64,000 nt of DNA, taken from contig OX638160.1 in NCBI GenBank assembly GCA_951804945.1, positions 25,110,001 to 25,174,000 on the forward strand, in the 5' to 3' direction. This document shows positions 1 to 64,000 of this stretch, piece by piece. Below the pieces are notes generated by a model. The model was not told the DNA's origin and searched no databases. It saw only the letters and a list, made by a program, of their open reading frames with translations. Positions within the stretch are counted from its first letter, which is position 1. Every line of letters starts with the position of its first letter. The position numbers and the translations under genes are program-made. The DNA is from Podarcis cretensis. Its lineage: Eukaryota.

Positions 1-755
1 TTCAGCTCTTTCCTCTGCAAGAAGATTTGCTCCAAGTGGAGGGAGAAACGCCTTAATAGATTCATTGCTGTGCCGGGCCCGGGGGTAACCCGAGCAACGC
101 GAGGAGTTAGTCCGACAGGGCCAAGGCAGGACACGAGGCAGGAAACCAGGCAAGGTTAGGCACAGGGTCTCAGGCAAGTTCTGGCAAACAGCAATGTTGC
201 TCCTGCTACAGCCTTTTATCTTTGTCAGGTTAATGGCTGGTCCTGATCCCCCGGTGACTCACCTCCCTGTCTCACCCAAAGGTGAGCACTCCTCCTGCAA
301 GTACTCAGGTCTCTCCTTCTCTCAGACCTTAGTTGCTGCAGCTCGGGAGTTGTCGGTGGGTTACCAAACCCAGAGGCCGCCTCAGCCTCTCCTGACCCAA
401 CTGGTAGTGAAGCAGCTGTAAGTGATTGCCCAACTGGAGGCAACGAGGTAATCCCCACATCTGGAGCCAGGGCAGGCTCAGGCCCCTGACTTGGCCCAGC
501 TGGTGCTTGTTGCAGGGGAAAGACTCTTCTCCCTGCAAGAGAGGGAAGTGGTTGTGGCTGGGAGCCGGACTCCGCCTCAAGCAGGGGGGCGTTTGCCCCC
601 TGCCTCCCACTCACCTGGCTGGCGCCCACGCCCTCGACTGGGGCTCTTCAGAATCAGGCCCCAGACTAGGTTCAGCTGCCGCCTGAGGCAAAGGATCTGG
701 TGCGGACTGAGACTCCTCTGGTTCCGAGCCCGAGCCCGAGTCGCAGGCCATCACA
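1..755 (-). mobile_element. LTR-like repeat (probable LTR retrotransposon LTR), cut by the window start
   Basis: Abrupt GC-rich block; minus strand begins TGTGATGG at 755; TATA-like GATAAAAGG near 212-220; other end not visible. Confidence 0.45.
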
Positions 756-1750
756 GTTGCAAACATGCAAGAAGGCATCCAGGCATTTTGCAGTTGCATG
801 TGTTATGGGGTGCATCTGGATTTTGAAGTTTACAGCTTTGAATAGTTGCAAGAGAGAGCTATTTCAAGATCAAAAATTATTTGAACTGTTCTGTTCACCC
901 CTGCCTTAAGACAATGTCTCCTCCTGTATGAAAACCCTCCTCCCTGCCACACACAAGAGTCACCTGAGCAGATCCCGTTTTTGAATTCCAAATATGCATC
1001 TCCTTCTACAGAGATGCCACCCACTTTAATTTCAGATGTTTTTTTTTGGGGGGGGGGGTTGTTTATGATTTCTGCTCTAGTAGGCCTTCGAGAAGTGGCA
1101 CCTTGTTGATAAGATAAATGACCCAGTGCACCATATCCTGGGGGTTTGGAAAAAGTTCTTGCTGTGTGGGGAAGCCTTGCATCAGGCTTCTCCTAACAAC
1201 TGGAGCCAGAACTTCAATAGCTGTACAGATGTACCTTGGAAGTAGAACGGAATCCATTCCAGAAGTCCTTTGACTTCCAAAATGTTCGGGAACCAACATG
1301 CCTCCAATCAAAATGCCTCCAATCAAAACCTACAAAAGCCAACATGAACCTTTCCAGCCACACCACATGTCTGTACTCTGGAAGGAAGCCTACACACCCG
1401 AAAGGTCAGGCAACTGTACAAAACAGGTGCCGTTTCCAGCAACAAATTTGTCCGTTTTGAAAACAATGTGTTCCAGTCGGTTGTTGATGCAGTTGTTGAT
1501 ATTGACATCTAGGCTCTTTTAATTTTCATTCAAAACATGATACTCATTGCTACATAGGAAAAAGCCTCTTTAAATTCATTCCCAACTATCATTGTCCTTG
1601 AGATCTTGACTGGTGTGACTGTGTACACATTCTGGCTGTGTATCCATTCTCTTAGATCTTTCAACAAGTGTGTTTTCTGTTGGTGATTTGTGGAACATTT
1701 AGAAGACCACATATGATGGGAGGCCTCTTCAGGGCTAAAACTGTGTAGGC

Positions 1751-2171
1751 CAGGGGTCAGCAAACTTTTTCAGCAGGTCAGTCCACTGTCCCTCAGACCT
1801 TGTGGGGGGCTGGACTATATTTTGGGGGGAAATGATGCAAGAGCACCACAAACCCCAGTGGCTGCTTACCTGTGTCTTATGAGCGGCAGGGGCTGGCGAT
1901 GACAAAAGAGCTCTGGAGAGGGGCTGCTTAAAATGGCGGCCGTTTAAGTGCTGCTGCTGCTGGCACCAGCAAAGCCTAGCCCCCTTCCTCCTCTAGGCAG
2001 GGTGGGGAGAAGCCAGAAGGAGGGAGGATGCGGCGGTGCCATAGCTGTGTGAGGGAGAGAGAAAGAACGCGCACCGGTGATCCATGCAGCGATTCCCGGA
2101 CTGTCCACAGGCCAGATCCAGAAGACAATTGGGCCTGATCTGGCCTGCGCACCTTAGTTTGCTGACCCATG
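1751..2171. mobile_element. hAT-type non-autonomous element
   Basis: TIRs CAGGGGTCAGCAAACT / AGTTTGCTGACCCATG (15/16); TSD degraded. Confidence 0.75.
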
Positions 2172-3544
2172 GTGTGTAGATGGACAGGGTGTTCACACAA
2201 GCCCCGTCCTCAGTGTTCCATGTGCACAGGCTTTCCTCTCTGTGTGCTTCCTAAATCTGTTTTAGGGGTTCCTCTGATCCTCCAGAGCAGATTTGAAGAG
2301 GATGCAGGCAGAGGGAGGCAGGGAAGTTCCATTGCGCAAGCAGAAATCATGAAGCAGAATAAAGCAAGTTGCTTCCACTCACTTCCTTCCTCCATGGCTG
2401 GAGTTTGGTACAGTCATACCTCAAGGTGAATGTGCTTCGGGTTGAGCGCATTTGAGTTGCGCTCCATGGCAACCCGGAAGTAACAGAGCACGTTACTTCC
2501 AGGTTTCGCCGCTAAATCCACCTGTCCACTACACACCCCTTCCACTCCTGCCTCCCACCCCACCCTGCCCATCAACCTCCGCTCTTGTTGCTGCATTTCC
2601 CTTTCTCAGGGAAGAGAGGTAGCTAATGGAAAGGGCACTCAAAACCACCAGCCTCCTCCTCTGCTGCGTGCCTGCTGCCCTGTTTCCTGTTATTGCAGCA
2701 GCCCATCAAGTGGTGAAGAAGCTGCAGCATCTTGTTCACATTATAACATGTATTCTTCCATGTGCTGGGGCGGTTGGGAAAGACATGGGAATATGCTTTA
2801 TCTTCTTATTATTTCTATTCCCTCCCCTCCTTATCTCTGACATAAATCAATTAAAATTGGTGGAGAGGTCAGGCGCGTGCACACACACACACACACACAC
2901 ACTCTGTCCTTTTTTTGGAAATGGGAGTCTTTGCTATGACTGCACAATTTAAATGGCAAGTTCACAAGATAAGCACTTGGAAGTATAGCTTGCTTATAAC
3001 ATGTTTCTATGTTTGCAAGAATGCATGTGCCTAAGGCTCGGGTCTAGAGGACAACATACATATTTACGTCATGTGAATACATAAAGAGGACACTGTTGCA
3101 TACAATCAGCTACAAAAACAGCTTTATGTTTATACTGAAAATGTCTGCACCCAATGAAGGCAATGATGAATACAAAACACTTTGTATTTATCCCTTATTT
3201 CAAAGGAAAATGTCACCAATCCACTTCAAATTTTTTAACTGCAATGGTTCAATATCCTGCATTTTTTTTATGGAGCATGTGGAGTGTTTATTCCTTTATT
3301 GCAAATTGATCCTTACACTGCAAGCCTCTCTGAGTTTAATGGAGCTTATTCCCATGTAACTGGGTAAAAAAATTGCAGTCTTACACAACAACCCTAAGCA
3401 TTTTTGCTCAGAAATTAAGTCCCACTGAGTTTTTTTATTATTAATATGTTTACTTAGATTCCACCTTTTTCCCTGACAGGGATTCAACGCGGCTTGCAGC
3501 TAAAATAGAAATAGCTGGGTGGGGGGAAGCAATCATTAAAAACG

Positions 3545-3580
<36 letters not shown>
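3545..3580. repeat. (ATCT)n microsatellite
   Basis: Direct reading. Confidence 0.95.
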
Positions 3581-3661
3581 CAACATACAAAGCATTGCAA
3601 TAAAAATAACACAGCACCAGCCCTTTCTTTAATAAGTCAATTCTTAAAGCGTTGGAACAAG

Positions 3662-4195
3662 AAAGTCTTTAACTGCTGGTGGAAAGATAGCAAGGAAGGA
3701 GGGAGTCAGTTTAATTTTAAGAGACTTAATTAGAAATGAAAAGTCACTGCAGTTTACAATACCCCGAAAGCAAGAAATCCTGCTATTAAAGATTTTTTTT
3801 GTCCTTCAAGGGGGAAGTTCTGTGAAAATATTTCATAATAGCTGGTTCTGTTTTTTAAAGAAATGGTGCAATAGCTCCATCTTAGAAAGAGAGACTGACT
3901 AATATTGTGTTGCAATTACATCTTTAAAAGTCTTTAACTGCTGGTGGAAAGATAGCAAGGAAGGAGGGAGTCAGTTTAATTTTAAGAGACTTAATTAGAA
4001 ATGAAAAGTCACTGCAGTTTACAATACCCCGAAAGCAAGAAATCCTGCTATTAAAGATTTTTTTTGTCCTTCAAGGGGGAAGTTCTGTGAAGATATTTCA
4101 TAATAGCTGGTTCTGTTTTTTAAAGAAATGGTGCAATAGCTCCATCTTAGAAAGAGAGACTGACTAATATTGTGTTGCAATTACATCTTTAAAAG
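3662..4195. repeat. 265-bp tandem duplication
   Basis: 3662-3926 matches 3927-4191 with one mismatch seen (3827/4092); AAAG microhomology at the junctions. Confidence 0.95.
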
Positions 4196-4377
4196 ATTTA
4201 ATTAAAAAAATGTGCATTCATATTCACAGACTTGAATCTGAACATCAGGAATTGCAATTAGATGAGCTTTTGCCCAGATTTAGAGCTGAACTAATTCAGT
4301 AGACAATACTGGGCTGGTTTTCTATGTGCTTAACTTGAACCCGTAGAAATCACTGAAACTTAGTGAATAGCATGACC

Positions 4378-4526
4378 TATGGATAGCTCAGTTAGAGTGT
4401 GGTGCTGGTAATGCCAAGGTTGCAGGTTCAATCCCCGCATGGGACAGCTACATATTCCTGCATCGCAGCGGGTAGGACTAGATGATCCTTAGAGTCCCTT
4501 CCAAATCTACAATTCTATGGTTCTGA
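4378..4526 (+). mobile_element. tRNA-derived SINE with CR1-type 3' tail (Squam2/POM-like)
   Basis: A box tagctcagtt, B box ggttcaatccc, then gactagatgatcc..ccttccaa..tctacaattctatg (CR1 3' end). Confidence 0.7.
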
Positions 4527-5399
4527 GATTGATTTCAGTGGAACCCAAGTTCACTAACTTGATCTGGTTCTAGCTCATAGTATTTTTACATTGGGTGGGG
4601 GCACTGCAAGCAAGATTTGTACATAAAGAAATGAGTTTTATTTCAAGAACAGGACTCCTGAATTATGCAATCCTGAATCCAATTCTACTTTAAAGCACTT
4701 AATCCACTAATTGCCATTTATATGCTGCTGAAGACCACTAGCTAGATCTTCATCTGAAGATCACTGAATCACTACTCAACATCAATACTGACCATAGTTT
4801 TATTATGCCGTTTCAGAATAACAATAGCATTTTGCAAATGTGTTTAACATTTTGCATTTTAGACATTGGTTGTTGTTTAGTAAACTGCGACAGTAAACCC
4901 AAGTAAAAATGTTTTTATTATATATTGCAATAAATTGTCACTCCTGACAATTTGTACCATGCAAGACCAGTATTTCCTGCTCCAGATGGCAGTGGCTCAG
5001 AGGTCTCTGGTGCAAGTCTTTCCTAGCTCTTCTACTTGAGTTCCGTAGCCAAAAATGTTTACAAGTGATTTATGGGTCTTCCATCTTGCTGTATTTAGTA
5101 GATATTCTCCCAAGAGTCATCAGGCAGGTGTCCTCGTCAATATTCTTCTCCAAGAGTCCTTGCCCACCTCAGGCAGAGCAGATGGTAGGGGTACTGCTAA
5201 GTTGTGGTTAGACTGAACACACAGGAAGACTATGTCATTGACAAAGGATCACGACTGCTGTTTTTCTGAGGATAAGAGAGAATCCATGGGGTTTACTTGT
5301 TCCACATATAAACATAGACCATCACTGAGGAAAGATGAGTTAGACAACAGTTTGGCAGAAGCTCCAAAGCTCTATCTGAAGTGATATGATGGACCTAGA

Positions 5400-6395
5400 A
5401 GTTTATCATTAGTAATCAATTGAAAAACAGGAAGCAAGGAACTGTAAGCGAACACTTTTTGAAATGCAAGACAGACACATATGGACTTTCTAAAGATCTG
5501 TACTGGAATCAGTGCTAATTAACTTGTTCCTAAGTGAACTGGAATTAGGGGGGAAATGGACAAGCTTGCACATGACACCAGTTTAGAATGGTGAAAAACA
5601 AAGCTGACTGCACAGAGCTCCAAAAGGGCATCTCCAAAACAGGGAAATGGGCAATAATAAGGCAAGTGAAGTTAAATATAAATGAAGTTGTGCATACTGC
5701 AGCAAACAAGCTGCATGTGGCTGTATGTACAGGCTAATAGGGTCTGAAAGATCTTTGGGTCATGATGAACAGCTCAATGAAAATAAGTGGGCAGCAACTG
5801 TAAGATCATTAAAATAAAACAGACCATATTGTAATGACCCGTGGTACAACTGCATTTGGAAAATGCGACCAAAAAAAGGCAACCAGAATGATCATGCGAT
5901 TGAAGCAGATTCCAGATGAAGCCAAACTGGTGTTTGGGGCTTTTCAGTTTTGAAAAATACACTGGGGTGGTGGTGGGGAAGACATGAGAGGTTGAGATTA
6001 TTATTTGCATGAGAAGAACATTAATTTTTTTTGTTCCTCGCTCATAATACCAGGTGTTGGAAGTAATTGGCAGGATTCAGGATGGACAAAATAAAGCACA
6101 TAATTAAGGAACAGATTGTCCTAGATGTGATGACCACTAGGCTTAAAATAGCATAAAGGAGGGAAGACAAACTAATGGAGGATCATTTTATCAATGAGTA
6201 TGAGCCATGCTAGCTACATCCAAACTCCAGGGGCAAGAGAATATGCCACTGAATATCAGTTGCTTGAGGATAGCAATGGGGAAAGGTTTTGCCTTCCCAC
6301 CCTACTTTTCGCTTCCCTAGAGGCATCCGATTTGTGACTATAAAAACAGGTTATTTGACTAGATGGACCTTTGGTTCATTCAGCAAGGCTCTTAA
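5400..6395 (+). mobile_element. Old degenerate CR1 LINE fragment
   Basis: Decayed FADDTKL..MVK.KADC.ELQKDL..L.EWA..WQ-like coding at ~5560-5690; CR1-like 3' end at ~6340-6395; edges approximate. Confidence 0.65.
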
Positions 6396-7022
6396 GGTCT
6401 ACCTAGTAATGGGAAACTTGCAGTCCTCCAGATGCTGCTAAACCACAGCTCCCGTCATTCCTGACCTCTGGCCGTGCTGATTGAGGCTATTGTGAACTGG
6501 AGTCTGACAACATCTGGAGGGCCGTAGGTTAGCCACCCCTGGCCTGAACTTATATGAGAATCGCACTTGGAGGGATAAGGTAACAGTCTACTTTATTCAA
6601 CGCTAGGACCATATAACACAGTGGAGGGTACACATCAAGAGCAGGAGTAAAGAGCTTTGGAACAAAAGAAGTGGGTATCATAGCAGTCAACAGTGACCTT
6701 GGAATCCCCACTGTAGATACCAAGAAAGAGCCAGCTGTTGGATCAGCCAGAATTGGAAGAAATGCTGTGCAATTCTATTATATAAAAGCAAGTCACTCAA
6801 GTTCAGTGTTGGTTATTCTCAATGCTGCATCTCTGCAAGGTAAGCAGGAAAATGGTGATGCTTTAGAGGACCAATCCTAGTCAACATTTTTGGGATCTTG
6901 CTCTTCCCAAGCCACTAATGCTATTGCAGATGTGATAGAATGATCTGAATGCTGATTCAGCATTCCAATTGTGTCTGAAATTTGGATTTGTGGTCCCAAG
7001 AGCTAAGAGGAGTGGCAAAACT

Positions 7023-7210
7023 CAGAGGTTCCCAAACTGTGGTCCACAAGCTTCATTCAGGTGGTCCGTGGCATGTCTATAAAAATACAATTAAAAATCA
7101 CACAGCACTTAGCATAGCACATTCTAATTGCTAGAACAGACAGAAAATCCGCAAGGACTCTCAGCAATGTTCAAATGGTCAGAGTAGGTGGAAGAGTTTG
7201 GGAGCCACTG
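7023..7210. mobile_element. hAT-type MITE, old
   Basis: TIRs CAGAGGTTCCCAAACT / AGTTTGGGAGCCACTG (14/16); no clear TSD. Confidence 0.6.
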
Positions 7211-8151
7211 ACTTAAACAATATCAGGCAAAACAGAGTCATAGGTGCCTCTGGCTGAGAGAAGGCAGAAGCATTCTCAGCATTCTCCTTGAAGACCAAGA
7301 TGAGCACATGGACTTATCCAAAGTCATCCTGTGGTCCTGGGGAGGAATTCAAAGAGGTATATAAGTTACTGTCCTCCATCCTGTGTGTAGGTTCCTGGTT
7401 AGCCTGAAGGTCATTAACAATCCTTATTTATCGCCTATTAGATATTGCTTTATTGAGGCAAACTTAGAAACCCAAACCCAAAGCAGCTATCATGCTGGCG
7501 TCAGAAGCAGATACAACAGCAAAAGGGGTAGCAGAAACAGATGTGGTGGGTACCACAACAGGCACCAAATGAGCCAATAGTGGGCAGATTATCTCCTCTG
7601 TACTCACAGATCGAAGATCCATTGTTTGATCTGATCTCATAATGCCCAATATTGTGTCCTGCAAGGTGGGAAATTCTTAAATGCATACCAGGCACTACTT
7701 CTAAAAAGCTATGCCCTAAGTGTGCAGCGAAAGACAGAGATAAATACCTGCAGGGAAATAGCAATACCTGCAGGTAGAAAGAAATAAGTGGAATTAAAAA
7801 CAAAACAAAACAGAGAAAGAGGTACCCACTATTCTATGTTCAGATAAATGCTAAAGTTCGCTGATGAATTCTACAGAAAATGTTCCCCAAGCTGCTGCGA
7901 AGAGAGAACTAAGCTTGCTCCACCGCTCAAGGCACGAACCGTTAATCCGAAGTCTCCCCATGAAGGCAGAGGGCATAAACACCATTTCCATGGCTAGAAC
8001 TTCTGGATGTAGTTGGGAGATGATCTGCATTAGGTGCAGTAGACATACTCTGGAACTACACAGAGACTATGAAGGATAAAAAGGCTACCAATATTTTAAC
8101 ACCATACACATAACGAAGCAATCTGACAATTATGGCAGTCCTTAACAAGAC

Positions 8152-8157
8152 TTTAAT
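8152..8157 (-). terminator. Candidate STAM polyadenylation signal (ATTAAA); an alternative AATAAA lies at 7449-7454
   Basis: Hexamer about 0.94 kb after the stop codon, followed on the minus strand by GT-rich sequence; not verified by transcript data. Confidence 0.35.
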
Positions 8158-9091
8158 AAATGTAGTGTTTCTTCTTGTTCCAGTTTAAAAATGCCACTCA
8201 CTCACATCCAAAGTGCCCCCTCTCTGTCTTTGGTGTGATCTCCACCAACGTACACAGAATATAACTATTCAGCATTCAGGTGACACAAAACTAGCATGAA
8301 AATGTAAGTTACATAATTTAAACAATAAAAGATAAAATGGTTCAGATGTGTTTCATGGTCCCATATGTTTAGCAGCTTGCAAGTTATTATTTTGAAACCA
8401 TTATTCATAAAAGCAGAATCTTTTCTGAATGCAGAGTGTCTGAAGTTCTAGACCCCTTACTTTGGTAGACAGTGTCATCTAGTAGCACCCAAAGGCTACA
8501 GGAAGGAAGGAAACACTCACATTCAATGTACAATTAATGAAAAAACTAGGCAATTCAGTTTCAAGAGCATATCCATAGCCAGTAAGTATTTGTGATATGC
8601 AGGTTAGAGCCTTCTCCTACACTCTGAACAAACATCCTTATAAAATCCATGAACATGTTCCATCTGTTCATGATTAATAAAACAGTAAATTATTTTAACA
8701 CTGTGTTATATATTCACATGATCACCATAGTAATTCAAAACGGCCACTAACACAAACACACTATATGTACATAAACATATATGCCACAACAGTTTGCCAA
8801 GTTGACTCGTCACAAACTAGCCAGTTTCAGCAGACATAAATAACCTTGTACCAATTTTAGGCATTTTTAAAGGAATTAAATGTCCTCTAAGTATTTTAAT
8901 TCCTTTGCAAACTAAAAAAATAATAATCCTAAAAAGTCAGTGCAAATAGAATCATTATACTTGTTCACCAAGAAAGATTCCTATTAAGCCGAGGATAACC
9001 CACGTTTAAGATATTAAAGGAATAAACTCATAACATTGTAAACTGCCGTCAGCAGAGGTTAGAGTAGATTAGGAATCAGAAGTCCTCTATC

Positions 9092-9335
9092 CTATAGTAG
9101 TGCCTTCTGGGAATAAGTGTTTTGTTGTGATGATGGAGGTTGTTGCTGTGGTGGTGGTGGTTGGCTGCCTGGTGGCTGCGGCAGGGATGAGGCGACTAAG
9201 TTATAGTTTGGCACCTGAGATATAGTTCCAGAATTCTGGTAAGCAGCAACATCAGCAGTAGCAGCAGTTGGGGGTGGGCTGTAGACTGAAGCTTGGCTAG
9301 AATATGTGCTTCCTGGAACAGAACCAACCATTGTG
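9092..9335 (-). CDS. STAM: STAM exon 14 (coding part, 244 nt including stop)
   Basis: [22 protein letters not shown]...NTYSQKALL*; tctag| acceptor. Confidence 0.94.
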
Positions 9336-12300
9336 CTAGAGGTAAGGGTGAGAGGGGGAAAAAAGAGTAAGTAGACTGAAAAGAGGTACGAAACAAAAAA
9401 AAAATGGAAATTGGATCCTTCATCTTAAAAAACAAACAGGTCTCCCCACCCCACTGCATGCCTTGAGCCTGTTTTGCAAACCTAAGGAAAGCAGAGGTTT
9501 CTGTAACCTGATACAGAATGTCCAATCCAAACATACTGCAGGTGTCACAAAGATAGCTTTAGTGATCAAGTTGTCAATTATTATTTCCCTTAAGCATTTC
9601 TAGCTAACATTACATGCAAGTTTTGGATATTTGAAGTTTCACAATTACTTTGTGTAAGATGTCTGAACTGGCTGACTAGGTAATCCAGAGCTTGCTGCTG
9701 GAGTAATTGTGCCTTGATTCAGTGGCGGTAGCTGCTCTGATGGAAGACTGTAGGCTTGAACATGACCCATTTGGGCATTTCCTGCCACCAAATATGCATT
9801 GCTTTGAGGTTGTCCTGGATAAACCTAAACACACACATTGGGAAGAGATAAACACAGGAATAAGCTAATGTCAACTGACGCTTATTATTTTGTTCCACTT
9901 AAAGCCATAAAAACAGGATTTGAAACCATCTTAATAGTCACTGCTTTAAAGGCTAGTTTATGTAAACAGTACTAACTAATGACTCTGTCCCACCCCCAAT
10001 TGTGAGCACCCCCACACCACTGGGCTTAACCCCACCCCTACAAACTCCAGAAGCCTGGATCAGTTCCTCCCAGAATGCATGGAAATTGCAGTTTCTTGTG
10101 TCTCTTGATCATATACAATGAATTGGGAGGCATAGTAAATGATGTTTTGTGAAATCTGTTAAATAATATAACCTCATTATATTTGGGTGCAGGAGCCCTC
10201 ACAAGTTATAGGCCTCACAAGTTACTAATTTATAAATGTTAATGTTGAAGGGTTCAACTATACGTAACTGGCTTTATCACTTGAATTATGCATTATCCAC
10301 CAGTTTCTTGGAACAATGCCACAACACAATTATCTACCTCAGATCTTTACAGCCTCCAAATACATACCTGAGAGCCAGAAACACCGGACTGAGCCATATA
10401 ATATTGTTGGTTTTGTAGTTTTGAGTACATTGAATACATTGGATCCTCATTCATCAACTTGGTATATAATGAGAGTGCCTCCATCACTTTCACATTGAGC
10501 TCTGACAGCTCAGAATGTTTCCTGAATGAAACATTTCAATATCAATGAACATTATTTTACACAAAACAGATACTAGCTTTATAGTTTATCATAGGGTGGC
10601 TGGACCTCCAGATCCTTTTGGAATACAACTCCCATCAGCCCCAGACAGTCTAGCTAATGATCAGGGATGATGGGAACTGTAGCCCAACACTGGGATGGCC
10701 ACAGGCTCCCCAACCTCGACTTATCCACTGAAAGAGGCATCATTTTACTGCAAATGGAGGAAGGGTAAAGTTGCAGTCAGAGTCTTTAAAAGAGAAAGAG
10801 CGCTCTCATGCTTTTTGACAGCAGCAACTAAGGGAACTTCCATCCTCTTCCTCCAACCTCCTAAAGAACCGAAGTGCTACACAGAGACAGCGGATGTTTC
10901 AATTTATGCAAGGGAACCAGGTATGGAGACTTCATGAAAGGAGGTAAGACAGAGAATTGAATGCCTGCCCTAAAGTAGTACACAGACACTCAAAGATAAC
11001 TAACAGATAGCTGCCAGGGAAGCCATCCATACCTCCTACTATGAGAAAATGACCGCAATTTTTTTGGGGGGACCGGGGGGTTGGAGACAGGGAATTGTGA
11101 TCCTTACCATGAAGAATTAGTACAGGATATAAAGAAAGTTGTCTATGTACAAATACTAGTCAAATGTCTGGTCCATAACTTTAAAAAGCTGCATTAGCTG
11201 TCATTACTGAAAATGCACAAGACCTTCTGTTTTGAAATAGCTACCCTATCTCTAAAGATAAACCTATCTCATTTTAAAGTTATTTATTTAATTTAAAGGG
11301 TTTTTTATCCCATTGTTAATCCAAAAAGGATTCAAGAGTAGCTTACGAAGTTCAGAAGTAGGACACATAAGTGGTTAAAACAAAACAATTGCTGCTTTGC
11401 AATATCAGGTGTTTCTCTCTTGATATCTGTTCTTACCTGTCAATATCTTCTAGCTTTTCATCAATGAGAGGTCCCATTTGATGGCACATTGCTAGAAACA
11501 CAATGTAAATAGAAAAACTATAAATCTCAAAAAAAAATTAATAATGAACATCAAGCTAGCTAAGAAAAAGTTATACTAAAAGAGAAGACTTTCCACAAAA
11601 CAAACAAGATGACTTGAGATAATCAAGTAAATATTTTAGAGAAATGATGAAGTTAGCATCCTGTAGTCCTTAGGTGGGAACTTGTTTGTGACTATGAGGA
11701 CAGAACAGGGGGAAAGAAAGCTTACTTTCAAGGTGGATCAGCTCTGGGAGGTCTGGCTGATCATCACCTGGATCTGCACTTTGCAGCATCTGCAACAGTT
11801 GGTCCATTTTATCCTAGAATAGGACACACACATTATTTATTTGGGTTCAGATCTATGAGCAGTCCATAATTTATGTTTCAAAGAATTACTTTAGGCACTC
11901 CCAACAACTTGAGCACACACAATGACTTCAGCACAACCAACAGCGTTAAAAAAAAAAACCCAACAGCAGACCTCCGTGACATATCAGAAAGTGCTTTCAA
12001 AAGATGAGAAACTTTTAATTCTAAAAGTTGTCTGGCATGTAGCATGTGGGTGGCTGCTGAATCGGAAATATTAAGTCCAGGGTCCACTTTAGCATGAGAA
12101 ACTATCTGCATTTTTCTACGGGCACAGTTGAAGTGTTACAATAGTTCTAATAAAAACATTACATGCACCGTTTATTAGCTGTTAACGTTCTGTCGTTCTA
12201 TGAGAGAAACAGTGCCAGCACTGACAATACATTCTACAAGCAGGTTTGACAATAGGCATGTTTTCCTCTCAAGGTCTTAACAATAAGGATGTCCCTTCTA

Positions 12301-15300
12301 TGAACAGCCTTGCCTTAATGCACACCTGGTGGAAGTTTTAAACTAAATTTTTTATAATGCATATACTGTACTGTAGTCACCCAAACAAATAATCTAAAAT
12401 TATACGGACCTCAAAAACTTTAATTCACTAAACTGCATAGCATTATAGTTCTGAAGGGGGAAAAACACTTTATTTTAAAAATGCTGCAAGAAGCATTCCC
12501 TCTTCAAAGATGCTGCCTCTCATCCACGGTTTTTGTAAGTTTGTACAATAATAAATAAATGAGTCAATTAAGTGGAGACTTTTCTAAATATTTTAAATTG
12601 ATTAGTTAACTGGAATACAATAGAAATAACATTCTCTGGAAACTGCACATCTACTAACATGGTTATTAGCAACTTTTTATATGCAAGTCTTTTGATATAC
12701 AAGTAAATAATAATACACCCACATGCACAACACACTGTGCAAGAAGTTCACAGCGTCTATATCCTTCAAACACATAAGCTGTTTTCAACTGTCACTCTAT
12801 AAGAATTTCTGAAATGGAATGCCAGTAGTTAATGTTACTCATACAGTACGAGCATCACTGCCACCTAGTGGTGCAACTGCAAATATTTATGAATGTGACA
12901 AGGATTTTTTTTCCCTGGCAGAAATATCCCAGGATATGATCTGAAGACACATAAAGCCACCACCTTGCTGAAACTAAGCAGATCTGGGTCTGGCCAATGC
13001 CTAGATGGGTGACCAAATGTGGGAACCAACTTGGCTTCCATGACAAAAGAGAGGCAGGATACAAAAATAAGAAAATAAAAATAGAAAATACACAAAACAG
13101 AACACAGCCATTCAAGCTCATAATCCAGAAGGCAAACACTTCACAAAAGACAAGAATTTGATATTAATACACTATGAGAGTAAGCTGGGCCTCATTTAAT
13201 AAAACAAATACAGAAACACTGTTAAAAAAAAAAGGTAAAGGTAAAGGACCCCTGGATGATTAAGTCCAGTCAAAGGCGACTATGGGGTTGTGGCGCTCAT
13301 CTTGCTTTCAGGCCGAAGGAACCGGCATTTGTCCATAGACAGCTTTCTGTGTCCTGTGGCCATCATCACTAAACCGCTTCTGGCACAACGGAACACCGTG
13401 ATAAAAACCAGTATCAGGTATTCAGCATGTAATATTTGGTGGTCTCTGCTAAGAAATGTTTCAACAGAGTTCAAGATATAGGTGTTTTCCTTTCTTTTCT
13501 CAAAAATATTTATGCAGAAAAGTAACACACTGGACTTTTAAGATTTGTAATCTTCCCTTTTTTGTACTTCACCTGTGCAACACTACAAAGGTTTACCTGA
13601 AGTAAGTCTTGCCATTCAATGGGAATTGTTCAGAAATAAGTGTGTTTAGTATTTCTAATAAAGGGTGTGTCTGTGTCCAACTAAGTTCTACTCAGAATGC
13701 ACCCATGGGAATGTTAGCCTTGACATCCATTTCAATGGGTCCACTGCAAGTATGACTAATGCTGAACACAATTCAGGAGAACTGGTTACTGAATACAGGA
13801 GAAGTCAGAACAAGACAGTTTAAGGAAGTCCAGACAGTAGTGTGAACTACTTCTTTAAATTAAGACAGAAAGTGAAGCACAAAGATGGGGAGACACAAGA
13901 AAGCCATTATATTCTGCTTCAAAATCAAAATATTTGAAGTTATTATAATAATCTAATCACATTTTAAAAATGAAGGAAAGCATTAGTATTTGTGTAAGTT
14001 GAAAAAAGTGCTTCCAAGTCTCAAACTGAAAAGTTTTATAAATATTATCATATACCCCTTGTTGGTCTACATTTTTGTACTTACTTCATCAATATAAACT
14101 GGTTCAGGCTCTGGTTCAATTGTTTCAACTTGAACTTCATCACTGAATTGCACGGTTTTCTTCTCGGTTTTCACTGCGGAAATATAAGTTGACAGAATAC
14201 TGAACAGAAACACAAAGTTTTAGACTGAGGAAAAAAAATGTAATCGAGGCATTTTGTTTATAAGGTAAAGGGTAAAGGGACCCCTGACCATTAGGTCCAG
14301 TCGTGGCCAACTCTGGGGTTGCGGTGCTCATCTCGCATTATTGGCCGAGGGAACTGGCGTACAGCTTCCGGGTCATGTGGCCAGCATGACTAAGCCGCTT
14401 CTGGCAAACCAGAGCAGCGCACGGAAAGGCTGTTTACCTTCCTGCCAGACCGGTACCTATTTATCTACTTGCACTTTGACATGCTTTTGAACTGCTAGGT
14501 GGGCAGGAGCAGGGACCGAGCAATGGGAGCTCTCCCCGTCTCGGGGAGATTCAAACTGGCAACCTTCTGATCAGCAAGTCCTAGGCTCTGTGGTTTAACC
14601 CACAGCGCCACCTGCGTCCCTATTTTGTTTATAGTTTATAAACTATTTTGTTTATAGTTCATGACATAAAGGTATTTGGTCTCAATATGATTCTGTGGAA
14701 AAGATCCTGCATCATCACCAGCAAGTGGAAAACACTGTTCACACATGGTGGCAAGAACAACATTTATTTCTGACAGTCACCTCTTATGGTGCCATTCTGA
14801 AAGGACCTCAAACCTTGGGTGGGTGTGACTTTGGGAGTATAATAAATGGGACCTCTGTGCATGAGTGCAGCAGTCATTCAGGATCCAGATTCTAGTCTAT
14901 AGATATTTGTTTATAAGTTTCTGTGTTTTTTAACAAATTATCATCACCATCTTAACATTTGCAAGGTACTTTCAAGTATTCGTAGCACTTCACATGCATT
15001 CTTATAATTTTCATAACAGTCTTGTAAGTTTAAATCGCTATTGCTATCTCCTGCGTTGCAGATGGGGAGATAGGCTCAGAGGGAGTGTGCTGGGTTAACC
15101 AACTAGGGCATGGCAGATTTAAGATTCAGGCCAGTGAGTTGTAACTCAAGTCTCTTCACCGTTATGCTAATATTGAAGTTTTCAATAACTGGAATCTTCC
15201 AAATGGAAAAAAAGAAGAATGAGGGGATCGTTTTCAAAAACGTATTTCTTGAATATTGAAATTACATGCAGTACTGCACATTTAGAATTAAACAAAGGAA

Positions 15301-18027
15301 AGTAGAAGTACCCACCTAACACACACACCAGTAAAGCCAATAGGGGAAAATAAGATTGAAGATAAAATGGGTCATCGTCACATAAGTTTAGACATTCATG
15401 TTTTATTCATATTATACTCAGACTAGGAAGGACTCATGTTTTGGATATCTAGGCATTCTAAACCAAGGGTTGTAGACAACTAAGTCCTACTCACAGCAGA
15501 CCCAATGAAATTACTGGCCTTAAGTTTGTTGCGAATAATAATTTCCATGGGTCTACCCAGAGTAAAACTTACACTGAATACAACCCTAACTTGCCTTTGG
15601 ACTGGCTCTTGGGGATAGAATGCTAATGTAATAAGATTAAGTGAATGGTGGAAGGAGGAGCCTTTTACAAAACCTGTCTGACTTTGCAAGATGGCAAATA
15701 CGATCAGAGATTCCCACACTAAAAAAATTACAAAATACTTTTCTTTGATACTTCATTTCCCCCTGCATCAAGGGATCAGTGAAGGGAATAGGCCATATCT
15801 AGCATAACCCAGGGTATTCTCTTCCAGACAAACGGCATCCTCTTTGCCTATCAGCATTTGTAACAATATTAGAAAATACGTAGAGGCGGGAATCGAGCTT
15901 TCTATTACATGAGTTAGCTTCAGAACTCTCACATAACTAGTCCTTCTGAGAGGGCTAAATTATGAAATTATAAATTATTCTAAGAAGACAAAATTATGAA
16001 AAGTTCCTATCAAATAATAAAGCTAACAATTCAAGAAATAACTATTAAGACTGTTTATAAAATGATATAATCTATGTAGAGGGGGGTGTAAAACAGGGAC
16101 TTGCATTTGATGTATTAAGCTTTAATGTGCTAAAACCACTGCACTTTTCTATGTGAACATTACATTACTCACTCATTTCTGGTTCAGCAGTAAGATCAGC
16201 AGTTACAAAATTAGAAGGAAATAATCCTGTCCCTTGATGTGTTTCACCTTTCCACCAGTTTGGATCACTATAGGTTAGAAATAAAAGAATTAGACATGAA
16301 AGATTGGAAAACATGAGCCTCATAATCTCAGGGTTGTGGGTTCGAGCCCCACATTGGCCAAAAGGATTCCTGCATTGCAGGAGGTTGAACTAGATGATCT
16401 TCATGGTCTCTTCCAACTCTACAAGTCTCTGAGTCTATGCATGTGAGAGGAAGAGTTCAATGGTCAAAAACATTAGGCCAATTCCATCTCTATCCACCCT
16501 GAAGGGCAAATTTCAAGAGGCCCTTTCATTATTCTAGCAACCATTTGGGCCTTTGATTTTTCTTCTGGTTCATTACAGTATGGAAAGAAAGACAAGACAG
16601 GATCCACTTTTATAGGAATGACAACATACTCTCGATCCAATCCAATGAAGTTAAGATCTAAAACTCCTGGGTCTCTTTGGAAGTAAGCATGCAAAAAAAG
16701 GGCTTCAAGATTTATATCACAATCCTGTACAGTTGACAAAATAGAAGCGCTAGTAAATGGAGCTTGCAAGTGTGTCAACTGTGAATTGCAGCTTCACGAG
16801 TTTGCCTGCCCCAAATATCTACTGTGCAAATGTGATTTGTGGACTCCAGCAGATTTACCTGTCATCAAGTACAGTGATAAGTTCTCCAGCTTTAAATGTT
16901 AGTTCATTATCTTCGGCAGCTTCAAAGTCATAAATAGCCCGAACCTTTCGGCCCTCATGCTTGTGATTAGTTAAGAGGCTTGAGGTGCTTGGATAAAGAG
17001 TGGAAAGAGGCGTTTGTTGTTGTCTTTGTTCCTTAAGTGACAATTCAATAGCTGGAAAAAAGTAATAAATCCAACTTAAGTGTAAGCAAAACAAAATAAG
17101 GATTTCTCTCTGAATTTATGCACATGAGGGAAGCCTATGGAACAGCATTGAGGGGATGCTGAAAGCTGCAAAGGGCAGGGGGAATCTGCCATAATACCTC
17201 CCTCTTCCCTCTCTATCAGAATGATACTGTTCTATTCACAGTATGTGGATCCAGCCCATGGGGAGAGGGGTTGAAATCTGGAGCCCCAATCATGAGCTGT
17301 GATCATCTGAAGATTCTGATCAAGCAATAACCAACCTTTAGCTAGATCCTCTTCCTCCTTCTTGTTGGCTACTATTCCAGGATCTTTGGCTACTAGAGCT
17401 GGGCTTGCTTTCGCTTGTTCTGCAGCCTTACAGGAGCAAAGAGGGTAAATGTTATTTGAAAATTCAATGCAATATATTAAATCCGGCATTTGTGGCCATA
17501 TCAGAAATATATTAGTAAAAAAAATCAGCTTCTTTTGAGGAAGGGGCGGGGGAAGCTGACCTTTTAAGAGTTCACCTCTCAGTAATGGTTAGTGGTTGCA
17601 TCAGCGCACGCAAATGAAAAACCTCAAAATGAGCCATGGAACTCATCTCATGTTACATCTGAATTGGCAACTAGAAATCATGGGTAAATTACTGTTGCAG
17701 TATTTTCTTGACAGGTCATAGAACATTTTGTGAATGGTCTGTTAAATTAGCAAGGTGGTATTAGGACAGGGAATGGGGAACCTCTGGCTTGTGGGTTCCC
17801 CATCTGGTTCAACAGCCTTTTCTGTGGCCCTTTGACTTCTCTCCTTGGACCCATTGCTCCCAGATGCTGTAATCTCTGATCAGTGAGGAAGTGGAGGGGG
17901 GCAATCATGGAGAAGCTTACTACACAAGTTTTAGACATCTGAAGGCAGCCCTGTGTCAGGAAGTTTTCAATGTTTGATATTTTATTATGTTTTTATATTC
18001 TGCTGGAAGCCGCCCAGAGTGGACAGG

Positions 18028-18063
<36 letters not shown>

Positions 18064-21000
18064 CACATTCCTCTTCTCCCAGGTCTGTGGCTAATTAAAC
18101 AATCTATGGCCTTTTAAACTTAGAGGGGGGGTCCTGTTTTGTCTGTTATCTATTTCTTTGTTTTTATATTGTGAATTATATTTTATATTCAGCCCTTGGC
18201 TGAATTCAATTATTTGGCAAGCAAGCAAGCAAGCAAACAAACTGATTTACTTTTTAAGCTGTAGTCCCCCAGATACTGCCAGACTACAACTCCCCTACCA
18301 TTGGATATACTGAATGGGGTTGATGGGAATTGCAGGCCAACGACATTGGGAGGCTACAAATTGCCTACCACTGCTTTACAAACACATCCCCTTGCCATGA
18401 AAATAAGCAAGAAAACATGGACTAGTAGCGTGCATCATTATTGCCTTCCAAGATGTAGGCTTGAGCCATTTTCAGATAACAATTTAAACAATTACAAAGG
18501 ATATGAACTTGGAAGCCACGTGGATGTTCTTCATAATGACGGGTAGGGATGACATTTCCACCACTCAAAAATTGAGATTATATGCACTTTCTGAATCATG
18601 TTGCCCACCCATATATTAAATTAATGAGCTCAAACTTATTGCAGTGAAAGCATTTGACATATCAAAGCTCTCATCTTCACTCATGTAAATTAAGGCTGTA
18701 ATCTAGCAACACCATTTTGGCACACAAAAGTGTTTGGACCTTCTTCTCTAACTTTTGCATGGCCACCAAGTTGATTTGGCATTGTAAGGGTCTGCATCAG
18801 AAGACGAAAGTTTTAAAATGAAAAAGAGATGCTTCATGGAGAACAATGACTTGGTGTGCATTTTTATGAACAGTGACATGGGAAAGAATCAACAACATCT
18901 ATATTCAGGAAGCAAAACAGCAGACTGATAATTCGTAGACCTTCTTAGTATTACATCTCACATTAACTACAGTTTTTGCAAATTAGCACTTTACCTGTGA
19001 ACCAATAACTGGAAACATAACACCCTGTTCCTTAAGGTTCTTTATCATTGCAGATATCAGACTAAGCTGGGGATCATTCTTGAATTCGTCTGTCCATTCC
19101 ACCATGAGTGCTTTCAATTTTTCACAGACTTTTGGATGACCCTGTAAAAAGGATAATGCTAATATAGTTTACAAATATATTTATTTGTAAGCAGTCATTT
19201 ATTTATAAGCAGCCATTCTGGACTATGTCCACTGAATGAGGTAAATAAAATACAAGTATAAAAATAATGTAATAAAATCTGAACATAAAAAATTGAAAAA
19301 ACCCTCAAAAAAATCAATTAGCAAAAAACCATTTCCAGAGCCATAGCAACAAAACTAGTCCATGTTAACTGCACTAGTCCATGTTAACTGCACTTGGGTC
19401 TCACTTAAATCAGTTTGATGTAACTTATAATGACTAACTTTTCACACTGACTTCAGTGCTGTTTACTATAACCCTCAAAAAGAAGCACAAATTGTTTTGC
19501 TATGTTTGTTCATATCAACCCCAAACCAGTTTAAAATTTATCCCCCACCTTGTATTCAGATGAAAAGAGGAAAGTGAGATGTCCTGACAAGTATGAGATT
19601 CTGTCTCTGGGAGATCACCCAAACCCACCTAACACTAGTTTGGGCCAGCATTTGACAACAAGAAGTTAAATCAGAAGAAAGAAGGATCTTCTGATTATCT
19701 TGAGGCAGAGGAAGTGTTATAGATTAACAACTTTATCTCAGAAACCACTCTAAAGTCACAAGCAAGAGCCCTGTGGTAACTTAAAAGCTTAACAAATTTA
19801 TGGCACAAGCTTTTGTGGACTGAAGGGCCACAAAATGCTTCTTGTTTTTGTAACAACAGACTTACAAGACTATCCCTCATTTCATCCATATGTATATGAC
19901 TCCATTGCCCAAATGTATTTTACCCCACTTCAGGAATCATTTAACTTGACATAAACAAATTGAAAAGACTCAAAATAGAATACCTTATTTAGCACGTTGC
20001 TTACTTCACTAGCAAAATCTCTTGAACATACTTCTAAATGAAATATTTTACCGCAGTTTGAGACACATGCTCCTAAAAGCTAGAGAGAGAGAGAGAGAGA
20101 GAGATTAGAACTAAAGTATTTTATAGTAGAACATGAAAATTAAGCAAAGATTTTTTTTCCAAAGGCCACGTACGGTCAGCGCTTGCATAGCAACATGGGG
20201 ATCCTTGTGGTTCACTCTCTTCATAATAGACCGAAGACAGTCCTTAGGCCTGATAAATAAGATAAGCAGTTTTTTTAAATATACGGGCATAAACAACAAT
20301 ATGCATTACAACGAAAGGGATGGACACACACAAGAGAGTAAGAGCAAGCTTCTGATTCAGCTACTTGGAAGGTAGCAAACCCTCTCTTAGAAGCTAGCAG
20401 CTAAGGAAAATGTGTTTGAAAATGACTGAGACACTCCATAACACAATTTGCCTGTTTTTCAGTGGCAAGAGTCCCTGTGGCATACCCTCAATGCAATGAT
20501 CCACTTTCTCAAGGGGAAAAAAAACAACTGTGCAAAGAAAATACAGTACTCATTTCTCTCAATGAGATTTTTCCGCTTCCTGACACAAGATTAACCCAGT
20601 GAAAAAGGCAACGGCAAGTAGCTAGTCTTGGTTGCTGGAGACCACAAATAATGACTGGTTCAATGCACTAAGCCAAAATTGGTGTACTTCTATCCTATGT
20701 ATATCCACCTATGGCATCTCAGTCCAGGGAATTTTTGTAGCATGACTTTCCATAACAAATCCTTCAATTTTCTCTAGGCAAGATAAACAGTTAAATTCTG
20801 TATCAAAGTTAGCTCCCTGTAGAACTTGGGACGATTTGCTAGAATCTGGAGTTTCTCAGCACACATAGTGCACCACCTAACTGAAAAATAGCAAGAGATC
20901 AGTCATTTACTGGCCCAGCATCTACAGCAAAGGGGTTGAATGACAAACAACTCAAACAGAAGGATGGATAAACTTAAGATTCAGAGGTTAGGTACAAATG

Positions 21001-24000
21001 CCAATGTTCTAGCCATTCCAGACAGCAGCCTATTTACAGAGGTTTCAGCATCTGAGAAAGTATGAGAAGACACAGGTCACTGTAGAAGACCAGAAGCTAA
21101 CAGACTGTCAGTCAGAGTGTAACTAACTGCTACCAAGAGATATTTTGTATATGAAGGAAATAGATACTGTATTTCTTGAAGTATGGAGTTGCAATTATAC
21201 ATGCCATGTTTTAGTGAGAAACAGGAGTAAATGTAGCCCATCTTCACTACATAATAGAATCTGCTTTTTCAAAAGACTCCAGTGAGGAAATTTAGCTGTT
21301 TCACACAATATTGACTAATGAAACAAACAGCAGCTAACATTTAGATTTCTATCTTTATGAGATTACTTTTTTAAAAAATGTTTGCAGATTTTTTTTTGGG
21401 GGGGGGGTTCCTGATTTCATTTTAACATAAAGCACTGATACCCAGCCACATAAAGGAAGCTGTAGTTTAAGTTACACTGCAGCTTTCAGTAATCTATATT
21501 TGGTGGTGTCTGTTTTACAAACCACTGCTTCATACTTAACACTACTAATTATAGAAAATGCTGTGACATAGCATGGTCACTTCACTCTGTACAAAACTGT
21601 GAACTTGTCTTATTCCAAGAAGCAGCTGCTATCAAGTTTTCTATCAAAATAATTAGGAGGAAAATGAATAAATTACATTTATGAACTCATATGCAAATAA
21701 ATAGGGAAAACTTCAACGAAACTTAAAATACTTATCAATATAACCACAATCAATCAATCAGTTTATTAGGGCATAGACCAGCAGTTTATAATCACAATCT
21801 GTTAACGTAGCACTAAAAACTAGCATTTATGGTGATACTTTAATTAAAATATATGCTCTATTCCATAAGCAGCACATATTTCATTTTCTTGCAGTCAGCA
21901 AACCTGTTGAGTTCAGTTATAAAAATAATATGACATTCAAGGCCTTATATTTAAAGAGTTTATCAAATTATCAACCGGAGTCTCAGATGGCTGTATTTAT
22001 ATGTTTGAAGCTGCCTTGCATTTGACCCTGAAAGGCAACCTAACAATATATTAAATGAAATAAACTGTTATGCTGTAAGGCAAAGTTGATTCATGGAGTG
22101 ACAAGATTTGAAGGGATCTGTTTGCCATCTGTCCAATCTGTAAGCTAAAGGATAATTCTCATATCAACATCCGTCCTTCTCCCCCAACTCCCAGATTGAA
22201 GTAGAACTAAATCCACAGAGCACTTGCAGATAAGAAAAAGTTGATAATTATTAGCTGAAGGGAAATTAGACAGATCATAAGTAATATTCTCACTAAAACT
22301 CCATATAGGGAGACAGTAGCACAGCATTTTAAGGGAGGAATTAGGCAAATCAATCTTCATTTTCAGCATTTGTTTCTTTGAATAATGCAGACACTAGACT
22401 TAGAATTAATTTAGGGTAATTTAATCATGTCAGTAATGATGGGTTTGAGTTACATCCCAAATATTTTGTTTAAAAATTCCTACAATACAGAACTGCAAAT
22501 AAGTTTCAGAACCAAGTTGTAAAGCGCACTACACTCTTACACATGCAGATACTATGACACATTGGTACAGGGGAGAGGAAAATGAGTTGATAAATTACAT
22601 CAATCAGCCAAATGGTTCTGCTAAGATGAGGTGTGTGCTCTAAGCTCTCTTTCTAAAGTGCTTTTAAATGGTATGAGAAATTATTTTTAAAAGAAACACT
22701 TTATCCAACAGGTGACAGTATTTAGATAACTCAGAGGAAAAATTAGATGATAGACTGCTTGATCATTCAGAAAGAAGATTCAAGAAGAGGGCGCTTAATT
22801 TCTGCCCAAAAAAGGTGATGAAACAAGCTTTCAATATCAAACTGATTTCAGCAGTGCATTATACAAATACTGCAAAACACAACATAAAGTCTCTAATGAA
22901 ACTTTTTAGAAAATACTATTTTTTTTTTAATCACATGCATTAATCACATAAGCAATTCTGCTGAAAGCACTCTCCAAATGTCCAGTGCCTTTCAAAAATT
23001 CTAGGGCTATGAATGCAGTGTACATAACTTGGCATTAACACATTTAGTTTTCTAGTTTTCCCACAGGTGTTATGCAGTTTGATCTTATCTAGTTTTATTT
23101 ATGCTTCTTCCAAATAAAATAACGAAGTGTTTCAAACAAGAAATGTATACTTACCCAGTTCGTGACTGTCCAACTTTATCACAAATATCTAAGATGAGCC
23201 CCCAGTCTTCAGCAGTATTCATTTCACTAGTTGCTTTTTCTAAGTGACACAAAAATGCTTGGAGTGAACTTTATCAAGTAAGTGAAACTTCAGTATCAAC
23301 TCTAAATAGAAATGCATCAAAACGGATATGGTCATCCTACTCTGAATTATGTTGACACATTCCTAGATGCAGCCCTAATGTAGCATTGTATAAAATTCAG
23401 GATGAAACAAAGCAATATATGAACTCTGAAGAAAACATAGCACACTTGTAGTTCTGAGGGTGTGAACATGTTCAATAGCAGCATCTCATTACTCAAGACA
23501 TTAGCACATTGGTTTGTCAAGTCAACACATTTCTGCTGCAGCCGCTCCAGCAGATCCTGCAAGCCAATAATAATCACCTACACTATCATGTACTTGCTTG
23601 AACTTTGCCTTGAAATGTAGCTCAAAAACACCATTCCTCTGAATTATAGTCAGACCCAAAGGTGGGGCTAGGAAGATCTGAAACAAGTTAGAACAGGCCA
23701 ATTCAGATTGGGATTTACCACCTCACCACCCACTGTGTAATACCTCTGCTGCTACCAGCCCTTCCTTCTTTCCAGATCTAACCTTTACAACAGAGTTGAA
23801 GGACCTGTGGCCCTCCAGATGTTGGGACTCCCACCATTTCTGGCTCAGGCTTATGAGCATTAAGAAGTCATCAACATCTTAATTAAGGGGTCTCCATCAC
23901 TGCCTTACAAGCAGGGACAGCAATGGGGAGCAGCTCTCAGCAATGGAGGCCTCAGGCAAGGCTTGAAACTCTCTACTTCCAGGAGTCCTCCATACTGTCA

Positions 24001-27000
24001 TTCTCTTTCCTAAGGATATGTTTGGAGAAAGGGGAAGGAGAATGACAAATCAATCATCTTTCATATCAGTCCTGCAATGGGGGAATGGAATCGGTCCCAG
24101 AGGCTGTAGCAATGAGCAAAACCTTCAGTTCACGGTTTCATTCCTGTTTCTGAAATTCAGTAGTATCACTACTCCAAGCTGTTTCAACATTTTATAACTG
24201 ATTGGATAATCCCGTGCTATTGTTAGCTGGTCAGTTTGCTAATTCAACTCTAAATACATACAGTTCTAGGGGGGGAAAGAAAACAGTTTTTCTCCAAGTC
24301 ACAACACTTGGCTGTACATAATGAACTTAAGCCCTTAAAGATTCCTCAGGTGTTCTGCAATACATATGCTATGGCATCCCACCTAGCTACAAGTGGAATG
24401 AAACTACCATTTGCTGTATGTCCTGGGGTAGCATTAAGTTGTAAAACCTAAGTTTGTTATATACCCAATATACAATCCTAAATATGCATTAAAAACAGAA
24501 TTAAGGTGATAATAGCTAATGTAAAGGTTTGATTTGCATAATAAACTCAAATGTTCATGTCTTTCTACAAAGAAATCAAAGATCTGACATCGGTATAATG
24601 TTAGTGCTGCTTCTGCAATGAGCAAGACTATTTTTATGAATTTATTGACAGATTTATTTTTTTGTAATGTCAGCTGGCTAGAATGCTTTCCAAACAATCT
24701 TGGACACAGTCTTATATGGCTCTGGTTCTTCAAGAAACCTCTGGTTGACAGCTATGCACACACATAATATTTTCCTTTCCAAACCAATTGCCTCCTACTA
24801 GCACACAGCCAGATGAAGCTACATCTCTACTAAAAATTAAACTACACCCCCATCCACCCCACCAAAAAAAAAAAAAAAAATCTGGGAAGAAGACAAGCCA
24901 GAAAGCTGTCTTATGACTTGTTCGAACTTCCAAGACTGATAATCTGAAGAATGTATTTCAGTCTGTAGCCTGCCTTATTTCCAAGATACAGAGCAGACTC
25001 AACAGTATTATAGGCACAAGAGAGATGTGGGGTTTGGGCAGGGGCTGGGTTGAATTAGACTGCTTTCTTATCATTACTGTTCCTTCCCTTGAAAGTCTGC
25101 TGAGGCAGCTGAGACCGTTCTGCACATCCTGCTCTGCCAGGAAACCAGCAATTCAGCACTATGGCAGTTGGGCACATGCTTTCATTCTCATGTATCTTTC
25201 ACAAGCTTACCATTCTTTTGCTTAATCTTTCAATATAATATTTCACACACAACAAAGTTAAAAATATTTTAAATAAATAATTATTAGTACAGGAATTACG
25301 GTATTAAACTAAACCATTTTGTACTATGTGCTAGGGTCTTCGATAACTTTAATATCCAAGACAGTGGTACCTCGGGTTACATACCCTTCAGGTTACACAC
25401 TCCGCTAACCTAGAAATAGTGCTTCAGGTTAAGAACTTTGCTTCAGGATAAGAACAGAAATAGGGCTACGGCGGTGCGGCGGCAGCAGGAGGCCCCATTA
25501 GCTAAAGTGGTGCTTCAGGTTAAGAACAGTTTCAGGTTAAGTATGGACCTCCAGAACTAATTAAGTACTCAGCCTGAGATACCACTGTACAGCTTTTGCA
25601 TCTAAATATCATGGCTTGCCCATAGACAGACATTATCACCATTTAAGTTAAAGTAAATACTCATAAACAAAAATGCTTACCTCCCTCAACCAGGACTAAT
25701 GACAGAAAACAGCATCTCTGCCTTTGAAAGTTTCCAGACTATAGTAAACCTGCAAGATGCTAATACTGCTATCAGCCCAGACTGGCTCACTCCTCTAGTA
25801 GGAGAGGAAGAACAAAGCACTGTCCTGTCTACCAACACTAATACATATCCAACAGTAATTAGGTCAAGCACCAGCTGTCCACAATAAACAAACCTGTAAC
25901 AAAATAAATCCTTGCAATAAAAAGCCACCTTAAGTATTCTAACTGCAAGTTAAAACCTATACATTTTTTAAAAATGTAAGATAGCATTCAAGGACCCAGG
26001 AATAAGGCATGTGAGCCTTGTGGGTTTAATAGCAATCAATCAATCAAACCTTTATTGGGACTTCCGGTCGGCGCCAGCGCTTAATGGCGGTCCGAGCCTC
26101 GAGCTCCGAGGCAGGACTGCTCCGTTAGTTCGGGTCTTACCCGCTACGGCAAGCGGGGGACCCCTAAAATCACAGGCGCGGAGCCTGTGAACAAAGGAGA
26201 TTCGGTGGGCACCTTTTGCGCCCCCCGGTACTGTGAGGGAGCCTTTTTAAAGGCTTCTGAGCGGCATCGGGGTAAGCGCGGTGCTGAGAGTCGTCACCCA
26301 GCTAGCGGAGTGAAGCCGCGTCGCCATGAGCGGAGAGCGCCGATTCCTTCCTGCAATTGGAATTTGACCACAACACCCGTGAGTAAGATTGGAAAAGTAA
26401 CGGGACTTTTAAAAAAATAAAATTGGCTGAAAACGGGAAAGGCAAAAATTAAGGAAGTCTGCCTCTCCGGAACTGCAGAAGGAATAAAGCAACGAAAATC
26501 AAGCTGCACTTAAAGGGAACCTTTCTAATTTTTTTAAGCTGTCAAACTGACATCGGACTTAAAACCTCCCCCCAGACTGGCAGGAGAAGGGGGGAAGGGA
26601 TTGGAACGTTGTTATCTGCTGGAAAATTAATGGAAAATTAAGAACTTCCATTGCCAAATCCCCTGGGGTCGGGCTGCCCAAACAAGACACCTGGGACGTG
26701 GTCTGTCAAACTCTGAGAAGTGGGGACTTGTTTGCAAAAAAGTTATCGGACCTTAGATGTACTTTGTTGCATTTTGGCCACATAGAAAAATAGAGACTTT
26801 ACAATTTGGATATTGGAAACTTTTGGCTACTGTTGTATTCCCTTGCTTCTTTGTTGTTTTTCCATCTTTGCCATTTGGATACAATTGAATGCTCCCTCTA
26901 GAGGGCTCTATCTGAAACTGTTGCACTTGAAAAAGTAACAGTGGGATTTTCCACTTGGGAATCAACTCTGTGAGAACGACCTTGAGGATATGAGTGCCCC

Positions 27001-30000
27001 TACAGATGAGATAGTAACAAGGCAGAAAGCAAAACAAGCTCATAAGAAAAGGGCCTCTATATCAGGAACTGCAGCTGTGCAGGAAAAAACACCAGCTTCT
27101 ATGGATCCTATGACTCAGGCTCTACTTAAAATAAATCAATCCCTGGAAGCATTGACAAAACTTTCGACAGAGAACTCTAAAAAATTAACAGAGTTGACAA
27201 CAAGGTTGGATGTGAATACGGCTAGTGTCGCATCGAACACAGATTCTATAAATAGATTAATCCAGGAAAATTCAGAAACACGAAAGATTGCAGAAAGTGC
27301 AAAAATAACAGCTGAAGAGACAAGGGAAAAATTTGGGCCTATTGTTAAAAAAGTGAATGAGCATGATGCAGCCCTCTCCTTACTGGAACTTCAACGTAAA
27401 GAGAAGAATTTAAAATTTAGATTGGTGCCTGAAGTGGAAGGGGACAACCTTGTGAAATTTCTCACAGAGAACATTATAACTTTTTGGCGGGAAGAATGGG
27501 AGGAAGATGAGGAACTTGAGATAATTTCAGCCTTTCGACTGGGCAGAAGGCAGGACAAAAAACCAAGGGATTGCTTAATTACATTGAGATCAAAAGAAGA
27601 AAGAGATAGAATACTGAATTTGCATTACCAAAAGGCATTGGTGATCCAAAATTGTCAGATACAGATTTTTAAGGACATTCCTAAATACATTTTAGAGGTG
27701 AGAACATATTACAAGAGTTTAGTAGACCTGCTGAAGAAAAACACCATACCATTCAGATGGGAATTTCCACAAGGATTGTCCTTTAACTTCAATGGAAGGA
27801 AGATTAAAATAAAAACAATTCAGGACAAAGAACTATTTCTAGAGAAGTATCTGGAGGATTTGCAGAAAGGAACCGTGGAGGAGAGGGAACCACCCGATAT
27901 AGCAAATCTGTCATTTGGACTTTCACTACCACCATCGGAGGAAGAGCAGAAGCTTGGAGCAGTTGGAGGAACAGCTACCTAAATACAAAATGTCTCTGCA
28001 ACTCCTTAGTTGGAACTGTAATGGTTTGAACCTTCCTCGGAAAAGAAGACAGGTTTTTCACATTCTGAAGAAAGAACAATTAGACATAATATGTTTGCAA
28101 GAAACCCATATTGCCAGGATACACAGGAAATTATTAATAAATAAGAGACTCGGTCAAGAATTCATCTCATCAGACAAAGTAAAGAAAAGAGGTGTGGTGA
28201 TTTATGCAAAGGAAAAGTTGGCCCCAAAATTAATATTTAAAGATGAACAAGGAAGATACCTGGCAATTGAAATACAAATTCAAGGAGAAAAGATATTAAT
28301 TGTGGGAGTTTATGCCCCAAATGAAGGGAAGGCCGAATTCTTTAGGAAGTTGCATGAGACATTAGTTGACTTTTTAGACTATAAAATCCTAATGATGGGA
28401 GACATGAACGGAGTTGTTTCAACAAACATGGATAAAGCACAGAGACAAGTGATTTCAAAAGAAGGGAGACTACCAAAGATCTTTTTCGAAATGACTGAAA
28501 CTATGGACTTGATTGATATTTGGAGAATAAAGAATCCTCTAGAGAGAGAGGGAACCTTCTTCTCTGAAGCAAAAATGACATGGACAAGAATAGACCAAAT
28601 TTGGATTTCTAGTAGTCTGGCGTCAAGAACAAAAAAAGTAGAAATCTGCCCAAAAACGTGCTCCGACCATAATGCGGTCAAGATGGAGATGAAACTAACA
28701 ACAACTGGTTCCTTTAGATGGAGAATGAATGACACCCTATTCAAGGATGAAGAGATCCATAAGAAGGCCCTTAAAACATTAAAAGATTATTTTGAGATCA
28801 ACAGGAAAACAGATGTGGAAAAAAGAATAATCTGGGACGCAAGCAAAGCCGTGATGCGAGGTTTCCTAATTCAACAAAATTCTATTAAGAGGAAGCAACA
28901 AAATGAAAAGAAGGAAAAAATTTTAGAAAAAATAAAAGAAGGAGAGAAGAAGTTGAGGTCTAAACCAAAGTCTCATGAGATTTTGAGAGAAATAAAGTTT
29001 CATCAGATGCAATACATGGAACTTATGAACCAACAAATAGAATGGAAGATAAAGCAAATGAGACAAAAAACTTTTGAGTCAGCGGATAAATGTGGGAAAC
29101 TTCTGTCATGGCAATTGAAAAAAAAGCAGAAAATGAACACGGTAACAAGTTTAGAAATGGATGGAAAGATTATCCACAAACCCAACGAGATTAACAATTG
29201 TTTTCAAAGCTTTTTTAAGAAATTGTACGCACAAGGGCCAACCAACGAGCAAGAAATAGAAGAATTCATTAGAAAATACGGTTTACCAAAAATCTCAGAA
29301 CAAAGTAAAAGGATCTTAAATGAGGAAATAACAGAACAAGAAATAGAGGGTGCCATTCAAAATATGAAATTGGGAAAATCACCAGGACCAGATGGCCTGA
29401 CGGCCAAATACTACAAATTGCTGAAAGAATGGCTGATACAACCATTGAAGGAAGTTTGCAATGAAATTTTAAAGGGGAAAAAGGCACCTGAATCGTGGAA
29501 AGAGGCTTTCATCTCACTTATACCGAAAACAGAGACTGAGAAGAACCAAGTTAAAAACTACCGCCCTATATCTTTACTTAATGTGGATTACAAAATTTTT
29601 GCAGACATTTTGGCAAAAAGATTGAAAAGAGTGTTGGCAGATGAGATTCATAAGGACCAAACAGGCTTTCTCCCAGGTAGACATATGTCAGACAATGTGA
29701 GGAACATTATAGACATTTTGGAGCTGCTGGACGTTGACATTAACAGGAAAGCAGTTTTGATTTTTGTGGACGCGGAGAAAGCCTTTGACAACATTTGTTG
29801 GACTTTTATGAAAAAGAATCTCCAAGGGATGGGGGTAGGACAAGGTTTTGAAAACGGTATAGGTGCAATATACTCTCAACAAAAGGCCAAATTAATTGTA
29901 AATAACGTGGTAACAGAAGAAATACCTATAGAAAAAGGTACACGACAGGGCTGCCCAATATCCCCTTTGCTTTTTATATCGGTCCTGGAGGTTTTGTTAA

Positions 30001-33000
30001 ACATGATTAGAAAGGACCAGTTGGTTAAAGGAGTTCAGGTCGGAGTTAGACATTATAAATTAAGAGCATTTGCAGATGACCTAGTATTGACTTTGCAACA
30101 GCCAGACACTAGTACTAAAAGAGTATTAGAATTAATTGAAACATTTGGTCGAGTAGCAGGTTTTAAATTGAACAGACAAAAAACGAAAGTGTTGGAAAAA
30201 AATTTAACAATGGAAGAAAGAGAGAGTTTCCAGAATGAAACAGGTTTGGAAATTACAAAAAGGGTAAAATACCTGGGGGTAAACTTAACATCCAAGAATG
30301 TGAATTTATTTAAGGATAATTATGAAAAATGTTGGTCAGAAGTTAAAAAGGATTTGGAAATATGGTCAAGGCTGAAACTTTCCTTGTTAGGCCGAATTGC
30401 TACCATTAAGATGAATGTATTGCCTAGAATGCTGTTTTTATTCCAGACGCTGCAGATTGTGGACAAGATGGATTGTTTCAAGAAGTGGCAGAAAGATATA
30501 TCAAAATTTGTCTGGCAGGGCAAAAAGCCCAGAATTAAATTTAAGATTTTAACTGATGCAAAGGATAGAGGGGGGTTTGCCCTGCCGGACTTAAGACTCT
30601 ACTATGAATCAGCAGCTTTCTGCTGGTTGAAACACTGGCTACTTCTTGAGAATACTGACATTTTGGATCTGGAAGGGTATGACAATAGTTTTGGTTGGCA
30701 TGCATATTTATGGTACGACAAGGTAAAGGTGTATAAAAGTTTTAAAAACCATATTGTAAGGAAAGCATTGTACAACGTTTGGAGTAGATACAAAGATTTG
30801 TGGGAAAGTAAAACCCCTAGGTGGGTGTCACCAATGGAAGCTAGGGAAGTAAAAAAGCTTAATATGGATTCTAAATGGCCAAAATATCATGAGATTATAG
30901 AATACGATGGTGAAAGGGTGAAACTTCAGAGTTATGAGAAACTAAAACCTAAGGTTCGAGATTGGTTGCATTACCATCAGATAAATGAGACGTTTAAACA
31001 GGACAGGAAAATAGGATTTCAGAAAGAGAAGTCAAAATTAGAAACAGAATTGTTGGAACCCAATACTAAGAATTTATCAAGAATGTATAACTTGCTGTTA
31101 AAATGGAATACACAGGATGAAACGGTGAAATCAGCTATGATTAAATGGGCACAAGACATAGGTCATGATATTATGTTTGCTGACTGGGAACAGTTATGGA
31201 CCACCGGTATTAAATTTACTGCATGTAATGCTTTAAAAGAAAATATTATGAAAATGATCTACCGGTGGTACATGACCCCAGTCAAGCTTGCAAAAATTTA
31301 TCATTTGCCTAATAATAAGTGTTGGAAATGTAATGAGACTGAAGGCACTTTTTACCACCTTTGGTGGACCTGCCCAAAGGTTAAAGCTTTCTGGGAAATG
31401 ATCTATAATGAAATTAAGAAGGTTCTTAAGTGGACTTTTCCTAAGAAACCAGAGGCTTTCCTCTTGGGCATGGTGGGCCAAGTGGTGTTAAGGAAGGATA
31501 GGACATTCTTTATGTATGCCACTACAGCAGCAAGAATTCTACTGGCAAAGTATTGGAAGACGCAAGAACTACCTACTCTGGAAGAATGGCAAACAAAGGT
31601 GATTGACTTTATGGGACTGGCTGAGATGACGGGCAGAATCCGGGACCAGGGGAAAGAGACAGTGGAAGAGGACTGGAAGAACTTCAAGATATATCTTAAA
31701 AATAATTGTAAAATTGAGGAATGTTAAGATGTCAGGGGGTAAGAAGTAAAGAATTGCAGCAGTAAATAAAAAAAAAACTTAAGAAATATTTATGAAAAAG
31801 AACTAAGACAATGGACTTAAGGGTTGCTAAAGAATTTTAAACAAGGATGCAGGGATAGGGAGGTATGGGGAAGTCAAAGAAAAAAAGACTATGAATTGAT
31901 GATTATGAAGTAATACTGTGTTACATTGTTCTTCATTTTATGTGTGGAAAATTAATAAAAATCATTATAAAAAAAAAAAACAATCAAACCTTTATTGCAT
32001 TAGCATACAGCCATAGCAGGATAAAAAAATAAAATAAAATAAAAAAATGCTAGAGACAAACAACCAAACAAAATTCAAAGCGATATTACTGCGAATGTAT
32101 ATAAAGCATATAATGGCCCCAAAATAGGCTCGGGACATTAGGTTAAAAAGGTAATAAAAGAATTAAGACAGGTCCAGGTCTAGGACACACTACCCCGTCA
32201 GAGTAGCCCTGAGTTTCAAGGCCTGCACTATAAAGATTGCCACCCCACGTGTAACTTGGGGATTTGCGTCCACAAGAAGCATTCTCAAACAGTCTTCCTT
32301 AGATGTGATGGTGGACGGGATCAAGAGGAGGAGCTTAGTTCTTATTAGCTCATAAATAGGACAGTAGAAAAAGAAATGTATGAAGTCCTCTACTTCATTC
32401 ATTGTGCATGGACATAGACGCTGAGTAATAGGGGTCTTAGAGTAAATCCCCTGCAGGAAGGCCGTGGGTATAGAATGGAAACGGGCCATGGTAAACGCTC
32501 TTCTCAAATTGGGCTCCTTCAGGTCTATCAAGTAGTTGGCAAGTGATCTTACCACTTTCACTTTAGGGAGCCACATGGAGAGGCGAGCTGTGGTGGACTG
32601 TGCCCGGTCCATGGCCTCGTCTCTAGTAAGAATCCAGGCCCGGATTTTATGTTGATCCCAAGCTGACAGCGTGTCCAGATCTGGGAGGGAGTAGCGTGCA
32701 GTAATAGTCTCCATGGCCTTGGACCATTTATTGCTATGAGAACTAGTTAAAAAGGCTTGCCTGGCTAAAAGGGAACCTGGGGCTTTGATTAATTTACAAT
32801 AAAAACTAATAATTCTAATGTGGGCTCTTGCAACAATGGAGGGGAGGCCCAGTTCTGTTCTTAACTGTGCAGCAACCGAGCCCTTGGGGAGACCCAGTAC
32901 CTTTCGTGCAAAGGAGTTTTGTAGAATCTCGAGCCGTTGTAGTGTTTTTAAATTCCACCCCCAGATTTCAACCCCATACAGTAGCATCGGGAGGACTTTG

Positions 33001-36000
33001 CTGATAAATGCTTTTCTGATTGGTGGAACCAACTGGCCGCCTTTTGCATAGAAGAATTTCTCCAAAGCTTTGATGGTTCTACGGGCAGCCAGGATGGACA
33101 TATTTAGGTGAGCTGTCCAGCTAAGCCCATACTGAAAAGTGATACCCAAATACTTGAATGCTGAACAATATTCAATAGAGTGGCCCTCAAAATTCCAAAA
33201 TGGCTTCCGAGTTTTCGTGCCAAAAGTAAGAATTTTGGTTTTGGCGAAATTGATTTTGAGGGAGTTGGTATCACAATATGTCATGAGCCCTCTGAGCATG
33301 TTGTTTAAGCCCTGCTTGGTTAAAGACAGTATCACCATGTCGTCCGCGTAGAGTAATATGGGGATCTTGAGCTGTTGTAAAGAGGGGGCAGATTGGTTTA
33401 GGGCCTTCATGGTTGTAACGATGTCATTGATGTAGAAATTAAATAGAAAAGGAGCCAAGAGGCAGCCCTGTTTGACCCCTTTATTCAGAGGGAAAGAATC
33501 AGAAAGGGCTCCCAGAGGGCCAAATTTTACTCTGGCTGATATATCATTGTGAATTTCCATAAGAAGGTGGAGGAGCCTCTTATCTATGTTGGTGTAACTA
33601 AGCTTCTGCCATAGCCTATCTCTAGGGATGGAGTCGAAAGCGGAGGTCAGGTCCACAAAAGCCACGTGTAGTTTGCAGTTAAACCTGTTTAGGTATTTAT
33701 AAATCAGGGTAAATAGAACAAGACATTGGCCAGATGTACTATGACCTTTACGGAATCCAGCCTGTTCTGGGTGGAATAGCTTTGTTTCTGCCCACTCGAT
33801 TAATTTCTCTAATTTAATAGCATTTGACTGCCATCACAGGCCTGAAGTGCTTGAACACCAAAAAAGGCCAGAAGCCCAATGGTGGCATAACTAAAAATAT
33901 GTAATACTGCATTATTTCTATAATCCCTGGTATTAGTAATTTAAAAAATAATAAATGCTGTATACTATGGTAACACCAACACATTATTCAAAGCAGCACT
34001 AAATTAATTTGTGGCTTTATTTTATTTAATTAAAATAATTACATTAAAAAGGATCAAACTCTGCCCACAGGCTTGTGATCTAAACTAGAGGTGGGAAGAC
34101 TTTAGGCCTGTTGGACCTACTTTATTTGTTTTACTTCCACACAAGGATCTACCAGTACCACATGCAAAATATATACAGTGATAATTAAATAACAGGGTGC
34201 ATTTCTGAATACCTTTTGGGCTTTGAACTTTATTTTCACTACCAGAACTGAACTCCCAGTCCTTTCATATGAAACCCCAATCCCAGTCAACTTTCCTTAT
34301 TCCAGCAGCCTGATATAGGTGGGAAAGTCATTTTGTTGTTGCAATTAACAACCAAGTAAGGAATCCTTGACAATCTATTGCAAATCCTGATCTACTTTCT
34401 GCCCTCTTCTAACCTAAACAACTGCATTTTTTTCACTGATCAGATTTCCTGGTTTAGCCCAGTTCGCAAACAGCAACTTTCTCTGGTAAGAAAGCAATGG
34501 CTACCGCACGGCCACCACCACAATGCTATTTCAGTTGAAGAAAGAAAAAGATAGTCATATTGAAGCTACATGACTTCTCTTCTAGCTCCTCCATGGAATT
34601 CATTCTCAGGAATAGAATCTGCAGTGTTGCTTCCCAAACAAAATTAAATACTTACTATTAATGCAAGATGCAGCCTTTTACTATGAATGTTTACTCAAAA
34701 GTAAGGCCCACCATGTTTACTAGAACACACACAAATGTGTGTGTATTCAGTTGCAACCCAAGTTTTGACAGTGCTGTAGTTAGCTTTTTGAGTTCAGTGA
34801 CTGTGCTCGCAAAGTAATGTTAAAAACTATGGTGGAAATGAAGTATCCTTTTCAAAGAATGTTGGCTTGTCACGTTGTTTGAACAAGGAATGCTGACAGG
34901 TTAATTACATAAGTCACCTTTGCAACCAATGGTTTGAAGCTGGCTTGTTTTAGAAACTTACTAGTAAACTGTGTTTTCTAGCATGTGTAACAGAACAAGC
35001 AAAAATTATCTGAAAGGGGAACAAATCTCTGAAAAGTGATATGGATCAAAGCTTGTAGGCCCAATGCTTTGCTTGGACTCACTGCAGTTCATCCATACAG
35101 CACTACACAGTGTGGGACAGAGGGAGAGAAGGAATTCAGTGAAGCACCGTGTAAGCTCTGATAAAAACAAACATTATGTTTTTACATGTCATCAGTTTAT
35201 TCTACCTTCAATTCAAACATTACTAGAGTGCTGGACAACTTCATTAGTGAGCTACACCAGAAACACTAAACAAATCCAATGCATTTTATGGTAGTACACA
35301 ATCCTTCATTGCAATCCATGATGAATCAGCCATTACATCCATCACTCCTCATTTCTGAGGTTCGCAGCATCATCTGATTGACCACTTCTTGGGCCTATCT
35401 GGACATCCCTTTGACACATATTGTGAAACTGGAAGGTCTTAAGGCTTGTGCAAACATATTCACTCCCTCTCCCTGCTTCTCTGTACTGTGGGAGAAACAA
35501 ACATTTGAACCTTAACATTCCAGTTCTTTTAACACAGGAGCTCCCCTGATGCTGGCACATTAATCTTCCCCTGTGGGAGGAAAGTGCAGGACAGGCAGGA
35601 AAGTTACTATATGAACTTGTCTGTTCCCAATCTTTCCCCAGGGAAATCTTGATACAAAAATAACATCTGAATAAGACTGTGTGCTCAGCTATCCAGTGGC
35701 CCCTCTTTGGTGTGACAGAACAAGGAAGTTCTTATTTGCTGGACATTCTATGCTCAGTCTCTTCTGAAACTACCGTTTCCCCTGGATTTCTGCATCTGAA
35801 GACATAATACAAAAGCTGCATTTTGCATTCATACTTTGTTTCAGCTCCCCTCAGACTATCCCACATTAACAGGTGTGGCCTTGTGACAAATATCCACATG
35901 TTTTTATGAATCACTGATGACTCTACATAAATACTGAAGTCAGCCAGTCATGAGCTGAATGAATTCCAGCTTACAACTGACAACAATCTTGCTAAAGCTC

Positions 36001-38421
36001 TGTTGTCATTAAACTACGAGTGCAAAAGCTGCTACCTCTCTACATATTATATAGCTGCTTCCAACATATTAATGTCATTAGTGTTAAGTTCTGTATAGTA
36101 TTGACCCTATCTACCCCAAGCCTTTTGACCTTTAGTTCCTCTTTCTCTTACCAAAAAGAATATATATTTTAGAGATAAGCCAAATATGAATGAGAACTGG
36201 GCCAAAACAAACAAGATGAATTTTAACAGGGAGAAATGTAAAGTATTGCACTTGGGCAAAAAAAAATAAATGAGAGGCACAAATACAAGATGGGTGACAC
36301 CTGGCTTGAGAGCAGTACATGTGAAAAGGATCTAGGAGTCTTGGTTGACCACAAACTTGACATGAGCCAACAGTGTGACGCGGCAGCTAAAAAAGCCAAT
36401 GCAATTCTGGGCTGCATCAATAGGAGTATAGCATCTAGATCAAGGGAAGTAATAGTGCCACTGTATTCTGCTCTGGTCAGACCTCACCTGGAGTACTGTG
36501 TCCAGTTCTGGGCACCACAGTTCAAGAAGGACACTGACAAACTGGAACGTGTCCAGAGGAGGGCAACCAAAATGGTCAAAGGCCTGGAAACGATGCCTTA
36601 TGAGGAACGGCTAAGGGAGCTGGGCATGTTTAGCCTGGAGAAGAGGAGGTTAAGGGGTGATATGATAGCCATGTTCAAATATATAAAAGGATGTCACATA
36701 GAGGAGGGAGAAAGGTTGTTTTCTGCTGCTCCAGAGAAGCGGACACGGAGCAATGGTTCCAAACTACAAGAAAGAAGATTCGACCTAAACATTCGGAAGA
36801 ACTTCCTGACAGTAAGAGCTGTTCAACAGTGGAATTTGCTGCCAAGGAGTGTGGTGGAGTCTCCTTCTTTGGAGGTCTTTAAGCAGAGTCTTGACAACCA
36901 TATGTCAGGAGTGCTCTGATGGTGTTTCCTGCTTGGCAGGGGGTTGGACCCGATGGCCCTTGTGGTCTCTTCCAACTCTATGATTCTATGATTCTATGAA
37001 TGGGTAACAATTCAGAGTGAGTGGCTCATTTTAAACAATTCCTACAATGAAGACACTGTAGGAAAGATTATGAATGTACCATACAGACCATAATATACAA
37101 TGATCCTGTGTATGTGTGTATGTGGGAAAGGGAGCTGGCCATATATATACAGTATACACACTGGTAGGTCACAGATGGCTGTAACTTCCAAGTGCATAGC
37201 CAACCCTATCCATGACAAGTAATTTTAATCAGGTGGTAAGGATTTTATAACCCACAAGACCTTCTACAAAACAGTTTACAACAGCAAATACCATCTGGCA
37301 AACCACTAGAACTGGAAGCCGCACACAGTTAAAAGCCCATTACTTCCCCTTTGGTGGACCTTGGGAACCATAGTTTGTTGAGGATGCTGAGAACTGCACC
37401 TGTGCATGAAGCAAACTGCAGTTCCCAGGATTCTCCCCTCTCCCAGGAAGGGTGTCAGGGCTTTAAATGTATGATGTGTATGCAACCTATCTAAAAATCA
37501 CATCCATCTTATTACAGGAATTCTGAAGCAGTCCCAACAACAAAAAGTTACTGGATAGGCACTCATAGTGGGAGAAGAGGAGATAGAAAGGGCTGAGAGC
37601 TACCAAGTGTAACTAACTTAAAGAAAGAACACATAACTTGTGAATGTACAGTGGTACCTCGGGTTAAGAACTTAATTTGTTCTGGAGGTCCGTTCTTAAC
37701 CTGAAACTGTTCTTAACCTGAAGCACCACTTTAGCTAATGGGGCCTCCTGCTGCCACCACGCGATTTCTGTTCTCATCCTGAAGCAAAGTTCTTAACCCG
37801 AGGTACTATTTCTGGGTTAGCGGAGTCCGTAACCTGAAGCGTTTATAACCTGAAGTGTCTGTAACCCGAGGTGCCACTGTACTTACCTTTGGGCAAATCA
37901 CACTCTGCCAACTTAAGCTACCTCCTAAGATGTGCTGCAGCGATAAAAGGGAGAACCAACCTACACATTTCCCGAGCTCTGGGGCGGATTTTAACCTTAA
38001 TTTTTTAAAAAAATAATCTGGAAAATAAAGAAGTGTGGCGTGGTGGGGTGGGGAAGAGACCCCTTGTCCTCTCTTAAACAGCTTTGAAAGATGGAAATAA
38101 AGGCGATGGAAAGACACATGACGCGCCTTTCCAGAGCTAAGCCCCACCCTGCCTGACATATGGGAAAGGGAACTTGACAAAGGCGAGGCGGGACCCTCGT
38201 GCAGGGAGAAAAGAAAGGCAGGTGGGAGGCGGGTCGACCCCCGAGGGGAGATGGGGAGGGGGTCGCACCCAGGACGGAGGAGGGAAGGAAGGGCTGGCGA
38301 TGGGGCAGGAGGGCGAAGGGGAATCTGTGGGTCGGGCCCAGACTGAGGCGACTGACTGCCCGGGCCTCCTTCCTGACTCACCCACATCCTGGTCGAAGGG
38401 GTTGCTGGTGAAGAGCGGCAT
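9092..38421 (-). CDS. STAM: STAM (signal transducing adaptor molecule 1, ESCRT-0 subunit), complete spliced CDS: complement(join(9092..9335,9649..9824,10368..10521,11437..11491,11726..11813,14085..14173,16173..16267,16859..17051,17336..17426,18995..19141,19984..20079,20174..20249,23155..23239,38382..38421)); 1629 nt, 542 aa
   Basis: Starts [34 protein letters not shown] and ends YSQKALL*. VHS, UIM (EEEDLAKAIELSL), SH3 ([27 protein letters not shown]) and ITAM-like YTKL..YSKL are all present. All introns are GT-AG with consistent phases. Head-to-head with HACD1, as in other amniotes. Confidence 0.97.
9649..9824 (-). CDS. STAM: STAM exon 13 (176 nt)
   Basis: [32 protein letters not shown]...; tttag| and |gtaatt; phase fits both neighbours. 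Confidence 0.92.
10368..10521 (-). CDS. STAM: STAM exon 12 (154 nt, coiled coil/ITAM)
   Basis: [51 protein letters not shown]; ttcag| and |gtatgt. Confidence 0.95.
11437..11491 (-). CDS. STAM: STAM exon 11 (55 nt)
   Basis: (T)[17 protein letters not shown](R); tctag| and |gtaaga. Confidence 0.94.
11726..11813 (-). CDS. STAM: STAM exon 10 (88 nt)
   Basis: [29 protein letters not shown]; tctag| and |gtaagc. Confidence 0.94.
12858..12872 (-). promoter_or_regulatory. Candidate CTCF core motif
   Basis: Minus strand ACCACTAGGTGGCAG matches the CCASYAGRKGGC consensus. Confidence 0.5.
12965..13085 (+). mobile_element. 5S rRNA-derived SINE remnant (SINE3-type)
   Basis: gaaactaagcagatctgggtctggccaatgcctagatgggtgacc resembles the 5S internal control region (GAAGCTAAGCAGGGTCGGGCCTGGTTAGTACTTGGATGGGAGACC); followed by an A-rich tail. 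Confidence 0.55.
13231..13400 (-). mobile_element. Sauria SINE 3' fragment (divergent subfamily)
   Basis: ggtaaaggtaaaggacccctgga...ccagtc...gcgctcatct...; middle differs from the other copies. Confidence 0.8.
14085..14173 (-). CDS. STAM: STAM exon 9 (89 nt)
   Basis: (M)[29 protein letters not shown]; cgcag| and |gtaagt. Confidence 0.93.
14263..14621 (-). mobile_element. Sauria SINE, full length
   Basis: Minus strand begins GGGACGCAGGTGGCGCTGTGGGTTAAACC and ends with (ACCTTT)-type tail; TSD ATTTTGTTTATA at 14251-14262 and 14622-14633. Confidence 0.9.
16173..16267 (-). CDS. STAM: STAM exon 8 (95 nt, SH3)
   Basis: [31 protein letters not shown]; tatag| and |gtgagt. Confidence 0.95.
16310..16440 (+). 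mobile_element. tRNA-derived SINE with CR1-type 3' tail, second copy
   Basis: B box gggttcgagcccc; ttcctgcattgcagg..actagatgatc..ttccaactcta. Confidence 0.65.
16859..17051 (-). CDS. STAM: STAM exon 7 (193 nt, UIM end and SH3 start)
   Basis: (A)[12 protein letters not shown]...[30 protein letters not shown]; tccag| and |gtaaat. Confidence 0.95.
17336..17426 (-). CDS. STAM: STAM exon 6 (91 nt, start of UIM)
   Basis: [30 protein letters not shown]; gtaag| and |gttggt. Confidence 0.93.
18029..18062. repeat. (TAT)n microsatellite, tail of a SINE/L2 remnant
   Basis: Direct reading. Confidence 0.9.
18995..19141 (-). CDS. STAM: STAM exon 5 (147 nt, end of VHS)
   Basis: [49 protein letters not shown]; tacag| and |gtaaag. 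Confidence 0.95.
19984..20079 (-). CDS. STAM: STAM exon 4 (96 nt, VHS)
   Basis: [32 protein letters not shown]; tctag| and |gtattc. Confidence 0.95.
20082..20103. repeat. (AG)11 microsatellite forming the polypyrimidine tract of STAM exon 4
   Basis: Directly abuts the acceptor AG at 20080-20081 on the minus strand. Confidence 0.92.
20174..20249 (-). CDS. STAM: STAM exon 3 (76 nt, VHS)
   Basis: [25 protein letters not shown]; atcag| and |gtacgt. Confidence 0.95.
23155..23239 (-). CDS. STAM: STAM exon 2 (85 nt, VHS)
   Basis: (E)[28 protein letters not shown]; cttag| and |gtaagt. Confidence 0.95.
25362..25587. mobile_element. Tc1/mariner-type MITE
   Basis: TIRs CAGTGGTACCTC../..GAGATACCACTG, TA at the right flank; inverted relative to the 37649 and 60803 copies. 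Confidence 0.85.
26990..27982 (+). CDS. L1 ORF1p (330 aa; coiled coil + RRM + CTD nucleic-acid chaperone)
   Basis: Heptad-rich N-terminal half, then [40 protein letters not shown], typical of L1 ORF1. Confidence 0.92.
   Translation: MSAPTDEIVTRQKAKQAHKKRASISGTAAVQEKTPASMDPMTQALLKINQSLEALTKLSTENSKKLTELTTRLDVNTASVASNTDSINRLIQENSETRKIAESAKITAEETREKFGPIVKKVNEHDAALSLLELQRKEKNLKFRLVPEVEGDNLVKFLTENIITFWREEWEEDEELEIISAFRLGRRQDKKPRDCLITLRSKEERDRILNLHYQKALVIQNCQIQIFKDIPKYILEVRTYYKSLVDLLKKNTIPFRWEFPQGLSFNFNGRKIKIKTIQDKELFLEKYLEDLQKGTVEEREPPDIANLSFGLSLPPSEEEQKLGAVGGTAT
27990..31727 (+). CDS. L1 ORF2p (1245 aa; APE endonuclease + reverse transcriptase + CCHC)
   Basis: SWNCNGL, LQETH, GDMNG, RIDQIW, SDHNA (EN); [39 protein letters not shown] (RT); CWKC-x8-H-x4-C. 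The first ATG is at 27990; the track's 27915 start is a TTG. Confidence 0.96.
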   Translation: MSLQLLSWNCNGLNLPRKRRQVFHILKKEQLDIICLQETHIARIHRKLLINKRLGQEFISSDKVKKRGVVIYAKEKLAPKLIFKDEQGRYLAIEIQIQGEKILIVGVYAPNEGKAEFFRKLHETLVDFLDYKILMMGDMNGVVSTNMDKAQRQVISKEGRLPKIFFEMTETMDLIDIWRIKNPLEREGTFFSEAKMTWTRIDQIWISSSLASRTKKVEICPKTCSDHNAVKMEMKLTTTGSFRWRMNDTLFKDEEIHKKALKTLKDYFEINRKTDVEKRIIWDASKAVMRGFLIQQNSIKRKQQNEKKEKILEKIKEGEKKLRSKPKSHEILREIKFHQMQYMELMNQQIEWKIKQMRQKTFESADKCGKLLSWQLKKKQKMNTVTSLEMDGKIIHKPNEINNCFQSFFKKLYAQGPTNEQEIEEFIRKYGLPKISEQSKRILNEEITEQEIEGAIQNMKLGKSPGPDGLTAKYYKLLKEWLIQPLKEVCNEILKGKKAPESWKEAFISLIPKTETEKNQVKNYRPISLLNVDYKIFADILAKRLKRVLADEIHKDQTGFLPGRHMSDNVRNIIDILELLDVDINRKAVLIFVDAEKAFDNICWTFMKKNLQGMGVGQGFENGIGAIYSQQKAKLIVNNVVTEEIPIEKGTRQGCPISPLLFISVLEVLLNMIRKDQLVKGVQVGVRHYKLRAFADDLVLTLQQPDTSTKRVLELIETFGRVAGFKLNRQKTKVLEKNLTMEERESFQNETGLEITKRVKYLGVNLTSKNVNLFKDNYEKCWSEVKKDLEIWSRLKLSLLGRIATIKMNVLPRMLFLFQTLQIVDKMDCFKKWQKDISKFVWQGKKPRIKFKILTDAKDRGGFALPDLRLYYESAAFCWLKHWLLLENTDILDLEGYDNSFGWHAYLWYDKVKVYKSFKNHIVRKALYNVWSRYKDLWESKTPRWVSPMEAREVKKLNMDSKWPKYHEIIEYDGERVKLQSYEKLKPKVRDWLHYHQINETFKQDRKIGFQKEKSKLETELLEPNTKNLSRMYNLLLKWNTQDETVKSAMIKWAQDIGHDIMFADWEQLWTTGIKFTACNALKENIMKMIYRWYMTPVKLAKIYHLPNNKCWKCNETEGTFYHLWWTCPKVKAFWEMIYNEIKKVLKWTFPKKPEAFLLGMVGQVVLRKDRTFFMYATTAARILLAKYWKTQELPTLEEWQTKVIDFMGLAEMTGRIRDQGKETVEEDWKNFKIYLKNNCKIEEC
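32190..33812 (-). pseudogene. RT and C-terminal part of the RTE-X-like ORF (open frame, no start, endonuclease missing)
   Basis: The track ORF 32190..33665 extends upstream without stops ([30 protein letters not shown]...) up to the 5' truncation point. Confidence 0.85.
36193..36994 (+). mobile_element. Young 5'-truncated CR1 LINE (3' ~800 bp)
   Basis: ORF 36290..36919 ([38 protein letters not shown]); (ATTCTATG)n tail; TATGAATG TSD at 36185-36192 and 36995-37002. Confidence 0.95.
37649..37879. mobile_element. Tc1/mariner-type MITE
   Basis: TA|CAGTGGTACCTCGGGTTA ... TAACCCGAGGTGCCACTG|TA. Confidence 0.9.
38382..38421 (-). CDS. STAM: STAM exon 1 (coding part, 40 nt)
   Basis: [13 protein letters not shown]+G, donor G|gtgagt, inside a CpG island. 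Confidence 0.95.
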
Positions 38422-38446
38422 CTTCCCAGGCGGCGCGGGGGGAGAC

Positions 38447-38473
38447 CGGCGGCGGCGGCGGCGGCGGCGGCGG
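38447..38473. repeat. (CGG)9 trinucleotide repeat in the STAM 5'UTR
   Basis: Direct reading; 25 nt upstream of the ATG. Confidence 0.92.
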
Positions 38474-40268
38474 CTGAGCGAGGCGAGCTTCCCTGCCGCC
38501 CCTCCTGGGCGGAAAACAACAAACAGCCACAGACGCCTCAGCGCAGCGACTGACGGAGCGAGGCCCCGCGGCGGCTTAGGCTCCGCCCCCCACTCCCCCT
38601 CCTCCTCCTCCTCTTCCTCGCGCTCCCTCTGTCCGCTTGGTTCTCCTCAGTCGCCGAGGCTTCCGGGCGCGCGGTGCATGACGGGGAGCGGCGGAGAAAA
38701 AGAGGTGTCCACCGCACTTGCCTGACGGCGAGGCGGGCACGGCGAGGCTTCCCGACGGGAAGCGCCTGGGAAAAAGCGGTCGTTTTTCTCTCCCCCCCCC
38801 CCGCCCCAAGTTTCCCAACCCTGCTTCTGATTGTCAGACAGGGTTGTGTGGATGTGTCAATGGAGTAAAAGGCCCTTCAGGCGCGCTTAGGAAAGCCGCT
38901 TGAGTCCCCCTCCAATGAGATCTCCTGGGTTCTAGGTGTGTAAGGATGCCTGGTCTGCCAAGTGAGGATGCGGAGGCTGGGCGGGGCAAGTGGGACCTGA
39001 ATCAATGCATAGCAAACCTGTATGCACACACGCTCTCTCTCAACAATCGGGAGAAACTATGACATCAGGGACAGCCATCACTCGCAAAGAAAATGGGCTA
39101 AATGAATATATGATATGATATTTCACTATTGGGCAAACTCTGGCTGGGCTAGGCAAGAAGGAGGCATGGAAACTCCATTTCCTGCCTCCGTCCCTGGCAC
39201 AAGCTAGTGGCCAGCAGATTGAAAGCTGCAGCACCTGACATTTCTGGGAGCTGTCCAGCATGCCTGAGCCTCAGGGATATGGCCAGACAGCAGCTTACAT
39301 TGTTGCCCACAGTGCTGCTGGATCATGGACCAAGGAATGGGTGAGAGACACTGTAGCCTTGCTGTTATAGGATATTGAGAGGGAGGGCATAACTCTCGCA
39401 TGGAGGTCACAGCTGACTTGGGTTCAGCTTACTCAGGACAGGACAGGTATTTCCTTCTCCCTCTTTCTCTTTACTTTAGCAGTGGGTACTGTGGCAAATT
39501 GTCACACTCACTCTTCCGGCTTTGGCGTAGTTAGGGATCCTATACTCTCATAATTAAGGTGTGTGCTGAATGATTTGCTGTCTGCCCTTCTTATTGGGCA
39601 TAATCTTAAGGGCAGAAACACATGTTCAATGAGACAGAAGAGTGCCAATTTCATTTTTCAGCTAGGATGTCCTAATGTTCACTCCTAGAAATACTATAGG
39701 AAAGAAACTTTAGGATGAGCCAGAAACAAAAATTCATGAATCTGTTTTATATTAGAATTGCTTTGCACATTAAAAAAGAATATTTGACACATGTTCAGTC
39801 TCTCTGGGTGCCCAGCTGTGTTCCCTTATCTTAATTCAGGTGGTCTGCAGCATGCTGATATTATATTAATTTATAAATGGATTTGTATTCCTTTTTTATT
39901 TCTCATATTGCATTTTATTGTATTACAATTTGAATTCTAATCTAAACCTAAGACAATAAAATGTAAGAAATAGAAGAAGCAACAAAAATACAGATAAAAA
40001 TCATACAGCACCTAGCCCAGCACATTACAATTGCAGAAGAACCAGTGAGTGGTCTGCCAAGACCATCAAGCAATTTTCAAGAGGTCCATGGGGGGCAATG
40101 GTTTGGCAATCATTGCATTAGGAACAAAAGAAGGGTCCTGCTGGTCCGACCAAAGGCATGTCCTATATGTTGCATTCTCACAGTGGCCAACCATATATGC
40201 ATGTGAAAAACCTTGATATTTCATATGGGTTAGTAATTTATAAATATTGTGTGTTTGGGAGATTCCAT

Positions 40269-40660
40269 TGTTGAAGGAGCCAGGCACGTTTCTTAGTGAG
40301 TTAATCACCCTAAGTAGTGGTCCTTAGTATAAGAAAGGAAGTTGCTTTCTACTGGGTGGCCAATGGGTTGCTGGTAGTGAGAAGGACAAAAGCCAGAGTT
40401 GAGTTCAGTGAGAAAGCTGGGCTATAGACAGGCAGAAACCAGAGAGTGAGAGCCATGCCTGATTTCTGCTTGAATCCAAAGCTGTGACTATGGGAGAAGC
40501 AAGACCTTCTGGGATGTTAATGCTGTGAACCATCGCAAGTTGTATACATGTGTAAATAAACCATATACCTGATACATGTGTAAATAAACCATATACCCTA
40601 AAGACAACACAGTCTCTACTGTCCCTCACTGCAAGGAAGCCAAACGCTGGGCGTGCAACA
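40269..40660 (+). mobile_element. Probable solo LTR upstream of HACD1
   Basis: TGTTG...CAACA termini, CCAAT at ~40360, AATAAA followed by a short U5-like segment; TSD not clean (CCAT vs ATAT). Confidence 0.5.
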
Positions 40661-40739
40661 ATATGTTTTATTTTAAAAAATAATTAAAAATAAAATAAAT
40701 GCATATTTCCACCACACTTGTCAGGGAAGATGGTCCAAG

Positions 40740-41850
40740 GGGATGGTCCTGTTCGAGTGAAAGAGCAACGTGGCGCGGGAAGGGTGCGGACGAGTCCCAG
40801 CTTGAGAGGCGAGTCTCGTCATCCTGGCGCACAGAGGCGGCCGGGTCTCTGGTATCCTCCGGAACCCCTGCGCGGCCGGGAGGGGGCCGGGCGAAGCCTC
40901 CGAGCAGCTGTCCAAGCAGCAGCTGCCGCCGGGCTCAGCGAAGACGGATGGGGCGAGCGCCAGAGCCAGCTGCCTGCCGGCCTGCCTGCCTGCCTGCCTG
41001 CGCGCCCGACTCCGCCTCCGCCTCGCCTCCGCCTCCTCCGGCCGCCCCCCACGTGCGTCCGTCTGTCTCCGCCTGGCCTCCGGGGAGGGAAAGCATGGCG
41101 TCTAGCGAAGAGGACGGCGGAGCCGGCAACGGCTCGCTGGAGGAGAAGGAGAGCGGCAAGGCGGCCGCCCCTCGGCGCCGCGGCTCCGTCACCACCGCCT
41201 GGCTCATCTTCTACAACATCACCATGACGGCGGGGTGAGTGAGGGAGGGAGGGAGAGCGCGCGCCCGGCGGCGGAGCTGGCCGAGCGGCGGGGCCGGGGC
41301 TGTGTCGCCGGCTGCTCTCTCGCCCACTCGCCCGGGGAGGAGAGAGGGGCAGCCGGGGAGCCCTCGGACCAGGGGGGCGGCGGGCGGCGCAGAAGGGCGG
41401 CGGCCGCGGGGGCGAAGCTCGGGCTTGCCTGCATTTCCTAATACGGTGCAGCCTTCCAGCAAGGCGAGCACGTCATGCCTCTAACCCGCCGCAGAGGTTA
41501 AGTATAGCCCCAGCCCGGAATGCCGGGCGGGGGTGCACTGGGGCGGCGGCGGCGGCGGCGGCTGCATGGGGCAGACTGCTTCCCTCGGCATAATTTACGG
41601 CGGCTGCCGCGCAAGACGCATCCCCGCTCGGCCACTGGCGGCCGCTTGCTTCCCCTGGCGAGCGAGCGAGCGAGCCGCGCTCCCCTCCCACTCCCGCAGG
41701 AGCGCAGACTGCTGCCCTCCGGAGAACGTGCCAGAAGCTGAGCGGGGACAGACTGCGGGTTACGCCACAAGCCAACCCTCAGCCACCCTCCAGAACAGAA
41801 GAGCCTTGTGCCACCTTGAAGTGTGCTGCCCAGCTTTCGACGTGGACTCA
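40740..41850 (+). promoter_or_regulatory. CpG island / HACD1 promoter, exon 1 and start of intron 1
   Basis: Very GC- and CpG-rich; separated from the STAM island by ~1.9 kb of AT-rich DNA; edges approximate. Confidence 0.85.
41095..41234 (+). CDS. HACD1: HACD1 exon 1 (coding part from MASSEED; possible extension to 40948)
   Basis: Strong Kozak aagcATGg; donor GG|gtgagt. Confidence 0.9.
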
Positions 41851-44800
41851 AATCAAAGAGCAGAGAGGCGGCAAAGCTCTCTTGTTCTATGGGCAGCTTC
41901 TTCCCGAGCCAACTAGACGTGGCTGCTGCACTAAGGATTTTGTTGCACCCCCTCCCCCCATGCTGGCCGTGTTAAATGTAAAGATATACATTAACACCGT
42001 TGTGGTATAGTGGTTAAGGATTGGGACCTTGGAGAGCCAGGTTCAACCACCAAGCAGCGCACTGGGCGACCCTGAGTCCCTGTCCCTCAGTCTAACCTAA
42101 CCTGCCTCACAAGGTTGTTGCGGCCATAAAATGGGAAGGGTGATCTCCTGGGAAGGAAAAGAGGGGTATAAATAAGTGGAATAATAAATGCATGGCTGGT
42201 CTGGCACTTCCACAAGCCGTGCATATGCTAAACGTGTCTTGCATGAGACACCAACACAGGGGTTCACAGTATGCATTTTTTTTCCTACTTTAAAGTGCTC
42301 TTCATATACTGTAGGAAATGTGGCATGAAATTATTGAAAGTGTGGTTTTTCAGTATGTGTGTATTGAGAGGAGTTTCAAAGGATCTGAGTGAATAGGCAT
42401 TAAAATTGCAAATGTTGTTGTTTAGTCGTTTAGTCGTGTCCGACTCTTCGTGACCCCATGGACCAGAGCACACCAGGCACTCCTGTCTTCCACTGCCTCC
42501 CGCAGTTTGATCAGGCTCATGTTTGTAGCTTCGAGAACACTGTCCAACCATCTCATCCTCTGTCGTCCCCTTCTCCTTGTGCCCTCCATCTTTCCCAACA
42601 TCAGGGTCTTTTCCAGGGAGTCTTCTCTTCTCATGAGGTGGGCAAAGTATTGGAGCCTCAACTTCACGATCTGTCCTTCCAGTGAGCACTAAGGGCTGAT
42701 TTCCTTCAGAATGGATACGTTTGATCTTTTTGCAGTCCATGGGACTCTCAAAATTGCACAAATTTGGACAAAATTGCAAATGTCCAAACAAATTTGGACA
42801 AAATTGCAAATGTGGCTTAATGTAAGTAAATGTAAAGTGATGCACGTAGGGACAAAAATAAACAAATACGTACTTTGCATCATAATGGATTCTGAACTGG
42901 TGGTGACTAACCACCAGAAAAAAGAACTTGGGGTGGAGGGTTCTTAGCAAATAGTGTGATGAAAATGTCAGCCCTTTGCAGCTGTGAATAAGGTGAATTA
43001 TGTGTTGCAGATCATTAGGAAAGCAATTGATAGGGGCAGTAGGAAACTACCAATAACATAATACTGTTATACAAATCTGTGGTGCAACTACACATGAAAT
43101 ACTTTATGCAGTTCTAATCCCTGCACCTCAGAAACAATAGAGTTCAACTGGGGAAGGTACGGAAAAAGGTAACCAAAATGACTAATGACCTTTGGGGCTT
43201 TTTAAGTTTAAGGGGAAAACAGTGAGTGAATGAAAGGCTTGATAGAGGTGTTTAAAATTATGCATGGTATGGGGTAAACTAGACATAGTTTTTCTCTCAC
43301 TTTCCCATTGGGTCATCCAATGAATCCGAATATTGGAATATTCAGGATAGACAAAAGGAAGTAAAATACCTAGTTAAACTATGGAATTCACTGACTGAGG
43401 GTGTAGTGATGGCCACCAACTTAGGTGGCTTTAAAAGGGATTAGACAAATTCATGAGTGATAAGGCTATCACTGACAACTAGTCATGATGGCTAAGGACC
43501 AACGTCAGTATCCAAGGTAGTATGCCTCTGAAAACCAGTTGCCAATGGTCACAAGTGGGAGAGGGCTCTTGTGCTCATGTCCTACTTCTTGGCTTCCTGT
43601 AGGCATCTGATTGTCCACTGTGAGACCAGAATGCTGGATGAGTCTCTCTCTGGGCTCTTCTTTCGTTCTTTTGTAACCAGGAGGACTTAAGGGAACATGC
43701 TGGTGCCTTTCGCCTAGCACATCTTCAGTGTCTGTAGGAGCTGGTCCATCTGTGCTATGTCAGCTAGTAAGCAACAGCATTCTCAGAAGCGCCTCCCACA
43801 TGCAGATCACAAGACCAAGAGGGCTGTGTATGTGAAATTTCAGCCTGAAGAGGAACTACAGGAGCTGCAGAATCCAGGGTAGTTGGTATAGAAGTGCCAT
43901 AGACATTCATCATTATGGAACAAGGCGTCTTGTATTTGCTTTTTGTTTTGATCATGGACCTTCTGAATGCACACCACAGTCCTGATAAACAACAGCTGCC
44001 TTAGCAGGATGGAACTTGAAATCCTATTGCACGCTTATCATAGGAAAGTTGAATTGGAAGAGTGGCTCTTTGTGTTGGATTGGCCATGGGAATTTGAGCA
44101 AACCCTGGCCTCAACATCTTGTATTCCAGAACTAGAGTAAAAAGCCCTGGTTGGACTTTGGACTGGGGTTGAGACCATGGTTTCTAGATGTTTCGCAAGG
44201 AAACCTACATGTGGAATGAATGCCTTTTTTAAATGGTTGCAAATACGATAGCACTTTTTGGGTGTCCAGATGAGCACGTGTAGGTCTAAAGGATGGGGAG
44301 TTATACTCACAAGCCTCACCGCTCAATGTCCACACATGTTCTAGCTCTGCTTTCAGTATGTGAAGGTCTGAAGGGGGATTTCAGATGCTTTGGGTTGAAG
44401 GTGCTTAGAATCCTCATTGGGATCAGGAATTCTGCATAGTCAGGCTTCCCCATTCAAGGGTGGGTTCTAACCATATTCAGCAAAGCACAGGTCAGGAGAG
44501 GTGTGGCCAGGGCTGGTACGTACATAGATGTCCAGCGCAGACCCAGTACAACCTCCTACATGTCTGAGCTCTCACACATTCCTTTGAACACCTAAGGGGT
44601 CTTATATCAGTTATGGAAGGAATTTCTAATTAAAATATATATTATTACATTTATATCCCACCTTTCATTCAGTAGTGCAAAGCAACATAAATTATTCAAC
44701 AAACCTGTGAGATAGGTGAGCCTAGGGCTTTTTTCCCAGGAGGAACTACAGGAACTCAGTTCCGGCACCTCTCAGGTGGGCGCCATTGCCATTCTAAGAG

Positions 44801-47800
44801 AATGAGAGAGGTGTTAATGGTGAGTTCTGGCACCTCTTTTTTCGAGAAAAATAGCACTGGGTGAGGCTAAGAGAGTATGTCCAGTGAGCTCTATAGCTGA
44901 TCTCCCTTTCTGCAGTCCTCCTTTTCGCAGACGCCCTCCATGGTAACCTCTTACATTTTCCTCCTATGACACATTGCAACAACTAAACACTCTTTTCGTC
45001 TTCTGTCCAATTATAAAGCCACTGTTCCCTCCTATTCTGCAGCCCCTTTTGTACCCCTGCTTTCATCTCCGCCTCCCTTTTCATGCTTCCTGCTCCCTCC
45101 TTTTTGCAGCCGCCTTTGCACCCCCCATTTTCACTTTTACTTTCTGTTTTCTCCATCCTGCCTTTTCTCAACTCCCTCCCTCTTGCTACCACGCTCCCCG
45201 CTATTTCCATGCCTCTTCCTCTCTTCCATTATACAGTCTCCTTTGCACACCCACCCAGCGTTATGTTACTGTATCTTTAAGATGAATACAATCTTAAGAG
45301 CAAGAGTTAGAGATGGAGAAAGTTCAGTTTAGTTGACAGATGCTGTACATATACAGGTGTTTGCTTGGTAGTAATTCCTACATTGAATCTGCTACTTCCT
45401 GTTGGACAACACATGGTATTGGGTATGAAAGTACTATGGAATAGTTGAGGGTTCTTAATCCTTTATCTCCCTCATGTGAGGCAACTGAGGAATGGAAGTT
45501 TGAGTACAGTAAAAAGGAAGTAACACTGAAATAGTCCCCTTTATTTTTTTCCAGTGCCCCCTTTCACTCCTACACAGCATTGCACATGTAATTCAATTCA
45601 CTTCCATCTGCCCCCTCTCCAATTTTGTGTCTCCCGTTTTCTTCCCCCATCACCAAAGCCTTAAAACTCTCTTCTCTCACACCTCCCTCCCCTATTATCC
45701 CACATTCCTCCAAATGCCGCGTTTACCTCCACTCTGTTCGACCTGCCCCTGCTCCAATTCCCCCTTTCTCTTCTCCCAGTGACCAGAGGTCTAAAACTGT
45801 CACACACAGAGACACTCTTTCCCCCACAAGGCATTCTCTTCACCCCTGCATCAAACCATTTACTACAGACATGAGTACATTCCTTTTTCTTCCTGCCTGC
45901 TCCTTCTTCCCCTGCCTCTACTTTCGATCCTTGAGAAGCAGTGAATAAAAGCAGTGTGATGACAGACCAGTGTAAATACAGTATAGAAAGAAAGAATTTT
46001 GCTAAACAGAGTTCTTGAATCCACCCCCCCCCCCATTCTTCTGAGGCACATTGGGGTTCTAATCCTACCACAAACTATGCAGATGAGCCTAAGTATCTGT
46101 GAGGAAACTTTTGTAATTGCAGCAGTTCTATTAAATGTGGTAAATGTCAGCTGAGGTAGATGAGATTTTGTGTCAAGGGTGCAGTGAGGTAATTTACGCT
46201 CTGAACTTAGTGGAGTTTATAGGGGAGCTGCTGTTTCGATGGCAACATATTTTATGTCATTTACTTCAAAATGCGGTAAGCCAAAATGTTTGGGAGGCCA
46301 TTCTGCTCATGCTTTGGAGTGGGGTGCTGGACTCCTGCCTCAAAGGCCTGACTGGAAAGTAGTGCTGCTTGGTAGAAGGTCTGGTAAGAAATAAGATAAC
46401 TGCACGAATTCATTATTCCATTAAGAATACTGCTTCTCCTCTTTCTAGGTGGCTGGTTTTGGCTATTGCCATGGTGCGGTTTTACATGGAAAAAGGAACA
46501 CACAAAGGCTTATACAAAAACATTCAAAAGACACTTAAATTTTTCCAGACTTTTGCTTTGCTTGAGGTAAGTTTTTTAAGCAATGCATTTTTTTTTTTTA
46601 ATGGGACAGTGGTGGTCTGGGAAAATACTTTCAACGAAAAATTAACGGACCCAAAGAAGTTTAGTCTGTTGGCAAGCTAACAGAAGTTCCCATACCTTCA
46701 GCCAGGGGGAATGGTTCTCATAAATTAGGCAGCCTAAATTAACTGTCTCTGGACTGCTGAGTTTGAGGTCAGAAGCTCCATACACGGAGACGGGACCAGC
46801 CCCTATCCTGGCAGCTACCAGTCCGCGTGACATGCTGACTCTAGGCCTGTATGGAGGTGCTGTTTGTATCAATGGGTGCCTCTTCATGGAGGCTGTATTT
46901 TTAGCTCAAGGAGTATGATTTGTGTGGTTGCAGCGATCCTTTATCTGAGCTGTCATCGTTATGCAACTTTGTTATTCATTTACAGTATTTCATACAAACA
47001 CACCGTCACCACTTTTCTGCCACGACATCCAAGATGGCTTACAGTTTTAAGATATTAAAACATGCTCTGATGGCACTCAGTGTGGTTGGCTGCCAGCTAG
47101 GATGAACCAGGTCATACAGATTTATTCTTGACACAAAGCTAGCATACAGATTTGCTAAACATTATTTAAACATAATGAATGTCTAAATAATTTAGAGTGA
47201 TTAGGAGCGCTTTGTGAAAGAACTTGCAAACTATGCAGAATTTGGGAGAAAGGCACTTTAACTTGGGCTTTTTGTAAATCACCAGTCTTTTGAGTTTCCC
47301 ACTGATTTGAAATTGAATTTTAAGTTTCTCACCCTCTTTTCCACATAGTTTGCTGCCAGTTATTCATGGAACCCCTGCTGTTTTTCTATATCTGTTGCCA
47401 ACACTTTGTGTGTGACTTCAGCTCCATGAGTTCCCAAGGTGGTGTTGGGGTTGCCTCCCCATGCTGTGATTCTGTCCTTTAGTATGATCCTGGGCATGAA
47501 TATGCTTTACAGGCCCAATGCTGTGTTCATCAGCTAGCTGAGAGGGAGGGAATTAAAGTGCACCACACAATGGCATTTGTCTCCAATAGGGGTGGGTAGC
47601 TACACCCACCTGCACTTCTCCTGACATTATATATGGCATCAGGTGTGGGGCAGTTAAAGCGGGGCTTTGCAGGCACCGCTGATTGGCACTGCCTGCAAAG
47701 CCCCATGCACAGCACTTCCAAAGTGTCTACTATCAGCTGATCGTTGGCGGTTGGAAAGCATTGCACACAGTTTTTTGACTGCATGGACTGATTTCAAACT

Positions 47801-48109
47801 GTGCAGGACAGAAGGAGCCACCTTATATTACAGTCATACCTCGGGTTACAGACGCTTCAGGTTGTGGGTTTTTGGGTTGCACACCGTGCTGAACCTGGAA
47901 GTACTGGAATGGGTTACTTCTGGGTTTCGGCGCAAGCGCAGAAGCACTGAATTGCGACCCGTGCATGCACAGACGCCGCGCTGCGGGTTGTGAATGCTGC
48001 AGGTTGCGAACATGCCTCCCACACAGATCATGTTCGCAACCCGAGCATCCACTGTATTGTGATGAATGATTGGCAGGTGAGTGACACCACTCACCTGTCA
48101 AACATGGCT

Positions 48110-48149
<40 letters not shown>

Positions 48150-51100
48150 ACATAAGAAACTGCCCCACCGGCCAGAACCAGTTTTCTTCCTCAGGTGTGC
48201 AACATTGTACAGTACAGGCAATGTATGTCGTACAGCTTGCATGCATTTGATCTCAGACTTGCTCCAGCCCTCCTAACCTCCCTGGAGTTTGGAGGATGGC
48301 AATTTTTTAGGAATCCTCATAGACCCAGATGTGGCCCACCAGCCATTCACTCTTAGTCCCATGTACAATGTTTATTTAGCTGTACCATTATTTTCAGAGA
48401 CACTCTCTTGTGTTTTTGAAACCATAGAATTTTTATTTAATTTTTTTAAATCTCACTTCCTCATTTGGAAATCCTATCTCCAAAATAGGACACCAAAATA
48501 AAAATCTGAAATAGTCCCACAGGGTTCCATTTTGTCCTCCATGCTATTTAACATCTATAGGAAACCCCTGTGAGCTGTCATCAGGAGATTTCAGGTGAAG
48601 TGTCATTCATATGCAGATGACATCCAGCTCTATCTCTTTTCCATCTGAAGCAGAAGAGGTGAGAGTTGAGGTGTTAAGCAGGGGCTTGGAGGCAGTGATG
48701 GGTTAGATGTGGGCCAACAAACAGAAGCTGAATCCCCAAAAGACAGAGGTGGTGTATGTCTAAAGCAGGCTTCCTCAACCTCGGCCCTCCAGATGTTTTT
48801 GGCCTACAACTCCCATGATCCCTAGTTAGCAGGACCAGTGGTCAGGGATGATGGGAATTGTAGTCTCAAAACATCTGGAGGGCCAAGGTTGAGGAACCCT
48901 GGTCTAAAGTCTTCATAGGCAGGAGGTAGGAAGATGGTCTGCCCTGGACAGGGTTGAACTTCATTGGAAAGAGCAGGTCTGCAGTTTGGAGGTGCTCCTG
49001 GATTCAGTACTGTCACTAGAGGCTCAGGTGGCCTTAGTGGCTTGGGGTGCTTTTTTCCAGCTCTGGTTGGCTTGCCAGATGTGGCGGCGGTTCAAATCCC
49101 CACAATGGGGTGAGCTCCCGTTGCTCGGTCCCTGCTCCTGCCAACCTAGTAGTTCAAAAGCATGTCAAAATGCAAGTAGATAAATAGGTACCACTCGGGC
49201 AGGAAGGTAAACAGCGTTTCCGTGCAGTGCTCTGGTTCACCAGAAGCGGCTTAGTCATGCTGGCCACATGACCCGGAAGCTGTGCACCGGTTCCCTCGGC
49301 CAGTAAAGCGAGATGAGTGCCACAACCCCAGAGTCGTCCGCGACTGGACCTAACGGTCAGGGGTCCCTTTACCTAGTATTGTAATATCCTCTGTGTGGGG
49401 CTGCCCTTGAAGAAGAAGCTTCAACTGGTCCAAAATGCGGCAGCCAGATTACTGGCTGGGGATCCATTTAGATCTCACATAACCCCTGCTTTAAAACATC
49501 TGCACTGGTTGCAAGTTTGTTTCCAGGCCTAACTTCCAGACCATTAATTTCAGTGGCTCTATTAAGAATATGACTTGTATTGCATATACAACCCAATTTA
49601 AGCAACTTAAGGCAGCAATCAAAATTTGAAATTGAGTTACAAGCCCCTTTAACATTGCAAATGTCGTGAGCTGTTTGGCTTCTGGGTTCTAGTGCCATGG
49701 CTGGTCAAGGGATGCATGACTGTACACCTAACAGCAGCCAGTTCGCAGTCATAGAAATATATTGAGATAAATAGCAGAACATTGTACAACCCAAATAGTG
49801 CAGCTAACAATTCTAGTAATTTTTATTTTATTTTTTGCTCATTGTATTCCAAGCCTTATGCTTTCCAGTGGAGTGGTTGAAACTTTTGCCAGATGTTTTA
49901 CCTTTCCTGACCCTACATGTGCAACTTAAAAAAAAAATATTTTTATTGTTTTGATGTTTATGAAGTGCCTAGTTTTGCAACAGGGTGGTGGTATTCTCCA
50001 TGCTGTCATGTGCCCACCTGCCAGTAGAGTCATCTCCTGATGCTCATTTCTCCATGATTGCTGTGAGTCTTCTATAGTTTGCATTTTCCATGTTAAATTC
50101 TATCCCAGCCTAGAAGTTCCATTTCTGTGTTTTATTTCTCACATGACTATGATGAGAATAGACCAAACCTTACGCCAAAGAATAAACGGACACCAAACCT
50201 TACGCCAAAGAATAAACAGACATAAATCTGACATCAGAAACCACAAGACAGAGAAACCAGTAGGAGAACACTTCAATCTCCCAGGACATTCTATACAAGA
50301 TCTCAAAGAGCCGCATGAGAATAGACCAGTTATGGTTTTGCTTTTGAAATACTCAGTTGTTCATCCTCCCCATCTCTCTCTCTTTAAATTTACAGATAAT
50401 CCACTGTGCATTTGGTGAGTCATGGTTTCAGTTTCTCAGTTAACTAAACAAAATCCTGCCCTGTGAGACAAAGGTGACCTGTTTCTCTTTTTAAGGAGTA
50501 GTGCACACTTCTATGCTTGTGACCGGGGTCCAAGTGAGTTCCAGAATCTTCATGGTGTGGTTTATTACACATAGTGTAAAGCAGGTAAGTGTCATGAAAC
50601 TGTTTGTCTCTGCAACTCTGCGTGTGTGTTTTGTGACAATTCGCAGTCTTCTAAAAGTCAGTAAATATGTGTCTTCAGCAAGGCTGAAGGAACCTTCAGA
50701 GGGCTGAGGCTGACTTGTAACAGCACACAGCTCTGCAGGCAGAACTTAAAAGTTCCCCATTTGTGTCTGCCTTACGCTTGGGAGATGAGGACTTAAAGGC
50801 CATTGGAGATGGATATCTGAGCTAGGTTGGCCTCCTGCCTGGTTTGCTCTCTCTATGAAACAAGATCAAAGGCTGACACATCTCTTTGGCAACCGATTCA
50901 CCAAGCTGTCGGGCTGTCCCTGTTTCAGAGAGGACTTAAAATTAGCACATGTTGAATGGACTAAGTGAAAGTAAGCCTTAAGCTAAATGCATGTGAATTA
51001 ATCTTTCATGCAGGTGTTTTCCTAGTTAGCATTAATGTCATTGTTCTTAGGTATGTGCAGTAAGTGCTTATAATAGGTATAAGAAAAGACTCCTACCATT

Positions 51101-54100
51101 CCTTTATAAGCTCCCAGGGGAAATTAGCTGAGGCTGGTGAGGTGTACATTACAAAGTTAAATTGGACCAGAGTGATTTTATGTGAAAGCCTAGTGCTTGA
51201 TGTTAATTGCCACTAACTTACATCATACTGATTTCCATTGGGGTAAATGTTAAGGATGTGCTTCCATTGGAAATTTGTGCAGGAATCCTAAGCATTCGTA
51301 CTAGGAAGGCAAATCACACTCAACCAAACTCAGACTTCTGCTTAGGATTGCCCTGGAAAGTGTGGCATTTTGGCTGGATGATGCCCAATCTTTCACGGAG
51401 TGTAGAATGTGCTTTACAATAGTTCATAATTTCAGGCTGTGATAGTTGCTCCACAATTCAATTTTGTTTTGAATATCTTAATGGTTACAACCAAAATTAA
51501 CCCTAGCTTTTTCCCCATTTCATTTCAATATTCATTTGCTGTAAAGGGCCCAGCCATTAAACTGTATCACCAGCAGGTGGCAGTTTTGACTATCTGCTTA
51601 TAGTCATGAATGGCATAATTTCTTCATTCCTTTTTATGTTTGTTTTAAAAAGGCTTGCAAGTGAGAACTCTTGGGCTGATTATTATTTTTAAAAATTGGT
51701 ATCCCAAACTGTGTGCAGTTTGCTCAGAACCACAACAGCTTGTTTTTAAATGATAGAACAGGTTTAACATTCAAATTCATTTTTCTTTATTTTTATGCCT
51801 TGGTACAAATGTTTTGTATTATTTCCTAAGATGCCATGTCCGCATTTGAGGAGAAGGAGGAACTAGATTCATGCAGTCATTGGCATATATCAGTGAGTTT
51901 GGGAAGAGGCCCCACCTAGTAGGAAGTTCCCCCTAAGTAAAGGTAAAGGTAAAGGGACCCCTGACCATTAGGTCCAGTCATGACCGACTCTAGGGTTGTG
52001 ACGCTCATCTCGCTTTATTGGCCGAGGGAGCCGGCATACAGCTTCTGGATCATGTGTCCAGCATGAGTAAGCCACTTCTGGCGAACCAGAGCAGCGCACG
52101 GAAACACCGTTTACCTTCCCGCTGGAGTGGTACCTATTTATCTACTTGCACTTGACATGCTTTCGAACTGCTAGGTTGGCAGGAGCAGGGACTGAGCAAT
52201 GGGAGCTCACCCCGTCAGGGGATTCGAACTGCTGACCTTCTGATCGGCAAGTCCTAGGCTCTGTGGTTTAACCCACAGCGCCACCTGCATCCCATCCCCC
52301 TAAGAAACAGTCATATAATACATTTACTAGCACAACTGAAAAGCAGCCTTTTGAGATAATTTAAACCTGTGGTGGAGAAATTCTAGGCCACAAACCAAAT
52401 AGGGTCTGCCGGGACTCGGAGGCTTGGTCCATCAGGCCATTTGTGGCCAACCACACCAACCCTTCCTCGGTCTCACATCCTATTTGAACTCAAGCCAGGG
52501 ATGCAAAGGATTCTCCTTTGCAGATGTGACTTGTACTCTAGCAGGGGATGCAAACAAAGAATCTCCCTTTTCAGCCCTTTGCAGCCATCTTGAATTTTGA
52601 ATCACCTGGCGTCATATGACATCAGGTGACTGACAGGTGGGCAACTCAGCCCACCCGTCAGAGTGGTCTGTGGAGGGTGGCCAAGTTCGAGGTATGGCCA
52701 GCATCAGAATCTACTTCTGCACTCCTGATCTAAGCTCTTAAGAAGCTGGATTTTAAAGCAAAAATAAACCACGATTAAGGTCTAACATAAAATAAAGAAA
52801 GAAAACAAGATAAATAATAATAATGTCGCTAGGTATGATGAATAAGTCCCAGTCTGCAACTGATAATTAAAATGAAGGAGGGAAGGTGTTATTCAAACGC
52901 AATTAACTTAGATTGGGCAAGGTGTAAAAATGGAATTTTGATTCTACCAAGAGCAACATAAAAGACATAAAACATAAAAGACAGCAATTCCGTTCTGCAT
53001 CTTGCACTAATCGAAACGCAGGGGTCTCTTGTAGGGCAGGGCACAGCACAGAAGCTGCTTTTTTGCTCACAGGGAACTGCATTTTTCCTCTTGCAGGAGG
53101 GAAACTAGCCAGTCTGTCCAAAATAAGCTGATAACATTGGCATTGTAGAAAGAAGTGTACTGTATCTGCATTTCTGCATCTTTGCCATGTTTTGTATTTT
53201 GCTAGGATAGTGGTCTACACGCTTTATGCTAAGCCATTAATTTTCTGGTGCACAGAGTTGTGGGATATGGCTACATAGGAGCTTAAGGTCAAATGCTTAA
53301 CTGTAACTGGATTGCGAACAGAACTATTATCAAGCTCATCATCCATATAAGCTGTCAGCTTGCTCTCTTTTTGTAACAGAATGGATAAAATCCAAAAGAT
53401 TAGATCCCCACACATAAATGAGCCTTATTACCTGCTGTGGATAAGACATTGCAAAGAATCCTCCTGAAAACCCATGCTCATCCATTTGCTGAGAATGGAA
53501 ACGCTTTGAACAAGCTCGAAGTTTGATCAGTCAAGGTTTTAATTCAATTTTTGTATATATTAGCTTGTTAAGGCTTCTCTTTCAACAGAATTTCAGGTGG
53601 GCAGCAGCACATTAAAAATAGAAAGCTGTGTATAAACTGTTAAAAAACAACAACACTAGACTGCAATTTTGTTCACACTTACCTGGGAGTAAACCCTTTA
53701 CTGAGCAGAGTAGGAGTTGCTGCTGAGTAAGCATGCATAATACATTTTTCTTTTATTTTGTTTTAGGGATTTACAAAATACAGCCACCTCTTAATCAAGT
53801 TTGCATTAGAGGCATTGCCATTTCTCTTATAAACCAAATTAATTTGTCAATTTCTGCTAATTCTAAGCATTTCAGAAACCATTCCCATGTAGATAGAACA
53901 TAAGGATATTTCCATTTTCTGGCCTGCACTACTCTGGCTGTGATTAACAAGATTTTCACTAAAGAATCTGTTCTGCAGACACATCAGCCCCAATCTTACC
54001 AACATTGGAGAAAGACTAAAATCTGCTCCTATCGTCAATGTAATCTGTTGCATAATATGTTTCCAAAACCCATTGGCAAGTTGACATTCCCACCAGTATG

Positions 54101-57100
54101 TTGGGTGAGCATTAATACAAAACATTTGAAGAGCAATAGTAAACACTTGGTGCTACGCCTTGACCTCATGTGGTACTTGAGATGCTCACCTATCTGAAAA
54201 CTTCACAGCCTTTGGATTTTGTCAAGTAGTTGAGCATGGGATCCCCTTCTGGTCTTGTAACAAAATCTGTGTTGCTTTATCTTATTTCACAGACACCCAC
54301 GGAGCTTTTATTAGTTTTCAGGCACTTTAACGAAAAAGAAAATTATTTATCTGTAATTCCTCTTCTCAGAATGCAGTAAAAGAAATCCCTGCCCCTCCTT
54401 TGCAGAGTTAGAAATTAATCTGTTGTTGCTAGTTTCAACAGCTCTGGGTAGCCTCTGATATCTTGAAGTGGTTGGTAGATGTCCAGCACCTGCAAAGACA
54501 GTGGAATGACTTGGTTGTTGACCAAGCTGCAGATGAGCATATAGTCAGCTACAGTGCCTAGTTCCTTGCGCCATGTTGTACATTTGGAGATCTTACTGCC
54601 TAAGTGATCCTCTTGCAGAAATGATTCCAGCCAGCATTCTGGCACTGGGTTCTTTTTGCAGCCTGTAGCCTCCTTTTGGTTGCACAAGACAAAGTGAAAT
54701 TATCTTAATTTATTGGAAAATGTGGAGAGGAAAAATCTGCAACGGCCTGTTGAAGAGGATAGGCCTGGCACCAGATAATGGGAATAATAGGCCTGGAAAG
54801 GCCAGGGCTCCAGAACCAGCAGAGGGCTTATCATGGGCACCGTGGTACCACCTCTACTCATCCACGAAGGTCAGATGCAGCCTAAGAGTGTTCTCACTTT
54901 GTATGTCCAGCCCCTTTTTCTGATTGGGGTTGCCCAAGGGCCCTCGCCCCCAACTCTTAGATCAAGCACTGTAAAGAGGAAGGTTTACTATACTAGACGA
55001 GGCATGAAGGCCAAAAAGGATGTGCAAGCAAAAAAGTAGCTGGGTTGAAAACAGATGTGTTTTGTCAGTGATTTAAATCAGGGGTGGGAACCTGTGCCCC
55101 TTCAGATGTCGTCAGATTCCATCTACCATCTGCCCCAGCCAGCATGGCCAATGGTTCGGAGTTATCAGAAATGTAGTTCAGCAACATTTGAAGAATAACA
55201 GGCCAAAGAAGAATTATTTGGGAAGGTAACTAAAAAGGTTGTGGGGGAAGGGGGAAGAGAACCATGTGCATATGTGAATTTGCTATATTTAGTTACTGCT
55301 CTGTTCCATAGGCAATCTCTCAGTTTGGTGCGGGATGTTTAGCATAACATGCATTCTTCTTAAAAACATTGATTTGGGTGTACTGCCTTGCCATTCTGTT
55401 GCCAGCTTTCTTTACAATTTAAGGATGCAGAAAATGTTGGTTCTTTATACTTCTACAGATCCAGAATGAGGACAGCGTTATTCTTTTTCTGGTCGTATGG
55501 ACTGTGACAGAGATTACTCGATATTCCTTCTACACATTCAATATGCTCAACCACTTGCCATACTTCATAAAATGGGCCAGGTGGAGAATGCCTTGCAGTT
55601 TAGTCTCTCATTGTTCTGTGCATGCTAATTTTCATGCATGCTGAATCGGCAAGGAAATAAACAGTGTGTGGTTTGTTTTTAAAGCTGAGAAGTTGTGTTT
55701 GTACTTTTGGATCTGCTTTTAATGCAGAGTTTGCTGGTTTTAAAAAATTAACCTGTCCTGTGTTCATGCCATTAATATTTCTAGAGAGTTCTTGTGTGTC
55801 ATTTGAAAATTGCATATTGAATAAGATAGAAAAAATGTTTGTTCACAGGTGCTTTGCTTTTGCTTGGATAATATGCTATTTTGGGATTCCCTATAGATAA
55901 ACAAGGCTTTTTATAAGTGAAAGTGCAAAAGCTTGCAAAATGCAACACCTGTGTGAGTCTTTCTGTTATGTCAATTTGGGGATATAATTCTGCTGGAATT
56001 TGATACAAAAGTAGACTAGGTGAAAGAAATACAAGGGATGCAGTTTGGGGGAAGGCAGTTGCAATCTTAATTGAAAATCTTCCTACCCCAGGGGTGAGGA
56101 ACCAGTGGCCTTCCAAGTATTGTTGGACCAACTCCTTCCCCGATACATTGGTCATGTGAGCTGAAGAGTTGGAATCCTTTGGCAACTGCGGTTCTAGCCT
56201 TTTGCCATGTTGCTGCTGTTGGCCAGTGTGCTTGTATTGTAAACATTGACCCAAGTATTTTGGGTCAATCATAGACATATTTACTTGGAAGTAAGGTTCG
56301 TGTGTATGTTCAGTGGGCTTCTCCCTGGTAAATGCATATTATTGGCAGTTTCAGTGGCTGGTGCTGTTGCCATTTTGTTTAACAGCTTGCGTCAACTGAA
56401 GCAGACACTTTCAACTGCACTCTGGTGGTGAGCATGTGGTAGTTTAGAGACCCAGTCATATTCACATACATGGCAAAAGCTTCTGTAGTTGCAACACCTG
56501 CAGCTCTTTTCTCTCAGGATAGACATTTTTCCTTTAAAAAAAAATACAGCTGGATAAGTGACCGGATTTCACTGATCTAGAGTTCTTTTCTAAACTGAGC
56601 ATTCAGTTTCAAACATGGCATGTTTAATGTTACACAATGTGTATGCCAAATCATAACAAACTAATGTTAGGACTGTATATTTCTTCTTCTAGCATCATAT
56701 AATCTTGACTAGCAGTCACTATCTAGTGTCTTGCTGGAGCTCATTCCCATCACTTGCTACTTTTAAAGTAGAGGTGCTAGGGCTTGATCCAGGATTTTCT
56801 GCATACAAAGCATGAGCTCCATCACTGAGTTTTGGTATCTTCCCCCCCCCCACCTGCTGCGAAAACACTACAAAGCAAAGCAGACAACCATATTCTGATT
56901 CCACCACCCCCCTCCATTGTGTATTATCTCTTAAATGAGATTTCAGAATTCAAAGGAACTCATTTAGCACCCTGCCTTTCAGCGCATTAAAACAATGTGA
57001 CAAACTATTATTCTGTACTTCTTTGTAATAGTTTGGGATTTTCTAATCCTCTTGTATTTGCTGCCAGAGGAGCTTTGCCGCTTTGTGCATAGTAGAATAT

Positions 57101-59684
57101 GTGCAGCTTAGCTATATGAAAACTCTCCTTTCATTAATTGGCTTCTGATGTGCCTAGGTAGTATTATTGAGTTCTCTTTCTTTCTTTTTGCATGCCGCTA
57201 ATGTGTTTGGTTCTCTTGTGCACCCCATACAGTCTACTCGAGTTGAGTTCTTTTGAGGGTTTCGGGTTCCCTGGCTGCACCAGTTTTGGTCATGGAATGC
57301 ACATGGTGCATTTCCTTCTGACCCTGGGAGCAAACCATCTTTGCCTTTTCCAGCCTGAGTTCAAGAGGCTGGTTCTTTATGAATGGCTGCATTTGTATGC
57401 TTTTACCTTGTGCAAAAAAAAAACCCCTCTGTCAAAGTATAAATAGCTTTAAGTGTCCGGTGTGTAAGGTGACAAAAAATAAGAAGATAATATCATGTTT
57501 AATAAAGCCAGTACTTTTTTGGGTGTGTGTAAAAAAATGAGGTGCAGATACCTGTATATTGATAAAAGTGGCAAAGGTAAAAGTGCTCAAAATTGCTTCC
57601 ATGGCTAGCAGGAAAAAAGAGGTTCCAGTATTTTGTACCAGTGAATACCCCCCCCCCCCCAATGCTCTGAATAAAGCAGTTGCACCTTTCAAGACCAGTG
57701 TTTTTTATATTTCGGAATCGACCAAGAGAATCTTTTGCCAATTCACTCTTCCCCTTGCATACCTCAGTGAATTCCAAAAACCAGTCCCAGAGACTTGGGA
57801 GACCCTCCAGAACAGGGTGGAAGGTGGCTGGGGGCTTGAAAGACTGCAGGGGGAATAGGCAAAAATCGCTTTGCCCCCTTTTCCGTTTTGGAGGCATCTA
57901 CTTGATCAAAAGTTCTTTTGTGAGCACAAGCACACCAGTTGAATCCCACCACTGTTTGCTGCTACTTTAATGGTGCTCCTTTGTCCACACAGCAGCAGCA
58001 ATTGTATACACAAGTGCATTGGCTGATATTTCTCTACTTAGGATGTGTGTGTTTTTAGTATCTTCAGGGTAAACGTTTAAAGTCTGATCTTCAGAGCCAA
58101 AGTTTAAATTCAGATCTTGATCGAACATTTCCATGTTCAATAAATAAAAGTTTATTTCATGCCAATGAAAGTTTATTCAATAAATAAAAGTTTATTCATG
58201 CCAATGAAATGAAATACTAGGCAAATTAAACCATATTTCCCAATTGCAGGCTTAGGTAAACCTGATTGCAAAGGGAGAAATAACAATATATTAATAACCC
58301 CCCACCAAGGAATTCTTCATGGGGATTAAAAACTCCATCCCAAAATGGAGTTGTTCCATTTGTCCCTGGCGATTCTGACAGCCGACATAATTGAGGAAGA
58401 CAGTAGGGAGACCCGTGGCTGCCGACAGTTGACTGAGGTGTGTATTCAGTTGGCTGGCTCATTCAGTCGAGTTTACAACTTTTGAGGAATTTACAGCATT
58501 TTGCTCAGCCAGAACACATGGGCAGCAAGCCTATGCATGGTAAGTTCCATGGCCTCTAGGGGAGCTTACTCCCAGGTAAGTGTTGTAATCCAAAGCAGAA
58601 AAATCAGAAAGATAATGGTTGGAGTGATTTGTTTAGTTATATTGTTTCTTCCAGGTACAATTTTTTCATCATCTTATATCCCGTGGGAGTCATCGGTGAG
58701 CTTTTAACCATTTATGCTGCCTTACCTTACGTGAAGAGATCGGGGATGTTTTCAGTGAGACTTCCCAACAAGTATAATGTCTCTTTTGACTACTACTATT
58801 TCCTCCTCATCGTCATGGCATCCTACGTACCATGTAGGTATCGATAGATGCATGTGGAAACATTTGTCTTTTAAAAGTGCCATTCAAAAGCTTATCCTAT
58901 CTTCTTTTATTACTCAGTTACCATAGCTTGCATCTTTCCATAACAAAGTAATATGTAATAATCCCAAGCCATCCCCATTCTTCCAAATTCAATCATGCTA
59001 ACCCCCCTGTGCTTTCTGCCTTCAATGAATTGCTCAGGATGAAACACTGCTTTGGGCTACATGTTCTTTTGGCTTATTTTCGTTGAGAACTGTTCTCTTT
59101 ACGATTGCTCTTTTTAGAAATTGTTTCCATCATTCTATGGTGGAGGTTTTAAGACTGCTGCTTTAGGACTTGGCTGATGTATGCATTTAAAATTTATTGC
59201 ATGATTGTTTGTAAGCTGTCTTGAATCCTTAAAAAAGAAGAAGCTGGGGCATATGGCTGAAATTCAAACTTTGACTGGGGTGGAGCCATTCCTCCATCAA
59301 GCCCACCTCCAACCCATGGAGCGATGCCCCAATCCCTCTGTGATTCCCTGTTCTGTCCCTATAAGAAATGCTGTGGTTGGATCCCTGAAACTGGGCATTC
59401 CAGTCTGTGGGGACAGACTGAGCCAGCCCCATTACCACCCCTGATTACCCTGGCCCCTCCCTGCCTTGCTTCCTGACCAATGTGAACAGCAAGGCAATGG
59501 TGACCCTACTGCAGCCATGGTGGGGGGTTTGGATGACAAAAAATACCCAATTCCGTTTGCTACAGTTACACGTCTCTGCTCTTTCTTTTCTTCCCTAACA
59601 GTGTTTCCGCAACTGTACTTCCACATGCTTCGTCAAAGAAGAAAAGTGCTTCACGGCGAAGTGATTGTAGAAAAGGATGATTAA
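41095..59684 (+). CDS. HACD1: HACD1 (PTPLA), very-long-chain 3-hydroxyacyl-CoA dehydratase 1, complete spliced CDS: join(41095..41234,46449..46566,50396..50414,50496..50584,55459..55580,58655..58833,59602..59684); 750 nt, 249 aa (298 aa if the in-frame ATG at 40948 is used)
   Basis: MASSEEDG...[36 protein letters not shown]...[16 protein letters not shown]...[20 protein letters not shown]. Phs1/HACD catalytic Tyr-x6-Glu present. All introns GT-AG. Confidence 0.97.
41998..42190 (+). mobile_element. MIR/CORE-like tRNA-derived SINE (Squam3-like)
   Basis: tgtggtatagtggtta A box, ggttcaa B box, ctcacaaggttgttg core, gggtataaata..aataaat tail. Confidence 0.6.
42385..43670 (+). mobile_element. Old degenerate CR1 LINE fragment (host of the BovB insertion)
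   Basis: Decayed CR1 RT C-terminus (..[16 protein letters not shown].., PLYKS.V..H..Y..QF-like) and a CR1-like 3'UTR; edges approximate. Confidence 0.7.
42416..42749 (-). mobile_element. BovB (RTE) LINE 3' fragment
   Basis: [41 protein letters not shown]...[12 protein letters not shown]; (CAA)n tail; target AAAATTGCAAATGT duplicated. Confidence 0.93.
44723..44859. mobile_element. hAT-type MITE inserted in a MIR-like SINE remnant
   Basis: Imperfect TIRs tagggcttttttc / gaaaaatagcactg; 7/8 TSD GGTGAG(C/G)C at 44715-44722 and 44860-44867. Confidence 0.6.
46449..46566 (+). CDS. HACD1: HACD1 exon 2 (118 nt)
   Basis: [39 protein letters not shown]; tctag| and |gtaagt. Confidence 0.96.
47831..48054. 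mobile_element. Tc1/mariner-type MITE, related family
   Basis: TA|CAGTCATACCTCGGGTT ... AACCCGAGCATCCACTG|TA; a degenerate partial copy starts at 2411. Confidence 0.75.
48112..48148. repeat. (GT)n microsatellite
   Basis: Direct reading. Confidence 0.95.
48766..48901. mobile_element. hAT-type MITE (136 bp)
   Basis: 15/16 TIR CAGG(C/G)TTCCTCAACCT; perfect 8-bp TSD GTCTAAAG at 48758-48765 and 48902-48909. Older relatives near 6408-6541, 10590-10715, 18260-18372, 23790-23900 and 55079-55200. Confidence 0.92.
49083..49374 (+). mobile_element. Sauria SINE, 5'-truncated, inside the L2 fragment
   Basis: ggcggttcaaatcccc...ggggtccctttacct, the reverse complement of the other copies. Confidence 0.88.
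50166..50314 (+). mobile_element. Penelope-like element fragment (GIY-YIG endonuclease region)
   Basis: [38 protein letters not shown]; flanked by 14-bp direct repeat ATGAGAATAGACCA (50152-50165, 50315-50328). Confidence 0.8.
50396..50414 (+). CDS. HACD1: HACD1 exon 3 (19-nt micro-exon)
   Basis: IIHCAF+G; tacag| and |gtgagt; needed to keep the frame between exons 2 and 4. Confidence 0.92.
50496..50584 (+). CDS. HACD1: HACD1 exon 4 (89 nt)
   Basis: (G)[29 protein letters not shown]; ttaag| and |gtaagt; preceded by an 81-nt intron. Confidence 0.95.
51570..51584 (+). promoter_or_regulatory. Candidate CTCF core motif
   Basis: CCAGCAGGTGGCAGT matches the CCASYAGRKGGC consensus. Confidence 0.5.
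51938..52294 (-). mobile_element. Sauria SINE, full length
   Basis: Same consensus as 14263; (ACCTTT)n tail; TSD TCCCCCTAAG at 51928-51937 and 52295-52304. Confidence 0.9.
55459..55580 (+). CDS. HACD1: HACD1 exon 5 (122 nt)
   Basis: [40 protein letters not shown](R); tacag| and weak donor |gtggag. Confidence 0.95.
58655..58833 (+). CDS. HACD1: HACD1 exon 6 (179 nt, catalytic Tyr/Glu)
   Basis: [59 protein letters not shown]; tccag| and |gtaggt. Confidence 0.96.
59602..59684 (+). CDS. HACD1: HACD1 exon 7 (coding part, 83 nt including stop)
   Basis: (L)[26 protein letters not shown]; aacag| acceptor. Confidence 0.96.
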
Positions 59685-60137
59685 AAACAAGCCCTTTTAA
59701 CCATGGTGCTTTTTCAGAGTAACAAACCAAAATCCAGAATGTGTTGCACGAGTCCAAGTGTGAAATCATGGAACAAAAATAACCAGTGCACAAAACCAAC
59801 ATCGATCATCTTATTTAGTAATGCTAATATTTTTCGGACTTCGCTATTTCAAGTCTGCATTAATTTTTGGTACTGTCTCCACCCCCACTCGTCAAATTTA
59901 GGGGCCTTTTCATATGTTCAAAACACTGCATGTACCTGGAGGGGGCTCCTTTCTTCTGCGGAAGGGTCCTCCTAGCCATTAGGAGAGCTTTTCAGGGGAA
60001 TGCAGGAATGCTGTTGTGGGGGGGGGGGAGCTGTAGAAAACGACACACATCCCTTGGGATCCTGGCCTGCGTCTTCCTTTAAATGTCATCATAGGCTTAT
60101 CAGATTTCCCGCCTGTTAATATCTAATAAGGAGAATT

Positions 60138-60143
60138 AATAAA
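60138..60143 (+). terminator. Probable HACD1 polyadenylation signal AATAAA
   Basis: First AATAAA after the stop codon (~450 nt downstream), followed by T/GT-rich sequence. Confidence 0.55.
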
Positions 60144-60802
60144 ATGTACCTTTTATCTGTGTACATATAATCAATTTGAAACTGAAGACCATTTCAGTGG
60201 CTGCAAAAACAAAAACCTGAATGGTTTTCAGAAGCATCTCCTTGAAACTGATGCCAAGTGGGCTGTTCACTGTAAATGGAGATGGGAATGAGCTCAGTCT
60301 TAAATGCTGCAATTTTTATTTTTTTTTTAGCTCCTGGAAGGCAGTTGTCTTATTTAAAAGAATTCTGCAATACCTGCAATATGTTCTACACAAAAAAGAT
60401 CAGATCAAAAATTCAGCTGTCCAGATAATTTAAGGGCAAGGGGTATTTTTGTTCATTTTAAGAAATGTTTATGTGCCAAAATACAATCAAAAAGAGAAAA
60501 GTGTACGTTTGCCCTCTGCACATTGGCAGTCTGTGATACATGAAATTTTGGTTTACTTTGGTTTACATGACTGTTTAGCAGTTTGCTCAGTAGACAGGAT
60601 CCAAAGAACCACACAACTAATATACCCATGGGACCTTTGGGCTTTTATTTTTCAAAAGGCAGTCCTCTATGTAATATAGAAAATGAGTTTTGAAGCTGAA
60701 GGTGGGGTGGAGTCAAATGATTGCATGTGCATTATGCAGATCTTTAGATCCCAGCCTTTGTGCCTTATTGTAAAAGAATGTAAAATCGTGATAAAGAAAG
60801 TA

Positions 60803-61020
60803 CAGTGGTATCTCGGGTTAAGTACTTAATTTGTTCCGGAGGTTCGTTCTTAACCTGAAACTGTTCTTAACCTGAAGCACCACTTTAGCTAATGGGGCCT
60901 CCCGCTGCTGCCGCACAATTTCTGTTCTCATCCTGAAGCAAAGTTCTTAACCCGAGGTTAGCAAAGTCTGTAACCTGAAGTGTCTGTAACGTAAAGCATA
61001 TGTAACCCGAGGTACCACTG
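60803..61020. mobile_element. Tc1/mariner-type MITE
   Basis: TA|CAGTGGTATCTCGGGTTA ... TAACCCGAGGTACCACTG|TA; same family as 37649. Confidence 0.9.
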
Positions 61021-63867
61021 TACAAGTAAAGGAAATTCAGGGAAAGAAAAACACTGGATATCTCCACCCAGCACCTGCAGTCTAGTCTCACACATCCTGA
61101 AATCTGACTCAAGGGTCAGGGGATTCTACAGAGCACCTGACCTTGGGAAGCTGCCAATAGGGGTGTGTGATCCCTTTCTGCTTTCTGCTTGTGCTATAGG
61201 ATCTTTGGATCCAAGCTGTGATGTGATTATAGCTTGTGGTAAACTCTTTCTTCAAATATACTTGAGTTTATGTGTCTAGTCCTTTCAAATTGTGTATTAG
61301 CAAGGTCTTAGCTGAGGGGAGGGGGGTGCAGCTCTTTACTGTACACTTTTTACTGTAAGTGCTTTTCCGGCAATATAACAATTTTATTTTGGGGGTGGGG
61401 CCTCTGCAATTTAAAAAAACCCACAAAGGTGCTCTAACCATTTTTCATGTTATATAAAGCTTTTAAAATATAGTATCACACAAAATCATTCAGCTGTGTT
61501 TAGATTAAAGGGTTTCAAGTTGCATCAATTATATTTTTGCAGTTACTGTTTAAGCCTGATTTTTTTTTCCTTTTAAAAACGTCAAACTATTTCTTACAAA
61601 ATATCCAGGCAGCTCTTTGGTACGTTTCTGAATTAGTACGGAGAAGAACTATGTGAGAAGATCTACTATTTTTTCAATGGTTAATACGGTTACCTTTTCT
61701 AGCATTTTAACTTCTTAATGCCTAAGTATATTATGTGCCTCATCCTGTAATTCTTGCTGATCTAAATTGGATTTTCTGCAGCTGTTCTTTAAGTAGAAAT
61801 ATTTGGTTCTCATGTATGCTGTTGTTAAACCTGAGGATGTTGTCATACAGTAAACAAGGAAATATTGTAGGTATTTTTTTACCATTTTGTACATCCAATA
61901 TTAAAATAATACAATTTCTTGCAATCATGATTTCTGATTTTCCACAGAGGAGCCATGTAGTATCCCTGGGTTATATTTTAAGGAAGAAAACATTTTAAGG
62001 TGATTTTACTCTGCTAATACTCTGCAAAATTGCACTTCAAATAAACTATTAAATCCACACCCAAATGTTTTTATAGTTCTGCAGTTTCCAGATGTATAGA
62101 ACATAAAGGTTTTTCAGTGCAGGGCTGATGTGATATTGTCACTGATATGTTATTAGCTTCAAACATAATAGTATTTTTAACACACCACCCACCTGACTGG
62201 GTTGCCCCAGCCATTCTGGGCGGCTTCCAACAAAAATACAGGAAAAACAACAACACTTTGTGTCTCCAGATTGACTAGGAAATTATGAATTCAATACATC
62301 CTAGATAATCTGGAGACCTCTGTAAATAGTTCCATTTACATAGACTGTATTACTTAATTTTGGCAACAGATCCCACCAAGAAAATATGATAAATGTAAAC
62401 AATGTTTGGTTGCATTCACGCAATATTATTCTCATAACTGTCTCATTGTCTTAGTTCTGAGCACTGAATGTATGTGGGGTTACTCTAGTTATAGAATCCC
62501 TTTAGGCTGTGGTTGTTCGCCATCTGTGAGAATCAGGTCCCCAAGTTGAGTGGCAGGGCTGTGAACTTGAATAAAATATGGGTGGGGGCAGATAACCCCC
62601 GACCCGCATAACTGATCACAAGACACTGCACACACACACTGTTTGAATGGCAATGCCAATCAACTTTGCCCCCCCCCAAATATTTTATTGCGTAGGGGCG
62701 AAAGGACCTTAGCCCCTAGGAGTTGGCTCCTATGCTAAGTGTCCTGTATTGAGTATATTTTGTGGCTTGATAACAAGTGATTTCCCTCTTTTTTCAGAGG
62801 TCTTCTGCTTAGATGTAATCCAGTCATTTCATGTACAGGTATTTCATGCTGTAAACATAACTCAGCCTATAAACTTGAAGTTCACCAAGGTGTATTTCCC
62901 CAAATACTGTTGTACAATGTAAGTTCTCAAAATGGGGTTGCTTTTTTGAGAAAAGCAGAAAAACTGAACTTTTAAACAAGTTAATTTCACAATGTTTACA
63001 TAGCACCATTTTTGGGATTTGGCTGCATACTAGCCTGCAAGCTAAAGCATATTGTTTCTGGTACTGTGGCTAATTAACTTAACAATTCAGTTAAAATTTG
63101 TGCTTCCTGTTAATTTGGATATGTCTGCTTTTACCAAGCATTGACCAAAGGGCACCGGTCGGTTTATGCAGCTGAAGTTTTTCAGAAGGTTATAGCAGTC
63201 ATTGCATGGATACAAATATTATGTTTCCATAACCAGGATTACTGCACACTCAAGTTCACCTTGAGATTGTAACTGCAATAAATTACAGCACACTTTTTGG
63301 CACATATCCATCTTGTATCCTTCCTCCAATATCCTTCCCCTTTAAATTCAGATATTACCTTATTTAGCAAATAGAGCTTATATTTGTGTAGCCTTTAAAA
63401 ACACACACACAAACTTGGAAAGACTAGTTTGCTGCTAAACCTTGTTGATAATGATTTATTTGTTTACTAACTACCTAGGGACTTACACATGAGTCCGATC
63501 CTGCAGTGTGCTGCTGCGTGTGTTAAATACCAAGCACATTCCAGTGCTACAGATTTCAGGAGCTCTCAAGAACGATCCCTTCCTCCAGTAGTAACTTTTG
63601 CATGTTTGATACAACCTTCACTTAATGGGCCATGAATATTTATCTTCCTTTCCTCAAATAAAGATCTCTCATGTGTTTTGATCTGTAAATTAGTCTTCAA
63701 CCAGTCATTTTGCTGTGTATGTATCTAAGTCTGTCTCTCTCCCATTCCTGTTTTGTAACTAAACATAGGTCCAAGTCTTTCTCAGCATAATCCTATACAT
63801 GTCTTGGTTCAGTGGGCTTGCTCTCAGGAACTGAGCAGAGCATTGGAGCCTCAGTTTCTCTACACTT

Positions 63868-64000
63868 AAAGGTAAAGGGACCCCTGACCATTAGGTCCAG
63901 TCGTGATCAACTCTGGGGTTGCGGCGCTCATCTCGCTTTATTGGCCGAGGGAGCCGGCGTACAGCTTCCGGGTCATGTGGCCAGCATGACTAAGCCGCTT
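63868..64000 (-). mobile_element. Sauria SINE 3' part, cut by the window end
   Basis: aaaggtaaagggacccctgaccattaggtccagtcg..., near-identical to the 14263 copy. Confidence 0.88.

What the first reader, a model, noticed from the sequence alone, without database searches (positions are those of the whole stretch)
26025..33822. Nested insertion: intact L1 inside the 3' tail of a young RTE-X-like LINE, both TSDs perfect
Seen: outer TSD TTTAATAGCA (26025-26034 / 33813-33822) and inner TSD CAATCAAACCTTTATTG (26041-26057 / 31981-31997). Removing the L1 rebuilds the host 3' end (...GCAATAAAGGT-TTGA-TTGA-TTGA). Removing the host rebuilds the empty site. Neither element has a stop or frameshift in its ORFs, so both look recent and the order is certain. 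Together they make up ~7.8 kb of the 15.1-kb STAM intron 1. Three allelic states are predicted.
Basis: seen in the sequence. Interest (0 to 1): 0.72.

Follow-up and report, generated by a model that had tools for sequence, protein, structure and literature searches.

The report
Young L1 nested in truncated LINE
A young full-length L1 jumping gene sits inside the tail of an older, truncated jumping gene in the first intron of a lizard's STAM gene; public sequence data show the site empty in a related species and, on one contig, filled by the older element alone, so this is an ordinary stacked insertion that likely still varies between individuals.

Summary
Confirmed and ordinary. Both target-site duplications (TSDs) are exact and each string occurs only twice in the window. 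The inner element is a 5,923-nt L1 with both ORFs open, one of at least 405 5'-intact copies in this genome. The outer element is a 5'-truncated, non-autonomous 1.85-kb copy of a family with 93 exact tails; homology to longer copies stops at the outer TSD. All three predicted states appear in public contigs: nested (two samples), host-only (one contig, another sample of the same organism label) and empty (one spanning contig in organism B; organisms C, D, E lack the host at the right junction). There is no targeting: 1 of 93 host tails carries an L1 end, and 0 of 29 other L1s sit in one. The host is RTEX-like by exclusion only. The insertions double STAM intron 1 (7.35 to 15.14 kb); an effect on STAM is untested.

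The parts
26025..26034 (.). Outer TSD, left copy (3' side of the host LINE)
   Evidence: a single copy in the empty allele of organism B (record 25)
26035..26057 (-). Distal piece of the host 3' end: poly(A) hexamer and (TTGA)n tail; 26041-26057 is the left copy of the inner TSD
26058..31980 (+). Full-length L1, 5,923 nt, antisense to STAM; 932-nt 5' UTR, poly(A) tail
26990..27982 (+). L1 ORF1 (330 aa)
   Evidence: best PDB hit human L1 ORF1p 2ldy, weak (E 0.28); Atlas lead Transposase_22
27990..31727 (+). L1 ORF2 (1245 aa): APE endonuclease, RT, CCHC
   Evidence: Pfam; human L1 ORF2p E 7e-180 over residues 4-1204; motifs
31981..31997 (.). Inner TSD, right copy (17 bp), holding the host's poly(A) hexamer
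31981..33811 (-). Main piece of the 5'-truncated RTEX-like LINE, sense to STAM; open RT-to-C-terminus frame ends at 32190
33813..33822 (.). Outer TSD, right copy (5' side of the host)
23240..38381 (-). STAM intron 1 (15,142 nt); exon 1 coding part 38382-38421, exon 2 23155-23239
   Evidence: gene name recalled from the peptide, not from a database call

Best explanation
A 5'-truncated LINE (RTEX-like by exclusion) and a full-length L1 lie one inside the other in STAM intron 1, each with an exact TSD, and likely arrived by two independent, untargeted target-primed reverse transcription events, the L1 second. Step 1 (geometry shown, chemistry inferred): an active copy of the host family nicked intron 1, its (UUGA)n RNA tail paired with two bases of the target to prime, and synthesis stopped after about 1.85 kb, leaving a 10-bp TSD. 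Step 2 (geometry shown, chemistry inferred): the L1 endonuclease nicked the T-rich strand of the host tail and a complete cDNA went in, in the opposite orientation, duplicating 17 bp. The host insertion is absent from four related organisms. The L1 is absent from one other sample of the same organism label, so it is likely still polymorphic. Both are likely neutral or slightly harmful passengers (inferred).
For: Exact TSDs. Host boundary fixed independently by longer copies. The 17-bp inner TSD is typical: 18 of 19 other L1 copies with both ends in view have TSDs of 11-21 bp, mostly a pyrimidine followed by A/G-rich sequence, and 3 of the 18 also begin with C. The outer TSD fits the family's range of 8-20 bp (23 of 93 copies gave a TSD). 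Tail-to-target microhomology is the family rule: 20 of 20 pure tails have at least 1 base; after dropping two short alignments, 15 of 18 have at least 2. Relative age agrees with the order: 6 private columns in 5.9 kb of L1 against 19 copies, versus 8 substitutions plus a 3-nt deletion in 1.8 kb of host against 14 fetched loci, two of them the same copy. Alleles: nested junctions in X1 and X2, joint 26048->31985 in X4, one spanning empty contig in X5; contigs of X6, X9 and X11 leave the window at 33813. No targeting: 1 of 93 tails, 0 of 29 L1 flanks, and 1 of 8 poly(A)+CAATCAA hits lies in a host tail.
Against: The host-only allele rests on one contig of one run, with 26 aligned letters on the short side, below the tool's 31-letter rule for a bridge. 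That run looks like Hi-C, which makes chimeric joints. The joint skips 5,936 nt rather than 5,940. X1 and X2 come from one study and may be the source individual. For X6, X9 and X11 the left flank was not shown. No long read spanning the whole 7.8 kb was seen. Under uniform insertion, a 5'-intact L1 in a 30-bp window of one of 93 tails has a chance of about 7e-4: low, but the pairing was picked after the fact.
Confidence: 0.92

Rival explanations
1. This L1 family is a target-specific (Tx1-like) element that seeks the (TTGA)n tail of the host LINE.
For: The chance of landing in such a tail is low under a uniform model (about 7e-4). Target-specific Tx1 elements are reported in crocodilians (PMC5753468, passage).
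Against: 0 of 29 other 5'-intact copies have the tail upstream; the 18 TSDs read are unrelated sequences; 1 of 93 tails is occupied.
Confidence: 0.02
2. The arrangement is an assembly artefact joining two repeats.
For: Both elements are multicopy, and no listed public piece spans the whole stretch.
Against: Both TSDs are in register. Contigs of X1 and X2 run from the unique left flank into the L1 start (25 letters only) and from the host 5' end into the unique right flank. The empty and host-only forms match the predicted joins.
Confidence: 0.02
3. The host-only allele is derived, the L1 having been deleted by recombination between its TSDs, or it is a Hi-C chimera; the L1 would then be fixed in the species.
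For: Single contig; many random joints in X4; its right contig ends at a TTAA site (33814), as a restriction-ligation library would give; 4-nt length difference at the joint.
Against: No GATC, GANTC, CTNAG or TTAA site lies at the joint. The contig is the unique flank contig itself, at flank depth. X4 shares the G at 34124 with all four relatives, where the window has A, so it looks like the older haplotype.
Confidence: 0.07
4. The insertion has a regulatory effect on STAM: the host's sense-strand poly(A) hexamer, duplicated by the L1, or the L1 5' UTR truncates or re-starts STAM transcripts.
For: AATAAA lies at 31996 and 26056 on the STAM strand; the intron is doubled.
Against: Six AATAAA already lie on that strand in the rest of the intron. 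The L1 is antisense to STAM.
Confidence: 0.08

Closest known systems
Lizard clade 1 L1 families of Anolis carolinensis (PMC5381506, passages incl. Table 2)
   Same: 5' UTR 932 nt (range 792-1,465), spacer 7 nt (0-110), ORF2 3,738 nt (3,645-3,813), 3' UTR about 250 nt (194-570), ORF1 993 nt (762-1,125).
   Different: Total 5,923 nt is below the reported 6,151-6,703. The 5' terminus GGACTTCCGGTC resembles the zebrafish consensus quoted in the paper. No tree with the anole families was possible.
Polymorphic full-length L1 insertions in the green anole (PMC3787681, passages)
   Same: Young full-length L1s are mostly polymorphic, and truncated elements are fixed more often. Here the full-length L1 is missing from one sample that has the truncated host.
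   Different: That paper cites 1,006 L1 copies in all for Anolis. This genome has 405 exact 5' ends of one family group; the counts are not like for like.
Transposition-in-transposition nested retroposons (TinT; PMC3014933, passages)
   Same: A younger element inside an older one, with the host overlap made by the TSD, gives the order of activity.
   Different: Nothing in kind; here both TSDs are still perfect and the intermediate allele is seen.
RTEX clade LINEs (Repbase; PMC3905857 and PMC5753468, passages)
   Same: Long ORF1 plus APE-RT ORF2 in a full-length copy (L091, about 5.7 kb); RT outside CR1, L2, L1 and Bov-B-type RTE in the tree.
   Different: No esterase or any other Pfam domain in ORF1; no labelled RTEX sequence was available for comparison.
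Reptilian Bov-B (RTE clade; PMC13295347, sections 3 and 4.1) and zebrafish ZfL2-2 (PMC2666801, passages)
   Same: 3' microsatellite-like tail. ZfL2-2 has 3' microhomology in about 80% of insertions, as this host family does.
   Different: Bov-B has (CAA)n, a Tn-TA signature and rarely tail-like targets. The host family has (TTGA)n, no T run about 10 nt upstream (T in 6-8 of 23 at -12 to -10) and 27.5% RT identity to the Bov-B-type element of this genome.

Membership tests
L1 clade | ORF2 with APE, RT and C-terminal CCHC, homologous to L1 ORF2p over its length | tested here: met
   E 7e-180 over residues 4-1204 against human L1 ORF2p, versus 1e-25 over about 300 residues for the host ORF2; motifs
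L1 clade | ORF1 of coiled coil-RRM-CTD type | tested here: inconclusive
   No Pfam hit; best PDB hit L1 ORF1p at E 0.28; Atlas row with Transposase_22 in 22% of members at 0.92
L1 clade | Poly(A) tail and variable-length TSD | tested here: met
   18 of 19 copies with both ends in view have TSDs of 11-21 bp after a poly(A) tail
L1 clade | RT phylogeny with labelled L1 and Tx1 references | not testable with these tools
   No curated references; the lone L1 row fell inside the RTE group, likely a long-branch artefact
Target-specific Tx1 | Insertion into one fixed target sequence | tested here: not met
RTEX clade | RT groups with curated RTEX sequences | not testable with these tools
   No labelled RTEX sequence was available; the hits are unnamed or carry generic names
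RTEX clade | RT outside CR1, L2, L1 and RTE proper | tested here: met
   Host group 99.9/94, separated from the CR1/L2-type rows by 99.9/100 and outside the group holding the Bov-B-type row (97.5/93) (same picture in the quick tree). The labels of the in-genome CR1, L2 and Bov-B rows are recalled from their peptides.
RTEX clade | Substantial ORF1, unlike RTE/Bov-B (PMC3905857) | tested here: met
   551-aa ORF1 from the first Met in L091
RTEX clade | SGNH esterase in ORF1 (reported in members of RTEX, not stated for all) | tested here: not met
   0 Pfam families at E<=1; Atlas hits all below 0.9
RTE clade (Bov-B) | Rudimentary ORF1, Tn-TA insertion signature, RT in the Bov-B group | tested here: not met
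Nested retroposon insertion | Host halves in one orientation, overlapping by the inner TSD; pre-insertion alleles exist | tested here: met

The most novel reading that the evidence does not exclude
A segregating full-length L1 allele changes STAM dosage in a wild lizard: by duplicating the host LINE's sense-strand poly(A) signal and placing its CpG-rich 5' UTR 2.8 kb from exon 2, it cuts STAM transcripts short or starts chimeric ones, giving a three-allele series (empty, host-only, nested) at an ESCRT-0 gene.
Probability: 0.08. Interest if true: 0.5.

Novelty: new member of a known kind. Interest (0 to 1): 0.2.

Why it matters
Little by itself. It is a clean, homoplasy-poor marker: the host insertion separates organism A from four relatives, and the L1 likely separates haplotypes within A. 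It also shows that both families were active recently: 16 of 19 sampled L1 copies keep both ORFs (chosen as best 5' matches, so biased), and one host-family copy (L091) keeps both ORFs open, which would allow a retrotransposition assay of an RTEX-like LINE. It would matter more only if STAM expression differed between alleles.

Tried and rejected
Target-specific L1: rejected. This locus as a source element: no 3' transduction of the host tail elsewhere (only the window among 8 pattern hits), and a 32-mer with two private L1 bases occurs once in the genome. Tn-TA signature for the host: not seen. The X4 right contig ending at 33815 was first read as a sign of an empty allele, then set aside because it coincides with a TTAA site. 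Expression: no RNA holder listed for organism A, which is no evidence either way; no RNA run was laid. Clade naming: the paper that defines RTEX was not held; the protein search gave no clade names; the careful tree did not finish, so one search is a quick tree and one search uses 31 of its 81 rows. Domain searches on host ORF1 found nothing. Literature: 0 papers hold STAM + intron + LINE-1 insertion + lizard; none of the 20 papers listed holds 'RTE-X'; searches gave no title on a lacertid RTEX family (listings only). Subscription papers and Repbase were not searched and no supplements were read, so the host family may already be named.
Full report
Setting. The window is G000:C12:25110001-25174000 of a 1.51-Gb genome. 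The closest named proteins to the host element are from Podarcis muralis at 94-95% identity, then Anolis at 39-42%, so this is a lacertid lizard. The gene on the minus strand reads [19 protein letters not shown]... across a GT-AG intron at 38381-23240, 15,142 nt; I name it STAM from recall of that peptide.

Observation. The two TSD strings occur exactly twice each, at the stated places. The 17-mer cannot be chance (about 1e-10 per place). The 10-mer could be (0.29 expected copies in the window), but longer copies of the host family match the window only up to 33811, so the boundary is fixed independently. Uninterrupted copies end in GCAATAAAGG(TTGA)n, which is what removing the L1 restores. 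The insert is 7,788 nt, 51% of the intron.

Inner element. It is 5,923 nt on the plus strand: 932-nt 5' UTR, 330-aa ORF1, 7-nt spacer, 1245-aa ORF2 with endonuclease, FADD and CCHC motifs, and a poly(A) tail. ORF2 matches human L1 ORF2p at E 7e-180 over residues 4-1204. ORF1 has only weak L1 ORF1p leads. The part lengths fit lizard clade 1 L1 (PMC5381506, passages), though the total is slightly short. A 28-mer of the 5' end occurs 405 times. I fetched 20 of the best 5' matches; 19 had the 3' end in view, at 97.5-99.7% identity; 16 of 19 keep both ORFs and 18 of 19 have TSDs of 11-21 bp. The nearest differs from the window copy at 15 positions, and 6 columns are private.

Outer element. About 1.85 kb on the minus strand, 5'-truncated inside RT, so non-autonomous. 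It is 96-99% identical to the 14 loci compared and has 8 private substitutions and a 3-nt in-frame deletion unique in the assembly. A full-length copy, L091 (about 5.7 kb), has a 551-aa ORF1 with no Pfam domain and an ORF2 with APE and RT. In RT trees the family and its squamate-named and unnamed relatives form a well-supported group outside the CR1-, L2-, L1- and Bov-B-type rows of this genome, weakly next to mostly unnamed elements (quick tree, 81 rows, 31 of those rows, 99.9/94). The reference labels are recalled and no curated RTEX sequence was available. A long ORF1 separates RTEX from RTE (PMC3905857, passages), so 'RTEX-like' is reasonable but membership is untested.

Alleles. I laid 7 of the 24 listed runs. 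X1 and X2 (organism A, one study, possibly the source individual) have contigs from the left flank into the L1 start and from the host 5' end into the right flank. X4 (organism A, another sample, with different SNPs) has a flank contig that joins 26048 to 31985, skipping the L1. X5 (organism B) has one 2,897-nt contig covering 25600-26019 and 33813-34300, the empty site with a single TSD. Contigs of X6, X9 and X11 (organisms C, D, E) align only from 33813 and run on for 468, 467 and 1,386 letters that are not host; their left flank was not displayed, but the first two lengths match the 466 letters of X5. Against this reading: the X4 joint has 26 letters on its short side, below the tool's 31-letter rule; the run has many random joints typical of Hi-C; and the skip is 4 nt shorter than predicted. 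For it: no Hi-C cut site lies at the joint, the contig is at flank depth, and X4 keeps the base at 34124 that all four relatives have.

Targeting. None. 0 of 29 other 5'-intact L1s have the host tail upstream. Of 93 exact host tails, only the window copy is followed by an L1 3' end; four others have L1-like matches of 72-87% within 400 nt, which look like old copies. Of 8 genome-wide hits for an L1-type poly(A) followed by CAATCAA, one is in a host tail, this one. The uniform chance of such a hit is about 7e-4 for the tail and 0.03 for any part of a host copy (assuming 1.2 kb per copy). The pair was chosen after the fact, and A-rich targets after a pyrimidine suit this L1.

Mechanism. Two rounds of target-primed reverse transcription, inferred from established LINE biology. 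For the host, TSDs were found for 23 of 93 copies (8-20 bp). In all 20 with a pure tail the TSD begins by continuing the repeat; leaving out two 52-nt alignments, 15 of 18 share at least 2 bases, against about 9% expected. The window copy shares 2. This resembles zebrafish ZfL2-2 (about 80% 3' microhomology; PMC2666801, passages) and differs from reptilian Bov-B (PMC13295347, sections 3 and 4.1). Private divergence of about 0.1% (L1) against about 0.5% (host) agrees with the order.

Effect on STAM. Untested. The host's AATAAA is duplicated on the STAM strand (31996, 26056), but six others lie in the rest of the intron. In anoles full-length L1s tend to stay polymorphic, read as purifying selection (PMC3787681, passages).

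Novelty. Nested retroposons are found by the thousand (PMC3014933, passages). A search for STAM, intron, LINE-1 insertion and lizard found 0 papers. The scan's two earlier notes returned for this genome concern other loci, and none matched the host protein. Verdict: real, well supported, ordinary; interest 0.2.

Noticed in passing
L091:1166-6288 (minus strand; G000:C7): Full-length copy of the host family with both ORFs open, about 5.7 kb, with a TSD of at least 10 bp; a candidate active RTEX-like LINE. ORF1 has no Pfam domain and no Atlas hit at 0.9 or above.
   Followed up: partly
L091:6088-6111 (minus strand): ORF1 begins with QSKIDSFF, which fits the recalled PCNA-binding PIP-box pattern; also present in L096, not found in the other 8 of 10 loci.
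   Followed up: partly
L096 (G000:C19:31390500-31399500): ORF1 part lies on the strand opposite to ORF2 and the tail, as in a 5'-inverted insertion.
   Followed up: no
G000 genome-wide: 405 exact copies of a 28-mer at the L1 5' end; 16 of 19 sampled best matches keep both ORFs, suggesting a large recent L1 burst.
   Followed up: partly
window 26058-26069: The L1 starts GGACTTCCGGTC, like the zebrafish L1 5' consensus quoted in PMC5381506; it holds an ETS-type core (recalled).
   Followed up: no
window about 36240-36920 (+): Open 225-aa frame of a CR1-type LINE fragment (label recalled) in the same intron; at least 40 copies at 97-100%.
   Followed up: partly
window 25361-25591 and 37645-37882: Two related short elements with terminal inverted repeats, in opposite orientation 12 kb apart in intron 1, MITE-like.
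   Followed up: no
L198 and L211: Host-family tails abut 72-77% L1 matches, probably the reverse nesting: host inserted into an old L1.
   Followed up: no
L087-L090, L095: At least two further, more distant families of the same LINE group in this genome (58% RT identity for L090).
   Followed up: partly
window about 40700-41300 (+): GC-rich region with a frame ending [13 protein letters not shown], probably exon 1 of HACD1 head-to-head with STAM (name recalled).
   Followed up: no
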